Of a stretch of DNA of 64,000 nt, positions 1 through 64,000 are shown one piece after another. The notes below the pieces were generated by a model. The model made no database searches, was not told the DNA's origin, and saw nothing but the letters and a program-made list of their open reading frames with translations. The stretch covers positions 9,601 to 73,600 of the forward strand of contig JACPTI010000064.1 of the NCBI GenBank assembly GCA_016192845.1. The letters are read 5' to 3'. Positions within the stretch are counted from its first letter, which is position 1. Each line of letters starts with the position of its first letter. The stretch is from Acidobacteriota bacterium (lineage in GTDB: Bacteria; Acidobacteriota; Vicinamibacteria; Vicinamibacterales; UBA2999). Position numbers and translations under genes: made by a program.

Positions 1-1
1 C

Positions 2-133
2 AAGATCGACTACATCGGCTTCGAAATCGAGGACCGGTTCGTCGTCGGCTATGGGCTCGACTACGCGGAGGAGTACCGGAACCTCCCGTACATCGCCGTC
101 CTGGACGGTCCGGCGGAGAGCCGCGCAGGCTGA
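2..133 (+). CDS. hpt: Hypoxanthine phosphoribosyltransferase, C-terminal fragment (5' end outside window)
   Basis: Frame from base 2 reads [34 protein letters not shown], the HPRT C-terminal signature; TGA at 131-133. Confidence 0.93.
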
Positions 134-143
134 AGCCTGCGCG
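122..143. repeat. REP-like palindrome overlapping the hpt stop (CGCGCAGGC-TGAA-GCCTGCGCG)
   Basis: 9-bp perfect inverted repeat between convergent genes; GGCTGAAGCC core resembles the copies at 48869 and 57391. Confidence 0.6.
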
Positions 144-147
144 ACCG

Positions 148-1548
148 TTAATTCACTGCCGCGCGCACCTTCACCGCCCACGCGCGCGCCTCGGCGAGCA
201 CCGCCGCCTCGTCGAGCGTCAGCACCCGGCGATCGCGCATCAGCACCCGCCCGTTGACGATCGTCGTCCGGACGTCGTCGCCGCGCGTCGTGTAGACCAG
301 GTGCGACACGGGATCGTACATGGGCGTCTGGCGGGCGGCCGTCATGCCGACGATGATGACGTCGGCGCGTTTGCCGGGCTCGAGCGAGCCGATCTGCGAC
401 GCCATGCCGAGCGCCCGGGCGCCGCCGATCGTCGCCAGCTCGAGGGCGGCCGCCGCCCCGAGCGCCCGCGGGTCGCCGGTCCGCACCTTCTGCAGCAGCG
501 ACGCCACGCGCATCGCTTCGAACATGTCGAGGTCGTTGTTGCTCGCGGCACCGTCGGTCCCGAGCCCGATCGCCACCTCCGCGGCGCGGTAGCTCGTCAC
601 GGGCGCCGTGCCGCTCGCGAGCTTCATGTTGCTCTCCGGGTTGTGCGAGACGCCGACCTCGCGCTTCCGAAGCAGCGCGATCTCGGCATCCGACACCCAG
701 ACCGCATGGGCCGCCAGCACGCCCGGACCGAGGAAGCCGAGGCGCTCGAGGTAGTTCACAGGCGACGCCTTGAAACGCTCCTGCGCGGTGTTCAGCTCGT
801 CGCTCGTTTCGGCCAGATGAATCAGCGTCGGCACGCCGTGGCGGCGGGCCAGTGTGCGCGCCGCCATGAGCGTCGGCCCGTCGAGCGTGTAGATCGCATG
901 GGGCGCCACGGCCGGGGTGATGAGCGCGTCCCCCTTGAAGGCCGTGATCAACGCCTCGGCTCGGGCCAGCGCGTCGGCCGGCGTCTTCGCATCCGCCACC
1001 GGAAACTGGATGATCGTCTGCCCGAGCACGCCGCGCAGCCCCGCCGCCTTCGTTTCGCGGGCGATCTCCTCTTCGAAGTAATACATGTCGGCGTACGTGG
1101 TCGTGCCGGACTGAATCATCTCGAGCGCGGCGAGCCGGGTGCCGGCGCGCACGAAGTCGGGCGAGACCGTCTTCGCCTCGGCCGGGAAGATGTACTTCGT
1201 GAGCCACTCCATCAGCGCGAGGTCGTCCGCCAGCCCGCGATACAGCACCATCGGCGCATGCGTGTGAGTGTTCACCAGCCCGGGCAGCACCACCTGTCCG
1301 GCGGCATCGATCGTCTCGGCGCCGCGGAACCGACGCTCGACGACGTCCGCCGCGTCGACCGCGACGATACCGGGGCCGTCGATCGCCACCGCGCCGTCCG
1401 CAATCACACGCCGGCTGCCGTCCATCGTCACGACCGTGCCGTTGGTGATCACGATCGAGACCTGCCGCTGCCCCGTCTGCGTGGAGACCACGGCAAGGGC
1501 GACGAGGCCACCGAGCAGCGCCGCCACGATCGCAAACCGTGCCTTCAT
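148..1548 (-). CDS. Metal-dependent amidohydrolase (MtaD/SAH-deaminase-like) with N-terminal hydrophobic segment
   Basis: PGLVNTHTH, IHLAET, AHAVWV, HNPESNMKLASG and GLGTDG motifs; lies between hpt and upp. Confidence 0.85.
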   Translation of the reverse strand: MKARFAIVAALLGGLVALAVVSTQTGQRQVSIVITNGTVVTMDGSRRVIADGAVAIDGPGIVAVDAADVVERRFRGAETIDAAGQVVLPGLVNTHTHAPMVLYRGLADDLALMEWLTKYIFPAEAKTVSPDFVRAGTRLAALEMIQSGTTTYADMYYFEEEIARETKAAGLRGVLGQTIIQFPVADAKTPADALARAEALITAFKGDALITPAVAPHAIYTLDGPTLMAARTLARRHGVPTLIHLAETSDELNTAQERFKASPVNYLERLGFLGPGVLAAHAVWVSDAEIALLRKREVGVSHNPESNMKLASGTAPVTSYRAAEVAIGLGTDGAASNNDLDMFEAMRVASLLQKVRTGDPRALGAAAALELATIGGARALGMASQIGSLEPGKRADVIIVGMTAARQTPMYDPVSHLVYTTRGDDVRTTIVNGRVLMRDRRVLTLDEAAVLAEARAWAVKVRAAVN

Positions 1549-1564
1549 GGGCGCATCTTACCCG

Positions 1565-1599
1565 CGTTTCCCGCTTCACGGCTTCGGCGGGGCAGGCCC
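1565..1599. repeat. REP-like element, homologous to an in-frame segment of ybeY (62336-62376)
   Basis: Reverse complement shares 20 identical nt (GGGCCTGCCCCGCCGAAGCC) plus GCGGGAAACG with the ybeY segment. Confidence 0.7.
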
Positions 1600-1690
1600 G
1601 TCGCACTCCGCGCCGTCGGACCGTCGGACGCACCGTCGCACCGTCGCACCCTCGCACCCTCGCACCCTCGCACCATCGCACCGTCGCACT
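1598..1690. repeat. Intergenic imperfect 8-mer tandem repeat (CCGTCGCA/CCCTCGCA/CCGTCGGA)
   Basis: About ten degenerate units directly visible upstream of upp. Confidence 0.8.
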
Positions 1691-1702
1691 ATGATTAGTG
1701 TC

Positions 1703-2326
1703 GTGCCCGTTCACCTGGTCAACCATCCGCTCGTCCACGACGCGCTCATCGAGCTGCGCGACGTGCGGACGGCGCCGCCCGCGTTCCGCCGCGCGGCGAA
1801 CCGGATCAGCGTGCTGCTCGCGGCCGAGGCGCTGCGCGACGTGCCGACGGCGCCCGCGCGCGTCACGACGCCGCTCGGGCCGGCTGAAGGCCTGGTGGTG
1901 CGCGGCGATGTCGTCGTCGTGCCGGTGCTCCGGGCAGGCCTCGGGATGCTGGATGCGGTGCTGGAACTGCTGCCGGCGGCGCGCGTCGGCCACATCGGGC
2001 TCCAGCGCGACGAGGCGACGGCGATCGCGTCGCGGTACTACTCGAAGCTGCCGCCGAAGGTGGCCGACAGCTACGTGCTCATGATCGATCCGATGCTGGC
2101 GACGGGTGGCAGCGCGGTCGCCGCGATCGATTTACTCAAGCAGGCGGGCGCGCGCGTCATCCGGATGATCTGCATCGTCGCGGCGCCGGAAGGGGTCGCG
2201 CTCGTCGACCGCCAGCATCCCGAGATCGCCATCTACACGCCCGTCGTCGACCGCCACCTCGACGCCCAGAAGTACATCGTCCCCGGTCTGGGCGATTTTG
2301 GCGATCGGCTGTACGGGACGGAGTAA
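1703..2326 (+). CDS. upp: Uracil phosphoribosyltransferase
   Basis: VPVLRAG, DPMLATGGS, IVPGLGDFGDRLYG; GTG start at 1703 preferred (MPVHLVNHPL), ATG 1691 is the alternative. Confidence 0.97.
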   Translation: MPVHLVNHPLVHDALIELRDVRTAPPAFRRAANRISVLLAAEALRDVPTAPARVTTPLGPAEGLVVRGDVVVVPVLRAGLGMLDAVLELLPAARVGHIGLQRDEATAIASRYYSKLPPKVADSYVLMIDPMLATGGSAVAAIDLLKQAGARVIRMICIVAAPEGVALVDRQHPEIAIYTPVVDRHLDAQKYIVPGLGDFGDRLYGTE

Positions 2327-2328
2327 GA

Positions 2329-2357
2329 CGTACGGAGCGGCCGGCTTCGGCCGGGCC
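2329..2357. repeat. Degenerate REP hairpin (CCGGC-TTCG-GCCGG) just after upp
   Basis: 23/29 nt identical to the recO-embedded copy at 57387-57415. Confidence 0.65.
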
Positions 2358-2517
2358 CGCGTTCGTGTACGCAGAATCTGCCATCGAAATCGCCCGCCCC
2401 GATTGAAGAATCTGCGCGCCAACGCGACCATCCGCGTGGATTCCCGAGAGATCTCACCTATGGCGCAGCCCGGCCCGATCCTTGCTACGGACGATGGTAG
2501 GATTGCGATCTTCCCTG

Positions 2518-2979
2518 ATGGATTACCTCACGAAAGAGGACCTTCGTGCCGCGATCGCGCCACTTCCGACGCGCGAGGAGATGAATGCCGCGATCGCCCT
2601 CCTTGCGACGCGCGAGGAGATGAATGCCGCGATCGCCCTCCTTGCGACGCGCGAGGAGATGAATGCCGCGATCGCCCCGCTTGCAACGCGCGAGGAGATG
2701 AATGCCGCGATCGCCGCCGCGATCGCGCCGCTCGCGACGCGCGAGGAAATGTACGGCGCCCTCGCTCGATACGCGACTCGGGAGGAGATGCGTGAGGAGG
2801 GTGAACGGACGCGGCGGCACATGGACGTCCTCGTCGAGAGCCTTCGTGACGACATCAGGCTCCTGGCCGAGGGTCAGGTCGCGCTTCATCATCGCATCGA
2901 GGACGTGCGCATGGAACTCAAAGCCGACATCGCGGCGCTCGACCGCCGTCTATCGCGCCTCGAAGCGAGGCGAGCCTGA
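2518..2979 (+). CDS. Coiled-coil protein with tandem 13-aa repeats (LATREEMNAAIA), alpha/beta coiled-coil-like
   Basis: 39-bp near-perfect tandem units from 2566; LATREEM resembles the LATKxDL beta-layer consensus; heptad-like C-terminus. Confidence 0.75.
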   Translation: MDYLTKEDLRAAIAPLPTREEMNAAIALLATREEMNAAIALLATREEMNAAIAPLATREEMNAAIAAAIAPLATREEMYGALARYATREEMREEGERTRRHMDVLVESLRDDIRLLAEGQVALHHRIEDVRMELKADIAALDRRLSRLEARRA

Positions 2980-3045
2980 CCCTTCGACTAGCAGTGTCGA
3001 GGGGCGACAGGCTCGCTCCAGGCCTCCGAGAACCCAAGATCTCTG

Positions 3046-3981
3046 TTATCGCGACGCGCCCGTCGCGGCAGCCGACGTCGTCACCTGGCGCGGCGCGATC
3101 CCGTGCTTGGTGAGGAAGGCCCGCATGGCCTCGACCGCGCGCAACTGATCTGGACGCGGGAAGTTCCCGTGCAGCCCTTTGGGCACCGTGTGGAGCTCGC
3201 TCGTCGTGCCCGCCTGCTGCAGCGCCGCGTGCAGTCGCGTGGCGTGCGCGTACGGCACCGTCGGATCCGCGTCGCCGTGAATCGTCAGAATCGGCGGCAG
3301 ATCCCTGCGGACGTAGGTGAGCGGCGACACGCGCCTGGCGGCCTCGGCGCGGTCGGGACGGCTGCCGAGCCATTCCACCGCGTAGGAGCGGGTGTTCGCG
3401 CCGTCGATCAGATCGGCCACGTCCGTGATGCCATACCAGTTGACGACCGCGGCGACCCGCAGCGGCTCCGTGCCGGGGCACTGGCGGTCGAGGCCGGCGG
3501 AGGCCGGAATCATTGCCGTCGTGAGCGCCAGATGGCCACCGGCGGAGTAGCCGGTCGTGACGATCCGGTTCACGTCGAAGTTGTACTCCTTGGCGTTCCG
3601 GATCACCCACCGCAGGGCGCAGAGGCAGTCCTCGACGGCCGCCGGCGCCGGGGAGACGCGCCCCAGCCGGTACGACACGTTGACGACGGCGAACCCCATT
3701 TCGACGAGCGGCAGCGCGCGGAGCAGGACGCCCTCGCGGCTGCCGCCCACCCAGCCGCCGCCGTGGAACTGCAGCACGGTCGGATGCGGGCCGCCGGACC
3801 GCGGCACGTACACATCGAGCTTGGCTTCCCAGTTGTTGGCCGTGAGGTAGGTGATGTTGGTCGCCACTCGCAGGTCGTTGGCGAGCCAGGCGGTCCACTC
3901 GGCAAGCGGCGTCTGGGCCCGGGCCGGCGCGCCGGCGCAGCACAGCACGAGCGCTGTCAGGGCAATGAGGCGGCGTGTCAT
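3046..3981 (-). CDS. Secreted alpha/beta hydrolase (esterase/lipase, HGGG type)
   Basis: Signal peptide, HGGGW, GYSAGG nucleophile elbow, HGDADPTV, GLHG; SD (CAGGAG) upstream. Confidence 0.9.
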   Translation of the reverse strand: MTRRLIALTALVLCCAGAPARAQTPLAEWTAWLANDLRVATNITYLTANNWEAKLDVYVPRSGGPHPTVLQFHGGGWVGGSREGVLLRALPLVEMGFAVVNVSYRLGRVSPAPAAVEDCLCALRWVIRNAKEYNFDVNRIVTTGYSAGGHLALTTAMIPASAGLDRQCPGTEPLRVAAVVNWYGITDVADLIDGANTRSYAVEWLGSRPDRAEAARRVSPLTYVRRDLPPILTIHGDADPTVPYAHATRLHAALQQAGTTSELHTVPKGLHGNFPRPDQLRAVEAMRAFLTKHGIAPRQVTTSAAATGASR

Positions 3982-4008
3982 GGTTCAGCTCCTGTCATCA
4001 GTGGCGTG

Positions 4009-4043
4009 AGTATACCCGGAGGCCGACACCGGCATGCTAGACT
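4009..4043. promoter_or_regulatory. Divergent -10 elements: TATACT (minus, 4009-4014) for the hydrolase and extended TGcTAGACT (plus, 4035-4043) for the tRNA
   Basis: Sigma70-like hexamers at suitable distances from ATG 3981 and tRNA start 4055. Confidence 0.5.
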
Positions 4044-4054
4044 GAACTGCTCCG

Positions 4055-4131
4055 GGACGCGTAGCTCAGTTGGTTAGAGCACCCCGTTCACACCGGGGAG
4101 GTCACTGGTTCGAGTCCAGTCGCGTCCACCA
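4055..4131 (+). tRNA. tRNA-Val(CAC), CCA encoded
   Basis: Full cloverleaf: GGACGCG/CGCGTCC acceptor, GCTC/GAGC D-stem, CCCCG-TTCACAC-CGGGG anticodon arm, ACTGG-TTCGAGT-CCAGT T-arm. Confidence 0.98.
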
Positions 4132-4231
4132 CCTCCAACCTTTTGACCCCCAGTGACTTGCGATCCGACTGCAAATCGCTGATCGAACCAATCGGACCGC
4201 CTCCCGCCACACGTCGCTTGAAGATGAACGG

Positions 4232-4250
4232 TCGACGATGTCATCGTCGA
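4232..4250. promoter_or_regulatory. 19-bp palindrome TCGACGATG-T-CATCGTCGA, candidate operator
   Basis: Perfect 9-bp arms ending 20 nt before ATG 4270. Confidence 0.4.
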
Positions 4251-4269
4251 TGGTGGCGCGGCAACACAA

Positions 4270-4587
4270 ATGACCGACGATTCTCCCGTGATTCGGAGAG
4301 GACCCCTCAAAGGGAAGCGCGTCGAATGTGCCTCGATGAGCGGCATCGACGCGTTCCAGGAGCTTGCCGAAGACTTTATGCTCGACATCTTCGGCTTCGA
4401 GCCCGGCGAATATCTGATTACGGATCTCTCGAGCTTGCGTGATTTCGTCGGAGTCGACGACATGGAAGTGGTGGACATGCTGGCGAGAATCAGGGAGGTT
4501 TATGGACTGGATGTCGCCGACCTTCCGAATGGAAACCTGCTCGAAATCTTCCGGAGATTGGATAAACACCGAGCCGATCAACAGTGA
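4270..4587 (+). CDS. Small acidic hypothetical protein
   Basis: 105-aa ORF; its TGA overlaps the GTG of the next ORF (GTGA at 4584-4587). Confidence 0.7.
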   Translation: MTDDSPVIRRGPLKGKRVECASMSGIDAFQELAEDFMLDIFGFEPGEYLITDLSSLRDFVGVDDMEVVDMLARIREVYGLDVADLPNGNLLEIFRRLDKHRADQQ

Positions 4588-4937
4588 CTCCCGAGGACAC
4601 GACGAAGGCCGGCGAGGTGTTCGTACGGTTCTCGGGCTACGAGAACGACAACCGCGTGCGAGACGACGGAAGCCTTCGACCTGGGACCTACGCAACGACA
4701 GAGGAAGACGCGAAAAACGTCAAAACGGGAAAGGACGCAGTGGCCCGGTATGCTATGCCGAATCCTCAACCAGCGTCTTACCGCTTCACAATCAGGCCGG
4801 AGAGGGATACGGTTATTCAGAAGGGGATCGTCGAACCGGCGTTCGACCAGCCTGGCGGTGGCGTCGAAGTTATCTTCAAGAATGGGACGACGCCGAAGAC
4901 CGTGACGTTGCCGCCTGACAAGATCCCGGACGAGTGA
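4584..4937 (+). CDS. Stand-alone toxin-like domain, TNT/ADP-ribosyltransferase (NAD+-using) fold predicted
   Basis: VRFSG, GTYAT, ARYAMP..P..Y and GIVEPAFDQPGGGVEV resemble the TNT-family G.iaPwFgQPGGGxQ core; no signal peptide or carrier domain. Confidence 0.6.
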   Translation: MTPEDTTKAGEVFVRFSGYENDNRVRDDGSLRPGTYATTEEDAKNVKTGKDAVARYAMPNPQPASYRFTIRPERDTVIQKGIVEPAFDQPGGGVEVIFKNGTTPKTVTLPPDKIPDE

Positions 4938-4941
4938 GCAG

Positions 4942-5145
4942 ATGAGAATCAAACTCGATCGATGCTGGACTGAGCGACTGTTGGACTTACCCGAATCCGG
5001 GATGGGTTATCAGCGCGTCGACGTTCGCTTGGCCGATGGTCGGGTGTTGCGTGACGTCCTCGTGTTCAATGCTGAGGAACTGGAACTCCCCGACGAAGTC
5101 GCACCAGCCGCTATCGCGGACGTCCGCCTCCACGCGGCTTCCTAG
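4942..5145 (+). CDS. Small beta-rich protein, candidate immunity/antitoxin
   Basis: 67 aa, starts 4 nt after the toxin-like ORF stop; LPESGMGYQRVDVRLADG. Confidence 0.6.
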   Translation: MRIKLDRCWTERLLDLPESGMGYQRVDVRLADGRVLRDVLVFNAEELELPDEVAPAAIADVRLHAAS

Positions 5146-5155
5146 CGTTGCCAAC

Positions 5156-5245
5156 GGCCGCGGTAGCTCAAGCTACTCTCGAGAGCGCTCAACTGCCTGA
5201 GCCAAGCGACAATTTGGTTCCAACTGGCGCCAGTTAGGGCCACCA
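5156..5245 (+). pseudogene. Degenerate tRNA-like relic
   Basis: GGCCGCGGTAGCTCA...GAGAGC...TGGTTC...CCAGT...CCACCA echoes the 5', D, T and 3' landmarks of the tRNA at 4055; no canonical anticodon arm. Confidence 0.35.
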
Positions 5246-5287
5246 ACCTCCGCTCACGCTTGCCAACGGAAGCGTGAGCTGCGGTTG
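5243..5287. repeat. Long imperfect hairpin (GCTCACGCTT/AAGCGTGAGC core, CAACC/GGTTG outer arms)
   Basis: 10-bp perfect stem at 5252-5261/5270-5279. Confidence 0.65.
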
Positions 5288-5706
5288 ACAAGCCACGCGG
5301 AGGTTGTCCACCGTTGGGCGAAGCGCGAAGGAGCCAGACTGAGCCTAATCGCTACTACGCGGGGCTGACATCGGACGTCTCGGCGAGATTTGCAGCCCAT
5401 AATGCCGGCTGTTGCTCGCACACGGCAACCGGCCGACCCTGGAGCATCGACATCGTTGTGGAGTTCGCCAACGACGAACGCGCGTGAACGGATGGAGCGT
5501 CATCGACCGCGCGGCGCCCTGCCGGACGAGATCGGCGATTGCGGCTTTCACTGCCTGGGGCGCGGCGTCTCGCCGCTGCCCGCGGACGCGATCGAACAGG
5601 TGCTCGAACGCTCCCTTTGCGGCGCTCGACGTCCGCTCGACCTCACGACACGCCGCGATGACGAGGACCGGCAGCGCCGCCAGCCTCGCGCGTCAACGGC
5701 AGCCAC

Positions 5707-6375
5707 TCATCGCACCGCTTGTCCGTTGATGATCGTGTAGTGGTACGTCATCGAAAACGACGACGCACCGGCAAGGCGCACTTGCGCCTCGGATACCATC
5801 TCGACCGGCACGCGGACGCCGCCGATCCGCTCGTAGCGTCGGATGATGTCGACGCGCGTCGTCCACGACGATGGCGGCTCCGACGGGCGTCCCTCGACCC
5901 TGACGACGTCGCCGTTGTCCTGCCGTACAACAACCAGCCCTTCGAGCAGCATCGGACTTCGCCGGCGTGGGATCAGGCGGATGTTCACCAGGCCGTCCGA
6001 CGCAGGTCCGGCCACGTCGAAGTCATAGTTAGCCGGCGTGAGGGCCACCTCCGCCATCACCCGCGGATCCCGGCTGCGCCGCTCCGTCTCCAGCGCGGCA
6101 ATGAGCACGTGTTCCAGGAGCAGCCTCGATCCGTCTCCCCGAATCACATCGAATCGAAACGTGCCGTCGCGATCGAGGTACGTCCATACTTCCAGCCGCG
6201 CACGCAGCCGCCCGCCCATCGTGGAGGCGGTCAACACGCGGCGCGCCGCACAACTGGTCAACTCGGGGCGTCCGGAGCGCAGGAACTGCTCGATCAGTGC
6301 GTCATCGATCTTTGAAGCGCCCGCGGCAACCGCGGACGCGAGGCAGACGATGGCGAGAATGGCGACGAGCTTCAT
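5707..6375 (-). CDS. Exported hypothetical protein, LolA/MucB-like beta-rich fold suspected
   Basis: Signal peptide MKLVAILAIVCLASAVAAG; ATGA coupling with the DedA gene; amphipathic beta-strand pattern. Confidence 0.7.
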   Translation of the reverse strand: MKLVAILAIVCLASAVAAGASKIDDALIEQFLRSGRPELTSCAARRVLTASTMGGRLRARLEVWTYLDRDGTFRFDVIRGDGSRLLLEHVLIAALETERRSRDPRVMAEVALTPANYDFDVAGPASDGLVNIRLIPRRRSPMLLEGLVVVRQDNGDVVRVEGRPSEPPSSWTTRVDIIRRYERIGGVRVPVEMVSEAQVRLAGASSFSMTYHYTIINGQAVR

Positions 6376-6827
6376 AATCCTCTCCACGCAAGGTGCGGAA
6401 TGAATGCCACCGCACCGAAATGAATCAACCGGCCCAGCATGCCGACCGCCACGAATCGGCCGAATGCGACGTTGAGGGCCCCTGCCGCCATTGCAACCAC
6501 GTAGAACGGAGGGATGCCGACGGACGCGCTGACGAAGGTCACGCCGAGCCCGGATGCCGGGCAGCGCGACAGCCGCTCGCGCCAGCGGTCGACAACCTGT
6601 TCCAGTCGGAATCTCGATCGCGTCGTGCGTCGCCCGACCCAGTACATCGCCGCCTTGCCGGTCATCTGACCGGCCGCCACGACGGCGACGAGCGCGCCAA
6701 GCTCGACGGGTGATCCGGCCAGCGGGATGGCCGAGAGCATGACGAGCTCACCATTCACCCACGGCAGCACGGCGCTACAGGCGGCGAGCGCGTAGTACCC
6801 GGCGGCCAGCCACCAGATGTCCAGCAT
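6372..6827 (-). CDS. DedA/VTT-family membrane protein
   Basis: GQMTGK..MYWVGR and VS..G.PPFY....AAG.....F.RF....GR pattern; several TM helices. Confidence 0.75.
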   Translation of the reverse strand: MLDIWWLAAGYYALAACSAVLPWVNGELVMLSAIPLAGSPVELGALVAVVAAGQMTGKAAMYWVGRRTTRSRFRLEQVVDRWRERLSRCPASGLGVTFVSASVGIPPFYVVAMAAGALNVAFGRFVAVGMLGRLIHFGAVAFIPHLAWRGL

Positions 6828-6834
6828 GATGCAC

Positions 6835-7623
6835 CTACCAGGTCACGTGGCTGCTGAGCAGCACGTACAGGAGCCATGTCAGGGCATAGGGCGTCAGGAA
6901 CAGACGCCGCCGCGCCACCCACTCGGTGAACGGGCCCGTCATCGATCGGAACTTGCCCGGCGCGTACTCGCGGACGACGATCTTGAACAACAGCTCCAGG
7001 AACATCCGCATGCTGCCGATGGCGGCGAGCAGCAGGAACACGTCGTCGGCCGTGTGGCCCGATGCGATCACGCCGCCGAGCGCGCCGAAGGTGGGACTCT
7101 TCGCGAACTTGGGCCACGAAAACCCTTCGATGCTGCCGTCCTTGTAGCCGCCGGCAATCGCCTCCGCGATCCCGATGCTGAGCCCGACGACGAGACCGTG
7201 CAGGGCGCGGGGCCAGGAGTCGGAGACGAGCGTGCCGAGCGCGCCAATGCCGAAAATCGACGCGAGAAACCCGAATCCCAGCGCCAGCCGCAGCACCGGA
7301 TTGTGAACGACGCCCGTCATCCAGTGAATCTGCGTGGGTATCCGAAACTCCCCCTGCGGCTCGACACGGACGAACAGCTTCCAGAACTCCGTTGCAATGC
7401 GCGTGAGCGCGAACACCGCCAGATACAGCACGAACGCGCTCTGTGTGGTCGTCGGCGAATACACCCACGGCAGCGCGAATGCGATCGTCACGGCGACGGC
7501 AATCTCACGGACGAAGCGGCGCATCAGAAACGATTCGTGCGGGCTGTCCTTGTAGGCGCCGTACAAAGCGCCGTGGAGCCCGGCGGCAAGTCCAAGAGCG
7601 ATCATCGTGGCAAGCGTTATCAT
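6835..7623 (-). CDS. Multi-pass membrane protein with internal duplication (GAYKDS..ESF..RRF / GGYKDG..EGF..PKF)
   Basis: 262 aa, strong SD (AAGGAGG), about 7-8 hydrophobic segments; decayed paralog at about 13300-13800. Confidence 0.8.
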   Translation of the reverse strand: MITLATMIALGLAAGLHGALYGAYKDSPHESFLMRRFVREIAVAVTIAFALPWVYSPTTTQSAFVLYLAVFALTRIATEFWKLFVRVEPQGEFRIPTQIHWMTGVVHNPVLRLALGFGFLASIFGIGALGTLVSDSWPRALHGLVVGLSIGIAEAIAGGYKDGSIEGFSWPKFAKSPTFGALGGVIASGHTADDVFLLLAAIGSMRMFLELLFKIVVREYAPGKFRSMTGPFTEWVARRRLFLTPYALTWLLYVLLSSHVTW

Positions 7624-7779
7624 CCGGCCTCCTTCTCCACCCTGAAATGCGCCAACAGCGGCGCAATCGGCTCACAACGGGGAGACCGGTGGGAGGGGCA
7701 GACCGCTCGCCGGATCGGTTGCGTTGAATTGGATGTGGAACCGGTGAGCGCAGCTACAACAGCCGCGCGGTGTGTCGAG

Positions 7780-9444
7780 CTAGGCGACGGGGCGCTCAGG
7801 CATTCGCTTGAGCCCTACGAGCTTCCATCCCTCGGCGGTCCGCCTGAAGTAAGCCTGCACCGGGACTGTCCATGAAGGATGGGGCGGATTGATCGCCTCA
7901 ATGTCGATCCGTACGAACGATCCGATAGCAGTCGGCAGACCGACCGGCGCCTGCATCCGGCCGGTGGCGGCCGCGGTTGGCGTGCCGATCGGCCGCGATT
8001 CGCCGGTGTTGTTGTTGAAGACGAACCAGTAAGCGCGATATCCCCCGCTCGGCGGCTCGGCGGCTCGCGCATCGACAGCAGCGTTGTCGAATGTCAGTGC
8101 GCCGGACACGTCCAATGCGACGTTGACAAGAGGGTTGACCGCCGTCAGGTACGCACGGCCAATCCGGTCGCGGCGTTTGATCAACACGTCGGCCAGGTGC
8201 CGCTCGGCCGCGGGGTCGCTGTACTGGCCGGCCTCGACCACGGCGCGGATCAATTCATCCGAAAACGCCATCACCCGCCGGGCGGCCCAGAAGTTGTCGT
8301 CCGCCCGCGCGTTCATGAACGCGGCAGTCGGCACACGCGGCTTCCACGTGATGGGATCGAACTCATCGCCTTCAAATCGGCCAATGGAACGGCGCTGGAC
8401 GTACGGAATTGTCTGCCAGGGACGCAGGTAGAACCCCAGCGATGCAAGGCGCTTCCACGTGGCGTCACCCTCGAAGAGGTATTCGTGTCCTTCATCCCAC
8501 TCACGGGGCGCCAATGCTCCGGTACCGAACGTCGACCCGACATCCTGCAGATAATGCCGGACCCTACCGCGGCCGCCTTCGCTGATGAGCGTATCGAGGG
8601 TATTTCCGGCTTTCATGTCGACGAGGTTCGTCCATGCGCCAAACACCTTCAGCGCGCGCAGCTCACGCCGGTGCTCGTGCGGGACGATATCGTTGGGATC
8701 GTCGGGCCGCGTGCCGTGATACCGGAAGCCGCCAAGGACGCGGCCGGGAATGGCGCGGCTTGCCAACATCCGGTAGGCGCCGTTCGGCTGTCGCGCTGCC
8801 CGCTCGAGCAGCTTGCCGAGATCGTCACGGTCGAGCTGCCGGATCTTTCCTGAGGGCGTCTCTGTGACCGCCTTGGGACCGATCGTGAGATCCTCCGGCG
8901 ACAGCTCGGCAATGTGGTATTCCGCCTGCCAATAGCCGAGGAGGTGAAAGATTCTGTTGGCAACCATCGAGGCCCCGGTGGCCGCCTCGGGGTATTTCGC
9001 CGCCTCGAACTGAATAAACCACGTCACGCCCGCGGAATCCTGCAGCACGAACCCGGGACTCACGCCGGCCGGCTTGGCGCGCGTCACCGTCATCGGCCCA
9101 CGCGCCGGCTCCGGGCTGGTCACCGGTCCACGCAAGGCCTCCTCGATCGAAACAGCCCGCGCGAGAATCCGGTTTGTGAACCAACTCGAGTCAGGCACCT
9201 CGCCGATCGTGTTGACGTTCTGCGCCTTGATGGATCGGTGGTCGCCGGGACTGTCGAAAAGGTTCTGGATCAGGTCGTAGGTCAGAACATTCTTCCAAGG
9301 TTGTACCTTCGACGCGTCCTGCGTCTCCGGCTCGCGGAGAAGTGGATCGTCGTCGTAGAACTTCTGTCCGTTTCCCGCCAGATCGGCAGCCGTAACAGCG
9401 ACGGCTACGATGACGACGGCGATTACGCGGTGGCGGTACAACAC
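7780..9444 (-). CDS. Exported atypical protein-kinase-like protein (PI3/4-kinase/HipA/CotH-like fold suspected)
   Basis: GVSPGFVLQD..G..WFIQF, AW...VDMKAGNT (DxKxxN-like loop), HYLQDVG (DFG-like); hydrophobic N-terminus; GTG 9444 after GAGG. Confidence 0.6.
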   Translation of the reverse strand: MLYRHRVIAVVIVAVAVTAADLAGNGQKFYDDDPLLREPETQDASKVQPWKNVLTYDLIQNLFDSPGDHRSIKAQNVNTIGEVPDSSWFTNRILARAVSIEEALRGPVTSPEPARGPMTVTRAKPAGVSPGFVLQDSAGVTWFIQFEAAKYPEAATGASMVANRIFHLLGYWQAEYHIAELSPEDLTIGPKAVTETPSGKIRQLDRDDLGKLLERAARQPNGAYRMLASRAIPGRVLGGFRYHGTRPDDPNDIVPHEHRRELRALKVFGAWTNLVDMKAGNTLDTLISEGGRGRVRHYLQDVGSTFGTGALAPREWDEGHEYLFEGDATWKRLASLGFYLRPWQTIPYVQRRSIGRFEGDEFDPITWKPRVPTAAFMNARADDNFWAARRVMAFSDELIRAVVEAGQYSDPAAERHLADVLIKRRDRIGRAYLTAVNPLVNVALDVSGALTFDNAAVDARAAEPPSGGYRAYWFVFNNNTGESRPIGTPTAAATGRMQAPVGLPTAIGSFVRIDIEAINPPHPSWTVPVQAYFRRTAEGWKLVGLKRMPERPVA

Positions 9445-9457
9445 AGATGCCTCGACG

Positions 9458-10708
9458 CTAAAACGCCGGCCCCGCCGCAACGACGATCCGCATGCCTTCC
9501 TGGCCTCTCGCCAGATCGACGCGCAACGGGGTCGCGATGGGTGTGTGGAATCGCACGCCGATCCCGTAGTCGATCTTCATTTCGTCCAACGCGAGAAGGC
9601 CACTGCGGAACGGAGCGACTTTCCCGGCATCGATGAAGAGCGCCATATCGAGCCCAACGCGATTCGGAAACCACCGGAGCTCGCCCGAGAGCAGCAGGCT
9701 GTGCCGATCACGGAACCGCTGGTTGGCGTAGCCGCGCAGGCTGTCGCCGCTCCCCAGAGTGGGCATGAGGAAGTACGGTACGACGTCCGACTTGCGGACG
9801 ATCGATTCGGTGCCGCCGCGCAGCGACACCACCCACGTCTCGCGCAGGAGAGGCACATGCTGGACGATCTGCGTGCGCAGGAAGCCAAACGTGCCGCCGC
9901 TGCCACGGAGCGGGTTGAACTCTTCGTACGCCACACGGTACAGACCTCCGGTGCGGCTGTAACCCGGTGATTCCAGCCAATAGGCCGTCGCCGACGCCTC
10001 GCCGCGGAGGTAGAGCGGGTTGTCGCCGAGGAGAGGCGCCGTAGCCGGAGAGAAGATCTGCTCGATCGAGGGAGCGGCGCCGTGGCCGGGCTTCTGCGTG
10101 TAGTCATCGAAGCCGCCGTCCAATCGCAGACCCAGCCACCTCACGGGACGGAGCACCGCGGCGCCCTCCACATACGCGCGGTTGATTCGGAAGTTGGTGC
10201 GGTTGTCGAGGCGCGACGCATTGCCCAGTCCGTAGAATGCGACCTGCGTGGCGTCGACCCAGACGATCGAGCCCTCGAGATCGAGGCGCTCGCCCAGGTG
10301 GTTTGGGGTAAACCCTGTGATCGCAACCTTCTTGTAGCCCCTGACCGAATACAGAGCGCCCACGTCCACGAACGAGTCGTACCCGATGTATTGGCGGTAT
10401 CCGCCACCTGCCGCAAGGCCACCACCCGGATAGACGGATCCCACCGTGGAGTACCACCCCCGCGGAACTCCAAGAATCCACCTGCCCCGCTCAACCTGGT
10501 CTAAGAAGACTTCGACCCGGTTCGGGCGGTACGGCGCGGCCGTTCGCGCCTTGTCTTCCTGTTGTTTTTCGACTTCCGCCGCCCGAGTCTCCCACCCCAA
10601 CGCGGCTGCCGCGTTGGGGGCCCCGGTCTGGGCCGCGGCGGAAGCGGAGCAAGCGGCGATGATCGCCAGGAAGGCTGCCACGAGTCGGTACGTGGTCTGG
10701 TGATTCAT
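9458..10708 (-). CDS. Omp85/BamA-TamA-type outer-membrane beta-barrel without evident POTRA domains
   Basis: Signal peptide, LGSGDSLRGYANQRF (VRGY/F loop), C-terminal YGIGVRF...RVDLA...F; ATGA overlap with upstream gene. Confidence 0.85.
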   Translation of the reverse strand: MNHQTTYRLVAAFLAIIAACSASAAAQTGAPNAAAALGWETRAAEVEKQQEDKARTAAPYRPNRVEVFLDQVERGRWILGVPRGWYSTVGSVYPGGGLAAGGGYRQYIGYDSFVDVGALYSVRGYKKVAITGFTPNHLGERLDLEGSIVWVDATQVAFYGLGNASRLDNRTNFRINRAYVEGAAVLRPVRWLGLRLDGGFDDYTQKPGHGAAPSIEQIFSPATAPLLGDNPLYLRGEASATAYWLESPGYSRTGGLYRVAYEEFNPLRGSGGTFGFLRTQIVQHVPLLRETWVVSLRGGTESIVRKSDVVPYFLMPTLGSGDSLRGYANQRFRDRHSLLLSGELRWFPNRVGLDMALFIDAGKVAPFRSGLLALDEMKIDYGIGVRFHTPIATPLRVDLARGQEGMRIVVAAGPAF

Positions 10709-11532
10709 GAGGCGAGCGTCTTGCGGGTCGTCGCGAGCGTGAACTCGAGCGACTCGCGCGGGATGCTGGTCACGAATGGACGGATCAGCCAGCCGAACCC
10801 CAGGGGGATATCGCGCGTCAGCGATATGGATTCGCACTGGACGTACGTGCCGCCGTCCCGCTCGAGAAACCGCCAGTACGTATACAGCCGCCACAAGTAG
10901 CCCCCATCACGCCCGATGGGCTTCTCTCGCTCGCGCGGCGTATCGGGCGCCTCGACTTCGGCGATCCGCGTACTGTAAATCCGGCTCTGCGCCCGATCGC
11001 GACCGTCACGCTTGAAGCGTGCTTCGTGCTCACTGTTAACAATGACCGTGATGACTTTCTTCATGAAGAACCGCAGGTAGACGCGAAACCTATCGCCATC
11101 ACGGGCAAGCAACTTGGAACGGGCAACGGCAGGCTGATAGATCTGCGCATGCCGGTCGTAGTCCTGAAGCAGCGCGAGGGCCCGGTCGACGGTCGTACCG
11201 GGCACGAACACTAGGCCGATCCAGTGATGGACGAGGCCATCCGGTATGACGATCTCTCTCCCGGCGTCGCGTGTGGTGAGGCGTTCGATGAGAAGCGCGC
11301 CCCGCCGCAGTTCATCGCGATGCATCTGTTGCCGTCCCTCGGGCTGCGTATCCAGCCATAGGAACGCAACATCGGCATCCATCCGCGCTTCGGTCAGCTG
11401 CACGTAGTGATTGAATGCGGCAACTGTGCGAGCCTGCAGTTCCGCTGCTGCGGCTGGTATCGCCCACAACAACAACACCGCAGTGACGGCCACGCTGACT
11501 GACACACGCGTCAGACGATGCGCGTTGTTCAT
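10705..11532 (-). CDS. Exported uncharacterised protein, START/helix-grip-like fold suspected (paralog A)
   Basis: Signal peptide ending AAAA-ELQ; HHWIGLVFVPG, RIYSTRIAEV, YLWRLYTYWR; highly similar to 16638-17471. Confidence 0.75.
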   Translation of the reverse strand: MNNAHRLTRVSVSVAVTAVLLLWAIPAAAAELQARTVAAFNHYVQLTEARMDADVAFLWLDTQPEGRQQMHRDELRRGALLIERLTTRDAGREIVIPDGLVHHWIGLVFVPGTTVDRALALLQDYDRHAQIYQPAVARSKLLARDGDRFRVYLRFFMKKVITVIVNSEHEARFKRDGRDRAQSRIYSTRIAEVEAPDTPREREKPIGRDGGYLWRLYTYWRFLERDGGTYVQCESISLTRDIPLGFGWLIRPFVTSIPRESLEFTLATTRKTLAS

Positions 11533-11542
11533 ATACCGCTGT

Positions 11543-12346
11543 CTATCGCTCTTTCATACTGTTCTGAATGTTTGACGAAGCCTCCTGAGCACGCTTCTTC
11601 GCCTCGGGTTCCCAGCCACTTCTGGCCGCATAGGATTGCAGCAGGCCCATGGCCTTCGCCTTCGTACCGATTTCGGAAGCCTCAACTCCAATCTTTTCTA
11701 CGGCACGGACCGCCATCATGCGGACTTCCATGCCGCCTATAGCGGCGGATGAATCCAACGGTGCGACAAGCAGATCAAGCGCTGTTTGAAAGGCTCCGTC
11801 GTCGCGACTGCCTTCCACTGCTCTGACGACAGCGTTAATTGCCGGAATCCTGACGCCGTTGTTTCCGCTCTGAACCGCCGGCGTCAACACCTTCAATGCG
11901 GCCAGCGCGATCTGGGCGCCGCTTCCGGACCTCGTAATGCTGTTGACCGCGTCAATTGCGACATCACGTATGGGTACCTGGCTGGCTTGTAGTGGTTCGC
12001 CCAACGTCGCCAGCGCGCGGACCTTGACGCGAACGTCTTCAGTGCTGTTGGCGATTTCGGCGATCGCATATACGGCCGGCATCCTGATATGGTCCGATGC
12101 ACTGCCGGCCGGCTCAGCGAGGAGCCCCAACGCGCTCAGTTTCACATCGGAATTCGCGGATGCGAGGCCGATCGCCCAGACTCGGTGAAGCGCCTCGACT
12201 CGAGTTCGGGTGTCAGCGTCCCCGACTTTCTGTTTGAGCGCTACAAGCTCTGCGAGCTGAGTGCCCAGACTGGCTTGCGCGGACGCATGTCCACCCGTCG
12301 AAACCACGGCCACGACGACGGCAACAAACACAGTGCGGATCACCAT
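11543..12346 (-). CDS. Exported HEAT/ARM-like helical repeat protein
   Basis: Signal peptide; recurring S...vR..A..Ai..i....d..vk..AL..L units; SD upstream; visibly lower GC than flanks. Confidence 0.75.
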   Translation of the reverse strand: MVIRTVFVAVVVAVVSTGGHASAQASLGTQLAELVALKQKVGDADTRTRVEALHRVWAIGLASANSDVKLSALGLLAEPAGSASDHIRMPAVYAIAEIANSTEDVRVKVRALATLGEPLQASQVPIRDVAIDAVNSITRSGSGAQIALAALKVLTPAVQSGNNGVRIPAINAVVRAVEGSRDDGAFQTALDLLVAPLDSSAAIGGMEVRMMAVRAVEKIGVEASEIGTKAKAMGLLQSYAARSGWEPEAKKRAQEASSNIQNSMKER

Positions 12347-12602
12347 GCTCGTTCTCCTTTCGCGAGCGACGGCTCTCCTTCTTGGCGGCTTTGGACCACT
12401 ATGCGGCCCCCGAAACGAGAATTTTGTATCCGCTGCCCGGCGCGACTCGGGGCCGCAAGCGGTCCTAGGCGCGGGGAGCGCGCCAAGAGATGCACCTTAT
12501 ACACCCAAACGCCTCGTCCGGTGTCCTGTTGGAAGGCGAAATTGTGGTGAATGAGCCGTTTTTTTCCCAACCGCGCATTACGGGAGTGAAGGAGGTGCAG
12601 CC

Positions 12603-13294
12603 ATGATCGCTTCTCACCTAAAGCGGCTCAGTGCGCGCAGATAGGTCTTCGTCCTGGCGGTTTTTGGCGCGGTCCTGTTCGCCGCTGACTCTGCCGAGGC
12701 TCAACAAACATCGCGGCGCGTCGGCATCGGTGCAGCCATCGGCGACGTGCATAGCATCTTCGCCACGGCGGCGTTGCGGACCACCGAGGACGCCGTTGCC
12801 GCGCCTTTGATCCTTTTCCCGATCCAGATCACGAACTGGTTTCGAATCGAACCTGCGGTAGGCGTGTTTCGCCACAGCCACGACGAACCCGCGGACTACT
12901 CGGTCAATGGAGTCGAGCTTGGGCTCGGGATATTTCCGCAACTGGTCCAGAGAGCTTCCGACTGTATTACGGGGCTCGTGTAGGTTACATGAGAGCGAAA
13001 GAGGAACAGAAGGAAACCATCGCCATGCGCGGCGTGCAGATCACAGGAACGAAAATGCAAACGGTTGATGGGTTCTTTGTCGCGCCCGCCATTGGCGGGG
13101 AATATCTGTTTTCGGACCGATTCAGCCTCGGAGCAGAAGTTCAGTTTCGACACACGTCCATCAAGGGTGACGAGGTCAGCACGCTTAGCGGGCTGCGTCC
13201 TGGGGTACGCGTTCCGAGTGCGCCAGAGGCCGAAAGATTCGACACGTCGGTCTCGACAACCCGTGTCCTTTTCGTCACGCGTTTCTATTTCTGA
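12603..13294 (+). pseudogene. Outer-membrane beta-barrel (OmpA-like/porin) pseudogene
   Basis: AAGGAGG SD then ATG 12603; in-frame TAG at 12642-12644 inside the signal peptide; frameshift near 12955 joins ..GLGIFPQ to FRLYYGARVGY..; ends in beta-signal ..VTRFYF. Confidence 0.7.
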
Positions 13295-13299
13295 GGGGC

Positions 13300-13800
13300 A
13301 AGTCCGCCGTTGTATAGTTGCGCTCGCAGGAGGGAGACAGCAGATGCCGAAGTAATCTGATCCTGGCCTCGTACACGAACGTCGGACTCCTGGCAAAGGT
13401 GCACCAGGAGAACCCCTCGATGCTACCGTCCTTATAGCTGCCGGCCATCCCCTCGGCGATGCCCACGCAGAGCCGTACGAGCAGATTCGCGTACGGCGCG
13501 CAGCCACCATTCAGGAACGAGCATGCCGACCGCCGAAGAACCCGATTCCGAGCGCCAGCCGCAGCGGCAGATTGTGAACAACGTGCTTATCCAAAGAATC
13601 TCTGTGTCAATGCGAAATTCCTCCTGCGGCTCGACGCGCACGGAGAGCTTCCAGAACTCGGTGGCAATCCGCGTGGGAGCGAACACCGAGAGGTACAGCA
13701 CGAAGCCGCTCTGGCTGGCCGTCGCCAGGTACAGCAACGGCAGCAGGAACGAGACCACTACGCACGGCGAGGCTTGGCCACGAGGAGACGCTCAGAAGCA
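13300..13800 (-). pseudogene. Decayed copy of the 6835-7623 membrane protein gene
   Basis: FVLYLSVFAPTRIATEFWKLSVRVEPQEEFRI and GSYKDGSIEGFSW.TFARSPTF match the intact paralog in different frames; 5' truncated, internal deletion. Confidence 0.85.
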
Positions 13801-13819
13801 GCTACAATAGCCGCGGACC

Positions 13820-14347
13820 GTGGGCGTCAACTCTTCGCAAGCAGACGTCGACGATTTGGTACAGGTGGTCTATAGCGAACTGCGGCGGCTCGCGGCGGGC
13901 TACTTGCGGCGGGAACGACCCGGCCAGACGCTGCAGGCGACGGCGCTGGTCCACGAGGTGTACATGCGCCTCGCCAACGCAGGCCGGCCGTGGACCGACC
14001 GCCGGCACTTCCTCGGGATCGCGGCGCGGTCGATGCGGCAGATTCTCGTGGAGCGGGCGCGGGCGCGAGGCGCGCAGAAACGTTGGGGCGCCATGGATCG
14101 CGTGACGCTGACCGAATCGCTGACAAGCGGCGCGAACGACGATGCCATGCTGCCCGCGCTGCATGAGGCGCTGTCGCGGCTCGAGCGGATCGACGCCGAG
14201 CAGGCGAGAATCATCGAGCTTCGCTATTTTGCGGGACTCAGCGTCGAAGAAGCGGCCGACGCACTGGGTATGTCTCCCGCCACGTTGAAGCGGCGCTGGG
14301 CGCTGGCGCGCGCCTGGCTCTTTCGCGAACTGAACGGTCAGCGATGA
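13820..14347 (+). CDS. ECF sigma factor, TIGR02999-type (kinase-associated)
   Basis: VYSELRRLA..YL..ER.GQTLQATALVHEVY, RHF.GIAARSMRQILVE, LRYFAGLSVEE, KRRW..ARAWL. Confidence 0.9.
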   Translation: MGVNSSQADVDDLVQVVYSELRRLAAGYLRRERPGQTLQATALVHEVYMRLANAGRPWTDRRHFLGIAARSMRQILVERARARGAQKRWGAMDRVTLTESLTSGANDDAMLPALHEALSRLERIDAEQARIIELRYFAGLSVEEAADALGMSPATLKRRWALARAWLFRELNGQR

Positions 14348-15828
14348 TCGCCGGCGACCGCTGGCAGCGCGTGCGCGACCTGTTCGAGCAAGCCCTCGAG
14401 GAAAAGCCTCCGGACGTGGGCGCGTGGCTCGATCGGCTCGGGGTGGGGGACTGGCAGGTTCGCGAGGAGCTCGTGTCGCTGATCCGCCATCACTCCTCCG
14501 CTGGATCCTTTCTTGTCAAGCCTGCTAGCGATCGGCTCTCAGATCTCATGGCCGATGACGGAACGCTCGAGCCCGGCCACAATGTTGGCCAGTACACCAT
14601 TGTGCGCCAAATCGGTCATGGTGGCATGGGGCGTGTCTATCTGGCCGAAGACGCACGACTCGGGCGACGGGTTGCGCTCAAGGCGCTGTCGCCCGAGCTA
14701 ACGGCAGACCCCTCACATCGCGAGCGGCTGCGGCGCGAGGCCCGCGCGGCCGCGGCGCTGACGCACCCGGGCATCTGCACGATTTACGCGCTCGAGGAGA
14801 TCGATGGGAACCTCTTCATTGCCAGCGAATTCATCGACGGGCACACGCTGCGCGAAGAAATGGCGAGTGGCGTCCGGCCCGCCGCGACCGACGTCGTGCG
14901 CACCGCCCGGGAGCTGGCCGACGCGCTCGCGGCCGCGCACGGCCGGGGCATCACTCACCGCGACCTGAAGCCGGAGAATGTGATGCGAGCGACCGACGGC
15001 CGGTTGAAAATCCTCGACTTCGGCCTCGCGCGCATCGAGCAGACGGCCGCCGCGGCGGCGCTGTCGGCCGAGGATCGCGTCACGCAGCCCGGCGCGATTA
15101 TCGGCACACCGGCGTACATGGCGCCCGAGCAGTTGAATGGGGTGCGCGCCGACCCCCGTGCGGACGTTTTCGCCTTCGGCGTGCTCATCTATGAGTACGC
15201 GTGCGGCATCCATCCGTTTCACGCGGCATCACCGCTGGCGCTGATCGGACGCATTCTCGAGGGGAGCGCCGAGCCGCTCGAAAGCCGGCGGTCGGACCTG
15301 CCCGCGCGGCTCATCGCCGTCATCGAACGATGCCTGTCGAAATCGCCGGCTGACCGTTTCGCGTCGGCAGTCGAGGTGCTGCGGGCGTTGGAGCGCGTCG
15401 AGCCGGTGCCCGCCTCCCGCAGGATCCGAACGTGGTGGCGAGCGCATCAGTTAGTCCTCATCGCCCTGTACTTCACCGCCTGCGCCCTCGCGTGGCAGGT
15501 CAAGGAATGGTTGCCTGGCGTCACGACGGCAATCTTCGTCGCAACATGCGTGGCCGCGACCATTGGCGGCGTATTCCGCGGTCACATGGTCTTCAGCGAA
15601 CGCGTCACCGGCCTCGAGCCGGCCTCCCCAGGCCGGAGCGCCGCTACGGCAACCCTCGTCGTCGACCTGCTGGTGGCGCTCGCCCTGACGGCCGACGGCG
15701 CCCTTCTCGCGCCCCAGCGCCCGCTTCCGGCCGTGCTGACGATCGCCCTGGGCATCGGCATCGCGCTCGCGCGCGTGGTGGTCGAACCGACGACCACTAC
15801 TGCGACGCTGAGGCAGCCGCGGCTGTGA
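14344..15828 (+). CDS. Hanks-type Ser/Thr protein kinase with C-terminal multi-TM domain
   Basis: IGHGGMGRVY, VALK, HRDLKPEN, DFG, GTPAYMAPE; about four TM helices at the C-terminus; ATGA overlap with ECF. Confidence 0.92.
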   Translation: MIAGDRWQRVRDLFEQALEEKPPDVGAWLDRLGVGDWQVREELVSLIRHHSSAGSFLVKPASDRLSDLMADDGTLEPGHNVGQYTIVRQIGHGGMGRVYLAEDARLGRRVALKALSPELTADPSHRERLRREARAAAALTHPGICTIYALEEIDGNLFIASEFIDGHTLREEMASGVRPAATDVVRTARELADALAAAHGRGITHRDLKPENVMRATDGRLKILDFGLARIEQTAAAAALSAEDRVTQPGAIIGTPAYMAPEQLNGVRADPRADVFAFGVLIYEYACGIHPFHAASPLALIGRILEGSAEPLESRRSDLPARLIAVIERCLSKSPADRFASAVEVLRALERVEPVPASRRIRTWWRAHQLVLIALYFTACALAWQVKEWLPGVTTAIFVATCVAATIGGVFRGHMVFSERVTGLEPASPGRSAATATLVVDLLVALALTADGALLAPQRPLPAVLTIALGIGIALARVVVEPTTTTATLRQPRL

Positions 15829-15874
15829 GCCGGAGGACCCATGCTTTGCGCATTCCAGGTTGGAGGCCAAAAGC

Positions 15875-16576
15875 ATGTCGCACCACCAGGCTCAACCGTG
15901 CTGCGTTCACACGCGCGAAAACAGAGGTCTGCTCGCCGTCGTTGAACGGCGCGCGCTTGTCTGGATCGCCGAGCGCCTGCCGCCACGCATCAACTCGGAC
16001 CACCTGTCCGGGCTGGGCTTGGTCGCGATGGCCGCCGCCGGCCTGTCGTTTGCGGCGTTCCGTTTCACGCCGTGGGCCGCGGCAGGGGTGGTGGCCGCGC
16101 TGGCCGCCAACTGGTTTGGCGACAGTCTGGATGGCACCGTTGCGCGCGTGCGCGGCCAGCAGCGGCCGCGCTACGGCTTTTACGTCGACCACCTGATTGA
16201 TCTGGCGGGCACCACGCTCCTGCTGGCCGGCCTGGCGTGCTCCACGTTGATGAGCCCCCTCGCCTGCGCCCTGCTGTTGGCGGCGTATCTGCTTGTGTCG
16301 GCAGAAATGTATCTCGCGACGCACGCGGCGGGGGTCTTCCGGATGTCGTTCGGGGGGTTTGGCCCGACGGAACTGCGAGTGCTGCTGGCCATCGGGGCGC
16401 TCCAGGCCGCGATCGACCCGTGGGTGTCATTGCACCTGCTGGGCCCAATCCGGCTCTTCGATCTCGGTGCGCTGGTCGCGTCAGCCGGCCTTGCCGTTGT
16501 CTTCGTTGTCTCGGCGGTTCGCAATACGCGCGCGCTCTCTGTGGCGGACCCTCGTCCGACTCGCATCACTGACTGA
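15875..16576 (+). CDS. CDP-alcohol phosphatidyltransferase
   Basis: NW.GDSLDGTVARVRGQQRPRYGFYVDHLID matches the D..DG..AR...G...D..D signature. Confidence 0.9.
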   Translation: MSHHQAQPCCVHTRENRGLLAVVERRALVWIAERLPPRINSDHLSGLGLVAMAAAGLSFAAFRFTPWAAAGVVAALAANWFGDSLDGTVARVRGQQRPRYGFYVDHLIDLAGTTLLLAGLACSTLMSPLACALLLAAYLLVSAEMYLATHAAGVFRMSFGGFGPTELRVLLAIGALQAAIDPWVSLHLLGPIRLFDLGALVASAGLAVVFVVSAVRNTRALSVADPRPTRITD

Positions 16577-16637
16577 GGACAGCATGATGTGCCGCGGGCC
16601 GCCCTTCACGTCTCGCGGGTGCGCGTCCGGCACCCCG

Positions 16638-17471
16638 CTACCTGGCCAGCGTCCTGCGCGTGGTCGCCAGCGTGAATTCGAGAGACTCGCGCGGGATGCT
16701 GGTCACAAAGGGCCCGATCAGCCAGCCAAACCCGATCGGGATGTCCCGCGTCAGCGAGATCGACTCGCACTGCACGTATGTGCCACCATCCCGCTCAACA
16801 ACGCGCCAATACGTGTACAGGCGCCAGAGGTACCCGCCGTCACGTCCGACCGGCTTTTCGCGCTCGCGAGGGGTATCGGCCGCCTCGACTTCGGCGATGC
16901 GTGTGCTGTAGATGCGGCTCCGGGCGCGGTCCGGTCGATCTCGATCGAACCGCGCTTCGTGCTCGCTGTTCACCACCACCGTGATGATCTTCTTCATGAC
17001 GAATCGCAGTTCCATCCGGAACAGGTCGCCGTCACGGGCGAGCAGGCGGGATCGAGCGACGGCCGGGCGGTAGATCTCGGCATGCCGGTCGTAGTCCTGC
17101 AGGAGGCCCAGTGTACTGTCGACAGTCGCCCCGGGCACGAAGACCAGCCCGACCCAGTGGTGGACGAGACCCTCGGGGATCGCGATTTCCTTGCCGCCCT
17201 CTCGAATGGTCAGGCGCTCGATGAGCACGGCTCCCTGCTGCAGCTCGCTGCGTCGCCTCGATTGCTGCGACGGCGGCAACGCGTCCACCCAGAGGAATGC
17301 GCTCTCGCTGGCCATACGCGCCTCGGTGATGCGCACATACCGGTCGAAGGCGGCAATCGTGCGAGGCTGCAGCTCCGCAGCACTGGCGGCGACTGCCCAC
17401 AACGCGGATGCCGCAGCAGTCAGACCGATCCAGACGCGCGGTCGACGCGGCGCTGCCTCGATATTCGGCAT
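16638..17471 (-). CDS. Exported START/helix-grip-like protein (paralog B)
   Basis: Near-collinear with 10705-11532 (HHWVGLVFVPG, RSRIYSTRIAEV, ESLEFTLATTR). Confidence 0.75.
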   Translation of the reverse strand: MPNIEAAPRRPRVWIGLTAAASALWAVAASAAELQPRTIAAFDRYVRITEARMASESAFLWVDALPPSQQSRRRSELQQGAVLIERLTIREGGKEIAIPEGLVHHWVGLVFVPGATVDSTLGLLQDYDRHAEIYRPAVARSRLLARDGDLFRMELRFVMKKIITVVVNSEHEARFDRDRPDRARSRIYSTRIAEVEAADTPREREKPVGRDGGYLWRLYTYWRVVERDGGTYVQCESISLTRDIPIGFGWLIGPFVTSIPRESLEFTLATTRRTLAR

Positions 17472-17483
17472 CGGTATATATAC

Positions 17484-17512
17484 AAAAGGGGCAGCCCCGA
17501 AGGACTGCCCCT
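17484..17512 (-). terminator. Intrinsic terminator with UUCG tetraloop
   Basis: Minus strand GGGGCAGTCC-TTCG-GGGCTGCCCC-TTTT right after the 17545 stop. Confidence 0.75.
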
Positions 17513-17544
17513 CTCTGCCTCGCAGCATTGGCGACGCGCGCCGA

Positions 17545-18087
17545 CTACGAGGTCTTCTTGAGCTGGACGAGCAGCGCTTCCAGCATTTTCACATATTCGG
17601 CCTCGGTCGCCTGGAACGCCTTCATGTACTCCTGCTCCGACAACTTGGCCTTGTCCCAGTCGCCGTCGAACGTGTAGCTGCGCCCGCCGATGTCAGCCGT
17701 GTCGAACTGGTTCTCGCGGCGCCGCGGATAGAGCCCGTTGGCGCCGAGGTCCGAAATCAGGACCTTGGAGGCCGGCACCGACGCGCTGTTCAGATCGATG
17801 TAGACGTCGCGGTAGTTCTTCTTCGCGAGCTGCTCGTCCATCCGTTCGGGCACGCTGTACCGCGCCCTGACGACGAGGAGCTGACTGCCGGGGAAATACA
17901 GCGCGCCGACGTACTCGTCGCCCTGCACCTTCGCGGCGATGCTGTCGAGTTTCATCGAGTCGAGGAGTGTGGCAAGCTCCGCCGCAAGTCCGCCCGACTT
18001 GGATTCCTGCGCCCCGGCGAGCACCGGCACCAGCAGCAGGACGAATGCGAAGACCAGCCGTCGCACACCACGCACGCGATCAGTCAT
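17545..18087 (-). CDS. Exported conserved hypothetical protein
   Basis: Signal peptide ending LAGA-QES; strong GC3 codon bias; start 18087 preferred to 18183. Confidence 0.75.
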   Translation of the reverse strand: MTDRVRGVRRLVFAFVLLLVPVLAGAQESKSGGLAAELATLLDSMKLDSIAAKVQGDEYVGALYFPGSQLLVVRARYSVPERMDEQLAKKNYRDVYIDLNSASVPASKVLISDLGANGLYPRRRENQFDTADIGGRSYTFDGDWDKAKLSEQEYMKAFQATEAEYVKMLEALLVQLKKTS

Positions 18088-18105
18088 GGTGCCCCCCGGG
18101 AAGCA

Positions 18106-18139
18106 CCCCACCGCGCAAATTCCGCGCGGCGGGGACCCC
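18106..18139. repeat. REP-like hairpin CCCCACCGCGC..GCGCGGCGGGG-ACCCC; sister copy at 31637-31671
   Basis: Same stem sequence in two intergenic regions. Confidence 0.6.
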
Positions 18140-18192
18140 GCAACGCTAGGGCGTCTTGTATCACCGGCGGCGGCGCCCGTCAATCAGGAGTC

Positions 18193-18243
18193 GGCAGTAG
18201 GCAGTGGGCACTGGGCCGTGCGGCTTACTGCCTACTGCCTACT
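18193..18243. repeat. Heptamer tandem repeats in inverted arms (GGCAGTA / TACTGCC)
   Basis: Directly visible. Confidence 0.75.
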
Positions 18244-18526
18244 ATCCAATGAAGAGCGGGCCTTCCTCGTCGGGCGATCCGGCGCGCGCGTCCTTCTGCG
18301 GCCCGCGGAAGATCGCGAGGATCGCCTTGAACACCGACGTCGCGCGGGCGGCGTCGGCCGTGAGCGCCTGCAGGCTGGCCACGATGGGGCGGATGTCCTG
18401 CTCGACGCGGTCGGCAAACCGATCGACGCGGCGCGCGAGCCGGACGGCGACGATGACGGCGGCCACCTGAATGGCGGCCATCACCAGCACCGCAACGGCG
18501 ATCACGCCGAGAAAGACGTCCGCCAC
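18242..18526 (-). CDS. Small single-TM hypothetical protein at end of the mla operon
   Basis: N-terminal TM helix then amphipathic helix; abuts the mlaD stop. Confidence 0.65.
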   Translation of the reverse strand: MADVFLGVIAVAVLVMAAIQVAAVIVAVRLARRVDRFADRVEQDIRPIVASLQALTADAARATSVFKAILAIFRGPQKDARAGSPDEEGPLFIG

Positions 18527-19566
18527 TAGAACAGGCTCACGCGCACGCTGAGGAATTTCCTGGGATCGGCGCGGATGTCGCGCACGAGCTGACGCAGCTC
18601 GGCGACCGCGCTATTCATGTTCTCATACAACTGCCCGTCGCGCAGCAATTGTCCGGCGGTCCCCTGCCCCTCCTGCAGGCCGGCCATCACCTTGTCGAGG
18701 CGGTCTGACATCGAGTTCAGCCGGTCGTACAGTTCCCGGTCGCTAATCAGCTTCCCCGCCGTCCCCTCGCCGCGGCTGATGCGCCCCGTGATCGCATCGA
18801 GGTTCGTCGTCGTCGAGGCGAGCGAACGCGCGAGTGCGTCGTCGTTGAGAAACCTGCCCAGGCTTCCCTCGCCCGCGCGAATCCGCGCCGTGATCGCCTC
18901 GAAGTTCTGCAGCGACGACTCGAGCGCCTTCGCCGCCGCCGGATCGTTGACCAGCCGCCCCAGCGTGCCGCGCCCCCGGTTCACGCTGGCGACGACCTTT
19001 TCCGCCGCCGAGACGAGCGCCGTCATCTCGTTATAGAGCGCTTCGTCCGTAAAGAGTCGGCCGACTGTTCCCTGACCGCGGCGGATGTCCTGCAGCAGAT
19101 ACGTCAGCTGCTCGATGCCCTGGGTGGCGCGCGTGGCCACCTCCGTCAGCGATCCGGGCGTGGGCCCGGACGGCACGTATCCCCATTCCGGAATCGGCGT
19201 GCCGCGGCTCGAGGCGGTGATATCGACGGCGGCCTCACCCAGCAGCGAGACCGACCCGAGGTACGCCCGCGACTCGGTCGTCACCTGGCGCTGATAGTCC
19301 TGGTTGAGCTCCACGACGACCTCGACCTGGTCGCCCACCAGATCGACCTCGCTCACCGATCCGACCTCGACGCCGGCAACGCGCACCGGCGCGCCCGGCT
19401 TCAGGCCCGCGGCGTTGGGAAAGATGGTCTTGATCGAGTAGCGCTGCCAGAAGAAGCCCCCTTCCCCGCTGACGAGGAAGATGAGGACCATCGACGTGAC
19501 GAGCGCGAAGGCGGCCACGAGTCCAATCTTGAGCTCAGCCCATCCGAGCGAGCGCGTGCGGGGCAT
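18526..19566 (-). CDS. mlaD: MCE/MlaD family protein with long helical tail
   Basis: GLKPGAPVRVAGVEVGSV MCE motif; five G.G(T/S).G(R/K/Q)L repeats. Confidence 0.9.
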   Translation of the reverse strand: MPRTRSLGWAELKIGLVAAFALVTSMVLIFLVSGEGGFFWQRYSIKTIFPNAAGLKPGAPVRVAGVEVGSVSEVDLVGDQVEVVVELNQDYQRQVTTESRAYLGSVSLLGEAAVDITASSRGTPIPEWGYVPSGPTPGSLTEVATRATQGIEQLTYLLQDIRRGQGTVGRLFTDEALYNEMTALVSAAEKVVASVNRGRGTLGRLVNDPAAAKALESSLQNFEAITARIRAGEGSLGRFLNDDALARSLASTTTNLDAITGRISRGEGTAGKLISDRELYDRLNSMSDRLDKVMAGLQEGQGTAGQLLRDGQLYENMNSAVAELRQLVRDIRADPRKFLSVRVSLF

Positions 19567-19577
19567 TGCTTATCCTT

Positions 19578-20426
19578 TCACGACAAGAACGTCTTCAGGT
19601 AGGGATCCGAAGACGCGCGAAGGTCGGCGGCATGCCCCTCGAAGGCAATACCGCCGTCCTTTAGCATGATGAACTCCGCTTCCTCCGCCTTGTCCGCGTC
19701 GGCCGGCCGGATCTGAATCAGCCCGTCGTCGCGCCGGATCGCCTCGTGCGTCGCCACGTAGAAGGCGTCGCGCAGCTGGTGGGTGACGAGAATCGAGCTG
19801 ACGTTCTCCAGATCACGGAGCTTGATGATTTCATGATCGACGGTCGTGGCGGTAATCGGGTCGAGCCCGGTGGTCGGCTCGTCGTACAGGAGCAGACGCG
19901 GCTTGGCCGACATGGCGCGCGCGATGGCAACGCGCCGCCGCTGGCCGCCGGAGAGCTCCGACGGCATGCGATCGATGTACTCACCGAGCCCGATGAAGCC
20001 GAGCACCTCCTCGACGCGCCGCCGGACGGCGTCGAGCGGCATGTCGGTCTCCTCGTAGAGCTTGTAGCCGACGTTCTCGGCCACCGTCAGCGAATCGAAC
20101 AGCGCCCCCTCCTGGAACACCATGCCCAGATCGGCGCGCACCCTCATCAGCTCGCTTTCCGACATGAGATCGACGCGCTCGCCGTTGACCCAGATCAGGC
20201 CGGAATCCGGCCTGAGCAGGCCCAGAATCAGCTTCAGGATGGTCGACTTCCCGGAGCCGCTGGCGCCAAGGATGATTTTGGTGTGCCCGGCGATCATCGT
20301 GAAGCTGATGTCGCGCAGGACCACCTTGTCGTCGAAGGCGAGTGACACCTTGTCGAAGACCACGATCGGCGATCCTGGCCCGAGCGCCTCGTCCAGCTCC
20401 GGTGAGCGTGCCGTCGCAAACGCCAT
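19578..20426 (-). CDS. mlaF: MlaF-type ABC ATPase
   Basis: GASGSGKS, VFQEGALFDSLTV.ENV, LSGGQRRR, LYDEPTTGLDP; ATG 20426 overlaps the mlaE stop. Confidence 0.93.
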   Translation of the reverse strand: MAFATARSPELDEALGPGSPIVVFDKVSLAFDDKVVLRDISFTMIAGHTKIILGASGSGKSTILKLILGLLRPDSGLIWVNGERVDLMSESELMRVRADLGMVFQEGALFDSLTVAENVGYKLYEETDMPLDAVRRRVEEVLGFIGLGEYIDRMPSELSGGQRRRVAIARAMSAKPRLLLYDEPTTGLDPITATTVDHEIIKLRDLENVSSILVTHQLRDAFYVATHEAIRRDDGLIQIRPADADKAEEAEFIMLKDGGIAFEGHAADLRASSDPYLKTFLS

Positions 20427-21199
20427 CAGAACAACAACGTAATCAACAACCGCGTGATGAAGAAATCTACGGCGATCACCGCCACCGACGAAGCGACCAC
20501 CGCGTTGGTCGTCGCGCGGCCGACGCCCTGCGTGCCCCCGTGGGTGCGAAGCCCGACGTGGCAGCCGATTGTCACGATCACGAACCCGAGGCACACCGGC
20601 TTGATGAGCCCCATCCACAGATCCTCGAGATAGAGGACCTCGACGACCGACGTCCAGTACAGGCTCGACGCCACCCTTAATTGAAACACGGCAATCAACC
20701 AGCCGCCGATGATGCCGACGGTGTCGGCGATCACGGTCAACACCGGCGCCATGAGCGTGCCGGCGAGCACCCGCGGCACCACGAGCTTCCGCACCGGGTC
20801 CGTGCCGAGCGCCCGCAGCGCGTTGATCTGGTCGGTGACCATCATCGAGCCGAGCTCCGCGGCGATGCCGGATCCGACGCGCCCCGCCAGCATGAGGCCG
20901 GTCAGCACCGGCCCCAGCTCCTTGATCATCGACGCGCTGACGAGGCGGCCGACGAACGGGCGTGCGCCGAACTGGTCGAGCGTGATCCCGGTCTGCAGCG
21001 CGAGCACCGCCCCGGTGAAGAAGCCGGTCAGCAGGACGACCGTCAGCGATCCGATCCCGATCTGCTCGAACTGCTCGACGATATCGTGGAAGTACAAGGG
21101 ACGCGTCACGGCGCCCCGCATCGTCGCCGCCTGCAGGCGCACGTACTCCTGCAGCTCGAGCAGCGCCGCCTTCAGCCAGCTGGAGAGGAGCGTCAGCAC
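20426..21199 (-). CDS. mlaE: MlaE ABC permease
   Basis: [40 protein letters not shown]. Confidence 0.95.
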
Positions 21200-21203
21200 G
21201 CGA

Positions 21204-23207
<2,004 letters not shown>

Positions 23208-23210
23208 TTA

Positions 23211-23290
23211 CGATTTGTGAATTGCGAATTGTGATTGGGCCAGACGGTCGGCCGCACATCACCAATCACAAATCACTAATCATAAATGAT
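23211..23290. repeat. Heptamer repeats in inverted arms (GTGA(A/T)TT / AAATCAC)
   Basis: Directly visible between uvrB and the VWA gene. Confidence 0.7.
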
Positions 23291-24247
23291 TTACTGTGCT
23301 TCTCTGTAGAGCGCGAAATAGCCCTTCCGCGACTGGACGCGCACGTTCCGCAGGCCCGGGCGCGTGACGCGCACCTCCACCCGGCGCCACTTGCCGTCCT
23401 GCGCGGTGTTCGTGGAGGTATAGCCGAGCGTGTACTGATTGCGGATCTGCGCGACGATCTTCTCGTAGGCGGCCTCCACGTCCTTCATCACCGACGGGAA
23501 GAACGCCTGCCCGCCGGTCGTCTCCGCAATCTCGGTCATCCGCATGCGTTGCGCGAGGCGGACGCTGCTCGGCTGGTTCTCGAGGAAGCCGACGGCGTGA
23601 ATCGTGACGTCGGATGCGCGGACGAGCGTCATCACGTCGCCGAAGCTGATCGTGCTGCGCGTGTCGCCGCCGTCGGTGTAGAGCACGAGGATCTTGCGCC
23701 CCTCGTCCTCGGCCGCGCCGTCGAGATAGACGCCGAGCGCGTCGTACATCGCGGTCCAGCCGCCCGGCTGCCGGCCGCGGATCCGCTCGACCATGCGGGC
23801 GAAGTCGCGCGGCGGGTACTTGGCGACCCGGACCTCGGTGTCGAAGTCGACGAGCGTCACGTCCACCGCGTCGTCGATCGTGTTCAGGAACTTGATGGCC
23901 GCCGAGCGGGCGAGCTTGATGTCCTCCCCCATGCTGCCGCTCGTGTCGAAGAGCAGGCCGAGGTGCAGCGGGGGCGCCTCGGCCCCGCCGTCGCCGCGCG
24001 CGAACGAGGCGATCGCCTGGCGCCTGCCGTCCTCGAGGATCTCGAAGTCGTCTCTGGTGAGGTCGGTAATGAAGCCGCCGCGCCGATCCGTGACGGTGAC
24101 CCCCACCGTCACCAGGTCGACCCGGGCGCGGAACTGTGCTTCGACTTCGCTCAGGACGGGTCCTGCGGCCGCGCCGAGCGCCAGACATCCCACGATCGAA
24201 CCAGTCACCAGGGCCCTGCGCATGACCACGTCGTCAGTGAGCTTCAA
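23291..24247 (-). CDS. Exported VWA-domain protein (Acidobacterial VWFA-related type)
   Basis: FRARVDLVTV.VTVTD, DTSGS MIDAS, YTDGGD, QYTLGY, R.GY; start uncertain (24247 or 24223). Confidence 0.88.
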   Translation of the reverse strand: MKLTDDVVMRRALVTGSIVGCLALGAAAGPVLSEVEAQFRARVDLVTVGVTVTDRRGGFITDLTRDDFEILEDGRRQAIASFARGDGGAEAPPLHLGLLFDTSGSMGEDIKLARSAAIKFLNTIDDAVDVTLVDFDTEVRVAKYPPRDFARMVERIRGRQPGGWTAMYDALGVYLDGAAEDEGRKILVLYTDGGDTRSTISFGDVMTLVRASDVTIHAVGFLENQPSSVRLAQRMRMTEIAETTGGQAFFPSVMKDVEAAYEKIVAQIRNQYTLGYTSTNTAQDGKWRRVEVRVTRPGLRNVRVQSRKGYFALYREAQ

Positions 24248-24349
24248 TCCTACACCTGTCGCGACGTAAACCCGATATATCTGGGGGGCGTATAATTAGG
24301 GTTTCGCGCCTATGGTGCAGCGTCTCCCGGGGACGGCGGCGGTCGTTCT

Positions 24350-25777
24350 ATGAGGTGCCTCGCCGTCTGCCAGACCGAACTGGTCATCAGGATGCTCGAC
24401 GAAATCCTGCTGCCCAGCTTCGAGGTCGAGTTCCTCGTCGACAGCAAGCCGGTCGCCCGCCGCCTCCACGAGGCGGGCCTGAACGTTACGGCCGCCGACC
24501 CGCGGCGCACCGACACCTACCTCAAAGCCGACCTGACTCCCGGGACCTGCGTGGTGGTCGAAGATACCGGCCGCCGCGGCCTGAAGAAGATTCTCGAAAC
24601 AATCCGCGATGCCGGCGGCACGCTCGTGTACGTGCTCGGGGTCGGCATCTCACACGTCCGGGAGCGCGAGGAGGCGCTCAAGGCGCAGTTCCCCGAACTG
24701 AACTACCTGGCGCTGTCGGAGCTGTTCGGCGGCCCGCTCCTGACCGAGTTCAGCCGTTCGCTGACGCGGCTCCGCGTGCAGCAGTACCAGCGCTTCTTCA
24801 GCGACGCGGAGCGCGTGCTCATCCTGCTCCACAACGAGCCCGATCCGGACGCGCTGGCGAGCGGCCTCGCCCTGCGGAACGTGCTCCGCCGCACGCGCCA
24901 GACCGCGATCATCGCCGCGCTCGAGGGGGTGACGCGGCCCGAGAACGTGCGGATGCTGAACCTGCTCGACCTGCACGTCGAGCAGATCACGCCGGCGCAG
25001 GTGGCGGAATACGACCGCGTGGCGATGGTCGACGTGCAGCCGCATTACTTCGGCGGCGTGATCGACCGCGTCGATCTCGTGATCGACCACCACCCGGAGC
25101 AGCCGGGCTACACCGCCGTTTTCAAGGACATCCGGCCGGACTACGGCTCGACGTCCACGATTCTCACCGAGCACCTGCGGGCGGTCGACGCGAACATCTC
25201 CGAACGGACGGCCACCGCCATGCTCTACGCGATCAAGTCCGACACGCTGTTCTTCAACCGACAGGCGAACCGCGTGGACATCGAGGCGTTCTCGTACCTC
25301 TATCCGCTCGCCGACGCCGCCCTCATCCGGAAGATGGAGGGGGCGGAAATCACGATGGAACGGCTGGAATACGTGCTCAAGGCCAAGCAGCACGGGCGCC
25401 TCGTCGAGCAGGTGTTCTGCGCGTTCCTCGGCACGTCGCCCCGCGAGGACTTCATTCCGTACGTGGCCGACTTCTACCTGCAGCTGGAGAACGTCAAGTG
25501 GACGATCGTCGCCGGCATCGTCCATGACTCGGTCATCATCTCCGTGCGGAACCTCGGGTACTCACGCAACGCCGGCGAGTTCGTGCGGAAGTTCTTCGCC
25601 GACATCGGCAGCGCCGGCGGCCATCGCGCCATGGCCAAGGCCGTGGTGCCGCTCCACGCGTTCCGCGACAAATTCGGCAATCTCCAGGCCGACGGCTTCA
25701 CGGAACGCATCCTGACGATGGCGCTCGACTTCCTCCACGAGCATCAGCCGCCCGAGCGCCGGCTCGTCAGGGCGTAA
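24350..25777 (+). CDS. DHH-family phosphoesterase with degenerate N-terminal RCK/TrkA-like region
   Basis: HNEPDPDALAS, VDVQP, IDHH, SDT, GGH (DHHA1). Confidence 0.88.
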   Translation: MRCLAVCQTELVIRMLDEILLPSFEVEFLVDSKPVARRLHEAGLNVTAADPRRTDTYLKADLTPGTCVVVEDTGRRGLKKILETIRDAGGTLVYVLGVGISHVREREEALKAQFPELNYLALSELFGGPLLTEFSRSLTRLRVQQYQRFFSDAERVLILLHNEPDPDALASGLALRNVLRRTRQTAIIAALEGVTRPENVRMLNLLDLHVEQITPAQVAEYDRVAMVDVQPHYFGGVIDRVDLVIDHHPEQPGYTAVFKDIRPDYGSTSTILTEHLRAVDANISERTATAMLYAIKSDTLFFNRQANRVDIEAFSYLYPLADAALIRKMEGAEITMERLEYVLKAKQHGRLVEQVFCAFLGTSPREDFIPYVADFYLQLENVKWTIVAGIVHDSVIISVRNLGYSRNAGEFVRKFFADIGSAGGHRAMAKAVVPLHAFRDKFGNLQADGFTERILTMALDFLHEHQPPERRLVRA

Positions 25778-25787
25778 GGAGAAAGCG

Positions 25788-25973
25788 GTGAAGGACGCGC
25801 ACGTCTGCTCGATCGAGCTCGAATCGGAGAAGGTGGCGTTCCTGGAACAGATGGCGGCAACCTACGGCCTTCCCGACGTCGGGAAGGCCGTGCGGTGCCT
25901 CGTCAACTACGCGCGGGAGAATCCCGACAAGCACGAGGCGATCTTCGCCGAGGTGCGCTGCCTCGACTGTTGA
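25788..25973 (+). CDS. Small ribbon-helix-helix-like protein ending in CxxC
   Basis: GTG start after AAGGAGA; strand-helix-helix pattern, ..GKAVRCLVNY.., C-terminal RCLDC. Confidence 0.7.
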   Translation: MKDAHVCSIELESEKVAFLEQMAATYGLPDVGKAVRCLVNYARENPDKHEAIFAEVRCLDC

Positions 25974-26095
25974 TTGCTTCTTGCTCGGGTCGTCCGCCGG
26001 GTTCACGTGGTTCACCGTGAACGGGCCGATCCCGTGGCCGCCGCGGCGGTTGCGCACGGACGCCCGGCGGACTTACCGTAGGGCTGAGGCAGGCG

Positions 26096-26662
26096 ATGCT
26101 CAGTGCGGCGGAACTGCGGCCGGGTCTGGCCGTCCGGCTGGAAGGCGCCCTCTATAAGGTCCTGGAGGCGACCTACCACGCCGGCCAGGGGAAGATGGGC
26201 GGTGTCACGCACGCCAAGCTGCGCAACCTGGACACCGGTACCATGCGGGAGTGGCGCTTCCGCGCCGACGAACCGGTCGAGGAGATCACGCCCGAGCGGC
26301 AGACGCTCCAGTTCCTCTACAGAGACGACGACCTTGCATATTTCATGCATCCGGAGACGTTCGAGCAGACGTCGATCGAGATCGCGCGTCTGGGCCGCGC
26401 CGTGCACTTCCTCACCGAAACGATAACCGTCCCGGTAGAGTTCGTCGGCGGGCAGCCGATCGGGATCGTGTTTCCGGAAATCGCGGACGCCCGGGTCGCC
26501 GATACGGCGCCGCCCGAGCACGGGAGCGGCACCAACGTCTGGAAGAGCGCGCGCCTCGAGAACGGCCTGGCGGTCATGGTCCCGCCGTTCATCGCTCCCG
26601 GGGAGATCATCCGCGTCGACGTCGAGCGCGGGACGTACGTCGAGCGGGCCAGAAAGAGGTGA
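26096..26662 (+). CDS. efp: Elongation factor P family protein with non-canonical tip loop
   Basis: ELRPG...EG..Y, KLRNL.TG, FLY, FM.PETFEQ, K.A.LENG..V.VP.FI..GE.I.VD...G.Y..RA; loop AGQGKMG instead of KPGKG. Confidence 0.85.
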   Translation: MLSAAELRPGLAVRLEGALYKVLEATYHAGQGKMGGVTHAKLRNLDTGTMREWRFRADEPVEEITPERQTLQFLYRDDDLAYFMHPETFEQTSIEIARLGRAVHFLTETITVPVEFVGGQPIGIVFPEIADARVADTAPPEHGSGTNVWKSARLENGLAVMVPPFIAPGEIIRVDVERGTYVERARKR

Positions 26663-26666
26663 CCGT

Positions 26667-27080
26667 ATGTTGAGCACACGACCCGCCAAGGAAACGATCG
26701 TCAGGATGCCGAACGAGATCGGCGGGCTCGACCGCCTGGCCCGAGTGATCGCCGACAAGGGCGTCAACATCCTGGGCGTCTGCGCCTGGGTGGAAGGATC
26801 CGAGGCGGTCATTCGACTGCTGACGGATGACAGCGTGCGCGTGGCGGATGTCCTGAAACCCCAGTACAACGTGCGTCAGGCGGATGTGCTCGTCGCCGAG
26901 CTGCCGCACAAGCCCGGCATGCTCCATCGGGTGACCGAGAGGCTGGCGCAGGCGGACGTCGACATCCATCACTTGTATGCGGCGGCGACCGGCAGTCAGG
27001 ACCGGTGCCTGGTCGTCTTCGCCACGGCGAACAACGACCGCGCGATGGTGCTGCTGAACGCGTCAACACCGGCGGCCTGA
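26667..27080 (+). CDS. Tandem ACT-domain protein
   Basis: MPNEIGGL.R....IAD.GVNI and LPHKPG.L..V...LA...VDI. Confidence 0.85.
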   Translation: MLSTRPAKETIVRMPNEIGGLDRLARVIADKGVNILGVCAWVEGSEAVIRLLTDDSVRVADVLKPQYNVRQADVLVAELPHKPGMLHRVTERLAQADVDIHHLYAAATGSQDRCLVVFATANNDRAMVLLNASTPAA

Positions 27081-27319
27081 AAGAGCCCCATCCCGATGAG
27101 GGTCACGTCCCTGAAATAGACCTGCGCATCGTGGCTCAAGCCTTCGACGCGGTTGAGTTGTCCGATCAGGGGCTGTGTAAAGAAGGTCTGACAGGTGAAC
27201 TGGCCGTTGCCATAGCACAGAAGCACCGCACGGGCAGCCTCTTTGGCTTCAGCAGGCGTCCAATCTCCTGGCAGGGGTCTCGTGTGGAGCTTGATCGGAT
27301 TCGTTCGGTTGAACGTCAT
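26996..27319 (-). CDS. Possible small hypothetical protein overlapping the ACT gene 3' end
   Basis: ATG 27319 preceded by GAGGTG; lower GC; 85-nt convergent overlap weakens the call. Confidence 0.35.
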   Translation of the reverse strand: MTFNRTNPIKLHTRPLPGDWTPAEAKEAARAVLLCYGNGQFTCQTFFTQPLIGQLNRVEGLSHDAQVYFRDVTLIGMGLFQAAGVDAFSSTIARSLFAVAKTTRHRS

Positions 27320-27511
27320 GGTTGCACCTCGCGTTTCGCGCACGCGTGATCGCCGCCGACGCGGCCGCGTGCCAACCGCGTGAGTCGCGCGACACGTGTC
27401 GCAATGACCCATGGTTGCATGCTGGACATGGACGATCAGTGCGGTGCAGGAAGGAATCCCTGAGGCCCATTCAACCCTCCATCTCTCGGAGAGCCATCGC
27501 CGAACGCCCGC

Positions 27512-28369
27512 TTAGGGGACGGGCGGTGCCAGGGCTGTCAACCCTTCGGCAATGGCGCGGCCGATGTTGCGCATGAGGTCTGGCTGGCTGTTCACGGCGT
27601 ACAGGTACGGCGTCAGCGCCCACACCTCGCGTGCGATGCGCCGGGGCGTGGGCGACATGGACCCCGATCGGCGTGCCAACTCGGTCATGAGCATCGGCAC
27701 CACCTTGTCACCGAGACGCAGTGCCGTGTCCATCACAAAGAGGGTGAGGTCGGGCCGAAGGACGCGGAGTCGATCGAAGAAGGCCTTGACCTCTGCCTCC
27801 GAGAGATGCTTGGGGGGCGACGACTTGACCTCCAGGTACACGAGTTTGCCTTCCGCCGCCGCCACGACATCGAGATCGCCACCGACACCACGGGCGCTGA
27901 ATTTCACGCCGGCCACCGCATCGAAGCAAAGCCGGTGCGCGAGTTCACGCGCGACGTACCACTCGAGCGTCGCACCGAAGCTGCTCACCGGACGCGCCAG
28001 ACGGTATCGATCGCCCGGCAGCGGCAGTGCGACCCCGAGCGCTACCAGCGCGTCGGCAAACGCCCGAGCCGGCGCCCCTTTCACGTACGGCGTTGCATCG
28101 TCGGCGGCAAACCCCTCCGGTTTCTGAATTGCGCCGCGAAAAAAGAGCCGGAACGCGTAATGCCCCAGAAGGTCCGCCAACCGCGCTACCGCGTCTCCCT
28201 GCAGAGCAGGAGGAAACGGCAGCTCCTGCCTCGCGACTCGTGGACGGAGACCGCGGCGAGCCAGCATGGCTGCCGCTTCGCCGGCAGACACGGGCGTGCC
28301 GGGGCGCGACCGGCGCGCGGCGGCAGCAGCGTCCTTCTCTATCTCGCGAGCCGTCTTCCGTCGTGCCAC
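27512..28369 (-). CDS. Hypothetical protein with C-terminal PD-(D/E)XK nuclease-like motif
   Basis: LEWYV...GDLDVVAAAEGKLVYLEVKS; GTG 28369 taken as start. Confidence 0.65.
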   Translation of the reverse strand: MARRKTAREIEKDAAAAARRSRPGTPVSAGEAAAMLARRGLRPRVARQELPFPPALQGDAVARLADLLGHYAFRLFFRGAIQKPEGFAADDATPYVKGAPARAFADALVALGVALPLPGDRYRLARPVSSFGATLEWYVARELAHRLCFDAVAGVKFSARGVGGDLDVVAAAEGKLVYLEVKSSPPKHLSEAEVKAFFDRLRVLRPDLTLFVMDTALRLGDKVVPMLMTELARRSGSMSPTPRRIAREVWALTPYLYAVNSQPDLMRNIGRAIAEGLTALAPPVP

Positions 28370-28543
28370 CTGAACCCAGCATAACGTGATCTCAACTTTC
28401 GCGGCCTCGCGTTGCCCGCACGCCGGTGGGCCTTGCCCAAGCGCGCCGACGAAGATATGCTCGCGCGCATTCTTGAGGGGCGAGGACGAGAGAAGATGCA
28501 AGCCCTTGGCCGTATAGCGGTCCAATGCAATCCGGAGGCAGAC

Positions 28544-28798
28544 GTGTCTGAAGAGCTCATCGGCACGGTCAGTCATTACTTCGCAAAGCCACAGGTGGGC
28601 GTGGTGGCACTGACCGCCGACATCAAAATGGGAGAAATGCTGCATTTCAGCGGACATGGTGTGGATTTCCGGCAGGCTGTCACCTCGATGCAGGTGGATC
28701 ACGTGCCTGTGGAAACCGCTTCGTCTGGAACCGCGGTCGCACTGAAGGTCGAGCAGCGAGTGCGAGAAGGGACTCAGGTCTTCCGAATGACGCCGTAA
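28544..28798 (+). CDS. Small EF-Tu domain-II-like beta-barrel protein
   Basis: GGAGG SD + GTG; IGTVSHYF....VGVV.L...I..G..LHF.G...F.Q.V.SMQ....V..A..G..V..KV...VR.G..VF. Confidence 0.75.
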   Translation: MSEELIGTVSHYFAKPQVGVVALTADIKMGEMLHFSGHGVDFRQAVTSMQVDHVPVETASSGTAVALKVEQRVREGTQVFRMTP

Positions 28799-28937
28799 GG
28801 CTGTCGAGGAGCGGGCCCAAGCTTGGACTGTATCGAGGTGGGCGCGTCCCGTGGGCCCGGACGCCACATGTCAACGGGCCTCGGCACACGAAAAGGTCCG
28901 CGCCGATCCGCTCTTGTTCCCGACAGATCGTATGTGG

Positions 28938-29453
28938 TCACCGCCGTCGGCGCGTGGCCGGGCGGGCCCTCTTGGCACTGGGGCGCACACTCCTGCGGGC
29001 GGCCTTTCGCGCGGCGGGCTTTCGTGGCGCCGCCGCGGCGCGCGTGATGAGGGGGATCGCGCGAGCGGCATCTTCGCGGCTCTCGAAGCCGATCACGGTC
29101 GTGTGCCGGTTCCCGATGACCTGCCCGAGGACGAAATCCGCATTGATCCCCGCCTCGCCCAGCACCCGCGCGATGGCATACCCCAGGCCGGGGCGATTGT
29201 CACCCTCGATGCGCAGCGCGCTGATCGCCGCCTCGTGCAGGCCAGCCGCGGCCGCCGCCGATGTGCCGCGGGCGCCGCTTATGGGAGCAACCTCGATGGC
29301 CGCGCGGCGATGATCATCGGGGAGGCGATATCCCATCACGACCTGCAGGTCGACCTTTGCTGCAGCCAGAGGCTCGAGCGTCCGCGCGAGCGCGCCCGGT
29401 TGATTGTCGACTTCCACTCGCCACAACGTAACGGGTCTGACGCGAACAGGCAT
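28938..29453 (-). CDS. Tandem ACT-domain protein with basic C-terminal tail
   Basis: VDNQPGALA..L..LA...VDL and GDNRPGLG..IA..L...GIN; K/R/A-rich tail. Confidence 0.8.
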   Translation of the reverse strand: MPVRVRPVTLWRVEVDNQPGALARTLEPLAAAKVDLQVVMGYRLPDDHRRAAIEVAPISGARGTSAAAAAGLHEAAISALRIEGDNRPGLGYAIARVLGEAGINADFVLGQVIGNRHTTVIGFESREDAARAIPLITRAAAAPRKPAARKAARRSVRPSAKRARPATRRRR

Positions 29454-29508
29454 AAACTCCTCCACAAACGCTGGGCTGCGCGCAGCAGGCGCGCAGCCCA
29501 GGATCGCC

Positions 29509-29946
29509 CTAGGCGCCGGCCGCGGCCGCCTTGCCGGGCAGCGTCACCACGCCAAGCTGCTGCATCAGCCCGAGCGTATCCCAGTTGACGAATTCTTCGC
29601 GGATTTTGTCGCCCGACAGACAGAAAATCGAAATGCCCGTCACGGCAGCCTGCCGTCCGGTGGCCGGGAGCCCTTCCAGCATTCCGCGATGGGTCCCGGT
29701 GGCCCGCCAGCGGACGACCACCTGATCGCCGGCTGACAACAGATCCTCGATCTCGAGGCGCGCATCGGGAAATGCTGACTGATACTTCTTTACGACCTCC
29801 CGGAACGCATCCAGACCCTGGGCCGGGTTCTGCGGATCGCGGTGGGCAAAGTCCGAGGTGTGGTACCGCTCGATCGCGTCGATCTGCCGGTTGTTCCAGA
29901 CCTCCTCGAACATCCGACGGACGATCGCCTCATTTTTCTCTGACAT
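29509..29946 (-). CDS. SnoaL-like ester cyclase (NTF2 fold)
   Basis: AFPD....IED....GDQVVVRW..TGTH.G...G.PATGR....TG. Confidence 0.9.
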   Translation of the reverse strand: MSEKNEAIVRRMFEEVWNNRQIDAIERYHTSDFAHRDPQNPAQGLDAFREVVKKYQSAFPDARLEIEDLLSAGDQVVVRWRATGTHRGMLEGLPATGRQAAVTGISIFCLSGDKIREEFVNWDTLGLMQQLGVVTLPGKAAAAGA

Positions 29947-30189
29947 AGGCGCCTCCTCGCTGCAAGACGAGTGGAACGGAAGCGCGCGCGGCGCCAGGTG
30001 GGGATCGCGGCAGACTCATGATGCGAGCCTCCGGTCGTGACGGGCGAAACCACTGTATATCACTGCCGGCGCCACGAATCCAGCCGTTTGGAATGCCGAG
30101 CCCGGGAACGTCTGCCGGACGCGCCAGCGCCGCCAGCCGACGCTATAATGCGCCTGGAACGGCCGATTCCAGGAGAAGGCGTCTTGGAT

Positions 30190-31608
30190 ATGCGACGACC
30201 GCAGCCTCCGGGAGTGCCGCTTGGCGACCTGGTCGAGTTGCTGTCACGCAAGGTCGTCGGCCAGCCGAGCGCGCTGCAGTACATCGTCCCGTACGTGCAG
30301 ATGTACCAGGCCGGCCTGAGTCCGCCAGACCGGCCCGCCGGCATCTTCCTGCTGCTTGGCCCGACCGGGACCGGCAAAACCAGAACGGTTGAAGCGCTGG
30401 CGGAGATCCTCCACGGCAGCGCCAAGCACCTGCTCAAGGTCGACTGCGCCGAGTACCAGTCGGATCACGAGGTCGCCAAGCTGATCGGCGCGCCGCCCGG
30501 TTATATCGGCCACCGCGAAACCAAGCCGCTGCTGACGCAGGAGCGGCTGCTCGCGGTGACGAGCCAGCAGAGCGATCTGGCGATCGTGCTGTTCGACGAG
30601 ATCGAAAAGGCTGCGCCCGCCCTGACGGCGCTCCTCCTCGGCATCCTCGATCGGGCCACGCTGCGCGAGGGGGACAACACGGTCGTCAACTTCGAGCACA
30701 CGCTGATCTTCCTCACGACCAATCTCGGCGCGCGCGAAATGCTCCGAGAAGTTCGGCCCGACATCGGGTTTCAGGCGGCCGAGCCGCGCACGCACGCGGA
30801 GATCCGGGGCCGGATCGAGAACATCGGGCTCGCGGCCGTCCGGAAGCGCTTCTCGCCTGAATTCATCAACCGCATCGACGCGGTCATCACCTATCAGCCG
30901 CTGGACGAGGCGTCGCTCGGCGAAATCCTCGATCATCACATCGCCGAGCTGCAGCGGCACGTGCACACCCGGCTCGGGGACCGGTCGTTCGAGATCGACG
31001 TGACGCCGGCGGCACGGCGCCTGCTGCTCGACCGGGGCGCGAGCCAGGAGTTTGGCGCGCGGGAACTGAAACGGACGATCCACCGGATGCTCACGCAACC
31101 GCTGGCCGCGCTCGTCGCCGACGGCGAGGTCGAACCCGGAAGGCGCATCGTCGTCGACTGCGGCGAGTCCGACGACGCCCTGCAGTTGATCGCTCACCAA
31201 AAGGCGCCGGCGGCGGCCGTCGCGCCTCCCTCACCCGTCGCGCTCGCGGTGGACGACAACCCTCACCTCCTGGCGTGGCTCGAGCGCGTCCTCGTCGATG
31301 CGCATGTGACCCCGCTCCTTGTCGCGACCGCGCAGGGGGCGCGCGACGTTGTCGCGCGCCAGCGCGTCGACATCGCGTTGATCGACGTCCTGACCTCCGA
31401 AGGAGACGGACTCTGGCTGGCGTTCGAGCTGCTCCGACGGTGGCCGCAACTCCAGGTGGTGATCATGGCCGGCACCGAGCTCTCGCCCGACGAAGCGGCG
31501 CTGTGCGATCGGCAGGACTTCGCCGTCCTGCGCAAGCCGTTTCTGGCCAGCGACGTCCTCGGCGTCGTCCGGGCGCGGCTGCTGCATTCCTCCGCCGTCG
31601 GGACCTGA
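30190..31608 (+). CDS. ClpA/B-type second AAA+ module fused to a C-terminal receiver domain
   Basis: VVGQ, GPTGTGKT, VDCAEY..HEVAKLIGAPPGYIG, FDEIEKA, PEFINRID, GARELKR; then AVDD...IALID...RKPF; TATAAT at 30144. Confidence 0.85.
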   Translation: MRRPQPPGVPLGDLVELLSRKVVGQPSALQYIVPYVQMYQAGLSPPDRPAGIFLLLGPTGTGKTRTVEALAEILHGSAKHLLKVDCAEYQSDHEVAKLIGAPPGYIGHRETKPLLTQERLLAVTSQQSDLAIVLFDEIEKAAPALTALLLGILDRATLREGDNTVVNFEHTLIFLTTNLGAREMLREVRPDIGFQAAEPRTHAEIRGRIENIGLAAVRKRFSPEFINRIDAVITYQPLDEASLGEILDHHIAELQRHVHTRLGDRSFEIDVTPAARRLLLDRGASQEFGARELKRTIHRMLTQPLAALVADGEVEPGRRIVVDCGESDDALQLIAHQKAPAAAVAPPSPVALAVDDNPHLLAWLERVLVDAHVTPLLVATAQGARDVVARQRVDIALIDVLTSEGDGLWLAFELLRRWPQLQVVIMAGTELSPDEAALCDRQDFAVLRKPFLASDVLGVVRARLLHSSAVGT

Positions 31609-31636
31609 CGGCCGCGCCTGGCGCCGCGGCCTGGCG

Positions 31637-31671
31637 GGGTCCCCACCGCGCACGCCTGCGCGGTGGGGTCC
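31637..31671. repeat. 12-bp perfect hairpin between convergent genes (REP-like or bidirectional terminator)
   Basis: CCCCACCGCGCA-CGCC-TGCGCGGTGGGG at 31641-31668. Confidence 0.7.
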
Positions 31672-31712
31672 AGGTGGGGTGGCGTCGCGCGGACTGTGCG
31701 CGTTGGGGTGCT

Positions 31713-32171
31713 CTACGACCCCGACCGCGACGGCGACAGGTCAACGGGGATGTAGTGCACGTAGGCGTTCAGCAGGTGAATCGCCTCGTCTCGTTCGTCG
31801 ATCTCCAGCGCGAGCAGATCGCGCATCGAGAGAATCCCGGCGAGGCGGCCCTCTTTCAGCACGAGCAGGTGCCGCACGTGCGCCTGCTGCATCCGGCGCA
31901 GGCAGATCTCGTGGTTGTCCGCGATATCCGCCACCACCAGATTCGTACTCATCACCGAGCTGACCGGCGTGCGCGCCGGCTCGACCCCGGCCGCCACCAC
32001 CCGTGACAGCACGTCGCGCTCGGTGAAGATCCCGACGACACGTTCGCCGTCGAGGACGGGCACGGCACCGACCTGACGCTCGCTCATGAGCCGCGCCGCT
32101 TGCGCGACGGAGGCGGCCACATCGACCACCACCACGTCCTGGTTTTCAACGAGAGGTCTGATGGGCTTCAT
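31713..32171 (-). CDS. CBS-domain pair protein
   Basis: AARLM..RQVGAVPV..G..VVGIFTERD, M....VRHL.V...G.L.GILSMRD. Confidence 0.92.
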   Translation of the reverse strand: MKPIRPLVENQDVVVVDVAASVAQAARLMSERQVGAVPVLDGERVVGIFTERDVLSRVVAAGVEPARTPVSSVMSTNLVVADIADNHEICLRRMQQAHVRHLLVLKEGRLAGILSMRDLLALEIDERDEAIHLLNAYVHYIPVDLSPSRSGS

Positions 32172-32197
32172 CGAATACCTTCCGGGGCCGATCATAC

Positions 32198-32260
32198 TCC
32201 CGGGATCCGGGACCGGGGATCCTCGGTCCGGGATCCGCGGGTCGGAGTCTGGGTCCGGAA
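32198..32260. repeat. Low-complexity GGGATCC/GGGTCC-type tandem repeats
   Basis: Directly visible between the CBS and PLP-enzyme genes. Confidence 0.6.
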
Positions 32261-33370
32261 TTACTGGGCTCCAGCCGCGTCCAGGGCCTGACGCACGTCC
32301 TCGATGACGTCCTCCGCCGCCTCGCAGCCGACGCTGAACCGGACGAACCCCTCGCCGATTGCGTCGCCACCCCAGCGGGCGCGGCGCTCCGCGATCGAGT
32401 GCACGCCGCCGAAGCTCGTCGCTTCGCGGACCAGCGTGAGCGCGCGGAGGAACGCCTCCGCACGCGCCCGCGTGCCGAGGTCGAAGCTGACGAGCGTGCC
32501 GAACGCGCGCATCTGCCGACGGGCCGTCGCATGAGCCGGATGCTGCGGCAGGCCTGGATAATGAACCGCCGACACGTCCACGCGCGATGCCAGGAACTCA
32601 GCCAGCCGCGCGGCCGAGGCGCACTGGCGGCTCAGCCGAAGAGGCAGCGTGGGCAGAGAACGGTGCGCGAGCCACACTTCCATCGGCCCGGGAATAGCGC
32701 CGTGATGGGTGCGCCAGGTCCGCAGCGCGGCGGCGAGCGCCTCATCTCTCGTCGCCACGTGCCCGAGCAGCAGGTCGCTGTGCCCTGTCAGCGCTTTCGT
32801 ATCCGACGAGACGACGAGCGTGGCGCCGAGCTCGAGCGGTTGCTGCAGGTACGCCGTCGCGGTCGTGTTGTCGACCGCGACGAGCGCGCCGCGGGCCCGC
32901 GCCTGCTCCGCCAGCGCGCGGATGTCGCAGACGTCGAGCAGGGGATTTGACGGCGTCTCGAGCCACAGCAGCCGCGCGCCTTCGAGCGCGGCCGCCTGGT
33001 CGCCCCTCGTCGGCACCAGGCGCACGTCGACGCCGATCGACTCGAGCCACGTGGCCGCCAGCCGGCGGATCGCGTAATAAGAGTCAGCCGGCAGTACCAG
33101 CACGTCTCCGCGCCTGAGCGTGACGCCGAAGGCGGCGGCCACGGCCGCCATGCCCGAGGCAAACGAGACCGCCTGGCCCCCCTCGAGCACGCCGAGCGCC
33201 TCCTCCCAGGCGGTCCACGTCGGGTTGTGAAAGCGGCCGTAGGTCAGCGCGTGGTCGGCGGGATCACCGGGCGTCGTGTAGGTGGACGAGAACTGCGGGC
33301 CGGCGAGGAAGGGGCCCGGCTCGCCCCGTCTGCGGTAGCCGGCGTGGACGATCAGCGTGTCGCGATGCAC
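32261..33370 (-). CDS. Cystathionine gamma-lyase/synthase family PLP enzyme
   Basis: YGRFHNPT, FASGMAA, LETPSNP, VDNT, SDTKALTGHSD (PLP Lys), RFSVGCE. Confidence 0.9.
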   Translation of the reverse strand: MHRDTLIVHAGYRRRGEPGPFLAGPQFSSTYTTPGDPADHALTYGRFHNPTWTAWEEALGVLEGGQAVSFASGMAAVAAAFGVTLRRGDVLVLPADSYYAIRRLAATWLESIGVDVRLVPTRGDQAAALEGARLLWLETPSNPLLDVCDIRALAEQARARGALVAVDNTTATAYLQQPLELGATLVVSSDTKALTGHSDLLLGHVATRDEALAAALRTWRTHHGAIPGPMEVWLAHRSLPTLPLRLSRQCASAARLAEFLASRVDVSAVHYPGLPQHPAHATARRQMRAFGTLVSFDLGTRARAEAFLRALTLVREATSFGGVHSIAERRARWGGDAIGEGFVRFSVGCEAAEDVIEDVRQALDAAGAQ

Positions 33371-33397
33371 CGGAGCATGATACGCGCCCCGGATCGG

Positions 33398-33778
33398 TCA
33401 CGCACTCACGATTTCGACGTGGCGTCCTGAGGCGCGGGCGAGGGGTTCGATGTCATCAGCGTCCGACGTGACGATCTCGTCGCCGTCGTCGGCGAGCAAC
33501 ACGAGCGCGGCGTCGATGACGTCGCGGCGCTTCGCAGCCGCCAGCAGTTCGCCCGCCGCGCGCCCGAGCGCCTCGTCCAGCGGGCGCACGTCGATCGCGG
33601 CCAGCGCCTTGACGAGCAGCGCCTGGCGAGGCCCCTTGCCGCGCCAGGCCTGGCCGATCACGCCTCCGTGGGTCAGTGGGACCGTGGCCTGGAGCTGAGC
33701 GGCCTTGAGGCGGCGCCACATGGCGCGGTCGTTGCGTTCCAACGCGATCAGCGCCCCGCTGTCGAGCACGAGTGTCAT
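33398..33778 (-). CDS. vapC: PIN-domain toxin (VapC-like)
   Basis: LVLDSGALIA, DVIDA, IVTSD.DD acidic PIN residues; ATGA overlap with antitoxin. Confidence 0.85.
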   Translation of the reverse strand: MTLVLDSGALIALERNDRAMWRRLKAAQLQATVPLTHGGVIGQAWRGKGPRQALLVKALAAIDVRPLDEALGRAAGELLAAAKRRDVIDAALVLLADDGDEIVTSDADDIEPLARASGRHVEIVSA

Positions 33779-34086
33779 GCCGCGCCGCGACGGCGCGGAC
33801 CGCGAACCTTGGTGGGCCGGGAAGCGGCTCCGCGAATCACTCTCGCCGATGCCCTGTCGGCGCGCGCCTGGCGCGCGAGCTCCTCCGGTGTAATGTCGCC
33901 GAACTCCGCTTCGTACGCGGAGACGGCGTCCGCAAGTGCCCGCAACCAGCGGTCCTTGGCGGCGCGGTCCGCCAGTGCCGCGTTGACCCACGCGCTCAGG
34001 GAGCCGACGCGCCCTTCGGCGACCGCCGTATTGCCCGCCCGGACCAGCTCCTCGTCGACGGTGACCGTCAGGCGTTCCTTGCTCAT
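33775..34086 (-). CDS. vapB: RHH-type antitoxin (VapB-like)
   Basis: KERLTVTVD.ELV......V..G...SLSAWVN.AL; directly upstream of the PIN gene. Confidence 0.8.
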   Translation of the reverse strand: MSKERLTVTVDEELVRAGNTAVAEGRVGSLSAWVNAALADRAAKDRWLRALADAVSAYEAEFGDITPEELARQARADRASARVIRGAASRPTKVRGPRRRGAA

Positions 34087-34201
34087 ACTTTTATACTACT
34101 GCGAGTAGACGGCGCATACCACCTTCGACGCATGATAGGCGCGGCTGGACCGTGACGATTTCATGACATGTCGGTCGTCGGCCGGCCCATAGAATACGGC
34201 C

Positions 34202-36181
34202 GTGCGGCACCACCTTCCGACCCGCCGGAGGCTCCGCGCGCGGCAGGCGCTCCTGTTCGTCCTGGCGATCGGTCTGCCCTGCGTCGTGCTCGTCGCGCTC
34301 AGCCTGCGCATGATTGCGCAGGAGCGCGAGCTCGCCGAAAAACGCCTTGCCGACGAACGCCGCCGGATTGCCGCCGATGTCGGTCAGGAACTGCGGCTGC
34401 GGCTGGATCGCCTGCGCCGTGAAGCGACCGATCCGGCATCGCCGGCGCCAGCGGCCGGCCGGGACGCGATTGCGCTCGTCTCGGACGTAGGACGCGACCG
34501 GCTCGTGCTGCCGTGGGAGGCGCACCCTGGCGTGGCGGCCGTTGCGGACGCGTTCGGCGACCCGCCGTTCGCAACGGCCGTCCGCGACGGCGAGCGCGAG
34601 GAGCTCGTCGCGGGTCAGTTCGACGCGGCCGCGGCCTCCTACCGCCGTGCGCTCGCCGCAGCACGCGTCCCTGCGCAAACCGCGTTCGCCCAGCTGCTCG
34701 TCGCGCGCGCGCATGGAAAAGCGGGACGGACCGGCGAGGCGCAGGCGCTGTACCGGCGCGTCCTGAATACGCCGCCGCTCGTCGCCGACGAACAGGGCGT
34801 CCCGTTTGCGCTCTACGCCGCACGACGCCTGCTCGACACACCCGAGCCGGACGCGCAGGACGTCAGAGCCGTACTGGACGCGCTGCGTGCGATTGCCGTC
34901 CCGCCCCGGCCGCTCCCCCCTGCAGCGCTATACATGACGCGCGACGTCGCCGCCACGGCAGCGATGCATGCCGCCCACGGTCCGGACGGGGTTGCCGCCG
35001 GCGCGCTCGCCAGCGCGGTTGATGCACTGACGCGCGACCTCGAACAGGCGCTCGCGCTTCAGCAGGCCTTCCCGTCGCTTGCCGCCCGGTTCGCCAACGG
35101 CGCGGACCTCGACGGGGACCCTGTCTGGGTGCCGTTCGGCAACGCGCCGGGGGTCTGGCTGGTGGCACTCGCTGCGGAACGGCCCGTGGTGGCGGTCCGC
35201 GCGGAGCCGGTTCTCGCGTCCCTCGCGATCGTCCGCGACCTCTCGCTCGAAATCGCAATCCAGGCCGGCGGCGAGCCACTTGGGTCTGGCTTCCCGGGCC
35301 TCGGCGTATCGTTTCCTCCGGGAGAGCCCGGCCGAGGCGCCGGGGCCGCCACGCTCCAGCGATCGTTCTACATCACCGCCCTTGCGCTCGTCGTCAGCAT
35401 GACGCTGCTCGGCGCGCACCTCTTCTGGCGCGACGTACAGCGCGAGGTACGGCTGGCGGACATGCGGTCGCAGTTCGTCTCGAGCGTGTCGCACGAGCTG
35501 AAAACGCCGCTGACGGCGATCCGGATGTTCGCCGAGACCCTGCTGCTGGGGCGCGCCCAGCGTCTCGACGCGCGGGAGGAGTACCTCGAAACGATCGTCA
35601 ACGAAAGCGAACGACTCACGCGTCTGCTCAACAACGTGCTCGACTTCTCGAAAATCGAACAAGGCAAGAAACTCTATCGCCTCGAGCCGCGCTCGATTGG
35701 TGCCATCGTGCGCGCGGCAGCAAAGACGATGCAGTACCCCCTGTCCCAGCAGGGGTTCGAGCTGCGCGTGACGGTGGACGAGCAGCTGCCGGCCGTACCG
35801 GCGGACGCCGACGCGATTGAACAGGCGATTCTCAACCTGCTGAGCAACGCGATGAAGTACTCCGGGCAGAGTCGCGCCATCGATCTCGCGGCGCGGCGCG
35901 ACGGCGACCGGATCATCATCGCGGTGACGGACCGAGGGCTTGGCATTCCCGCCCACGAACAGCGGCGGATCTTCGAGAAGTTCTACCGCATCGGCGGCGC
36001 GGATCGGGATCGCATCCCCGGCACTGGTCTCGGGCTGACGCTGGTCGAACACGTCGCGCGGGCGCATGGTGGCGAGGTCACGGTGCAGAGCGTCCCCGGT
36101 CAGGGGACCACCTTTTCGATCGTCCTGCCGCTGGGGCCCGTGCCGGCCAGCCACACGGCGCCGAAGGAGGCGCTCGCGTGA
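34202..36181 (+). CDS. Membrane sensor histidine kinase with TPR-like extracytoplasmic region
   Basis: Two TM segments; SHELKTPLT (H box), NLLSNAMKYS, DRGLGI, GTGLGL. Confidence 0.95.
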   Translation: MRHHLPTRRRLRARQALLFVLAIGLPCVVLVALSLRMIAQERELAEKRLADERRRIAADVGQELRLRLDRLRREATDPASPAPAAGRDAIALVSDVGRDRLVLPWEAHPGVAAVADAFGDPPFATAVRDGEREELVAGQFDAAAASYRRALAAARVPAQTAFAQLLVARAHGKAGRTGEAQALYRRVLNTPPLVADEQGVPFALYAARRLLDTPEPDAQDVRAVLDALRAIAVPPRPLPPAALYMTRDVAATAAMHAAHGPDGVAAGALASAVDALTRDLEQALALQQAFPSLAARFANGADLDGDPVWVPFGNAPGVWLVALAAERPVVAVRAEPVLASLAIVRDLSLEIAIQAGGEPLGSGFPGLGVSFPPGEPGRGAGAATLQRSFYITALALVVSMTLLGAHLFWRDVQREVRLADMRSQFVSSVSHELKTPLTAIRMFAETLLLGRAQRLDAREEYLETIVNESERLTRLLNNVLDFSKIEQGKKLYRLEPRSIGAIVRAAAKTMQYPLSQQGFELRVTVDEQLPAVPADADAIEQAILNLLSNAMKYSGQSRAIDLAARRDGDRIIIAVTDRGLGIPAHEQRRIFEKFYRIGGADRDRIPGTGLGLTLVEHVARAHGGEVTVQSVPGQGTTFSIVLPLGPVPASHTAPKEALA

Positions 36182-36861
36182 TGAGCCGCATTCTGGTGGT
36201 CGAGGACGACCCCACCATCCTGCGCGGCCTGGCTGACAACCTTGCCTGCGAGTCACACGAAGTGGTGACGGCGAGCGATGGCGAGACCGCGTGCTCGCTC
36301 ATCCGCGACAAGAAGCCGGACCTGATCATCCTCGACCTGATGCTGCCGCGGCTCAGCGGCTACGAGGTCTGTCGCCAGATACGGCGCGACGGCATCACCA
36401 CGCCGATCGTTATGCTCACGGCTCGCGGTGAGGAAGCGGACCGTGTGCTGGGGCTCGATCTCGGCGCCGACGATTACGTGACGAAGCCGTTCTCCGTCCG
36501 CGAGCTGATGGCCAGAGTCCGGGCGCTGCTCCGCCGGGCCCAGCCGGCGCGGACAGCGCTCGACGAGCTGCGGTTCGACAATGTGGTGGTCGATTTCCGC
36601 CGCTACGAGGCGACCAAGGGCGGGATCGCCCTCGACATGACCCGCAAGGAATTCGGCGTGCTGCGGTACCTCGCCTCACGCGCCGGCGAGGTCGTCACGC
36701 GCGACGAGCTGCTGAACGAGGTCTGGGGCTACGAAGTGATGCCGACGACGCGAACGGTGGACAACCACATCGCGGCGCTGCGCGCCAAGCTCGAAGCGAT
36801 ACCGGCCGAGCCGCGGCACCTGCTGACCGTCCATGGCGTCGGCTACAGGTGGGTGCCGTGA
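36178..36861 (+). CDS. OmpR/PhoB-family response regulator
   Basis: ILVVEDD, LDLMLP, GADDYVTKPF, winged-helix TRTVDNHI..LR.KLE. Confidence 0.97.
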   Translation: MMSRILVVEDDPTILRGLADNLACESHEVVTASDGETACSLIRDKKPDLIILDLMLPRLSGYEVCRQIRRDGITTPIVMLTARGEEADRVLGLDLGADDYVTKPFSVRELMARVRALLRRAQPARTALDELRFDNVVVDFRRYEATKGGIALDMTRKEFGVLRYLASRAGEVVTRDELLNEVWGYEVMPTTRTVDNHIAALRAKLEAIPAEPRHLLTVHGVGYRWVP

Positions 36862-36965
36862 CACCGATTTCACACGGCCCGTACAAACAAATTGCGTTCC
36901 CTGGGTCGACCGGTGACAACTCGCCGAATGGTGGGTCGTAGAGTTCCGGCCGAGAGGACGGACCG

Positions 36966-39050
36966 ATGACGATGAAGCAGACGATTGCGGCGATCGCCCT
37001 GGTGATGGCGTCGGTAGCTGGCGTGGTTACGCTACGGGCGCAGAGCGGCTACGACCTGTTCCAGAAGGCGCTCGCCGCCGAACGCGCGGATGGCAATCTC
37101 CAGCAGGCCATCCAGCTGTACGCGCGGGTGGTGAAGGAGTTCGGTGGCGATCGCGCGCTCGCGGCGCGGGCGCTCGTCCGGATGGCAGAGTGCCACGAGA
37201 AACTCGGCCAAGCCGAAGCGCAGACGATCTACGAGCGGGTGCTGCGGGAGTATGCCGACCAACCGGAGGCGGCGAATCTCGCGCGCGCGCGTCTGCGCGT
37301 CGACCCGCGACCGGCTCGGGCGGCGCAGGGCGAGCGTCTCGTCTGGGGACCCGGCCGCGAGGTCGACCTATTCGGCACCGTCTCTCCCGATGGTCGGTAT
37401 CTCACGTATGTGGACTGGTTCGGCGTCGTCAATGTCGTTCTTCGCGACCTTCAGACCGGCACCGACCGGCCACTGACGCCCAACACGTTCTTTGGGCAGT
37501 ATGGCTACCCCAGCTGGTCCGCCATCTCACGAACGGGCGATCGGGTGGCGTACAGTTGGGCGCCGCCCGACGCTGGCGACGAGCTCCGAGTCGCCAGTCT
37601 CACCGGTCAGGGAGTCCCTCCCTTCCGCCGTCTCCTGCCAAGCAGCGGGCGTGATTCGCTGAGACCATTCGACTGGTCCCCCGACGGGAACTGGATCGCC
37701 CTGCTCATAGAGCGCGAGGATCGCTCATCTCAGATCGGGCTCGTGAACCTCCGCAGCGGCGATCTGCGGATCCTCAAGTCGATCGACTGGCGCGGCGTAG
37801 GCAAGATCGTGTTTTCGCCCGACGGCCGGTTTATCGCGTACGACCTGCTCGAGGGCGAGGGTATCCGCACGCAGCGGGTGCTCGTCATGGCAGTCGACGC
37901 CGGCCGCGAGGTCGCCGTCACCACCGACCGGAGCAAGAACCACGTCATGGGCTGGGCCGCCGACGGGCATCTGCTCTTCGCCAGCGACCGCAGCGGCAGC
38001 CTCGGCCTGTGGGCGGTGCGTGTGGAAGACGGCCGGCCACGGAGCGTACCCGTGCTCGTCAAGAGCGACCTCAGCTCCACGTGGTCGCTCGGACTCACAC
38101 GAAATGGCGCGCTGTACGTCTGGAAGCGCGCCGGCGCCGAGTACGTCTCCACGGCCTCCATCGATCTCGCCACCGGAGCACTTCGCCAAGCAGCAGGATC
38201 GATCCAGCACTTCGTCGATTCCCGCGGCCGCCCGGCCTGGTCCGCCGATGGTAAGGACCTTCTCTACGTCTCCTGCGGACCGGATGGAGGCGGCGCGTGC
38301 AGAATCTTCATTCGGGCAGCCCAGACTGGCGTATCCCGTGAGGTGCCACATGCGCTCGGCTATGTCGGGTTTCCCCGGCTGGGGCCCGATGGCGTCGCGA
38401 TTCTCACTGATGGCCGGGACCTGAAGGGTCGGCGCGGGATTTACCTCATCGATTCGAAAACTGGGAGCACCACGCCGATCGCCGAGCAGCCCCCGGATCG
38501 GCGCCGGTGGCCGGAATGGTGGCCCGGCACTCGCAGCATTTATTACCAGAACCAGGGTCGGGGCGAACCGCTCGTCGTGCTTCGACGGGAGATTGATTCC
38601 GACGCGGAAACCGAAATCTTCCGGACCTCAGCCTGCAACGTCGGCCCGGCGAGGATTTCGCCCGACGGGCGATCGATCGCCTGCATCGGCAATGACATCG
38701 ACAGCCGGACTGCCACGCTGATGGTCTTCGCGCTGAGCGGGGGCGCCTCGCGCGCGGTGATGCGGGTGTCCTCATCGGAATCTCTCTTCCCGTGGCCGTG
38801 GCAGTGGACGCCAGACAGCCGGGCGATCCTCGTTCGAAAAATGGCTCCGTTGGCCGTTGACGAGCTCTGGCTGGCGCCGATGGCGGGTGAGCCGCGGCGC
38901 CTGAACATCGACATTCGCAACTGGAGTGGTCCGTTCGATCTGAGCCCAGACGGCCGCCAGATCGCGTTCGTCGCCTCGGCCGGCGCACAGGGCGCGGAGG
39001 TCTGGGCGCTGGAGAATTTTCTGCCGCCGGGCGGCAACGCCAGCCCGTAG
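36966..39050 (+). CDS. Exported TPR + TolB/PD40-like beta-propeller protein
   Basis: Signal peptide, TPR-like helices, repeated (W/F)SPDG motifs; SD AGAGGA. Confidence 0.85.
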   Translation: MTMKQTIAAIALVMASVAGVVTLRAQSGYDLFQKALAAERADGNLQQAIQLYARVVKEFGGDRALAARALVRMAECHEKLGQAEAQTIYERVLREYADQPEAANLARARLRVDPRPARAAQGERLVWGPGREVDLFGTVSPDGRYLTYVDWFGVVNVVLRDLQTGTDRPLTPNTFFGQYGYPSWSAISRTGDRVAYSWAPPDAGDELRVASLTGQGVPPFRRLLPSSGRDSLRPFDWSPDGNWIALLIEREDRSSQIGLVNLRSGDLRILKSIDWRGVGKIVFSPDGRFIAYDLLEGEGIRTQRVLVMAVDAGREVAVTTDRSKNHVMGWAADGHLLFASDRSGSLGLWAVRVEDGRPRSVPVLVKSDLSSTWSLGLTRNGALYVWKRAGAEYVSTASIDLATGALRQAAGSIQHFVDSRGRPAWSADGKDLLYVSCGPDGGGACRIFIRAAQTGVSREVPHALGYVGFPRLGPDGVAILTDGRDLKGRRGIYLIDSKTGSTTPIAEQPPDRRRWPEWWPGTRSIYYQNQGRGEPLVVLRREIDSDAETEIFRTSACNVGPARISPDGRSIACIGNDIDSRTATLMVFALSGGASRAVMRVSSSESLFPWPWQWTPDSRAILVRKMAPLAVDELWLAPMAGEPRRLNIDIRNWSGPFDLSPDGRQIAFVASAGAQGAEVWALENFLPPGGNASP

Positions 39051-39074
39051 CCTACCGGTCGCGCGGCTCCACCC

Positions 39075-39962
39075 GTGTTCGCGATCCTCCTTCTGGCCGC
39101 CGTGGTCATCCCTCTCGGACTCGACCTGTACATGCCCGTTCCGGAGAACAACCCGCTGACGGATGACAAGATTGCCCTCGGCCGCCGCCTCTTCTTCGAT
39201 CCGCGCCTCTCACGCAATGCGACCCTCTCCTGCGCGAGCTGCCATCGTCCCGATCGCTCGTTCACCGATGGGCGACACGTGGCCGTCGGTGTGTTCGGCC
39301 GCGCCGGGCGCCGCAATGTGCCGGCGCTCATCAACCGCGCCTGGGGACGATCGTTTTTCTGGGACGGGCGCGTCACGTCCCTCGAAGAGCAGGTGCTCAA
39401 GCCGCTTGAGGATCCCAACGAGATGGACCTCTCCGTGGACGAGGCCGCCCGCCGCGTCAGCCTGACGCGCGACGAGCTGTCGCGCGCGCTTGCCAGCTAT
39501 GTCCGATCGATCCTCTCGGGCAACTCGCGCTACGACCGCTTCGTTGCTGGCGAGCGCAGCGCGCTCTCTTCTGCAGAGCAGGCGGGCCTGCAGATCGTCC
39601 GCGGCAAGGGGAACTGCACCGCGTGCCATGTGGGCCCCACCTTCACCGACGAACGGCTGCATAACACGGGGGTCGCGTGGGTGAATGGCCGCCTGACGGA
39701 TGCCGGCGCTGCCAACGGCACGTTCAAAACGCCGACGCTGCGCGAAGTGGCGCGCACAGCCCCGTACATGCACGACGGCAGCATCTCCACGCTCGACGAC
39801 GTCGTCGACTATTACGACCGTGGCGGCAACCAGAATCCGTTCCTGGACGCGGAGCTGCGGCCGCTGCGCCTGACGGCGACCGAGAAGGACGCGCTCGTTG
39901 CCTTCCTGCGGTCGCTGAACGGTCAACTGTCCGAAGGTATCCCAGACCCCAGATGGCAATAA
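39075..39962 (+). CDS. Di-haem cytochrome c peroxidase/MauG family
   Basis: CASCH and CTACH, FWDGR, FKTPTLR.VA.TAPYMHDG. Confidence 0.92.
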   Translation: MFAILLLAAVVIPLGLDLYMPVPENNPLTDDKIALGRRLFFDPRLSRNATLSCASCHRPDRSFTDGRHVAVGVFGRAGRRNVPALINRAWGRSFFWDGRVTSLEEQVLKPLEDPNEMDLSVDEAARRVSLTRDELSRALASYVRSILSGNSRYDRFVAGERSALSSAEQAGLQIVRGKGNCTACHVGPTFTDERLHNTGVAWVNGRLTDAGAANGTFKTPTLREVARTAPYMHDGSISTLDDVVDYYDRGGNQNPFLDAELRPLRLTATEKDALVAFLRSLNGQLSEGIPDPRWQ

Positions 39963-40008
39963 TTGCCCGCGATCGACTCGCCTGGCGCGGAAGCCGAAAC
40001 AACCGTAG

Positions 40009-41319
40009 CTATACCGGTCCCGGCGCGCCCTGGGCCAGCCGCTCCCCGCTGCCGCCGACCACCGGCTCGATGAACTGGTGATAGGCATCCTCATAGGCGC
40101 GGGCCATGAGCTCGACGAGGTCCTGCACGCGGTCCGAGGACTCGTCGTACGCGCCGCCGACGTCGAACGCGCCGACCGGATTGTGCGCCGGCGCAATCAG
40201 GTAGACCGAATCAAATCGCCGCCGCGCCAGCTCCAGCGCGTCGCGGAGCGCCGCCGATTCCGCGGCGGCGAGATACTCGCCGAGCCGGTGCCGGAGGTCG
40301 AGCCGCGCCGCCGTCAGGCGATGAGGCCTGGGCGAGGTGGCGACGGCGCTCACGAGAATCGCCTGCGTCACGCCGGCGGCCGCCAGCTCCTCGAGCAGCC
40401 GCACGCAGGCGCCCGGGCGGTCGCACAGCCGATGCGTCTCGCCGCGCCAATAGCTGTCGGCGCCGAACGTCAGCAGCCGTGGATCGCAGAGGACCGGCGG
40501 CGTGAGCGCGGCCGCTACCAGATCGGCGATATGGTCGCGCCCGGCGCCGGCGAGATCGACAATCTCGGCGCGCCGCTCGCGTCCCGGACGCGGCGCCGTG
40601 AACTCACGCTGATACGGCGCGCCGAGCAGCGCCGCCACCACGTCGAGCCGTGCATCGAGGTCGGTGACGACGATCATCAGCTCGCGAAACCCGGGCTGTC
40701 CCAGGCTCTCCGCCAGCACCTCCCCGTACCGCCGTCCGATCTCCGCCGCCGCGGGCCGCGCGGCATGCGCCGCGCCCCGAACCAGTTGCCAGAGCGTCGC
40801 CGCAAACGCCTCCCGCACGCGCGCCGCGTCCATCGGTGCGCCGAGCACGCGCCACCAGGGGCCTCCCGCCGCGCGCCGCCGCGCGCCTCGACGACCGGTC
40901 GGCACGCCACCGCCCGCGAGCGCCAGCAGCAGGACCGCAAGGACCGCGAGCGGCGCGACGAGCAGCGCGACGCCGCCCGTCGCCCATCCGACGCGCCACG
41001 GCAGCAGCGGAGCCGCCTCGGCAGCGGCCAGCAGCAGCGTGAGCCAGGCGGCCGCGCGCAGCGGCCATCGCCACCGGTAAAACGCAGCCACGGCGGGTCC
41101 GCGCCACACGCCGTTCTTCTCCCAGAGCCGGCCGGCGCCGTCGATGGCGGCCAGCGCCGCTGACGCGGCCCCGACGCCCTGCCCGGCGATGACGTCGATC
41201 TTGACCCCGGCTTCCTGCAGCGCGCGCAGCACACCCGCTTGGTAGGCCCCGTGCGCGCCGGTCCCGCAGAGCACGAGGGCGGTACGACGCTCGGGAGAAT
41301 ACGGAGAATACGGCTGCAC
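40009..41319 (-). CDS. Patatin-like protein lacking the catalytic Ser
   Basis: LVLCGTGAHGAYQAGVLRAL...G..ID.IAGQGVG; GxSxG reads GQGVG. Confidence 0.7.
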   Translation of the reverse strand: MQPYSPYSPERRTALVLCGTGAHGAYQAGVLRALQEAGVKIDVIAGQGVGAASAALAAIDGAGRLWEKNGVWRGPAVAAFYRWRWPLRAAAWLTLLLAAAEAAPLLPWRVGWATGGVALLVAPLAVLAVLLLALAGGGVPTGRRGARRRAAGGPWWRVLGAPMDAARVREAFAATLWQLVRGAAHAARPAAAEIGRRYGEVLAESLGQPGFRELMIVVTDLDARLDVVAALLGAPYQREFTAPRPGRERRAEIVDLAGAGRDHIADLVAAALTPPVLCDPRLLTFGADSYWRGETHRLCDRPGACVRLLEELAAAGVTQAILVSAVATSPRPHRLTAARLDLRHRLGEYLAAAESAALRDALELARRRFDSVYLIAPAHNPVGAFDVGGAYDESSDRVQDLVELMARAYEDAYHQFIEPVVGGSGERLAQGAPGPV

Positions 41320-41327
41320 GAGTCACG

Positions 41328-41792
41328 CTACTCGTCGTAGATGGTGATGAGCTTGATGAGCTCGAACTGGCGGGTCCCCGCCGGAGTCACCACCTTGATC
41401 TCGTCGCCTTCTTCCTTGTTCAGGATCGCCCTCCCGATCGGCGACGACGTGGAGATGAGCCCCTTCTCCGCATCGGCTTCCTCGGGCATGACCAGCTGGT
41501 AGACGATGGTGTCGCCGTTGGCGCCGCGCAGGTGGACGGTCGACCCGAACCCCGTGCGGTCGCGCGGGATGCGATCGAGGTTCATGAGCTGGATCTCGCG
41601 CACGCGCTTCTTCAGCATGGCAATACGCGCGCTCACCATGTCCTGCCGCTCCTTGGCCGCCTTGTACTCGGCGTTCTCGCGCAGGTCGCCATGCTCGCGC
41701 GCGCGCTTGATCTCCTGCGGCAGCTCGAACTTCAGCTCGCGCTCGAGCGCGGCGATCTCGTCGCTGAAGCGCTTCAAAATGCGTTCTTTCAT
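41328..41792 (-). CDS. greA: Transcription elongation factor GreA/GreB family
   Basis: AREHGDLRENAEY.AAK, FGSTV, IS..SPIGRAIL.K..GD. Confidence 0.93.
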   Translation of the reverse strand: MKERILKRFSDEIAALERELKFELPQEIKRAREHGDLRENAEYKAAKERQDMVSARIAMLKKRVREIQLMNLDRIPRDRTGFGSTVHLRGANGDTIVYQLVMPEEADAEKGLISTSSPIGRAILNKEEGDEIKVVTPAGTRQFELIKLITIYDE

Positions 41793-41811
41793 CGAGAAAT
41801 TGACTTTAACA

Positions 41812-41976
41812 TAGCCGGTAGCCGGTAGCCGGTAGCCGGTAGCTGGTAGCCGGTAGCCGGTAGCTGGTAGCTGGTGTCAGTTGTCAGTTGCCAATTGCCG
41901 GTTATCAGGAAGCCACGAGCTCTCGGGCCGTCCTGAAGCGCCAATTGACAACCGACAACTGACAACTGACAACTAC
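41812..41976. repeat. Nine TAGC(C/T)GG heptamers, then TGTCAGT / TGACAAC heptamer inverted arms
   Basis: Counted: 9 units at 41812-41874; arms at 41875-41909 and 41941-41976. Confidence 0.9.
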
Positions 41977-41980
41977 CTAC

Positions 41981-42781
41981 GTGAAGACGATCTCGAGCCG
42001 GCAGAACCCGATCGTGCGGCGGTTCCGCGAGCTCGCGCGTACGCCTGATTCGAGCGGAGCGCGGCTGCTGCTGGACGGCGTGCATCTGGTCCGCGACGCG
42101 CGCGCGGCGGGCATCGAGATCGAGGTGGCCGCAATCGCCGCGTCGCGATCGCGGGACGCGAGCGAAGAGGCCGACCTCGCGCGCGCGCTCGCCGCCGACG
42201 GCGCCCTCGTCCATACTGTCAGCGATCACGCGTTCCTCGCGATGAGCCCCGTGCGCACGCCCTCAGGGCTGCTGGCGATCGTCCGGCGGACGCCCGCCGA
42301 CGCCGACCACATCTGCCGCCGCGCGGACGCGTTCGTGCTCGTCGCCATCGACGTGCAGGATCCCGGCAACCTCGGATCGCTGGTGCGCGCGGGGGAAGCG
42401 GGCGGCGCGACCGGCGTCCTCGTCTGCGGGACGTCGGCGAGTCCGTTCTCCTGGAAGGCGGTGCGCGGCAGCATGGGGAGCATGCTCCGGCTGCCGGTGG
42501 CCGCGGGCCTCAGCGCGGATGACGCGATACGCTGTATGCGCCGGCATCGCGGGCGCGTCGTCGCGGGCGCGCCGCGTGGCGGGCGTCCCCCGGACACGAT
42601 CGACTGGCGCCGCCCGGTGGCACTTCTCCTGGGCGGCGAGGGACCGGGGCTGAGCGACGCGACGCTCGCGCAGGCCGACGATCTGGTCACGATTCCGATG
42701 ACGCCGCCGGTGGAATCACTCAATGTCGCCGTGGCGGCGGCCATCCTCGTCTACGCAGCCCGCCGGCAGCGTGTCGTATGA
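41981..42781 (+). CDS. TrmH/SpoU-family RNA 2'-O-methyltransferase
   Basis: ISSRQNP, VQDPGNLGSLVR, GGEGPGL, IPM...VESLNVAVA. Confidence 0.93.
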   Translation: MKTISSRQNPIVRRFRELARTPDSSGARLLLDGVHLVRDARAAGIEIEVAAIAASRSRDASEEADLARALAADGALVHTVSDHAFLAMSPVRTPSGLLAIVRRTPADADHICRRADAFVLVAIDVQDPGNLGSLVRAGEAGGATGVLVCGTSASPFSWKAVRGSMGSMLRLPVAAGLSADDAIRCMRRHRGRVVAGAPRGGRPPDTIDWRRPVALLLGGEGPGLSDATLAQADDLVTIPMTPPVESLNVAVAAAILVYAARRQRVV

Positions 42782-44181
42782 GCAACTCTCTCTTTGACGA
42801 CGAGTCGTCTCGTCCACGCGCCACGGAGCCGCGGGGGCGTAGAGGCGGACCTTCAGGTCCGCGTGCCCCGCTCGAAGGCACGCCGCTCGCCGAGCGCGTG
42901 CGCCCGCGCACGCTGGACGAAGTGGTCGGCCAGGATCACATCCTGGCGCCCGGCACGCCGCTGCGGGAGGCGATCGAGCGCGACCTGCTTCAGTCGATCA
43001 TCTTCTGGGGTCCGCCGGGCACCGGCAAGACGACGCTGGCGCGCATCATCGCGGACATGACGCGCGCGCGGTTCGTGCAGTTCAGTGCCGTACTGTCCGG
43101 GATCAAGGAAATCCGCGACGTCATGGCCGTGGCGGAGCTGGAGCGGCGCTCGACGGGCCGCCGGACCATTCTGTTCGTCGACGAGATCCACCGCTTCAAC
43201 AAGGCACAGCAGGACGCCTTCCTCCCCCGTGTCGAGGCGGGCGACATCGTGCTCATCGGCGCCACGACGGAAAACCCCTCGTTCGAGGTGAACGCGGCGC
43301 TCCTGTCCCGGTCGAAGGTCTTCGTCCTGCAGCCGCTCACCGCCGAGGGGATCGAGGTCATCCTGCGGCGCGCGCTCGCCGACCGCGAGCGCGGCCTCGG
43401 CGCGGCGAATCTGGAGGTGACCGACGCCGCGGTCACCGCGATGGCGAGGTTTGCCAATGGCGACGCCCGGACGGCACTGAACCTGCTGGAGTTCTCAGCC
43501 GGGGCGGCGCCGGAGGATGCGGCCACCGGCGCCAGACGCCTCGATCTGCCGCAGCTCGAGCAGGCCATCCAGCGCCGCGCGCTCCTCTACGACAAAGCCG
43601 GCGAGGAACACTACAACCTCATGTCCGCCCTGCACAAGTCGATGCGGAACAGCGACCCCGACGCGGCGGTGTACTGGCTCGCGCGCATGCTCGAAGCGGG
43701 CGAAGACCCGCTCTACATCGCGCGGCGCCTCATCCGTTTCGCGTCCGAGGACATCGGGAACGCCGACCCGCAGGCGCTCACGGTGGCCGTCGCGGCCAAG
43801 GATGCGGTCCATTTCGTCGGCATGCCGGAGGGGAACACGGCGCTGGCCCAGGCGGCGATTTATCTCGCGACCGCGCCGAAGAGCAACGCCGTCTACATGG
43901 CCTACGAGGCCGCGGCCGCCGACGCGCACACGCAGGCCGCGGACCCGGTGCCGCTGCATCTGCGCAACGCGCCGACGGGGTTAATGAGGGAGCTCGGCTA
44001 CGGGAAGGACTATCAGTACGCCCATGAGGACCCGGACGCAATCGCGGACATGACGTGTCTGCCCTCGTCACTCGCCGGGCGGAACTACTACCAGCCGACC
44101 GAGCGCGGGTTTGAGAAGGAGATCAAGCGTCGGCTGGATGGCTGGGAGAAGCTGAAGCTCGAGCGCCGGAAGAAACCCTGA
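42778..44181 (+). CDS. rarA: Replication-associated recombination protein A (MgsA)
   Basis: PLAERVRP, GPPGTGKTT, DEIHRFNKAQQD, ASEDIG, VPLHLRNAPT. Confidence 0.97.
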   Translation: MSNSLFDDESSRPRATEPRGRRGGPSGPRAPLEGTPLAERVRPRTLDEVVGQDHILAPGTPLREAIERDLLQSIIFWGPPGTGKTTLARIIADMTRARFVQFSAVLSGIKEIRDVMAVAELERRSTGRRTILFVDEIHRFNKAQQDAFLPRVEAGDIVLIGATTENPSFEVNAALLSRSKVFVLQPLTAEGIEVILRRALADRERGLGAANLEVTDAAVTAMARFANGDARTALNLLEFSAGAAPEDAATGARRLDLPQLEQAIQRRALLYDKAGEEHYNLMSALHKSMRNSDPDAAVYWLARMLEAGEDPLYIARRLIRFASEDIGNADPQALTVAVAAKDAVHFVGMPEGNTALAQAAIYLATAPKSNAVYMAYEAAAADAHTQAADPVPLHLRNAPTGLMRELGYGKDYQYAHEDPDAIADMTCLPSSLAGRNYYQPTERGFEKEIKRRLDGWEKLKLERRKKP

Positions 44182-44184
44182 GGT

Positions 44185-44257
44185 CAACTCCCAACCTCCA
44201 ACTCGCAACCCCCGACTCGGTTTGGGAGTTGGGAATTGGGAGTTGGGAGTTGGCAGC
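44185..44257. repeat. Heptamer repeats in inverted arms (CTCCCAA / TTGGGAG)
   Basis: Directly visible between convergent rarA and protease genes. Confidence 0.85.
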
Positions 44258-44266
44258 CGACTGCGT

Positions 44267-45190
44267 TCAGTCCGTCTCGACGACCGCCGTTGAGAATCCC
44301 GGCACCTTCCGGAACATCTCGCTGCGCACCGGCAGGATGAACGAGAAGCGGTAGTCGCCCTGCATCCGGCCGACGGGAATCCCCACGAGGTCGCCCTGCT
44401 GGTTCAGCACCCCGCCGCCCGACACGCCCGGATGGCCGTCGGTCAGGCACGTGACCAGCCCGTTCGCCATCCGCTGCCCCACGTAGCCGGTGCTGAGGAT
44501 GATCCCCTTCGAGTAGTCGTTCCCGAGGCGGAAGATTGGCTCCGCGAACTCGAAGCCGTACGACGCGTCGACGCGCAGCGGCGGCAGGTCGATCTCCTCC
44601 CGCACGCGGATGATCGCCCAGTCGCCCGGATGCACCTCACCGGTGGCATCGCCGCTGTCGACGACCTGCGCGGGAATGTCCCGGTTCCGGTAGCGGATCG
44701 TGACCGACACGATCCGGCGCCGGTCGCGGCCGTCGGCCGGGTTGTCGAGCGCCATCACGCCGTGTTTGACGGTGATGAAGTAGCCGTGGCCGAGATAGCC
44801 GGCGGTGCCGTAGCTCGTCTTCCCGAAATTGTCGGCGGCGTTCAGCTCGACGAAGCTCCCCCGGCGCTCGCGGAGCAGCCGCACGGGCAGCAGCCCCATC
44901 TCGGCTTGCAGCTGCCGCTTGATCTCGTCGACCAGCGCGCTCTGCGGCGAGCCGGCCGCTGCGACCGGGTCGCCCGTCTGCTCACCGTAGGTGGCCGACG
45001 GCAGGATGGCGGCCTCGCGCGTCCGCAGGATGCTGCGCGCCAGATGGCCCTGCAGCGCCGCCAGCCGCTGGTCGTTGGCGGCCATCTGCGCGGCAATGGA
45101 CCGCTGCGCGGTCCAGCTGCCCAGGCTGAAGGCGAGCGCCGAGAGCGAGAACGCGAGGCCGGCGTAGAGAATGACGCGACGTGCGGACAC
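44267..45190 (-). CDS. Membrane-anchored trypsin-like serine protease
   Basis: N-terminal TM, coiled coil, triad TVKH / GDWAII / GVSGGG. Confidence 0.85.
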   Translation of the reverse strand: MSARRVILYAGLAFSLSALAFSLGSWTAQRSIAAQMAANDQRLAALQGHLARSILRTREAAILPSATYGEQTGDPVAAAGSPQSALVDEIKRQLQAEMGLLPVRLLRERRGSFVELNAADNFGKTSYGTAGYLGHGYFITVKHGVMALDNPADGRDRRRIVSVTIRYRNRDIPAQVVDSGDATGEVHPGDWAIIRVREEIDLPPLRVDASYGFEFAEPIFRLGNDYSKGIILSTGYVGQRMANGLVTCLTDGHPGVSGGGVLNQQGDLVGIPVGRMQGDYRFSFILPVRSEMFRKVPGFSTAVVETD

Positions 45191-45409
45191 TACGGTGCTC
45201 CGAATCCGCCACCGGGAGACTGGGCACCGTCGCGGACTCGAACGCCGCAGTGAGCCAGGCTCGGCAGCCACGCGTCCGCACACGGATAACCCGCGCACGG
45301 ATGAGCTAAACGCTTGGTTGTCAGTCGGTTGCGAGCGAGACCTTAATCTAGCAACGGCTGAGAGGCGTGTCAAACAACTTCGCGTTATGAAACCTGTCGT
45401 TCACGCTTC

Positions 45410-45480
45410 TAGGTTCTCGTCTTCCCGGTTCGTGTTTCACATTCGGTTTCTCTGTTCCGGGTTCAGGGTTCGGAGGTTCT
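45410..45480. repeat. GGTTC-rich repeat arm downstream of the kinase gene
   Basis: Reverse complement shares GAACCCGGAAC and AACACGAACCG.GAAG with 48192-48270. Confidence 0.65.
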
Positions 45481-48156
45481 TCAGTTCGCCGGCACCAGCC
45501 GCTTCAACTCCTCTGTCCAGTTCTGCACCACGACGAGGGATCGGAAGGACGTGGCGTCGTCGGTGGCCTGCGCGGTCTTGAGCATGAGGAAGCGGCGGCC
45601 ATCAGGCGATACGTCGTAGTGCCGCGCGGCGAACACCGAGCCATACGCACCTTTGAACACGACCTGCGGGGTGCCGGCGGAAAAGCCGGTTCCCAGCTGG
45701 ACGGGAACAGCGATCAGCGTCCCCGGCACCACGAAGTAGAACAGCTCGCGCCCGTTCCGCGACCAGACGGGACGTGTCCCGCCGTCTGTCGACACCTGCC
45801 ATCGGCCCGCGTCAACGTTGGGAAACGGGCGGACGTAAATCTCGTCCCGGCCCGACTCGTTGGACTGATAGGCGAGCCACCGGCCGTCGGGAGAGATCTC
45901 GCCGTTCACTTCGTTGTACGGAGCGCGAAGGATGAGCGCCGCCCGGCGCTCGCCCTCCAGCGTCACAACACCAAGGTCATATGGTGGTGCGTCCGGCTGA
46001 TTGAAGATCAGTCGCCTGCCATCCGGTGAGAACGAGTTGGGAACTTGAACGACCGGACCCTGGGTCAGGCGCTCTGGAGCGCCGGTGCCGTCGGACGCCT
46101 GCCAGTAGATCGTTTCACCGCCGTCACGCTCCGCCGTAAACGCCATGCGTCTCCCGTCCGGACTCCAGACAGGCCCCCGGTTGTTCCCCGGATCGAACGT
46201 CAGACGGGTCATCGTTTTGCGGATCAGATCCCAGAGCCAGATGTCGTTCTGCTCCCCGCGGACATCGAGGGCGATTCGGGTTCCGTCCGGCGACAGTCGC
46301 GCGTACGCATAGGGGCGCGGCGGCACGCCAATCGGTTCCTCGCGCCCCATCCGGTCCACCCAGACGGGTGAAAAGGCCAGTAGTGACCCGACGCGCCCGG
46401 GCAGGTACACCATCGTGCCGTTGGCCGCGACGGACACATCCACGGCCCCTGGGAGCGTGGTCGCGACCCCTTCGAGCACAGGGACCGGCGTGCCGACGAT
46501 TTGACGACTATCGAGGTCGAACGGCACGGCGCGCAGTGTGCCGCTCGCTCCATACACGAGGTGCCCCGTCGGTACATAGTGCGCGTGGTGGCCGCCGCGC
46601 ACGAGCACCTTGTACACGCCGGTTGCGATGTCGAGAACAGCGATCTGGGCGTTATCGAGCCCCCCGCGTGTTGGGGTGATGGTGAAGAGGACCGCCTGGC
46701 CGCCGGGCAGGAGCTCCGGCCACATGTGATCGCCCTCACCTCGCTCGCGGTCGGGTTTCGTGAGCACCATTGGTTCACCGCCCGCGGCGGAGACGCGCTG
46801 CAGGCCGGTCGTCAGAGCGCCGGTGGCAAAGATCACCGTGTCGTCGGGCAGCCAGGTCGCGCCGCGCGCGGCGCCATCCATCTGTGCAATCGTGACAGCG
46901 GGCCCGCCCGCGATGGCGACCTTCTTCAACGTCGACACCGTATCCACAAACCCGAGCCACTGGCCGTCTGGCGACACGAAGACATGCGGCTCGATCTGGT
47001 CGAGCGCACGCACCAGGAGCTGGTTGTCGCCGCGATAAATGATCCGCGACCCATCCGGCGTGATGGCCACGTCGCGGTCGGCCCCCTGAATGCTCAACGC
47101 CCTCTCCCCCGTCGTCACGATCTCGGTCCGCACCACGCGCGGCGGGGCCGGGCGCATCGTCCACCAGACCCCGGCGCCCGCGAGCAGCGCCGCGCCGACG
47201 GCAGCAGCTCCCGCCGGCGCAACCCGCCGCCACCCTGGCCTATTCGCCACAGCCGCGCGGCGTTCCGGCTCCGCCCTATCGGACGCTCCGGGTGCCGTGG
47301 CCTCATCGAGCACAAACAACAGCGTCGACGCGTCCGCCACGCGCTTCCTGACGTCGCGTTCCAGACACCGGCGCAGCAGCGCCAGCACAGAGGCAGGCGT
47401 ACTGGCGGAGAGCGCGCGCCAGTCGGGCTCTTTCGTGAGCACGAAGGCCAGCGTCTCGCTCAGGTCCTCGCCCTCGAACGCCCGCTTCCCCGTGAGCATC
47501 TCGCAGAGCACGCAGCCGAACGCCCAAATATCCGCGCGCTTGTCCACCGGCTTGCCGCGCGCCTGTTCAGGCGCCATGTACGCGGCGGTGCCCAGGATGA
47601 CGCCGGCCTGCGTGGCCGCCACGGTCAACGTCGGGGAGTTGGTGAGGACCGGGGTGCCCGCGGGACCTGCCTCGGCCGGTCCGAGTGCCTTCGCGAGTCC
47701 GAAGTCGAGCACCTTGACCTGTCCGCCTGCCGTCAACGCGATGTTGGCCGGTTTGAGGTCGCGGTGGACGATCCCCTTCTCGTGTGCGGCCTGCAGCGCG
47801 TCGGCAATCTGCCTCGCGATCGCCAGTGCCTCGGCGACGTGAATCGGGCCCGTCTTCAGCCGCTCGGCGAGCGTGTCGCCGTCCACCAGCTCCATCACGA
47901 GGAACTGCGAGGCGTCCGAGCCTTCCAGACCGTAGATCGCCGCGATGTGCGGATGGTTCAGCGCCGCGAGGAGCTGCGCCTCGCGCTCGAAGCGCGCAAT
48001 GCGCTCGGGATCGCTGACGACGCTGGCGGGGAGGACCTTGATGGCGACGTCACGCGCAAGCTTCGTGTCGCGAGCGCGATAGACCTCGCCCATACCGCCG
48101 GCACCAAGAGCGGCCTGAATCTCGTACACGCCGAGGCGCGTGCCGGGCGAGAGCAT
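45481..48156 (-). CDS. Ser/Thr kinase with TM and extracellular TolB/PD40 beta-propeller
   Basis: LGAGGMGEVY, VAIK, HRDLKPAN, DFG, GTAAYMAPE; repeated SPDG units. Confidence 0.95.
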   Translation of the reverse strand: MLSPGTRLGVYEIQAALGAGGMGEVYRARDTKLARDVAIKVLPASVVSDPERIARFEREAQLLAALNHPHIAAIYGLEGSDASQFLVMELVDGDTLAERLKTGPIHVAEALAIARQIADALQAAHEKGIVHRDLKPANIALTAGGQVKVLDFGLAKALGPAEAGPAGTPVLTNSPTLTVAATQAGVILGTAAYMAPEQARGKPVDKRADIWAFGCVLCEMLTGKRAFEGEDLSETLAFVLTKEPDWRALSASTPASVLALLRRCLERDVRKRVADASTLLFVLDEATAPGASDRAEPERRAAVANRPGWRRVAPAGAAAVGAALLAGAGVWWTMRPAPPRVVRTEIVTTGERALSIQGADRDVAITPDGSRIIYRGDNQLLVRALDQIEPHVFVSPDGQWLGFVDTVSTLKKVAIAGGPAVTIAQMDGAARGATWLPDDTVIFATGALTTGLQRVSAAGGEPMVLTKPDRERGEGDHMWPELLPGGQAVLFTITPTRGGLDNAQIAVLDIATGVYKVLVRGGHHAHYVPTGHLVYGASGTLRAVPFDLDSRQIVGTPVPVLEGVATTLPGAVDVSVAANGTMVYLPGRVGSLLAFSPVWVDRMGREEPIGVPPRPYAYARLSPDGTRIALDVRGEQNDIWLWDLIRKTMTRLTFDPGNNRGPVWSPDGRRMAFTAERDGGETIYWQASDGTGAPERLTQGPVVQVPNSFSPDGRRLIFNQPDAPPYDLGVVTLEGERRAALILRAPYNEVNGEISPDGRWLAYQSNESGRDEIYVRPFPNVDAGRWQVSTDGGTRPVWSRNGRELFYFVVPGTLIAVPVQLGTGFSAGTPQVVFKGAYGSVFAARHYDVSPDGRRFLMLKTAQATDDATSFRSLVVVQNWTEELKRLVPAN

Positions 48157-48191
48157 GATGAGGCGAGTCGGCCGAATTATACGGTGTCGGC

Positions 48192-48270
48192 ACCGAACCC
48201 GGAACCAAGAAGATTGAAGGAGAACCGAACCTCGAACACGAACCGAGAAGCGAATGCAGAAGCGCGAACG
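48192..48270. repeat. GAACC-rich repeat arm upstream of the kinase gene
   Basis: Inverted relative to 45410-45480; same family as 57700-57862. Confidence 0.65.
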
Positions 48271-48271
48271 A

Positions 48272-50017
48272 CTAGATCCGCTGGAAGTTTTTCTCGACTT
48301 CCCTGCGCGTGATCCGCAGCATCACCGGCCGGCCGTGGGGACAGATGGTCGAGTACGCGGTTTGCCGGAGCTCTTCGAGGATGTGCGCCATCTTCTCGGC
48401 GGTGAGCGGATAGTTCGCCTTCACCGCCGCGTGGCACGCCATTGTCGCCGCGAGGCGCCGGAGCGCCTCCTCCACCCGCGCACCGCGATCGAGCCCTTCG
48501 AGGTCTTCGCCGAGCGCGCGAATCGCCGTCTCGCAGTCCTCGCGCCGCAGCAGCGCCGGAACCGCCGCCACACGGACCGCGCCGCCGCCAAACTCCTCCA
48601 GCTCGAATCCGAGGCGCTCGAGCTCGGCGGCGTGCACGGCGAGCCCCTGGCGCACGCCGGGCGACAGCTCGATGAGCATCGGCTCGAGCAGGCGCTGGCT
48701 CTCGAGCCGGCCGACGGTCAACCGCTGCAGAATCCGCTCGAACAGCACGCGCTCGTGCGCAACGTGCTGATCGATGATCGCAATTCCTTCCTCATCCACC
48801 GCGATGATGAATGTGTCGCGAAATTGCCCGAGAGCGATCATCGGCCGGATCGTCGGACTGGCGACCTCGGTCCGGCTAAAGCCGGACACTGCGTCTGATG
48901 GTGCCACCCCACCCGCCCCACCCGCCCCAGTCGTCCATCGGCTCGGGTACGTCGCGGCGTAGCCAGCCGGCAGCGGGAGCGTGGCCGCAGCCGGCTCCCC
49001 CGGGCGCGAGGCCTCGAGCTGCAGCTCCGGCGCCGCGCCGCGGCCGAGCGCGTCTGCAAGGGTTCTGCGGATCACCTCGTGCACGTAGGACTGATCCCGG
49101 AACCGTACTTCCGCCTTCGTCGGGTGGACGTTGACGTCGACCGCCGTGTACGGCATCGACAGAAAGAGGTGGACCTCGGGGCTGCGCTCCTTGATGGACG
49201 CCACGCTGTACGCGTCGATGATCGCGTGCGCAATCGTCCGATCGCGCACGATCCGGCGGTTCACGAACACGTTCTGTGGCCCGCGCGTCGGTCCCTGCTC
49301 GGCCAGCGCCGCGACGAACCCGACCACCTTCACGTCGCCCGTGTCGCGGTGCACTTCGATCAGATCCGTCCGTTCGCCGTAGAGCTGGTACAGCCGGTCG
49401 CGCAACCCGACGACCGGCGGGCACTCCAGCAGCCTGCGGCCGGCGCTGGTCAGCGTGAACCCGATCTCCGGGTAGCACAGCGCGATCTGCGTGACGATGC
49501 GCGAAACCTGCGCCGCTTCGGCGGCGTCGGACTTCAGGAACTTCCGGCGCGCGGGCAGATTGTAGAAGAGGTCGGTCACCTCGACCGACGTGCCTTCGGG
49601 CATGCCGACTTCCGCGACCGAGGCGACCGCGCCGCCGTTGACCCGAATCTCGGTGCCCGACCCGCTCCCGCGCGCCCGGCTGCGCAGGACGACATGCGAC
49701 ACGGACGCGACGGCCGGCAGCGCCTCGCCGCGGAACCCGAGCGTGGCAATCGCGTCCAGGTCGTCGGCCCGGCGGATTTTGCTCGTGGCATGCCGCTCCA
49801 CCGCCAGCCGCACGTCCTCCGCCACCATCCCTTCGCCGTCGTCATCGACGCGAATCAGCTTCTTGCCGCCGATCTCGACGGCGACGGCGATCCGCCGCGC
49901 GCCCGCATCGATGGCGTTCTCGACCAGCTCCTTGACGACCGACGCCGGCCGCTCCACCACTTCGCCGGCAGCAATCTGGTTGGCGAGGTCGCCCGGCAGG
50001 ACGTGGATCCTCGCCAT
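48272..50017 (-). CDS. mutL: DNA mismatch repair protein MutL
   Basis: NQIAAGEVVERPASVVKELVENAIDA, GFRGEAL, DQHVAHERVLFE, ACHAAVKAN, CPHGRP. Confidence 0.98.
   Translation of the reverse strand: MARIHVLPGDLANQIAAGEVVERPASVVKELVENAIDAGARRIAVAVEIGGKKLIRVDDDGEGMVAEDVRLAVERHATSKIRRADDLDAIATLGFRGEALPAVASVSHVVLRSRARGSGSGTEIRVNGGAVASVAEVGMPEGTSVEVTDLFYNLPARRKFLKSDAAEAAQVSRIVTQIALCYPEIGFTLTSAGRRLLECPPVVGLRDRLYQLYGERTDLIEVHRDTGDVKVVGFVAALAEQGPTRGPQNVFVNRRIVRDRTIAHAIIDAYSVASIKERSPEVHLFLSMPYTAVDVNVHPTKAEVRFRDQSYVHEVIRRTLADALGRGAAPELQLEASRPGEPAAATLPLPAGYAATYPSRWTTGAGGAGGVAPSDAVSGFSRTEVASPTIRPMIALGQFRDTFIIAVDEEGIAIIDQHVAHERVLFERILQRLTVGRLESQRLLEPMLIELSPGVRQGLAVHAAELERLGFELEEFGGGAVRVAAVPALLRREDCETAIRALGEDLEGLDRGARVEEALRRLAATMACHAAVKANYPLTAEKMAHILEELRQTAYSTICPHGRPVMLRITRREVEKNFQRI
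48869..48893 (-). repeat. GTAG-family REP read in frame inside the mutL linker
   Basis: GGTCCGGCTAAAGCCGGACACTGCG, 24/25 identical to the reverse complement of 57391-57415; encodes AVSGFSRT. Confidence 0.85.
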
Positions 50018-50019
50018 CC

Positions 50020-50985
50020 TCAGATCCACCGGTTCCAGCGGAACACGGCCAGCATCCCGACGGCGATCGCGGCCATCACGGCCGCCACCCACCAGAACTG
50101 CGCGCCTTCGCCGCCCGGAAACGTCGGCAGCGGAATGTTCATCCCCCACATGCCGGTCAGCACGGTGAGCGGCAGGAAGATGGTCGAGATGACGGTCAGC
50201 ACCTTGACGATCACGTTCAGCCGGTTCGAGACGGCGGACAGGTGCGCCTCGAGGATGCTCGTCACGCGATCTTGAAACAGGATTGCCTCGTCCGACAGCC
50301 GGACGAAGTGGTCATAGACGTCCCGGAAGCGATAGGCGATCTCGTCGTTGATCTGCGGAAACTCCCGCCGGGCCAGTCGGCCGACGGCGTCGCGCTGCGG
50401 CAGGACCACGCGGCGGAGCGAGGCGAGGTCGCGCTTGAGGACCAGAATCTGCCGAATGAGGTTCGGACGACGGCCGAGGATCGCGGTCTCCTCGAGCTCG
50501 TCGATCTGGTCCTCGAGGGCGTCGACCTCGGGCCGGTAGTTCTCCACCATCGTGTCGACGATGCGGTGCAGCAGCGCCGCCGGCCCCTCGGCCAGCACGT
50601 GCTCGTGACGGTCGCAGACCTCCCGCCACCTGGCGATGCTGCGCGACCGACCGTCGTGCACCGTCACCAGGTAGTTGCGGCCGAGGAAGAAGTCGATGTC
50701 GCGCGTGGCGAACCCCTTGCGGCGCCCTTCGAAATCGATCCCGTGCAGGATGACATACAGGTACCCGGGATACGGCTCGATTTTCGGATGATGGATGGCG
50801 CTCAGCGCGTCTTCCACCGACAGGGGGTGAAAACGAAAGACGTCGCTCAGCAGGCGCCCCTCGTTTGGGCCGGGCGCCGCCAGATCCACCCACAGGGTCA
50901 CGTCGGTGCTCGGTTCCAGCCACGCGGGGTCGATATGCGGAACGCTGGTCGTCTCGCCGTTCCGATGGACGTAGATGCTGATCAC
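50020..50985 (-). CDS. corA: CorA-family Mg2+/Co2+ transporter
   Basis: FHPLSVED, HPKIE, S.RLN...KVLT...IFLP.T...G.WGMN. Confidence 0.95.
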   Translation of the reverse strand: MISIYVHRNGETTSVPHIDPAWLEPSTDVTLWVDLAAPGPNEGRLLSDVFRFHPLSVEDALSAIHHPKIEPYPGYLYVILHGIDFEGRRKGFATRDIDFFLGRNYLVTVHDGRSRSIARWREVCDRHEHVLAEGPAALLHRIVDTMVENYRPEVDALEDQIDELEETAILGRRPNLIRQILVLKRDLASLRRVVLPQRDAVGRLARREFPQINDEIAYRFRDVYDHFVRLSDEAILFQDRVTSILEAHLSAVSNRLNVIVKVLTVISTIFLPLTVLTGMWGMNIPLPTFPGGEGAQFWWVAAVMAAIAVGMLAVFRWNRWI

Positions 50986-50998
50986 TTGTCGTGCAGCG

Positions 50999-53746
<2,748 letters not shown>

Positions 53747-53749
53747 GCC

Positions 53750-55981
53750 TCAACCCTCCGTCGCCATCTCGGACAAGTCCGCAATTTCCAGAATCAGATC
53801 GCGAAGCGTCGCGACGAGCGCCAGCCGCGCCCGCCGGACCTTCTGATCTTCAGCCATCACAAGCACGTCGTCGAAAAACTGCGCCACCGCGGCTCTGAGA
53901 GACGCGATGTGTTGAAATGCCTGAAGATAATCCCCCTTCGACGTTGCTGCACTGATGACCGGTGCCGCTTCTTCCAACGTTCGCCGCAGGAGCACCTCAG
54001 CAGGCTCTTTGAGCAGCGGACGAGCGCCTTCTGGAAGCACCGCCCCGCTCGGCGGTACGTCCTTCGAAATGTTCTTGACGCGCTTGAAGAGCGCGGCGAC
54101 GGCGCGCAGCGATTCCGAACCGCTCATCTGGGCCAGCGCTTCGAGCTTCAGCCGCGCCTCGAGCGGGCTCACCTGCTCGATGTCCCCGTGCAGAACCGCC
54201 CGGACGTTGCGCACGTCATAGCCGCGCTGCTCGAGGAGATACGTCAGCCGGTCGGCCATGAACGACAACAGGGGTGCGCGATCGGCCGCGCCAAACGGCT
54301 CGCCGGCGCGTGCCAGCAGGGCACCGATGCGCAGCCGGGCCGTGAGCCCGGTGACCTCCGGCAGGTCGGTCAGCACCTTGACGGCGCCCTGGGCCTGGCG
54401 CCGCAGCCCGAGCGGATCGCGCGACCCCGTGGGGCGTTCGCCCGCCGTAAACATGCCGACGACCGAATCGAGCTTGTCGGCCAGCGACAGGGCCGCCCAG
54501 GTGATTGCGGCCTCGCCGAGCTGCTGCCGCGTGGGCGGGGCGTCGGCCTCGACGCCAATCGGCAGGTAGTGGAAGTAGATCGCCTTCCAGATCTGCTCCG
54601 GCAGCCCCTCCTCACGCGCGTAGATCCCGCCCATCGTGCCCTGCAGCTCCGTCAGCTCCCGCACCATCTCGGTGGCGAGGTCGGCCTTCGAGAGGCGCCC
54701 GGCGCGCGCGGCCTGCTCGGCGACCGCATCCGGCTGTCCGAGGGCTTCCTTCGCGATCCACCTCGCCAGCGAGGAGACGCGGTCCGCCTTCTCGCGGTAG
54801 CTGCCGAGCTTGCCGTGGAACAGGATGGTCGACAGCCGATCGATGCGCGATTCGAGCGTCGCCTTGCGGTCTTCGTCCCAGAAGAACCGCGCGTCACGGA
54901 GCCGCGCGGCGAGCACCCGCTCCGCGTTGCGCGCGATGATCTCCGGCCGCTCGGGCTGCACGTTGATGACCGCCAGGAAAGCCGACTTCAGCTTCCCTTC
55001 CTCGTCGACCACCGGAAAGAAGTGCTGGTGATGGATCATCGTCGTCGTCAGCACCTCGTCCGGCAGCTGCAGGTACTCGGGCGGAAAATGGCCCGCAACG
55101 ACCGACGGGTATTCCACGAGATCCGGCACTTCCTGGAGCAGCGACGAATGCGCCGCCGCGAGGAGGCCTCCAGCCTTGAGCGACGTCGACAGGCCGACCC
55201 GTCCGCCGAGCCTGCGGGCGTGCGCCTCGAGCTCGCGCCGGATGCGCGACTCCCGCTCGTTCCGGTCGAGGATCACGAAGTTTTCCAGCAGCCGCGCCTG
55301 GTAGTCATCGAACGTCTTGATCTTGATTGCCCGTCCCGCCCGGCCGCTCGTCGTCTGAAATCGATGACCGTAGGTCTGCGAGCCCGAGCGGATCTCCTGC
55401 ACGTTGGGGCCTTCGGCCAGCTCGGTGCGGCGGATGACGAACGGGACGACGCGTCCGCCGTACATGAGCACCAGCCAGCGGATGGGGCGCGCAAAGAGCA
55501 GCTCCCCCTTGCCGTCGTCGAGGAAGGCATCCCACCGCATCGGCCTGGGAAACGTCAGGTCGCGCAGCAGCGCCGTCATCACGTCGGCCAGCACGTCGAC
55601 GGTGGCCTTGCCGCGCTGCCGCACCCGGTGGGCGAGGTACGTGCCCTTCGGCGTGTGGTGCTTTTCGAGCGCGGTGACCTCGACGCCGTACTTCCTGGCG
55701 AATCCGAGCGCCGCCGGCGTCGGCGTCCCGTCCGCCGCGTACGCGGCGCTGACGGGCGGCCCGGTCACCAGCTCCTCCAGATCCGTCTGCCGTTCGGCCA
55801 GCCTGGCGACGCGCACGGTCAGGCGCCGGGGCGTGCTGTAGCTTTCGGCGGGCGCTGCCGTCGTAAGGCGGAATTCCCGCAGGCGCACGTCGAGCTGGCG
55901 CGCCAGCTGCGCCGTGAGCGCCGGCAGCCAGCCGGCGGGAATCTCCTCGCACCCGATCTCGATGAGCAGCTCGCGGTCCAT
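53750..55981 (-). CDS. glyS: Glycine-tRNA ligase beta subunit
   Basis: LLIEIGCEEIP, TPRRL, VEYP, ARL.DA.FF, KADL.T.MV.E..ELQG.MG, GS.DP.GLRR. Confidence 0.97.
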   Translation of the reverse strand: MDRELLIEIGCEEIPAGWLPALTAQLARQLDVRLREFRLTTAAPAESYSTPRRLTVRVARLAERQTDLEELVTGPPVSAAYAADGTPTPAALGFARKYGVEVTALEKHHTPKGTYLAHRVRQRGKATVDVLADVMTALLRDLTFPRPMRWDAFLDDGKGELLFARPIRWLVLMYGGRVVPFVIRRTELAEGPNVQEIRSGSQTYGHRFQTTSGRAGRAIKIKTFDDYQARLLENFVILDRNERESRIRRELEAHARRLGGRVGLSTSLKAGGLLAAAHSSLLQEVPDLVEYPSVVAGHFPPEYLQLPDEVLTTTMIHHQHFFPVVDEEGKLKSAFLAVINVQPERPEIIARNAERVLAARLRDARFFWDEDRKATLESRIDRLSTILFHGKLGSYREKADRVSSLARWIAKEALGQPDAVAEQAARAGRLSKADLATEMVRELTELQGTMGGIYAREEGLPEQIWKAIYFHYLPIGVEADAPPTRQQLGEAAITWAALSLADKLDSVVGMFTAGERPTGSRDPLGLRRQAQGAVKVLTDLPEVTGLTARLRIGALLARAGEPFGAADRAPLLSFMADRLTYLLEQRGYDVRNVRAVLHGDIEQVSPLEARLKLEALAQMSGSESLRAVAALFKRVKNISKDVPPSGAVLPEGARPLLKEPAEVLLRRTLEEAAPVISAATSKGDYLQAFQHIASLRAAVAQFFDDVLVMAEDQKVRRARLALVATLRDLILEIADLSEMATEG

Positions 55982-55985
55982 CGCG

Positions 55986-56870
55986 TCAGCTCTCGGCCGC
56001 TTTCACGGCCTCGGACTCGCCGACGTAGGCCTTCGCAATGCGCACGGCGAGCTGGCGGACGCGGAGGATGTAGGCGGTGCGCTCGGTCACGCCGATGCTG
56101 CCGCTCGAATCGAGCAGGTTGAACAGATGGGAGCACTTCAAACAGTGTTCGAGCGCCGGCCAAATCAGACCGGAGCTCAGCAAGTGTTCGGACAATTCGT
56201 AATTCTCGTCGAACAGCGCGCGGTGAACCATCGCGAACGGCTGTTCGGGCGGCATGGTGACTTGGCCGAACGCATACTTTGACTGCTCGATTTCCTCCTG
56301 CAGCCGCACCTCACCGTACTTCACACCGCCGCCCCACTCGAGGTCGAACACGTTGTCGACGCGCTGCAGGAACATCGCGATGCGCTCGAGGCCGTAGGTG
56401 ATCTCGCACGAAATCGGCGACAGATCGAGGCCGCCCACCTGCTGGAAGTATGTGAACTGTGTGATCTCGAGCCCGTCGAGCATGACCTGCCAGCCGATGC
56501 CCCACGCGCCGAGCGTCGGCGACTCCCAGTTGTCCTCCTCGAACCGGATGTCGTGCTGCCGCGGGTTGATGCCGCACGCCTCGAGGCTCTCCAGGTAGAT
56601 CCGCTGCACTTCGTCCGGCGACGGCTTGAGGATCACCTGGTACTGGTGGTGCTTGAACAGGCGGTTCGGGTTCTGGCCGAAGCGCCCGTCATCGGGCCGC
56701 CGCGACGGCTGCACGTAGGCGACGCTCCACGGCTTGGGCCCGAGCACCCGGAACAGCGTCTCCGGGTGCGACGTGCCGGCACCGACCTCGAGGTCGAGCG
56801 GCTGCTGCAGCAGGCACCCGTGCGAGGCCCAGAAGGCGGAGAGCTTGAGAATCAGGTCCTGGAATGTCAC
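55986..56870 (-). CDS. glyQ: Glycine-tRNA ligase alpha subunit
   Basis: [52 protein letters not shown]. Confidence 0.98.
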
Positions 56871-56873
56871 GCT

Positions 56874-56950
56874 GCCACGGGCCACCGAGGCGCAGAGACA
56901 CCGAGGACGGCACATTCAAACCTGTCTCCGTGTCTCTGTGTCTCTGTGGC
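56874..56950. repeat. CACAGAGA-type repeats in inverted arms
   Basis: CCACCGAGGCGCAGAGACACCGAG versus CTCCGTGTCTCTGTGTCTCTGTGG. Confidence 0.75.
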
Positions 56951-56968
56951 CTGTCTCATGTGAAGAAT

Positions 56969-57670
56969 CTAGCCGCGCCGGCGCAGCTCGCGCAGCACAC
57001 GGTCGGATTTCAACGTCTTCTCGAGGTGCATGGCAATGAGCCCCCGGTGGAGCTGCTCGAGCTCGCGGAGCACGGCAGGTCCGGCCGGGACGTCGCCGAT
57101 GCGGTCCGGCGCCGCCGTGCGCGAGGCGGTCAGAAACGCCATGGCGCCCGACGACAGCGTGCCCTGCGCCTCCGGGTAGACGCCCTGCAACCGCAGCAGC
57201 CAGTACTCGAAATAGCGCGCCAGCGGCTCGACCGGCGCGCCCGCCGCGAGCGCGCCCAACATCGACGCGCCGAGGCGGTAGAGCCGCTCGTCGGCGTCGG
57301 CCTCCTGCGCCCATTCGTCGAGCAGTTCCGCAAAGTACCCCACGTACCCGAGCGCGTCACGGTCCCGTGCGCCGACGTCTGCCTCGCGTACGTAGTGTCC
57401 GGCTTTAGCCGGACCCGTAAGCGCCAGCGGCGACCGGATTGGCTCGGCGAAATTGAGCCCCACCAGCTCGCGCCGCTCCTTCTCGAAGTACGCGACGCGC
57501 GCCTCCGTGAGCGGCTCGAGCGCGCCGAGGAAGCGCGACCGCGCGCGGCGCGCCCCCTTGGCGACGCCCCGCTTCTTGCCGCGATCGCGCGTCAGGAACA
57601 CGACGATGCGATCGGCCTCACCGAGCTTGTAGGTGCGGAGAATCAGCGCGTCGGCTGTGTACAGGGGCAC
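56969..57670 (-). CDS. recO: DNA repair protein RecO
   Basis: ALILRTYKLGEADRIVVFLTRD.GK..GVAKGARR, FEYWLL...G; between era/mgtE and glyQ. Confidence 0.93.
   Translation of the reverse strand: MPLYTADALILRTYKLGEADRIVVFLTRDRGKKRGVAKGARRARSRFLGALEPLTEARVAYFEKERRELVGLNFAEPIRSPLALTGPAKAGHYVREADVGARDRDALGYVGYFAELLDEWAQEADADERLYRLGASMLGALAAGAPVEPLARYFEYWLLRLQGVYPEAQGTLSSGAMAFLTASRTAAPDRIGDVPAGPAVLRELEQLHRGLIAMHLEKTLKSDRVLRELRRRG
57387..57415 (+). repeat. GTAG-family REP read in frame (antisense) inside recO
   Basis: CGTACGTAGTGTCCGGCTTTAGCCGGACC; encodes GPAKAGHYV in RecO. Confidence 0.85.
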
Positions 57671-57699
57671 AGAAATATGCCTATTTTACTGTCGTTCAC

Positions 57700-57862
57700 G
57701 CTTCTCTGTTCTCGGTGCTCGGTTCGTGTTCACGTTCCGTTCGAGGTTCTGGGTTCTGGGGTCGCCTTCACGTTCGCGGTTACGGTGCCTGCGAACGCGG
57801 AACAGCGAACGCTGGATCCTGAACCGAACGCGAACACGAACTGAGAAGTGGGAAGCCGAGAA
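57700..57862. repeat. GTTC/GAAC short-repeat inverted arms
   Basis: GGTTC-rich left arm and GAAC-rich right arm between recO and mgtE. Confidence 0.75.
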
Positions 57863-57879
57863 GGATGAACGACATGTCA

Positions 57880-59250
57880 TCACCCCGGCGCGAGATATCC
57901 CATGAACAGCGTCGCCAGCCCCAGGAACGAAAAGAAGCCAAAGACGTCGGTCAGCGTCGTGATGAAGACGGACGAGGCGAGCGCCGGGTCGACGTTCGCC
58001 GCGCGCAGCCCCAGCGGCACCAGCGTCCCCGCCGTCGCGGCGACGAACATGTTGATGATCATCGCGGCGCACAGGACCAGCCCGAGCACCGGGCTGCCCC
58101 GGGTGGCCCAGGCGACGGCGGCCGCGACGAGCCCCAGCACGAGGCCGTTGCCGACGCCGACCGTGGCTTCCTTCAGGAGCGCCTTGCGGGAGTTGCCCCA
58201 CGTCAGCTCGCCGAGCGCGATGCCGCGCACGACGACGGTCAGCGTCTGCGTGGCGGCATTGCCGCCCATCCCGGCCACGATCGGCATGAAGACCGCGAGC
58301 GCCGTGATCCGCTCGATCGTCCCCTCGAAGATCGCGACGACTGAGGCGGCCACGAACGCGGTGACCAGATTCACGCCGAGCCACGGCAGCCGCTTGCGAA
58401 TCGATTCGCCGGCCGGCGTGAACGCACGCTCGTCGCCCGCGACCCCCGCCAGACGGTAGATGTCCTCGGTCGCCTCTTCCTTGATGACGTCGATCACGTC
58501 GTCGACGGTGATGACGCCGACCAGCTTGTTCTCCTCGTCGACGACCGGAATGGCGAGCAGGTTGTAGGAGGCCACCAGGCGCGCGACCTCCTCCTGGTCC
58601 ATGTCGACGCGCGCGCTGATCAGATCGGTGGTCATGATCCGCTTCAGCGGCGTCTCGGGCGCCACGAGCAGCAGCCGCCGCAGCGAGGTGACGCCGACCA
58701 GGTGCCGGCGCTCGTCGACGACGTAGAGGTAGAAGACCATCTCGACGTCGCGGTTGGTCTGCAGCTCGGTGATCGCCTCGCCGACCGTCATGTCCTCGTT
58801 GAGGGCGAAGACATGCGGGTTCATGATGCGCCCCGCCGTCTGCTCGTCGTACTCGAGGAGGTTTTCGACCTCGCCCGACTGCTTCGGCCGCATCAGCTCG
58901 AGGACGGCTGCCGACAGCTCCTCGGGCAGGTGATCGATCAGCGCCGCCGCATCGTCGGTGGGGATCTCCTGCGCCAGGCGCGCGATGTCCTCGGCCGAGC
59001 GCGTCGCCAGCAGCGCCGCGCCCGCTTCCGGGCCGAGCTCCGAGACCGTTTCCATCGCGAGGCGGCCGTTCCGTTCCACCAGGAGGCTGAAGGTGGCCTG
59101 GCGATCGCGATCGGGAAGTTCGCTGAAGACCTGGGCGAGGTCGGCCGGGTGCTGCTTCTGCAGCAGGTTCAGCAGGTTGGCGGTCGCACCAATCCGGAGC
59201 AGCCGCCTGACCGAGTCGAGGACGAGATCGATTCTTCGCTGCGCCGCCAT
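57880..59250 (-). CDS. mgtE: Magnesium transporter MgtE
   Basis: TAGRIM, CBS pair, RLPWL..NL, GMGGNAATQT, DPALASSVFITTLTD. Confidence 0.97.
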   Translation of the reverse strand: MAAQRRIDLVLDSVRRLLRIGATANLLNLLQKQHPADLAQVFSELPDRDRQATFSLLVERNGRLAMETVSELGPEAGAALLATRSAEDIARLAQEIPTDDAAALIDHLPEELSAAVLELMRPKQSGEVENLLEYDEQTAGRIMNPHVFALNEDMTVGEAITELQTNRDVEMVFYLYVVDERRHLVGVTSLRRLLLVAPETPLKRIMTTDLISARVDMDQEEVARLVASYNLLAIPVVDEENKLVGVITVDDVIDVIKEEATEDIYRLAGVAGDERAFTPAGESIRKRLPWLGVNLVTAFVAASVVAIFEGTIERITALAVFMPIVAGMGGNAATQTLTVVVRGIALGELTWGNSRKALLKEATVGVGNGLVLGLVAAAVAWATRGSPVLGLVLCAAMIINMFVAATAGTLVPLGLRAANVDPALASSVFITTLTDVFGFFSFLGLATLFMGYLAPG

Positions 59251-59362
59251 GATGCAGGTTCGTCCAGCACGTGCAAACAGCTCAATGTAGCACGCGGAAC
59301 TGAAGGATTGACAGCCTTTTGCGGCGGTTGGTAGCAACCATGACCCCACGAACCACCAACCA

Positions 59363-60253
59363 CTAACTAGGTTTTCGCAGTCCCATCTCGTCCAGCGCGC
59401 GCTCGTCATCGCGCCACTCGGTTTTCACCTTCACGCGCAGGTCGAGATACACACGCGTGCCGAAGAAGCGCTCCAGCTCGGCCCGGGCGGCCGTGCCGAT
59501 CTGCTTGACCATCGCGCCGCCCCGCCCCACGACGATCGGCTTCTGCGATTCGCGCTCGACGAGGATCGTGCAGTAGATCCGCACGAGCTTCTGCGCGGCG
59601 GCCTCCTCGAAGTGATCGACGACGACCGCGGTGGAAAACGGGAGCTCGGCGTGGGTGAGCTGCAGGACCTGCTCGCGCACGATTTCCGCCACGAAGAACG
59701 TTTCGGGCTGGTCCGTTACGTAATCGGGCGGGTGGAGCGGCTCCCCCTCGGGTAGGTGCTGCAAGAAGAGCCGCTCCAGCACGTCGACGTTGGTGCCGTC
59801 GGTCGCCGAAATAGGCACGATTTCTACGAACGGATGCTCCTGCCGGTAGCAATCGATGATCGGCAGCAGCTTCGGCTTGGCCACCAGATCCACCTTGTTC
59901 AGCGCCAGGATGGCCGGGGTCGTGACGTCTTTGACGAGCGACAGCAGGTGGCGGTCGCCGGGGCCCGATTTTACCGACACATCGACGACGAGCGTCAGCA
60001 GGTCGACCTCGCGCATCGCTTCGAGCGCCAGGTCGACCATCCGCACGTTCATCCGGTGGGTCGGCTTGTGCACGCCGGGGGTGTCGACGAACACGACCTG
60101 ACCGCCCGGATAGTTCTTCACGCCGACGATCCGCGTCCGTGTCGTCTGCGGCTTGTCGGACACAATCGCCAGCTTGTGGCCGACGATGCGGTTGAGCAGC
60201 GTCGATTTGCCCGCGTTGGGGCGCCCGATGAAGGAGACGAAGCCGGACTTCAC
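59363..60253 (-). CDS. era: GTPase Era
   Basis: SGFVSFIGRPNAGKSTL, KPQTTR, DTPG, NKVD, KH domain. Confidence 0.98.
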   Translation of the reverse strand: MKSGFVSFIGRPNAGKSTLLNRIVGHKLAIVSDKPQTTRTRIVGVKNYPGGQVVFVDTPGVHKPTHRMNVRMVDLALEAMREVDLLTLVVDVSVKSGPGDRHLLSLVKDVTTPAILALNKVDLVAKPKLLPIIDCYRQEHPFVEIVPISATDGTNVDVLERLFLQHLPEGEPLHPPDYVTDQPETFFVAEIVREQVLQLTHAELPFSTAVVVDHFEEAAAQKLVRIYCTILVERESQKPIVVGRGGAMVKQIGTAARAELERFFGTRVYLDLRVKVKTEWRDDERALDEMGLRKPS

Positions 60254-60774
60254 AGGTCGCGCGGACCGGACCCCGGCGACTCGGCAGGCGCCGGAAGCCG
60301 TGCTTCCCGCAGCAGGCCCTCGAGATCCAGCCGCCGGGTGTACATCGCCAGGCGCCCGTCCGCCGTGCGGGGCCACCGCTCCACCGGACGGTCCCAGTAG
60401 AGCTCCACGCCGTTCTGGTCCGGGTCGCGCAGGTACAGCGCCTCGCTGACGCCGTGGTCGGCGGCGCCGTCGAGCGCGACACCCGCCTGCAGCACGCGGC
60501 GGAGCGCGCCGGCCAGCTCGGCGCGCGTCGGATACAGGATCGCCAGGTGATAGAGCCCGGTCGTGTCGGGCGGCGGCGGCGAGCCGCCCAGACTCTCCCA
60601 CGTATTGAGGCCGATGTGATGGTGGTAGCCGCCCGCCGCGATGAACGCGGCGCTCGATCCCCACTGCTGCATCAGCTCGAACCCGAGCACCTCGCAGTAG
60701 AAGCCGAGCGCGCGATCGAGGTCCGCCACCTTCAGGTGGACGTGGCCGATGCGAACCTCACGGTGAATAGCCAT
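60250..60774 (-). CDS. VOC/glyoxalase-family protein (CatE-like)
   Basis: IGHVHLKVADL, GGYHHHIGLNTW, DHGVSEALYLRDPD.NGVELY. Confidence 0.9.
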   Translation of the reverse strand: MAIHREVRIGHVHLKVADLDRALGFYCEVLGFELMQQWGSSAAFIAAGGYHHHIGLNTWESLGGSPPPPDTTGLYHLAILYPTRAELAGALRRVLQAGVALDGAADHGVSEALYLRDPDQNGVELYWDRPVERWPRTADGRLAMYTRRLDLEGLLREARLPAPAESPGSGPRDL

Positions 60775-60782
60775 ATCGATCA

Positions 60783-60869
60783 ACCACGAAGGCCACGACG
60801 ATCACGAAGATCACGAAACCTTTAAAGGCATTTCGTGGCCTTCGCGTCCTTCGTGCACTTCGTGGTTCA
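60783..60869. repeat. 9-mer repeats in inverted arms (CACGAAG.. / ..TTCGTG) around CCTTTAAAGG
   Basis: Four units per arm, directly visible. Confidence 0.8.
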
Positions 60870-62105
60870 TTCGGTCTCCGCGGGCGCGCCGGCCCGGCGC
60901 CGGGCGCGGACCTTGGTAATACGCCGGCGCTCGACCTCGAGCACTTCGACGGCGAGGTCGTCCGCCTCGAACGTCTCGCCGACGTACGGCATGCGCCCGA
61001 GATGCGACAGCAGGTAGCCGCCGAGCGTTTCGAACCCTTCGCGCTCGATCTCGACGCCGAGCCGCTCACGGACCTCGTCGACGCTCACCTTGCCGCTGAA
61101 CACGAAGACGCCGTCGCCCTCCTCGGTGACCGTCTCGGCCTCGACGTCGTACTCGTCGCGGATCTCGCCGACGATCTCCTCGAGCAGATCCTCGACCGTC
61201 ACCAGACCCGCGGTGCCGCCGTACTCGTCGACGACAATCGCCATCTGCGCCTGCCGCCGCTGCATCTCCTTCAGGAGCTCGGAGACCCGCTTGCTCTCCG
61301 GCACCATGTAGGCGGACCGCATCAACGTGGTCAACGGCGGCTCCGCGCCCGGCGGCAGCCCCACCAGATCCTTCACGAACACGATGCCGATGATGTTGTC
61401 GAGGTCCTTGCGGTAGACGGGAATGCGCGAGTACTGCTCCTCCCGGAACAGCGTGCGCAGATCGTTCAGCGTCGCGTCGGCGTGGATCGCGACGATGTCG
61501 GGCCGCGGGGTCATGACCTCCCGCACGACCGTCTCCGTGAAGTCGACGATCGACTGCAGCAGTTCGCGGCCTTCCTCTTGGGAGATCGCGCCTTCGGTGT
61601 CCGCGGTCTCGGCGGCGGCCGGGGCTTTCGCGGCGCCTTCGTCGGCCCCTGCGCCGCCCGCGTCGCGGTCGCTGGCGATGCCGGCGAGGTCGATGAGCGT
61701 TCGCGTCACGGGCCGCATCAGCCGCGCGACGGGATCGAAGGCCGGCAGCAGCACGTCGAGGACCTGCTCGGGATCGCGCCGCGCGACCAGCATTGGCAGC
61801 AGGTGCTCGCACACGACGACGAAGGCGACGAGCGACACGAAGAACGTCGCGATCGACCAGGCATCGTCCACCGTGCTGAGGCGCGCGATCAGCACGCCGG
61901 CCACGACGGTGCAGAGGCCGATGAGGATCCGGACGGGGATGAAGACCTGCAGCGGGTCGTCCAGATACCGGCCGAGCCGGTCGCCGCGGCCGCCGCGCTC
62001 GGCCATCAGCCGGAGCGAGAGGCGCATCAGCGTGCTGAACGCCGCCTGCACCGACCCGAGGAACACGGTCGCGCACGCGAGGAGAAAGAGGGCGAGCGGG
62101 CTCAC
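60867..62105 (-). CDS. Hemolysin/CorC-CNNM family CBS protein
   Basis: N-terminal TMs, [33 protein letters not shown]. Confidence 0.93.
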
Positions 62106-62578
62106 CGATGCCTTTCGATCAGGCCTTCACGCAGGCCGCCGCGGGCGCGCAGACGGGCCTCCAGCCGGGCCATCTGTCCCGCGTCGCGCTCGTGATCATA
62201 GCCAAGAAGGTGGAGAAGGCCGTGCAGCGCCAGAATCCGCAATTCCGTCCGCAGCGAGTGCCCCGCCTCGCGCGCCTGGCGGCGCGCGACGCCGGCGGCA
62301 ATGAGGATGTCGCCCAGATACCCGCGTTCTTCGGAGGGCCTGCCCCGCCGAAGCCCACCGGCGGAGGCGGGAAACGAGAGGACATCGGTGGCGCGGTTTT
62401 TGCTGCGGTAGCGGCGGTTGAGGACACGCACGCCCGCATCGGGCACGATGGCGACGGTGACGGCGCCCCGCGCGCGCGCCGGCGCCACCGCGGCGAGCCA
62501 GCGCGCCAGCCCCGGGGCGCGCACGCCGGCCGGCGTGACGACCTCGACGCGCAGGCGCGACGGAGGGTCGTCATCCAT
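62102..62578 (-). CDS. ybeY: rRNA maturation endoribonuclease YbeY
   Basis: LN..YR.K..ATDVLSF, LGDI.I, HGLLHLLGYDH. Confidence 0.96.
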   Translation of the reverse strand: MDDDPPSRLRVEVVTPAGVRAPGLARWLAAVAPARARGAVTVAIVPDAGVRVLNRRYRSKNRATDVLSFPASAGGLRRGRPSEERGYLGDILIAAGVARRQAREAGHSLRTELRILALHGLLHLLGYDHERDAGQMARLEARLRARGGLREGLIERHR

Positions 62579-63530
62579 TGGAGCGGGAGCCGTTCGTATA
62601 CGCCTCGTAGGCCTTGACGATCTGCTGCACCAGCTTGTGCCGCACCACGTCCCGGTCGTCGAAGTAGATGAAGCCGATGCCTTCCACGTCCTTGACGATC
62701 TTGAGCACCTCCACGAGCCCCGACATGCGCGCCTGCGGCAGGTCGATCTGGGTGATATCGCCGGTGACCACCGCCTTCGACCCGAAGCCGAGCCGCGTCA
62801 GGAACATCTTCATCTGCTCGGAGGTGGTGTTCTGCGCCTCGTCCAGGATCACGAACGCGTCGTTCAGCGTCCGCCCGCGCATGAACGCGATCGGCGCCAC
62901 TTCGATTACGCCGCGCTCGATCAGCCGCGTCGCCTTCTCCACGTCCATCATGTCGAACAGGGCGTCGTACAGCGGGCGCAGGTACGGGTTGATTTTCTCC
63001 TGCAGATCGCCCGGCAGGAATCCGAGCCTCTCCCCCGCCTCGACCGCCGGCCGCGCCAGAATGATGCGGCTCACCTTCTTCCCGACGAGACAGCTCACCG
63101 CCTGCGCCATCGCGAGGTACGTCTTGCCGGTGCCGGCCGGCCCGACGCCGAAGACGATGTCGAACCGGTCGATGGCGTCGAGGTACCGGCGCTGATTGAC
63201 GCTCTTCGGGTTGACGCGGCGCCGGGTCCCCTGCCGCTCGGTCCCTTTCATGAAGTAATCGCGCAGGTCGAGCTCGGCGTTCTCCGCCAGGAGATCCGCG
63301 GCGATCTTCACGTCACCGTTGGCGAGCGTGTACCCCTCGTCCATGAGGATGCGCAGCTGATCGAAGATGTGCTGCGCCCGCAGCTCGTCGGCGGGCGCGC
63401 CTTCCACGGTCAGCTGGGCGCCGTGCGTGCGGATGTCGACCTTCAGCAGCAGCTCGATATGCTTCAGGTTGGCGTCGTGCGCGCCGTAGAGCGTATCGAG
63501 GCGTTCTTCGGGCAGGGCAATCTTTCTCAT
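62571..63530 (-). CDS. phoH: PhoH-like ATPase
   Basis: [45 protein letters not shown]. Confidence 0.96.
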
Positions 63531-64000
63531 TGCTTGATCGTGATGTGCAGCTCCCTCAGTTGTTTCGGATCGACCGGCGACGGCGCGTCGGACATGAGAT
63601 CGACGGCGTTCGCCGTCTTCGGAAACGCGATCACCTCGCGAATCGAGCTCTCGCCCGCGAGAATCGCGCACATGCGGTCGAGGCCGAGGGCGATGCCGCC
63701 GTGCGGCGGCGTGCCGAACTCGAGCGCCTCGACGAAGAATCCGAACCGCAGCTTCGCCTCCTCCGGGCCGATGTTGAGCAGCGAGAAGATCCGCCGCTGC
63801 AGCGTCGCGTCGTGGATACGGATGCTGCCGCCGCCGATCTCGCTGCCGTTCAGTACCAGATCATAGGCCTTCGCGCGCACCTTCGCCGGCTCCGCCTCGA
63901 GCCGGTCGAGGTCCTCGTCGTGCGGTGAGGTGAACGGGTGGTGCATCGAGACGTAGCGCCGCTCTTCCGGATCCCATTCCAGCAAAGGAAAGTCCACGAC
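63527..64000 (-). CDS. aspS: Aspartate-tRNA ligase, C-terminal part (5' end outside window)
   Basis: [48 protein letters not shown]. Confidence 0.97.

Follow-up and report, generated by a model that had tools for sequence, protein, structure and literature searches.

The two adjacent genes ORF2 and ORF3, which lie behind a tRNA-Val gene in the 64,000 nucleotides of Acidobacteriota DNA analysed here (the window), are best read as a mobile intracellular toxin-antitoxin-like pair, in which an NAD+-using toxin is combined with a small inhibitor. We give this reading a probability of roughly 0.6; from the data below we infer that ORF2 is toxic and that ORF3 neutralises it, and likewise the chemistry of the enzyme and any part that it plays in phage defence or addiction. 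A third gene, ORF1, precedes the pair. The features concerned are as follows.

4055-4131, + strand: tRNA-Val (anticodon CAC), detected by ARAGORN and as Rfam RF00005 (72 bits); left edge of the variable region
4270-4587, + strand: ORF1, 105 aa, acidic, weakly ACP-like accessory gene
4584-4937, + strand: ORF2, 117 aa, GTG start, predicted TNT-like/ART-fold domain, presumed toxin
4942-5145, + strand: ORF3, 67 aa, conserved partner of the ART domain, presumed protein inhibitor
4132-17483, no strand: variable stretch of 13.3 kb with the trio at its tRNA-proximal edge, delimited by BLASTN of contig C36 of genome G122 against the window

As the initial annotation had described, the three ORFs are tightly coupled behind the tRNA gene: the stop codon of ORF1 is overlapped by the GTG start of ORF2, as GTGA, and the gap from ORF2 to ORF3 is 4 nt. 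A word-indexed search returned 118 homologues of ORF1, 69 of ORF2 and 468 of ORF3, and because each has many conserved homologues the three ORFs are not chance reading frames. All three products are acidic, with pI values of 4.4 (ORF1), 5.1 (ORF2) and 4.8 (ORF3); the acidity singled out earlier for ORF1 is thus real but not distinctive.

In G122, a genome of the same genus, the esterase gene and the tRNA-Val gene were matched at 89% identity, and the tRNA was followed immediately by the sequence of window position 17484 onwards (G122 position 18643 corresponds to window 17484, and G122 position 18672 to window 4131). As the G122 tRNA abuts this sequence, window positions 4132-17483 were regarded as a strain-variable region. 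The GC content was 57.7% at positions 4001-5000, the bin with the trio, versus 70.7% at positions 3001-4000, before the tRNA. Pfam searches left most ORFs of the 13.3-kb region without a known identity and showed an Omp85-like protein and a pair made up of an ECF-sigma and a Ser-Thr-kinase gene. No integrase was found among these ORFs and no repeat of the tRNA 3' end was found in the region by a direct-repeat scan, so that it cannot be called an integrative element. A truncated GIY-YIG gene is located just downstream of the trio. The sequencing runs holding the region were groundwater-metagenome DNA only, with no RNA runs among them.

The motifs quoted for ORF2 in the initial annotation, VRFS, GTYAT, RYAMP and GIVEPAFDQPGGGVEVIF, are all present in its translation. 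The Pfam TNT family (PF14021) matched residues 73-100 of ORF2 with an E-value of 3.4e-3 and 18.2 bits, below the gathering threshold of 27 bits. The weak match, on PAFxQPGGGxE, was also obtained for six of eight family members scanned together and for five further members or distant relatives. When 13 relatives were compared with this Pfam family, 11 scored 14-20 bits, two had no match and none reached the threshold. Searches of NCBIfam, PADLOC, PHROGs and the ART families of Pfam gave no match to ORF2, and sequence and profile searches of the PDB returned no TNT-like chain; a xylanase and PrtH, which appeared in the PDB searches, were rejected as chance matches. A Pfam TNT search of 301 genomes of the phylum found nothing, and the control genomes were likewise silent. 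The family is uncurated, being below the Pfam threshold and absent from NCBIfam and PADLOC, and no published description of it was found in literature searches.

Evidence for the fold came from structure prediction. The AF2 model of ORF2, built on 20 natural homologues, had a pLDDT of 87.4 and a pTM of 0.77. The best match in a Foldseek search of the PDB was Tne2 of Pseudomonas protegens (6B12; E-value 3.4e-4, TM 0.62), followed by Rhs1-CT of Serratia marcescens (6XTD; E-value 4.6e-4, TM 0.67), then the NADases of Aspergillus, Neurospora and Fusarium, and then Tse6 and TNT. The top 19 matches all belonged to the TNT-like NADase family, with modest E-values (~3e-4). A second model, of a longer family member, had the same best matches (Tne2, Rhs1-CT, AfNADase, Tse6 and TNT); the E-value of its C-terminal domain with Tne2 was 6.1e-4, and the TM on target was 0.62-0.64 for the two models. 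On the basis of these models ORF2 very probably has a TNT-like/ART fold of the palm-domain type. This agrees with the fold originally proposed for it, and a non-ART outcome was not seen.

The residues invariant in alignments of 40 and of 44 sequences include R15, D22, R24, Y36-A-T-T39, R55, G91-G-G93 and E95. Both features to which attention had been drawn, an early Arg and a Glu in place of Gln, are therefore among the invariant positions. R15 is predicted to sit in the first strand of the model (residues 13-17). The GGGxE position (GGGVE in ORF2, ending in E95) is a Glu in all family members, and even in the distant relatives from Terriglobus and Rhizobium. With respect to the R-S-E triad of cholera-toxin-like ADP-ribosyltransferases (Arg, Ser-Thr-Ser and [QE]xE), R15 and the YATT strand are present in ORF2, and the last motif reads G-V-E, with the final Glu only.

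A profile search of 1.84 billion cluster representatives, accepting E-values up to 1e-3, yielded 701 representatives related to ORF2. Nearly all of the best 150 of these 701 measured 200-255 aa and had a C-terminal ORF2-like domain, and no length above 290 aa occurred among the 150. The usual family member is about 220 aa, not 117 aa, and consists of an N-terminal domain followed by the C-terminal ART domain. The description of ORF2 as a stand-alone domain consequently applies to the window but not to the family, in which an ORF3-like N-domain is the norm. The long form starts with M-x-x-L...LL-x-Q-P-E-S-G-M-G-Y-Q-x-V. Although gene callers often place the start of a long form at the internal MGYQ, the reading frame continues upstream of it, to an ATG about 18-27 codons away.

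The N-domain of the long form resembled ORF3 in a pairwise BLAST comparison (1e-7) and when a profile of 38 ORF3s was aligned with one of 44 long forms (hhalign; 99.07% probability, E-value 1.5e-18). Judged by these alignments, the N-domain is a paralogue of ORF3. The AF2 model of a Vicinamibacterales long form (L021:4668-5339; pLDDT 91.8, pTM 0.86) had a predicted alpha/beta N-domain at residues 1-80 and a low-confidence linker at about residues 80-110, followed by the ART domain; given the high pTM, the two domains may be held in a fixed position relative to each other. ORF3 and the N-domain differ in their basic residues. An R or K is present right after GMGYQ in 37 of 38 ORF3s, and a conserved Arg at three further positions, whereas the N-domain is mostly hydrophobic at these sites. 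The 117-aa form in the window is a rare derivative, with the N-domain missing and ORF1 upstream. A short ART form accompanied by ORF3 was also found in a locus without ORF1 (L164).

To survey the neighbourhood of the family, 57 loci were taken from species-representative genomes, almost all of them MAGs, and loci from metagenome assemblies were added. The phyla and classes sampled included Acidobacteriota, Verrucomicrobiota, Gammaproteobacteria, Gemmatimonadota and others, and the loci were scanned in all six frames with HMMs of the three ORFs. In 59 of 62 non-redundant loci the ART gene was immediately followed by an ORF3-like gene, which began a median of 2 nt past the stop codon. L165, one of the three exceptions, ends at a contig edge; L062 has an ORF3 at 5349-5540, just beyond the range used for counting, with the ART frame ending at 5333; and L050 encodes a long form truly without ORF3. 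In L050 the otherwise conserved Arg55 is a Gln, and a ParE/RelE-like gene adjoins. The linkage of ORF2 to ORF3 anticipated in the initial annotation is thus a general one, and the homologues are not confined to RHS C-termini. The gene layout of type II toxin-antitoxin systems, a small, co-directional and tightly coupled pair recurring in unrelated contexts, is present, and ORF2 and ORF3 quite probably form a functional pair.

ORF3 has the core motif LPESGMGYQ[RK]VD and, compared with the start of the long form, reads MRIKLDRCWTERLLDLPESGMGYQRVD. It had no match in Pfam, NCBIfam, PADLOC or PHROG, and it is without the DNA-binding domain typical of type II antitoxins. ORF3 was found intact beside damaged ART genes, which were reduced to a C-terminal piece in L066 and L067 and split into two pieces in L044. 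In L166 an in-frame internal deletion has left the first 34 residues of the ART protein, which run on into an entire ORF3; the resulting 110-aa ORF after ORF1 had been considered a DUF6883 gene, and this assignment was rejected. As ORF3 was kept in the lineage of the window despite the loss of the N-domain, its partner must be the enzyme domain. From these sequence patterns, together with the Gln at position 55 in L050 and the conserved basic residues of ORF3, ORF3 is probably an inhibitor of the ORF2 enzyme domain, as an antitoxin or an immunity protein.

The mechanism that we propose for the toxin-antitoxin-like pair would operate inside the producing cell. ORF2 would be a minimal TNT-like ART-fold enzyme using NAD+, for either hydrolysis or ADP-ribose transfer. 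There is a slight preference for hydrolysis, since the close structural relatives are NAD(P)+ glycohydrolases without exception, and transfer is suggested by the invariant Glu that replaces Gln. ORF3 would bind to the enzyme domain and block it. In the normal form of the family, the presumed toxin has an ORF3 paralogue as its own N-terminal domain, attached via a flexible linker of ~30 residues, and the enzyme of the long form is hence flanked by two inhibitor-like modules, one in cis and one in trans. In the lineage of the window the cis module and the linker are missing, and the unrelated ACP-like ORF1 is translationally coupled upstream; members of the ORF1 family precede several different small two-gene cassettes.

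It is unusual for a toxin to be fused to a protein paralogous to its inhibitor, and ORF3 and the N-domain could instead be assembly or target-binding subunits. One alternative is a non-toxic, two-subunit NAD+-dependent modifying enzyme, for which ORF3 and the N-domain would serve as substrate, activator or targeting subunits. The fusion of an ORF3-like module to the enzyme in most members is what might be expected of a functional partner, the Glu at the catalytic position fits a transferase, and the acidity of all three proteins is unlike the classic combination of a basic toxin and an acidic antitoxin. However, ORF3 was kept beside deleted or broken enzyme genes, the patchy and mobile distribution without conserved metabolic neighbours is unlike that of a housekeeping regulator, and the toxin-antitoxin and mobile-element neighbours described below fit selfish modules. 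We consider such a modifying enzyme unlikely.

The distribution of the family points to mobility of the toxin-antitoxin-like pair. The ART domain was present in four of 401 genomes of the phylum to which the window belongs, and in none of the same genus or family. The neighbours of ART loci included IS3 and DDE transposases, RepA_C, PemK, PhdYeFM and ParE-like genes, as well as a large helicase, a BREX cluster and ordinary metabolic genes; a defence-island context was clear in L005 only. In an all-against-all BLAST of the flanking ORFs, no gene family other than the pair itself was common to the loci. The flanks had no recurring PAAR, Rhs, LXG, WXG, VgrG or chaperone genes, and domain searches of ORF2 and its relatives gave none related to secretion. 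No viral relatives were detected in an IMG/VR scan, in tblastn searches of phages with the long form and ORF3, in a BFVD fold search or in PHROGs. Plasmids contained one weak match, in Rhizobium, with the GGGVE motif, and no match to ORF1. A pairing pattern of this kind (59 of 62 loci in several phyla, without any other shared neighbour, a secretion domain or phage copies) is typical of a toxin-antitoxin module. Taken together, the pairing, the unshared flanks, the patchy spread and the lack of phage copies are the signature of a self-contained two-gene module that moves horizontally.

The TNT-like NADases known so far, among them TNT, Tse6, Tne2 and the tips of Rhs proteins, are secreted weapons. 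TNT, Tse6, Tne2, Rhs1-CT and AfNADase have been grouped as one TNT-like NADase family, each member being blocked by an unrelated immunity protein which is encoded immediately downstream and which places a basic residue in the catalytic cleft (PMC10539506). Tne2-Tni2, as the best structural match of both the ORF2 and the long-form C-domain models, is the nearest of these systems. It shares with the pair the small palm-domain NADase fold, as predicted here for ORF2, and a cognate inhibitor gene directly downstream, as presumed for ORF3. In contrast, Tne2 forms the C-terminal tip of a PAAR effector that the T6SS delivers, whereas the ORF2 family is without a carrier and has the invariant Glu in GGGxE; the sequence identity between Tne2 and ORF2 is ~15%, and Tni2 is unrelated to ORF3. 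Rhs1-CT/RhsI1 of Serratia (6XTD) belongs to the same predicted fold class as ORF2. The identification of 6XTD as a 23S-rRNA ADP-ribosyltransferase was considered and rejected, as it is a Serratia NADase (PMC10539506).

The TNT-like family as a whole (TNT/IFT, Tse6/Tsi6, AfNADase) is linked to ORF2 by the weak Pfam TNT match on P-A-F-x-Q-P-G-G-G. Its toxins differ from ORF2 in being secreted, and in being larger or belonging to giant proteins; as polar catalytic residue they have Gln or Asp, compared with Glu in the ORF2 family. No relationship exists among their immunity proteins, or between these and ORF3. The immunity proteins occlude the cleft with a basic residue (PMC10539506), and conserved basic residues adjoin the invariant motif of ORF3. 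The conserved basic residues of ORF3 would fit the cleft-blocking principle of Tni2, Tsi6 and RhsI1 (PMC10539506).

This relationship also raises the alternative of an effector and immunity pair for interbacterial competition, in which ORF2 or the long form would leave the cell, for instance as cargo of a T6SS or T7SS, and the producer and its siblings would have ORF3 to protect them. The close structural relatives Tne2, Tse6, Rhs1-CT and TNT are all secreted and have a downstream immunity gene, and an orphan ORF3 beside decayed toxins resembles an orphan immunity gene. Distant relatives in Terriglobia, which are without ORF3, have hydrophobic, signal-peptide-like N-termini. The size limit of 290 aa among the best 150 representatives and the flanks, free of recurring secretion genes and of any common neighbouring family, argue against export. 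So does the N-domain, a paralogue of the putative immunity protein and not a trafficking domain. For ORF2 itself, the initial annotation had noted neither an RHS/CDI stalk nor a signal peptide, and this was borne out. We regard the effector alternative as improbable.

The toxin-antitoxin-like pair may be compared more directly with cytoplasmic modules. RES-Xre/MbcTA, DarTG, ParST and CmdTAC are mobile and patchily distributed modules of two or three genes, like ORF2-ORF3, in which an ART-related or NAD+-consuming toxin is neutralised by the product of an adjacent gene. RES, DarT, ParT and CmdT are not TNT-like, and their antitoxins contain HTH domains, macrodomains or chaperones; to our knowledge, none of these systems has a toxin with an N-domain paralogous to its own antitoxin. 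An inhibitor-like domain fused in cis to the toxin, as in the ~220-aa long form, is present in EzeT and CapRel-SJ46. We know of no additional trans inhibitor for these two proteins, whereas the long form is almost always accompanied by a free ORF3.

There is also a bolder version of the proposal, which we hold to be rather unlikely as a whole. The enzyme would be part of an undescribed abortive-infection or addiction switch, kept under two paralogous lids, the N-domain in cis and ORF3 in trans. A trigger, for instance a phage protein, a halt of ORF3 synthesis or cleavage of the linker, would remove the lids and free the enzyme. ORF1 would act in the same version as a promiscuous, ACP-like accessory for at least three unrelated putative toxin-antitoxin cassettes, namely ART with ORF3, DUF6883 with DUF4926, and a pair of 88-aa and 86-aa proteins.

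With ~700 clusters (50% identity), the family would represent a sizeable unannotated branch of TNT-like proteins, most of them from bacteria of soil and groundwater. Domestication as a two-gene module acting inside the cell seems to have taken place in this branch. Two of its features are unusual, the Glu for Gln at the catalytic motif and the inhibitor-like domain that occurs both fused and free. If the toxin-antitoxin reading is true, the toxin-antitoxin and defence systems centred on NAD+ would gain a new clade of toxins, and the compact pair (~110 aa plus ~66 aa) could be used for studying the gating of NADases or ARTs. Confirmation of the double lid in cis and trans, or of a promiscuous ORF1, would make the family more interesting, and the ORF1 family may represent a second lead, on accessory genes common to toxin cassettes.

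ORF1 has a weak similarity to ACPs, which are likewise small and acidic, over ACP helices I-III. It matched Pfam PP-binding (PF00550) with an E-value of 0.048 and 14.4 bits, not reaching the threshold of 20.8 bits, and the NCBIfam ACP family with an E-value of 0.088; its best PDB profile matches were three ACPs (E-values 0.33-1). Unlike in ACPs, the position of the carrier Ser is Asp64, with a Ser in none of the 33 aligned family members covering this site, and no fatty-acid or polyketide context is present. PADLOC gave no match to ORF1. A relationship of ORF1 to the N-domain of the long form was also considered and was rejected (hhalign probability 0.3%).

The trio had been proposed as a unit, with ORF1 as a regulator or second partner of ORF2; the neighbourhood survey did not support this. 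ORF1 was found beside the ART gene in three of 62 loci (L001, from a separate Acidobacteria MAG, L165 and L166), and neither ORF2 nor ORF3 was present in any of 87 loci centred on ORF1. ORF1 is an add-on and not a fixed partner of ORF2-ORF3. The window, L001 and L166 have a conserved DNA sequence at the ORF1-GTGA-ORF2 junction, and L001 has the complete ORF1-GTGA-ORF2-ORF3 layout, with 81-93% protein identity to the window. That the window copy is a decaying, non-functional remnant, a 5'-truncated toxin gene without its N-domain beside a chance neighbour, is very doubtful, since the rarity of the 117-aa form, the truncated GIY-YIG gene and one extra base, relative to L166, in a short TTG-start frame upstream of ORF1 are set against the retention in ORF2 of every family-invariant residue, the layout kept in L001 and the short form with ORF3 in L164.

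Relatives of ORF1 preceded other two-gene cassettes. An 88-aa and 86-aa pair was located tightly after them in nine loci, including a paralogue on contig C43 of the same genome as the window, and DUF6883 plus DUF4926 genes followed in five loci. In the three ORF1-DUF6883 loci with an intact 110-aa DUF6883 gene, the gap was 2-3 nt. More distant relatives of ORF1 had BrnT-like and other genes loosely downstream.

Relatives of ORF1, the weakly ACP-like first gene of the trio, were also found heading other small cassettes:

L008 (own genome, contig C43:16369-19662), 869-1824, minus strand: ORF1 paralogue, then 88-aa and 86-aa genes
L011, 3001-3944: ORF1 relative, DUF6883 gene, DUF4926 gene
L010, 3001-4162: the same three-gene order
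L081: the same three-gene order

The L008 paralogue was 59% identical to ORF1, and the 88-aa and 86-aa genes that follow it overlap by ATGA. The same cassette was present 3' of ORF1 relatives in eight metagenome loci. No Pfam match was obtained for either the 88-aa or the 86-aa protein, and the pair is thus a candidate second two-gene cassette behind ORF1 relatives. At L011, L010 and L081, the DUF6883 gene began 2-3 nt after the ORF1 relative, translationally coupled, with the DUF4926 gene next. The third gene of L010 encodes 163 aa and is DUF4926-like at its N-terminus only, which recalls the long ART form, as in both a small domain is fused to a larger part. In L001, an Acidobacteria MAG sharing the trio, a second ORF1 paralogue (120 aa, 6761-7123) was located about 200 nt 3' of ORF3, so that this genome carries duplicate ORF1 family members around the cassette.

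A conserved LKIxxDDGIVV stretch, with a TTG start, preceded many of the ORF1 relatives:

Window 4218-4269: LKIxxDDGIVV stretch from TTG
L166, 1820-1877: LKIxxDDGIVV stretch from TTG

In L166 this stretch forms its own 17-codon ORF, and the ATGA at its end overlaps the start of ORF1. Other relatives have it joined in frame to ORF1, and in the window a single additional base puts it out of frame. Possible roles are those of leader peptide and alternative start.

Neighbours and distant relatives were also recorded at ART loci:

L005, 729-7343: long-form ART gene and ORF3 adjoining a 569-aa AAA_15/AAA_21 ATPase and a BREX cluster (BrxE, BrxA, BrxB, BrxC)
L164, 258-1034, minus strand: 4'-phosphopantetheinyl transferase (ACPS) gene, divergent, upstream of a short ART form
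L070 (Terriglobus sp.), 4446-5282: distant ART relative

L005 was the sole clear defence-island context among the ART loci examined. L164 was the single locus with the short ART form and ORF3 without ORF1; its ACPS gene, set against the ACP-like appearance of ORF1, is a curious coincidence that may be meaningless. In the distant relatives from three Acidobacteria loci (L068, L069 and L070; about 275 aa, motif APAFDQPGGGVEFW), the N-terminal region is hydrophobic and resembles a signal peptide; no ORF3-like gene was found 3' of them. These proteins may belong to the same Glu-containing clade and be secreted.

G122, a genome of the same genus, lacks the 13.3 kb at window 4132-17483; its tRNA-Val adjoins the counterpart of window 17484. 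Several ORFs of the 13.3-kb stretch had no Pfam match, and no integrase was found in it. The following features were recorded here:

5146-5320, plus strand: spacer 3' of ORF3
5314-5487, plus strand: GIY-YIG-like ORF, 57 aa (Pfam E 1.3e-5, profile positions 13-61 of 78)
9458-10894, minus strand: Omp85-like ORF
13820-14347: ECF sigma factor
14344-15828: Ser/Thr protein kinase, directly 3' of the sigma factor gene

The GIY-YIG catalytic domain match of the 57-aa ORF, just 3' of the trio, appears to lack both ends, and this ORF is thus probably a gene fragment. The post-ORF3 spacer had no Rfam match; its predicted fold was more stable than that of shuffled sequence (-75.2 kcal/mol, z = -2.7), and it carries a 21-nt imperfect direct repeat (TTGCCAACGG...) with copies at 5148 and 5260.

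Follow-up and report, generated by a model that had tools for sequence, protein, structure and literature searches.

Do six co-oriented genes of an Acidobacteriota genome act together in one lipid pathway, as an earlier note on this DNA had proposed, or do they merely lie side by side? The window (the whole stretch of 64,000 nt that was analysed) does carry six co-oriented ORFs on its minus strand between 5707 and 11532, as that note described, and these are listed in Table 1 as g1 to g6 together with the features that surround them. We compared their distribution, domains and predicted folds across related genomes, and the results point to several units of separate origin, one of which is a conserved gene pair.

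Layout of the locus

Table 1. Features of the locus and of its neighbourhood (positions in the window).
Feature	Position	Strand	Description
g0	11543-12346	-	exported 267 aa Ala/Val-rich protein, possibly HEAT-like
g1	10705-11532	-	275 aa; exported, START/SRPBCC fold
g2	9458-10708	-	416 aa; POTRA-less (noNterm-type) Omp85 beta-barrel
g3	7780-9480, or GTG start at 9444	-	566 or 554 aa (public gene call: 554 aa, from the GTG); exported HipA/CtkA/Fam20C-like kinase fold
g4	6835-7623	-	262 aa; internally duplicated polytopic membrane protein, unknown family
g5	6372-6827	-	151 aa; short VTT/DedA-domain membrane protein
g6	5707-6387, or ATG start at 6375 (likely)	-	226 or 222 aa; exported, unnamed family
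g4 fragment	13377-13767	-	remnant of another g4 copy, frameshifted and degenerate; 78-84% nucleotide identity to g4
ECF sigma factor	13820-14347	+	TIGR02999/PF07638 type
STK	14344-15828	+	Hanks-type membrane Ser/Thr kinase; Pfam/NCBIfam matches
CDP-alcohol phosphatidyltransferase	15860-16576	+	Pfam/NCBIfam matches
START paralogue g1'	16638-17528	-	neighbouring module, 13820-17528

Direct reading of the sequence showed an ATGA overlap at the g1/g2 junction, a gap of 13 nt between g2 and g3, a gap of 7 nt between g4 and g5 and a further ATGA overlap between g5 and g6, the last formed by the g5 stop and the likely start of g6. The description of the genes as joined by ATGA overlaps or short gaps holds for these four junctions and fails for the fifth, as g3 and g4 are separated by 156 nt. 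Since no recognisable, terminator-like site was found in this gap, all six genes may still be co-transcribed in this genome. A seventh gene (g0), which was not included in the original count, precedes g1 with a gap of 10 nt; it has a low G+C content (0.60) and is an orphan, with no homologue in any of the fetched loci.

The Omp85/kinase-like pair

Approximately 106 related loci were compared. Of these, 80 came from GTDB, each centred on a g3 homologue, and the set of relatives consisted of 20 loci found in the 40 nearest genomes. An Omp85 gene lies immediately upstream of the g3 homologue, in the same orientation, in 79 of the 80 GTDB loci and in all 20 loci of the relatives. The sole invariant unit across the ~106 loci is a gene for a POTRA-less Omp85 followed directly by one for a kinase-fold protein of ~555 aa. 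Pairwise distances of the two proteins are strongly correlated (r = 0.89), and none of 999 Mantel permutations reached so high a value. The g3 family is large (3704 clusters at 50% identity) and up to five g3 matches, some of them fragmented, occur per genome; the genome of the window has three Omp85/kinase-like pairs and another locus (L018) carries three in tandem. The presence of several paralogous pairs per genome would imply diversified substrates. Neither Pfam nor NCBIfam has a model for this family, the sources give it no name and no literature on such a pair was found. In Acidobacteria of soil and groundwater, the Omp85/kinase-like pair is a widespread two-gene system that has so far gone undescribed.

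Concerning the barrel, the Omp85 assignment of g2 is confirmed by its match with PF01103 (E = 4e-10), while Pfam found no POTRA domain in it. Behind its signal peptide, the protein has a conserved periplasmic helix (~45 aa) at the N-terminus and then the barrel. Alignment located the loop-6 LRGY motif at residue 324, FIDAG (FxDxG) at 358 and a C-terminal Phe, so that the lid-lock motifs and the terminal Phe are both kept. Among 17 members of the g2 family, 15 matched Omp85, one weakly matched ShlB and none matched POTRA or DUF5982. The family profile also matched the barrels of TamA and BamA in the PDB.

The kinase-like character that had been suggested for g3 is borne out by its AlphaFold2 model (pLDDT 94.2, pTM 0.91). 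Foldseek against the PDB matched it with secreted or atypical kinases, namely with Fam20C (4kqa, E = 5e-5, probability 1.0) and CtkA (3akk, TMt 0.43-0.49), and further with PI4KII-alpha, HipT and HipA, although the TM-scores are low (0.28-0.49) despite the high probabilities. Additionally, HipA_2 and HipA_C of Pfam each weakly matched 11 of 76 family members. The kinase fold, a distant relative of those of HipA, CtkA and Fam20C, is followed by a C-terminal beta-sandwich. D288, K290, N293 and D313 are all present in g3, and in the family D288 is kept in 68/76, K/R290 in 64/76, N293 in 70/76 and D313 in 73/76 sequences. The protein bears a signal peptide, with likely cleavage sites just ahead of a conserved N-terminal motif.

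The START gene, its module and the remaining genes

The START-like label of g1 also proved correct. Its AlphaFold2 model (pLDDT 91.3) has a START/SRPBCC fold, for which Foldseek gave the best E-value with 3qsz (2e-8) and the best TM-score with TTHA0849 (2d4r, TMt 0.76), apart from matches with CERT, STARD10 and PCTP; in Pfam, the family showed weak matches with Polyketide_cyc (24/67) and Polyketide_cyc2 (14/67). The CDP-alcohol phosphatidyltransferase and the second START paralogue that had been reported nearby were both located (Table 1). The latter, g1', is 75-77% identical to g1, the two genes sharing 80% of their nucleotides, while the g4 fragment lies ~6270 nt away from g4. A segmental duplication of ~6 kb explains both the two START genes and the two g4 copies, and g1 is a local duplicate of g1'.

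The ECF/STK/CDP-alcohol transferase/START module next to the locus is contiguous in one other locus (L141) and grouped in three more (L148, L150, L151). In 11 genomes a START gene adjoins a CDP-alcohol transferase gene, and the two co-occur (Fisher p = 0.0017); they form a true conserved gene pair, and the conserved partners of the START family are the CDP-alcohol phosphatidyltransferase, the ECF sigma factor and the Ser/Thr kinase. The g1 homologues of L033 and L050 belong to one synteny block, which has the Omp85/kinase-like pair in L033 and not in L050, and the translational coupling of g1 and g2 by an ATGA overlap recurs in L033 and L034. The closest orthologues, with a g3 identity of at least 67%, come from five distinct loci; in four of these the pair lies within the STK/CDP-alcohol transferase/START module or next to it, and the fifth is a 6-kb contig. 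Specifically, the gene orders are STK-Omp85-g3-START in L037, STK-Omp85-g3-CDP-alcohol transferase in L052 and START-Omp85-g3 in L033. These data make a lipid link plausible for this one sub-lineage, in which the pair would have been inserted into or beside the module and is probably under the same ECF/STK control.

A reading that goes further takes g1-g2-g3 as an operon of this lineage only, controlled by the neighbouring ECF sigma factor and STK and serving, with the CDP-alcohol transferase and g1', envelope-stress lipid remodelling. ECF43-type sigma factors are activated via phosphorylation by neighbouring Hanks-type kinases (PMC13147305, PMC7826278). The conserved module, its TIGR02999/PF07638 sigma factor encoded beside a Hanks kinase, the gene orders above and a ~3-fold enrichment of STK genes around the pairs (36/106 loci vs ~10% expected) all agree with it; however, no promoter motif was identified, and the link is limited to the closest orthologues, the other ~70 loci being without these genes. 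We consider such a regulon possible but rather unlikely.

The remaining genes have distributions of their own. The two halves of g4 align to each other (E = 5e-8) and carry the motifs GAYKDSPHESF and GGYKDGSIEGF, in agreement with its earlier description as a duplicated-motif membrane protein; g4 matched nothing in Pfam and occurs in 14 of the 301 phylum genomes. Each of its four close homologues in other genomes (L039, L132-L134) has a VTT gene immediately downstream, and g5, which had been called DedA/VTT, passes the PF09335 cut-off (40.2 bits vs 33.9). Together, g4 and g5 constitute their own pair, rare and patchily distributed. Concerning g6, the claim of a LolA-like exported protein is upheld as to export, a signal peptide being present, and not as to the fold: Pfam and NCBIfam gave no LolA-type match, and hhalign aligned it with LolA_like at a probability of 0.1%. 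Five of the six proposed fold assignments are borne out, g6 being the exception. Its family weakly matched DUF5686 (4/13) and DUF620 (2/13). Homologues of g6 occur in 11 of 41 related genomes, with no conserved neighbour across 12 loci. None of the 80 GTDB loci has g1, g4 or g5 near the g3 homologue, and three have g6, at a distance of 2.5-4 kb and encoded on the other strand; likewise, the six genes were not found together in the 20 loci of the 40 nearest genomes. Presence of g1 was not correlated with that of g3 (odds ratio 2.0, p = 0.35). The START fold is one for hydrophobic ligands, as the lipid proposal expects, but no other locus has the six genes together as a unit.

Possible functions of the locus

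We are confident that the locus is a mosaic with the g2/g3 pair as its core. The explanation as a whole, by which four evolutionary units came to lie side by side in this lineage as the 5.8-kb 'operon' and the pair works as a two-partner export or anchoring system, is the one that we moderately favour. The first unit would be g2 and g3, an obligate two-gene system. After Sec export, the signal peptide of g3 would be cleaved 2-5 residues before (K/R)F(F/Y)xDDP, and the g2 barrel would act as its dedicated outer-membrane partner, either moving g3 to the cell surface or holding it at the outer membrane. There, the putative metal-nucleotide site (D288/N293/D313) could serve phosphoryl transfer or substrate binding on an envelope or extracellular substrate. 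The second unit would be g1, a START-fold protein that is exported and carries hydrophobic ligands; it was copied from the START gene of the module and has become coupled to g2 in translation. In the remaining two units, g4 and g5 would form an independent membrane pair of a duplicated-repeat and a VTT protein, and g6 a stand-alone exported protein. That the core pair exports or anchors an active ecto-phosphotransferase is a tentative proposal. Against it, usable ATP levels are not known from the periplasm or the cell exterior.

Alternatively, g3 could stay inside the cell envelope and dock beneath the barrel, where it would take the place of POTRA domains as the product of a separate gene, and act on an outer-membrane lipid or glycan or gate the barrel; for example, it could phosphorylate or bind a lipid headgroup from which PAP2 enzymes remove the phosphate. 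Membrane PAP2 phosphatase genes occur beside the pair at 17/106 loci in other genomes; at 10 of these, an exported PAP2 gene directly adjoins it on the same strand. This arrangement is also consistent with the BamA/TamA type of the barrel (TamA has a partner, TamB, that is encoded by its own gene), with the periplasmic helix, with the linkage of the closest orthologues to the CDP-alcohol transferase and START genes and with the co-divergence of the pair, which suits any stable complex. Against it, g3 itself has no Cys and its family has 0.05-0.16% (vs 0.79% genome-wide), closer to outer-membrane or secreted proteins such as the barrel family (0.02%) than to the periplasmic START family (0.62%), although such depletion also fits any protein of an oxidising compartment; moreover, we know of no periplasmic phosphate donor. 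A complex facing the periplasm is judged unlikely.

The catalytic state of g3 raises another alternative. The beta3 Lys is replaced by Q157 in g3 and its close orthologues (Gln in 13/76 sequences) and by other residues in further members, and with this Lys missing the copy of the window may be catalytically atypical or dead. Catalysis could have been lost at least in the Q157 clade, leaving a ligand-binding or structural surface protein with the barrel as its anchor or translocator. The pseudokinase Fam20A is among the structural matches, and the nine invariant positions of the family, which comprise the signature R258-D261-D264-H268-R272-R275 along with D395, W398 and R436, fall outside the canonical kinase catalytic motifs, suggesting a different functional site. 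However, ~90% of the family, Q157 clade included, keep D288, K/R290, N293, D296, H309 and D313, and several active kinases lack the canonical Lys, e.g., WNK kinases. We regard such a non-catalytic role as quite improbable.

Finally, a single lipid pathway, in which the six genes and the CDP-alcohol transferase make, flip (VTT), phosphorylate (kinase-like protein), carry (START and LolA-like proteins) and export (Omp85) an unusual lipid, agrees with the co-orientation and tight spacing, the two ATGA overlaps, the terminator-free g3-g4 gap, the confirmed START fold and VTT domain, the START/CDP-alcohol transferase linkage and the PAP2 neighbours, but as a conserved six-gene route it is ruled against by the 80 GTDB loci, by the separate distributions of g4-g5 and of g6, by the uncorrelated presence of g1 and g3, by the unconfirmed LolA-like fold and by signs of recent shuffling (the segmental duplication and the pseudogene fragment of g4), and we consider it highly improbable. 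What survives of the lipid proposal is the START/CDP-alcohol transferase link and the synteny within the sub-lineage; the make-flip-phosphorylate-ferry route through all six genes is not supported.

Compared with known systems, the proposed working of g2 and g3 resembles that of a type-Vb two-partner system. Several differences count against export or anchoring of this kind: TpsB translocators recognise their cargo by POTRA domains, which g2 lacks, g3 has no TPS domain, and the g2 barrel is closer to the insertase-type Omp85s (TamA, BamA) than to TpsB. A two-partner, type-V-like system that exports or anchors an extracytoplasmic HipA/CtkA-like phosphotransferase appears to be the best reading of the pair.

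Genomic setting and conservation of the barrel and kinase-fold pair

The region examined here belongs to a 67% G+C genome of the order Vicinamibacterales (phylum Acidobacteriota), whose assembly was derived from groundwater metagenomes, and the sequence was found only in groundwater DNA metagenomes. ORF calling gave six genes, encoding a START-fold protein (g1), an Omp85 barrel (g2), a kinase-fold protein (g3), an internally duplicated membrane protein (g4), a VTT protein (g5) and an exported protein (g6). According to hydropathy, g0, g1, g2, g3 and g6 each carry a signal-peptide-like N-terminal segment, while g4 and g5 are polytopic. Direct reading of the sequence showed an ATGA overlap at the g1/g2 junction and gaps of 156 nt for g3/g4 and 7 nt for g4/g5. 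If g3 starts where the public gene call places it, at the GTG at 9444, the g2/g3 gap is 13 nt, and g5/g6 is again an ATGA overlap if the ATG at 6375 is the g6 start. The promoter and terminator scans were uninformative, as no sigma-70-like promoter was found and the terminator-like matches were all intragenic. The seventh gene, g0, encodes a 267 aa, Ala/Val/Leu-rich exported protein with a faint HEAT/GCN1-like match. No g0 homologue was present in any fetched locus and it is apparently an orphan.

Features of the window and their coordinates
Feature	Position (nt)	Strand	Remarks
Low-G+C stretch	4001-5000		G+C 0.58
tRNA-Val gene	4055-4131	+	~1.6 kb beyond g6
Six ORFs, g1-g6	5707-11532	-	ORF calls
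Repeat shared by g4 region and g4 fragment	7263-7484 / 13534-13754		~6 kb offset
Repeat shared by g1 and g1'	10711-11010 / 16644-16943		~6 kb offset
g0, exported, seventh gene	11543-12346	-	10 nt upstream of g1
Low-G+C gap	12347-13376		G+C 0.59-0.62, as in g0 and g1 (window 0.67)
Frameshifted, degenerate fragment of second g4 copy	13377-13767	-	6.3 kb from g4
ECF (TIGR02999/PF07638 type), membrane Hanks-type STK, CDP-alcohol transferase and g1'	13820-17528
g1', START paralogue of g1	16638-17528	-
Run ending in g1'	16638-20618	-	short gaps
MlaD-domain protein	18526-19566	-	in the run ending in g1'
ABC ATPase	19578-20618	-	in the run ending in g1'

The unit that is conserved across genomes is the pair formed by the barrel gene and the kinase-fold gene. 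Homologues of g3 were detected in 24/41 related genomes, with up to five matches per genome and three in the window's own genome. In 20/20 loci taken from these relatives an Omp85 homologue lies directly upstream of the g3 homologue, and none of those loci contains g1, g4, g5 or g6. A 14-sequence g3 alignment was then used as query for 80 GTDB species-representative loci, nearly all labelled Acidobacteriota and 46-73% identical. In 79 of them the g3 homologue is immediately preceded by the Omp85 gene in the same orientation (the lone locus without it is a 3.7-kb contig), while g1, g4 and g5 were each found in none and g6 in three. Conservation of the six-gene operon described in the earlier note is thus not borne out, and the tight spacing and co-orientation seen here are no sign of a conserved pathway. 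Pairwise distances of the Omp85 and g3 proteins are strongly correlated (r = 0.89), a value reached by 0/999 Mantel permutations, and the pair duplicates and diverges as a unit. The g3 family amounts to 3704 clusters at 50% identity, in which all named members are annotated as 'hypothetical protein' and none has a Pfam domain, and our literature search found no paper linking an Omp85 barrel to a kinase-like partner. The Omp85 barrel and the kinase-fold protein constitute an undescribed, very widespread system, which belongs with two known kinds, the Omp85 two-partner systems and the atypical secreted kinases.

Concerning the surroundings of the pair in other genomes, Ser/Thr kinase (STK) genes are about 3-fold enriched (36/106 loci against ~10% expected). 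Exported or membrane PAP2 phosphatases were found nearby in 17/106 loci (L013-L130), in 10 of these as an immediate neighbour with the same orientation, and PPK2 polyphosphate kinases in 8 loci (6 adjacent). TonB-dependent receptors and PP2C phosphatases are further recurrent neighbours. Together, these genes hint at envelope phosphate chemistry without defining a substrate. A separate locus, L018 (G026:C7:330000-349900), carries three pairs side by side in 9 kb, of which one runs divergently to the remaining two, apparently through local expansion of the pair system.

Domain architecture of the barrel and its partner

The g2 protein matched PF01103 (Omp85) at E = 4.4e-10, its 40 bits exceeding the cut-off of 24, and 15/17 members of its family matched as well. 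Omp85 proteins are recognized by a C-terminal 16-strand barrel domain, the loop-6 motif (V/L)RG(F/Y), the beta13 motif FxDxG and a C-terminal aromatic residue, and all of these were found in g2, with LRGY at residue 324, FIDAG at 358 and a terminal F at 416, the three being conserved in the family alignment (A5). The same proteins are arranged as a signal peptide, a conserved helix of ~45 residues (TRAxxIxxQQxEKA...) and the barrel, so that only ~55 residues separate the signal peptide of g2 from its first barrel strand. Neither a POTRA nor a DUF5982 match was obtained at E ≤ 0.1 in g2 or its 17 homologues. The family profile matched TamA and BamA chains in the PDB, with no FhaC chain among the matches, while the single g2 sequence gave no match to PDB chains. 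Regarding the known classes, g2 was ruled out as a BamA or TamA proper, as it has no N-terminal POTRA domains. Membership in the Leptospira-type DUF5982 group was also rejected, the motif over the first two strands being absent. A TpsB (type Vb) identity was likewise rejected, as g2 has no ShlB/FhaC-type PF03865 barrel with two POTRA domains, and ShlB was matched weakly (E = 0.0016) in 1/17 family members. Because of the Omp85 match, the absence of POTRA, the TamA/BamA profile matches and the absence of FhaC, g2 is classified by its sequence as a 'noNterm' Omp85. This class was named by Heinz and Lithgow (2014; PMC4104836) and has no function assigned to date (PMC11358297). Genes adjoining noNterm Omp85s were proposed as passengers in the noNterm Omp85 paper.

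No Pfam, NCBIfam or PDB sequence match was obtained for g3. Its AlphaFold2 model, built on a 76-sequence alignment, is of high quality (pLDDT 94.2, pTM 0.91) and predicts a bilobal kinase fold of the protein-kinase-like superfamily, followed by a beta-sandwich at residues 450-560. Foldseek against the PDB ranked Fam20C first (4kqa, 4kqb; E = 5e-5, probability 1.0), followed by Helicobacter pylori CtkA, Fam20A, Hydra Fam20, PI4KII-alpha, HipT and HipA. Foldseek probabilities were 0.94-1.0 for Fam20C, CtkA and Hydra Fam20, 0.84-0.85 for Fam20A and 0.33-0.63 for PI4KII-alpha and HipA/HipT, with low TM-scores (0.28-0.49) and identities of 9-13% throughout. Residues of the catalytic loop and the DxG motif are conserved in the family alignment (A1), namely D288 in 68/76, N293 in 70/76 and D313 in 73/76 sequences, and all three are present in g3. 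K/R290 (64/76), D296 (71/76) and H309 (75/76) are also conserved, and nine further positions are invariant (R258, D261, D264, H268, R272, R275, D395, W398, R436). The beta3 Lys, which binds ATP phosphates, is not present in g3. At this position Lys occurs in 55/76 and Gln in 13/76 sequences, and g3 has Q157, like its close orthologues. Membership in the HipA family (PF07804/PF20613) was considered and rejected, since g3 has no match and its relatives reach sub-threshold ones only (11/76; at best, HipA_2 with E = 8e-4 and HipA_C with 0.012). At the sequence level, the relationship with HipA is a distant one only. A TpsA exoprotein was dismissed as well, there being no Pfam match and a globular kinase fold with a beta-sandwich in the model.

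Likely signal-peptidase sites in the g3 family fall 2-5 residues before a conserved (K/R)F(F/Y)xDDP motif, so the mature N-terminus is the conserved motif itself, and NVNTxDEVPDSSWFTNR comes after it. Cys makes up 0.05-0.16% of residues in the family and 62-78% of the members are Cys-free, compared with a genome average of 0.79% and 12.5% Cys-free among proteins of similar size. The corresponding Cys content is 0.02% in the barrel family and 0.62% in the periplasmic START family. Judged by composition, the g3 family has the profile usual for proteins that cross the outer membrane or become inserted in it. Eight long g3 homologues were inspected as possible Rosetta-stone fusions. Of these, P0296 alone combines a C-terminal piece of an Omp85 with a g3-like part, apparently as a read-through or truncated-contig call. 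P0344, P0275 and P0298 share an unrelated extension of 300-600 aa at the C-terminus, which contains the motifs FEGVTHAL and GHLTAANSDVRAG and gave no Pfam match. These proteins were not counted as evidence.

The START/CDP-alcohol transferase module and the remaining genes

The g1 model (pLDDT 91.3) shows a clear START/SRPBCC fold, and Foldseek returned 256 PDB matches at E ≤ 0.001, including 3qsz (E = 2e-8), TTHA0849 (TMt 0.76), CERT, STARD10 and PCTP. Weak Polyketide_cyc matches were found in 24/67 relatives. Accordingly modelled, g1 is a predicted helix-grip protein (a long antiparallel sheet round a C-terminal helix) of the START/SRPBCC (Bet v 1-like) type. It resembles START lipid-transfer proteins (Xanthomonas 3qsz, CERT, STARD10, PCTP) in this fold, and g1 and g1' are exported and genetically linked to a phospholipid head-group transferase; no Pfam model reaches threshold for g1, which has an extra N-terminal helical region of ~45 aa. 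Binding of a lipid or hydrophobic ligand by g1 is putative and is supported by the conserved adjacency of a CDP-alcohol phosphatidyltransferase, which adjoins a g1-family gene in 11 genomes. The two families also co-occur (both in 16 genomes, one only in 5 + 5, neither in 15; Fisher p = 0.0017). An ECF sigma factor and a Hanks-type membrane kinase are often found alongside, contiguous in L141 and grouped in L148, L150 and L151, and the ECF/STK/CDP-alcohol transferase/START module is conserved across several Vicinamibacterales families. The transferase of the window matched PF01066 with 26.1 bits (cut-off 22), and among NCBIfam models it comes nearest to the (archaet)idylinositol-phosphate synthases, scoring far under the cut-offs of these. 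The module is a candidate for regulated special-phospholipid synthesis and periplasmic carriage, a separate and tractable lipid candidate.

The minus-strand run ending in g1' also holds an ABC ATPase, an MlaD-domain protein and ORFs of 94 and 212 aa with no family. It may be an Mla-like lipid transporter with a START protein at the expected place of MlaC. The likeness to MlaC-type shuttles lies in the MlaD and ABC ATPase genes of the run, while the fold of MlaC differs; the Mla link was not seen beside the g1 homologues checked elsewhere. The genes g1 and g1' share 80% nucleotide identity and are 5.9 kb apart, and two repeats in the window have 78-84% nucleotide identity. Because g1/g1' and g4 with its degenerate fragment share a ~6-kb offset, these sequences point to an old segmental duplication of ~6 kb as the probable origin of both. 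Between the repeats, one copy contains Omp85/g3 and the other ECF/STK/CDP-alcohol transferase. The low-G+C stretches and the tRNA-Val gene near g6 fit a variable, rearranged region.

Among the closest orthologues of the pair (g3 at least 67% identical), the gene order is STK-Omp85-g3-START in L037, STK-Omp85-g3-CDP-alcohol transferase in L052 and START-Omp85-g3, also with an ATGA overlap, in L033, while L035 has a START gene 7 kb away. The link between the pair and the START module is real in these orthologues. The gene immediately downstream of the g1 orthologue in L050 and one JGI contig is a DUF2252 gene, and in L033 the Omp85/g3 pair sits between the two. As L050 has the g1 synteny block without the pair, and as the presence of g1 and g3 is uncorrelated, the idea that g1 is a partner dedicated to the pair was rejected. 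Next to the DUF2252 gene, a large GAF-sigma54-activator-kinase fusion gene is present in L033, L050 and the JGI contig.

The internally duplicated g4 is a membrane protein of no described family, present in 2/41 relatives and in 14/301 genomes of the phylum, and its closest copies come from a different family within that phylum. A VTT gene follows the g4 homologue in all four close homologues outside the window's genome. The g5 protein matched PF09335 (VTT) above the gathering score (40.2 bits, cut-off 33.9), as expected of DedA/VTT proteins, from which it differs in its 151 aa with little beyond the VTT core and in being always paired with the duplicated-repeat g4. Homologues of g6 occur in 11/41 genomes, and no common neighbour was seen across 12 homologue loci. 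For g6 and 12 relatives no Pfam or NCBIfam match was obtained other than weak DUF5686 and DUF620 ones. An hhalign comparison with aligned PF17131 homologues, which were taken from related genomes, gave a probability of 0.1%, and the g6 profile had chance-level PDB matches only (diaminopimelate epimerase). The genes and folds described in the earlier note (START g1, Omp85 g2, kinase-like g3, duplicated g4, VTT g5) were therefore largely right, apart from the LolA-like g6, which finds no support in Pfam or hhalign. Its single lipid pathway survives in part: the START and CDP-alcohol transferase genes do show linkage, and in one sub-lineage the pair is associated with their module, but the six genes are not a set.

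Proposed working of the pair and its relation to known systems

The g2-type barrel may export or anchor its kinase-fold partner in a two-partner arrangement, and the conserved metal-nucleotide site of g3 would suggest phosphoryl or nucleotidyl transfer. The two-partner arrangement is favored because of the Cys depletion, the conserved motif at the mature N-terminus and the obligate barrel partner. That the pair is a previously unrecognised two-partner (type-V-like) class that puts an active phosphotransferase of HipA/CtkA-like type at the outer membrane or cell surface is an idea that we put forward as rather unlikely in this full form. The barrel is BamA/TamA-like and not TpsB-like, which weighs on the two-partner reading, and the g3 copy of the window does without the beta3 Lys, which weighs on phosphotransfer. 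Furthermore, we know of no extracytoplasmic phosphate donor. To our knowledge, bacterial extracytoplasmic phosphorylation is barely documented, so it is unexpected to find a HipA/CtkA-like family of thousands of exported, Cys-free proteins that no Pfam model covers. If the proposal is true, free-living Acidobacteria would have an extracytoplasmic kinase family, with several members per genome, phosphorylating envelope lipids, glycans or external substrates, and a first function would be assigned to a noNterm Omp85. Acidobacteriota are a dominant, poorly cultured phylum of soil and groundwater, in which g3-family proteins, if active, would give access to a new field of chemistry at the envelope or outside the cell. 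In any case, one large noNterm Omp85 subgroup now has a defined obligate partner, and whether the barrel exports, anchors or regulates it becomes a testable question.

Compared with known systems, the pair recalls type Vb secretion (FhaC/FHA, ShlB/ShlA), where an Omp85-superfamily barrel gene also adjoins the gene of a Sec-exported, Cys-poor partner with a conserved motif at its mature N-terminus, and barrel and partner are inherited together and diverge together. However, g2 has no POTRA and belongs to PF01103 (BamA/TamA type) instead of PF03865 (ShlB), and g3 has a globular kinase fold in place of the TPS domain and beta-helix of TpsA. TamA-TamB is similar in that the g2 profile is closest to TamA/BamA in the PDB and that the partner, with its N-terminal hydrophobic helix, is encoded directly downstream. 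TamA has three POTRA domains whereas g2 has none, and TamB is an AsmA-like beta-taco of ~1200 aa, in contrast with the kinase fold of g3. The noNterm subfamily (PMC4104836), including Leptospira LIC12252, LIC12254 and LIC12258 (PMC11358297), resembles g2 in consisting of the Omp85 barrel alone, with the lid-lock motifs retained. The Leptospira/Cytophagales group bears the DUF5982 signature, which g2 lacks, and the g2 family has a single defined partner family (79/80 loci). As for g3, its best structural matches are CtkA (HipA-like), Fam20C (Golgi casein kinase), HipA/HipT and PI4KII-alpha, with which it shares the catalytic-loop Asp/Asn and the DxG Asp, and CtkA and Fam20C likewise act outside the cytosol. 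Unlike these atypical kinases, g3 carries an additional segment at the N-terminus, a helical bundle and a beta-sandwich at the C-terminus, and RxxDxxDxxxHxxxRxxR is an additional, invariant signature. Its clade is also without the beta3 Lys, and the obligate Omp85 partner is unique to the g3 family in comparison with CtkA, Fam20C, HipA/HipT and PI4KII-alpha.

Follow-up and report, generated by a model that had tools for sequence, protein, structure and literature searches.

The genome of a soil acidobacterium of the order Vicinamibacterales carries a family of GTAG-type REPs, some copies of which interrupt genes, among them the repair genes mutL and recO, without closing their reading frames. 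We consider it probable (roughly nine chances in ten) that this family is kept or mobilised by a cognate RAYT, and that its in-frame copies are tolerated, read through, vertically inherited and slowly decaying. In the window, the whole 64,000-nucleotide stretch of DNA analysed here, the exact 25-mer GGTCCGGCTAAAGCCGGACACTGCG lies at 48869-48893 on the plus strand, inside mutL, and its reverse complement at 57391-57415, inside recO, with one mismatch (24/25 identical). This pair in opposite orientations, from which the original prediction started, was borne out: at up to three mismatches the 25-mer has two matches in the window versus none in 100 dinucleotide shuffles. The relevant features of the window are the following.

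2329..2357, minus strand: diverged extragenic REP, 25/29 to the consensus, beginning 2 nt past an upp-like TAA stop
45481-48156, minus strand: Ser/Thr kinase gene, host of the decayed REP that encodes GPAEAGP
47663..47682, minus strand: decayed REP, located in this kinase's activation loop and encoding GPAEAGP directly behind DFGLAKAL
48272..50017, minus strand: mutL; the ORF is open to 50149, with translation probably beginning at the Met of MARIHVLP, in line with orthologue starts
48869..48897, plus strand: REP in mutL, hairpin GTCCGGC-TAAA-GCCGGAC intact, 26/29 to the family consensus
56969..57670, minus strand: recO, with RecO_N at residues 4-80 and RecO_C from residue 102 (Pfam)
57387..57415, minus strand: REP in recO, 29/29 to the family consensus; the minus strand reads GGTCCGGCTAAAGCCGGACACTACGTACG

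The head of the mutL copy is degenerate, with GCAG in place of GTAG. The name upp for the gene before the copy at 2329-2357 is based on its C-terminal peptide only; the lower identity first given for this copy (23/29) had been measured against the recO copy.

The REP family and its RAYT gene

The 29-nt family consensus is G-GTCCGGC-TRAA-GCCGGAC-RCYACGTACG. Its opposite strand, derived from 183 oriented copies, reads CGTAC-GT[AG]G-YGTCCGGC-TTYA-GCCGGAC-C, in which a GT[AG]G head (GTAG in 99 copies, GTGG in 78) is followed by a hairpin with a 7-bp stem; about 20 copies have the paired G/C stem variant GTCCGCC...GGCGGAC. The 4.5-Mb assembly holds approximately 176-213 copies on most of its contigs: the 25-mer has 20 exact matches and 195 at up to three mismatches, and 176 copies are strict and oriented. 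These 176 comprise 108 singletons, 28 doublets and 4 triplets (32 clusters of two or three), and 25 of the 36 adjacent pairs are head-to-head, with a start-to-start spacing of 30-81 nt. Approximately 79% of the strict copies (about 140) lie outside coding sequence, and 57 copies lie no more than 30 nt downstream of a stop in the self-trained gene calls. By its head and palindrome, copy number, mostly extragenic placement and inverted dimers, the repeat is a GTAG-type REP, repeated genome-wide, as had been supposed from the two window copies.

With a GC content of 68%, many spurious long ORFs and low-complexity linkers rich in G, P and A, such a genome invites the objection that the 25-mer is not mobile at all, its likeness arising by chance or from convergent or ancestral coding sequence that lies behind the extragenic copies. 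This reading is refuted by the shuffles, by a reversed-pattern control that gave no match in any of the 41 genomes searched, by the extragenic majority of copies, by the RAYT gene flanked by REPs and by the missing segment in orthologues from REP-free genomes.

The RAYT gene matches Pfam Y1_Tnp (PF01797; 34.3 bits, cut-off 23) and NCBIfam NF047646, 'REP-associated tyrosine transposase' (111.6 bits, cut-off 80), and its sequence contains the HLH (HUH) and RYILENP (Tyr) motifs. On C134 it is accompanied by three REPs.

C134, first REP: about 45 nt ahead of the likely RAYT start
C134, second REP: overlapping the RAYT stop
C134, third REP: about 20 nt beyond

This is the REPtron layout, an HUH/Y1 RAYT gene bracketed by its own REP family, and completes the prediction of a RAYT-associated REP. 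In the REP-rich genomes G004 and G037, the RAYT homologue likewise sits between the REP copies listed. Among 41 relatives, a RAYT homologue is present in all 11 genomes with at least eight REPs, compared with 8 of the remaining 30. Judged by layout and co-occurrence, the RAYT is probably the enzyme that mobilises these REPs. The stop codon of the RAYT gene is itself supplied by a REP, the TAA being the REP loop; for annotation, this is a warning that stop codons, like linker peptides, can come from REPs.

In-frame copies in MutL, RecO and other genes

At least 37 of the 176 strict copies (21%) lie in frame within genes and have coding signal to either side, whereas approximately 84% of genome bases fall in called ORFs (stop-to-stop, an upper estimate of coding). 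Intragenic copies are filtered by frame, with 18, 12, 4 and 3 in the four stop-free frames and none in the two stop-bearing ones, and by site, lying between Pfam domains, at domain edges or within domain envelopes that they stretch. Besides MutL and RecO, there are 20 further ORFs in which Pfam domains flank or enclose the insert. Genes were called with a self-trained, iterated six-phase codon model, since a simple codon log-odds model failed to separate sense from antisense at this GC content, and the Pfam check covered 22 hosts; two kinase hosts missed by the six-phase model were recovered by a Pfam scan of the genome.

Both mutL and recO are long minus-strand ORFs that stay open through the REP and keep their domains on either side. 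In MutL (HATPase_c_3, DNA_mis_repair at 261-368, MutL_C at 440-580), the REP is read as AVSGFSRT in the variable linker between the latter two domains. Among 15 MutL orthologues, VSGFSRT occurs in this genome only; a candidate decayed REP in the G001 linker matches at 11/19 only and falls within a low-complexity stretch. In RecO, the REP-derived segment, at approximately residues 85-101 and read as GPAKAGHYV, lies exactly at the RecO_N/RecO_C junction, where PL..L runs directly into ALGY in orthologues from REP-free genomes. Both peptides had been predicted from the window, and both stand in frame in intact, Pfam-supported genes and are missing from repeat-free relatives. The motif GPAKAG[HR] occupies the same site in the same orientation in this genome, G002 and G023, while decayed or split REP remnants mark the site in G022, G005 and G014. 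An AlphaFold2 model of RecO, built with 22 close orthologues, has a mean pLDDT of 61.6, with values below 50 over residues 1-104, insert region included; a PDB sequence search gave a weak match to the N-terminal domain of E. coli RecO (3q8d, E = 2e-4).

Open frames and conservation suggest that the REPs add peptide segments to these proteins, and we infer that the inserts are translated and near-neutral. Insert-spanning tryptic peptides are predicted to be ...LALTGPAK and AGHYVR for RecO and ...GVAPSDAVSGFSR for MutL.

Persistence, decay and turnover of the inserts

UvrA repeats the pattern of RecO. Its insert is common to several genera at the same site and in the same orientation, is lacking in REP-free relatives and has decayed in G001. 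Since the RecO and UvrA inserts are shared in this way and variably decayed, they are old, and an in-frame REP insert can be retained at an identical codon position in different genera. In one clade of Ser/Thr kinases, REPs are found in two loops, the beta4-beta5 loop and the activation loop, and both orientations occur at these same two loops of paralogous kinases. Four paralogues have a near-consensus REP at exactly the GPAEAGP position of the window kinase, for which reason we read GPAEAGP as a decayed REP, as first suspected; a fifth paralogue, C94:4413, reads GPADAG there. For annotation, REPs account for such odd G/P/A-rich segments of conserved proteins. In Maf, this genome has a 60-nt insert of two REPs that is missing from three congeners, G023 has three tandem REPs with a 33-nt period, and the empty site in G002 keeps a scar-like hexamer, GTCCGG. 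Fusion of PxpB and PxpC by a REP was also considered and is ruled out, as the two are fused in most relatives whatever their REPs and are separate in G004 only.

Based on these observations, we propose the following hypothetical sequence of events, in which (i) REPs, as single units and head-to-head REPIN-like dimers, would be mobilised or maintained by the cognate RAYT; (ii) most would settle between genes, often right behind stop codons, and a minority inside genes; (iii) intragenic copies would survive only where a stop-free hairpin frame coincides with a site that tolerates it, a surface loop or a linker between domains, as in the linker of MutL, at the N/C junction of RecO, in an acidic loop of UvrA and in the beta4-beta5 and activation loops of the kinases; (iv) the REP would be read through as a Gly/Pro/Ala/Ser-rich loop of 7-11 residues, GPA[KE]AG[HR][HY]V or [AV]SGFSRT; and (v) the insert would pass vertically and then slowly decay, expand in tandem or be deleted.

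The same sites could instead be under active turnover, with the RAYT or hairpin slippage adding and removing REPs in frame at preferred positions and so producing reversible length variants. The changing number of REPs in Maf and the hexamer left at its empty site favour such turnover, as do the two orientations at the kinase loops and the tandem paralogues C94:763 and C94:4413, which differ in REP content at both loops despite branch lengths of about 0.07. The recO copy points the same way: it matches the consensus at 29 of 29 positions although the insert is common to several genera, a conservation above expectation that speaks against simple neutral decay. Nevertheless, many orthologous copies are visibly decayed, as fossil inserts would be, among them those in RecO of G022, G005 and G014, in UvrA of G001 and in the window kinase, and apart from a weak C at -3, no conserved target motif was found upstream of the 183 copies. 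We therefore regard turnover as an unlikely general account, and its strongest form, in which REPs at RecO, MutL, Maf and the two kinase loops are repeatedly inserted, inverted, multiplied and deleted in frame by RAYT or slippage, as slightly less likely still. If true, repair proteins, and the regulatory loop in an expanded clade of kinases, would come in heritable variants of different length, possibly reversible ones. Alongside the preferred reading of tolerated, vertically inherited inserts, the kinase sites, with both orientations and with copies gained or lost between very close paralogues, may reflect site preference or ongoing turnover.

Repair genes among the hosts and relation to known systems

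The original prediction held that REPs add peptide segments to conserved DNA-repair proteins in this lineage. MutL, RecO and UvrA agree with this, but the approximately 25-30 host genes belong to many classes, kinases and metabolic enzymes included. Replication and repair genes make up some 3-4% of genes by a rough estimate. On this basis, about 0.8 such hosts would be expected among 22, and the probability of three or more is about 0.05 before any correction for gene length or flexible linkers. The excess might nonetheless be real and adaptive, with REPs tuning repair and giving mutator or recombination phenotypes: repair genes are 3 of the roughly 25-30 hosts, and the same bias was reported independently from other phyla by Di Nocera, De Gregorio and Rocco (2013, BMC Genomics 14:522, PMC3733652), who found intragenic GTAG REPs in excess in replication and repair genes and speculated on mutator and recombination effects of such inserts. 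We consider an adaptive excess improbable, more so than turnover, as kinases and metabolic enzymes are struck equally or more often and the inserts occupy the least conserved segments. The presence of repair genes among the hosts is an independent repeat of that earlier, unexplained observation.

Translated REP insertion has already been described in other bacteria, and the present case is a well-documented new example rather than a new phenomenon or mechanism. Judged from the sequences, it would extend such insertion to the Acidobacteriota, in a clean system made up of a single REP family with its cognate RAYT and some 37 copies in frame. The REP/REPIN-RAYT systems of Pseudomonas and E. coli, reportedly treated by Nunvar in 2010, by Bertels and Rainey in 2011 and in work on TnpA-REP, share several features with the present one: the RAYT is bracketed by its REPs, dimers are head-to-head, copies number in the hundreds, and their patchy occurrence among relatives follows RAYT presence. 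In contrast to those systems, in which nearly all copies are extragenic, about one-fifth of the strict copies here are in frame and probably translated.

The closest precedent is the set of intragenic GTAG REPs from, among others, Opitutus terrae, Thauera, Xanthomonas and Thioalkalivibrio (PMC3733652), which corrects the initial view that in-frame palindromic inserts are known mainly from Rickettsia. Those REPs resemble the present family in their GT[AG]G head and hairpin (stem of 6-9 bp), in their REP-flanked RAYT genes, in occurring as singletons and dimers, and in the minority that lies in frame in known genes, encoding 7-30 residues; among their hosts, too, are a Ser/Thr kinase and several repair genes, uvrA included, and the inserts are likewise argued to lie in linkers and loops (PMC3733652). 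In the supplementary table of that paper mutL is absent, and its one passage with 'reco' contains no recO gene. Unlike that set, the present family comes from the order Vicinamibacterales of the Acidobacteriota, with order, phylum and REP sequence all new; beyond it, the inserts here are orthologous across genera, and a single clade of kinases bears them repeatedly at two loops.

Rickettsia palindromic elements (RPE; Ogata et al. 2000, as cited in PMC3733652) are, in the terms of that citation, palindromic selfish repeats that lie in frame at surface-compatible positions in genes that still function, as the acidobacterial REPs appear to do. At approximately 100-150 bp, RPE-1 is much longer than the 29-nt unit, and most RPEs, in contrast to the present family, are not known to have a dedicated RAYT. 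The RPE host, an alphaproteobacterium, has a reduced genome and an obligate intracellular life, whereas the host of the present REPs is free-living and GC-rich.

REP copies and other repeats in the window

The 25-mer GGTCCGGCTAAAGCCGGACACTGCG lies on the plus strand at 48869-48893 and recurs as its reverse complement, with one mismatch, at 57391-57415; dinucleotide shuffles of the window gave no match to it. As the original prediction held, both copies of the repetitive extragenic-type element (REP) are read in frame within long ORFs that carry Pfam domains on either side:

48272-50149, minus strand: mutL ORF with HATPase_c_3, DNA_mis_repair (residues 261-368) and MutL_C (residues 440-580)
56969-57670, minus strand: recO ORF with RecO_N to residue 80 and RecO_C from residue 102

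The MutL copy reads AVSGFSRT in the linker between DNA_mis_repair and MutL_C, and the RecO copy encodes GPAKAGHYV, which fills the gap between RecO_N and RecO_C. The recO copy agrees with the family consensus at 29 of 29 positions and the mutL copy at 26 of 29, its head now being GCAG. A RecO structure model was of low quality and was left aside.

The window holds two further tandem arrays, namely about 10 units of the heptamer TAGCCGG/TAGCTGG (41812-41882) and a 39-nt unit repeated five times (2536-2781; 13 codons, EEMNAAIALLATR-like) just downstream of a diverged REP behind an upp-like gene. An ATG-started frame of 1715 codons on the plus strand (50975-56122) runs antisense to minus-strand ORFs at 50999-53746 and 53750-55981, which the codon model prefers; it exemplifies the very long shadow ORFs of this GC-rich genome.

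The repeat family and its transposase

The REP is repeated throughout the source assembly (4.5 Mb, 153 contigs, 67.8% GC), with 20 exact matches to its 22-nt core and 195 when up to three mismatches are allowed. The sharp 29-nt consensus, built from 183 hairpins oriented by their loop, is G-GTCCGGC-TRAA-GCCGGAC-RCY-ACGTAC-G; its other strand, CGTAC-GT[AG]G-YGTCCGGC-TTYA-GCCGGAC-C, shows a 7-bp stem behind a GTAG/GTGG head, which bears out the assignment to the GTAG type. The stem has a paired G/C variant in about 20 copies. The 176 strict copies form 108 singletons, 28 doublets and 4 triplets, with 25 of 36 neighbour pairs arranged head-to-head, and 57 copies lie at most 30 nt 3' of a called stop codon.

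The REP-associated tyrosine transposase (RAYT) anticipated for this family is present, with REPs at both ends; it is one of two genes found with the Pfam domain Y1_Tnp (PF01797):

C134:3915-4480 (locus L002:1290-1960), minus strand: RAYT gene, matching Y1_Tnp and the NCBIfam equivalog "REP-associated tyrosine transposase" (111.6 bits, cut-off 80)

Upstream, one REP precedes the gene's probable start by about 45 nt. At the 3' end (...AGG TCC GGC TAA) the last three codons and the stop are themselves a REP in a stop-bearing frame (SG*), the TAA being supplied by the REP loop, and an inverted REP follows about 20 nt further on. Other Y1_Tnp/RAYT-like genes, at C80:47968-48879 (no adjoining copy of this REP), C107:7118-7387 (with an in-frame TGA) and C52:2945-3196, could act on other repeat families or be degenerating.

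A 23-nt REP pattern was counted in 41 related genomes, where the reversed pattern, used as a control, gave 0 in each. The source genome has 160 copies, G002 66, G003 28, G001 4, G004 251, G019 162 and G037, which belongs to a different family of the order, 98; counts are 8-29 in five more genomes and 0-1 in the remainder. A homologue of the C134 RAYT occurs in 11 of 11 genomes with at least 8 REPs versus 8 of the other 30. We propose that REPs spread by, or together with, their RAYT.

Intragenic copies: frames, hosts and sites

Using our own self-trained six-phase codon model, and counting as intragenic those copies with coding signal on both flanks, we found 37 of the 176 strict copies (21%) in frame inside genes. 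Since called stop-to-stop ORFs span about 84% of the assembly, a share that is an upper estimate for coding sequence, intragenic REPs are strongly depleted, yet far from absent. They are filtered by frame and by site: 18 copies read GPA[KE]AG, 12 [AV]SGFSRT, 4 VRLQPD and 3 VRLKPD, and none uses either stop-bearing frame (SG*SRT, where the stop is always present, and RT*CPA.., where it is present whenever the head is GTAG). Pfam places domains either side of or around the insert in 20 further host ORFs, among them UvrA, GlgE, KdsB, Maf, amidohydrolase, pirin, carbamoyltransferase, phosphogluco/mannomutase, a VKOR-DsbA protein, S9 peptidase, GT4 glycosyltransferase, a radical-SAM protein, PxpB-PxpC, two spermine-synthase/TPR paralogues and several Ser/Thr kinases. 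Selection would purge copies that bring stops or hit structured regions, and the survivors are probably translated as short flexible, presumably neutral loops.

Di Nocera et al. 2013 (PMC3733652) reported GTAG- and CGTC-tagged REPs within genes of several species and argued that the inserts occupy linkers or loops. That paper's supplementary table lacks mutL, and its single word-start match to 'reco' falls in a passage that shows no recO gene. The in-frame REPs described here are a well-supported further example of a known phenomenon, and the repair-gene hosts MutL, RecO and UvrA echo the published bias. The repair-gene excess in this genome is only borderline: a rough Poisson estimate, with no correction for gene length or linker content, puts P at ~0.05.

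Pkinase is matched 39 times in this genome. Five of the 10 Ser/Thr kinases in one clade (support 88/85) have REPs at two places, the beta4-beta5 turn (IYGLEE-[REP]-ALVLELVEG) and the activation loop, directly after DFGLAKxx; the copies, single or in head-to-head dimers, are found in both orientations. REP-bearing kinases include:

C94:763-1548 and C94:4413-5234: tandem, near-identical paralogues whose REP content differs at both sites
C102:12324, outside the clade: REP in the beta4-beta5 turn, absent from the close paralogue C102:18563
Others on contigs C85, C95, C37 and C58

The kinase in the window (45481-48156) groups just outside the clade and reads DFGLAKAL-GPAEAGP-AGTP. Here GPAEAGP represents a decayed REP at the same activation-loop site, which upholds the "domesticated copy" proposed for it. 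QASGLGP-like stretches in C94:763, C46 and C144 resemble decayed REPs of opposite orientation.

Two adjacent REPs lie in the inter-domain linker of a PxpB-PxpC fusion (CT_C_D + CT_A_B; C145:21196-22959). REPs were rejected as the cause of this fusion, which most relatives have, separate genes occurring only in G004. A 980-codon frame (C114:9451-12390, minus strand) joins an AcrB-type pump C-terminus (Pfam to residue 796) to a YtkA-like domain (881-962), with two REPs (814, 837) between them; it could be a read-through or fusion over a REP-bearing spacer, or two genes in one frame.

Inserts among orthologues

REP-free orthologues of RecO, MutL and Maf lack the peptides. In REP-free genomes RecO runs ...SPL-x-L-(2-4 residues)-ALGY without insert, and the source genome, G002 (a congener) and G023 (from a different genus) share GPAKAG[HR], inserted at one codon position and oriented alike. 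RecO of G022, G005 and G014 retains decayed or split remnants, extra sequence parting the two REP arms in G014, and that of the congener G001, with 4 REPs genome-wide, has no insert. This distribution makes the insert older than the genus; in some lines it has since decayed or been lost by deletion. UvrA follows the same pattern (GPAKAG in the source genome, G002 and G014; a decayed form in G001). In Maf, two tandem REPs add 60 nt in the source genome; G023 carries three at a 33-nt period, read as (GPA[KE]AG[HR]YVLI)n, and the site is empty in three congeners, G002 keeping a GTCCGG hexamer there. Such inserts persist among orthologues, and we propose that they are inherited with slow decay.

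Ongoing turnover of intragenic REPs, or a site preference, would instead explain why the recO copy still matches the consensus perfectly despite the age of the insert, why the same loops were hit again in both orientations and why REP content varies between paralogues that are very close. It would also fit the scar-like hexamer at the empty Maf site of G002. We regard this alternative as improbable and favour inheritance with slow decay.

The nearest public MutL loci come from Vicinamibacterales/Acidobacteriota MAGs. Among 15 MutL orthologues, VSGFSRT is confined to the source genome, and relatives have other sequence in the linker, such as tandem SAIAPT-type octapeptide repeats. In G023, G007, G010, G005 and G002 (MutL alignment columns 425-470), three to five tandem 8-residue SAIAPT[SGD]A-like units, a different translated repeat, occupy the place of the source genome's REP. 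MutL of G001, G002 and G007 also has 8-17 extra residues after AALAEQ (GPLGEPGG, PGAAGGGLGGPFDRAQG, GPLDSARG; columns 286-301), within the DNA_mis_repair region and absent from MutL of the source genome.
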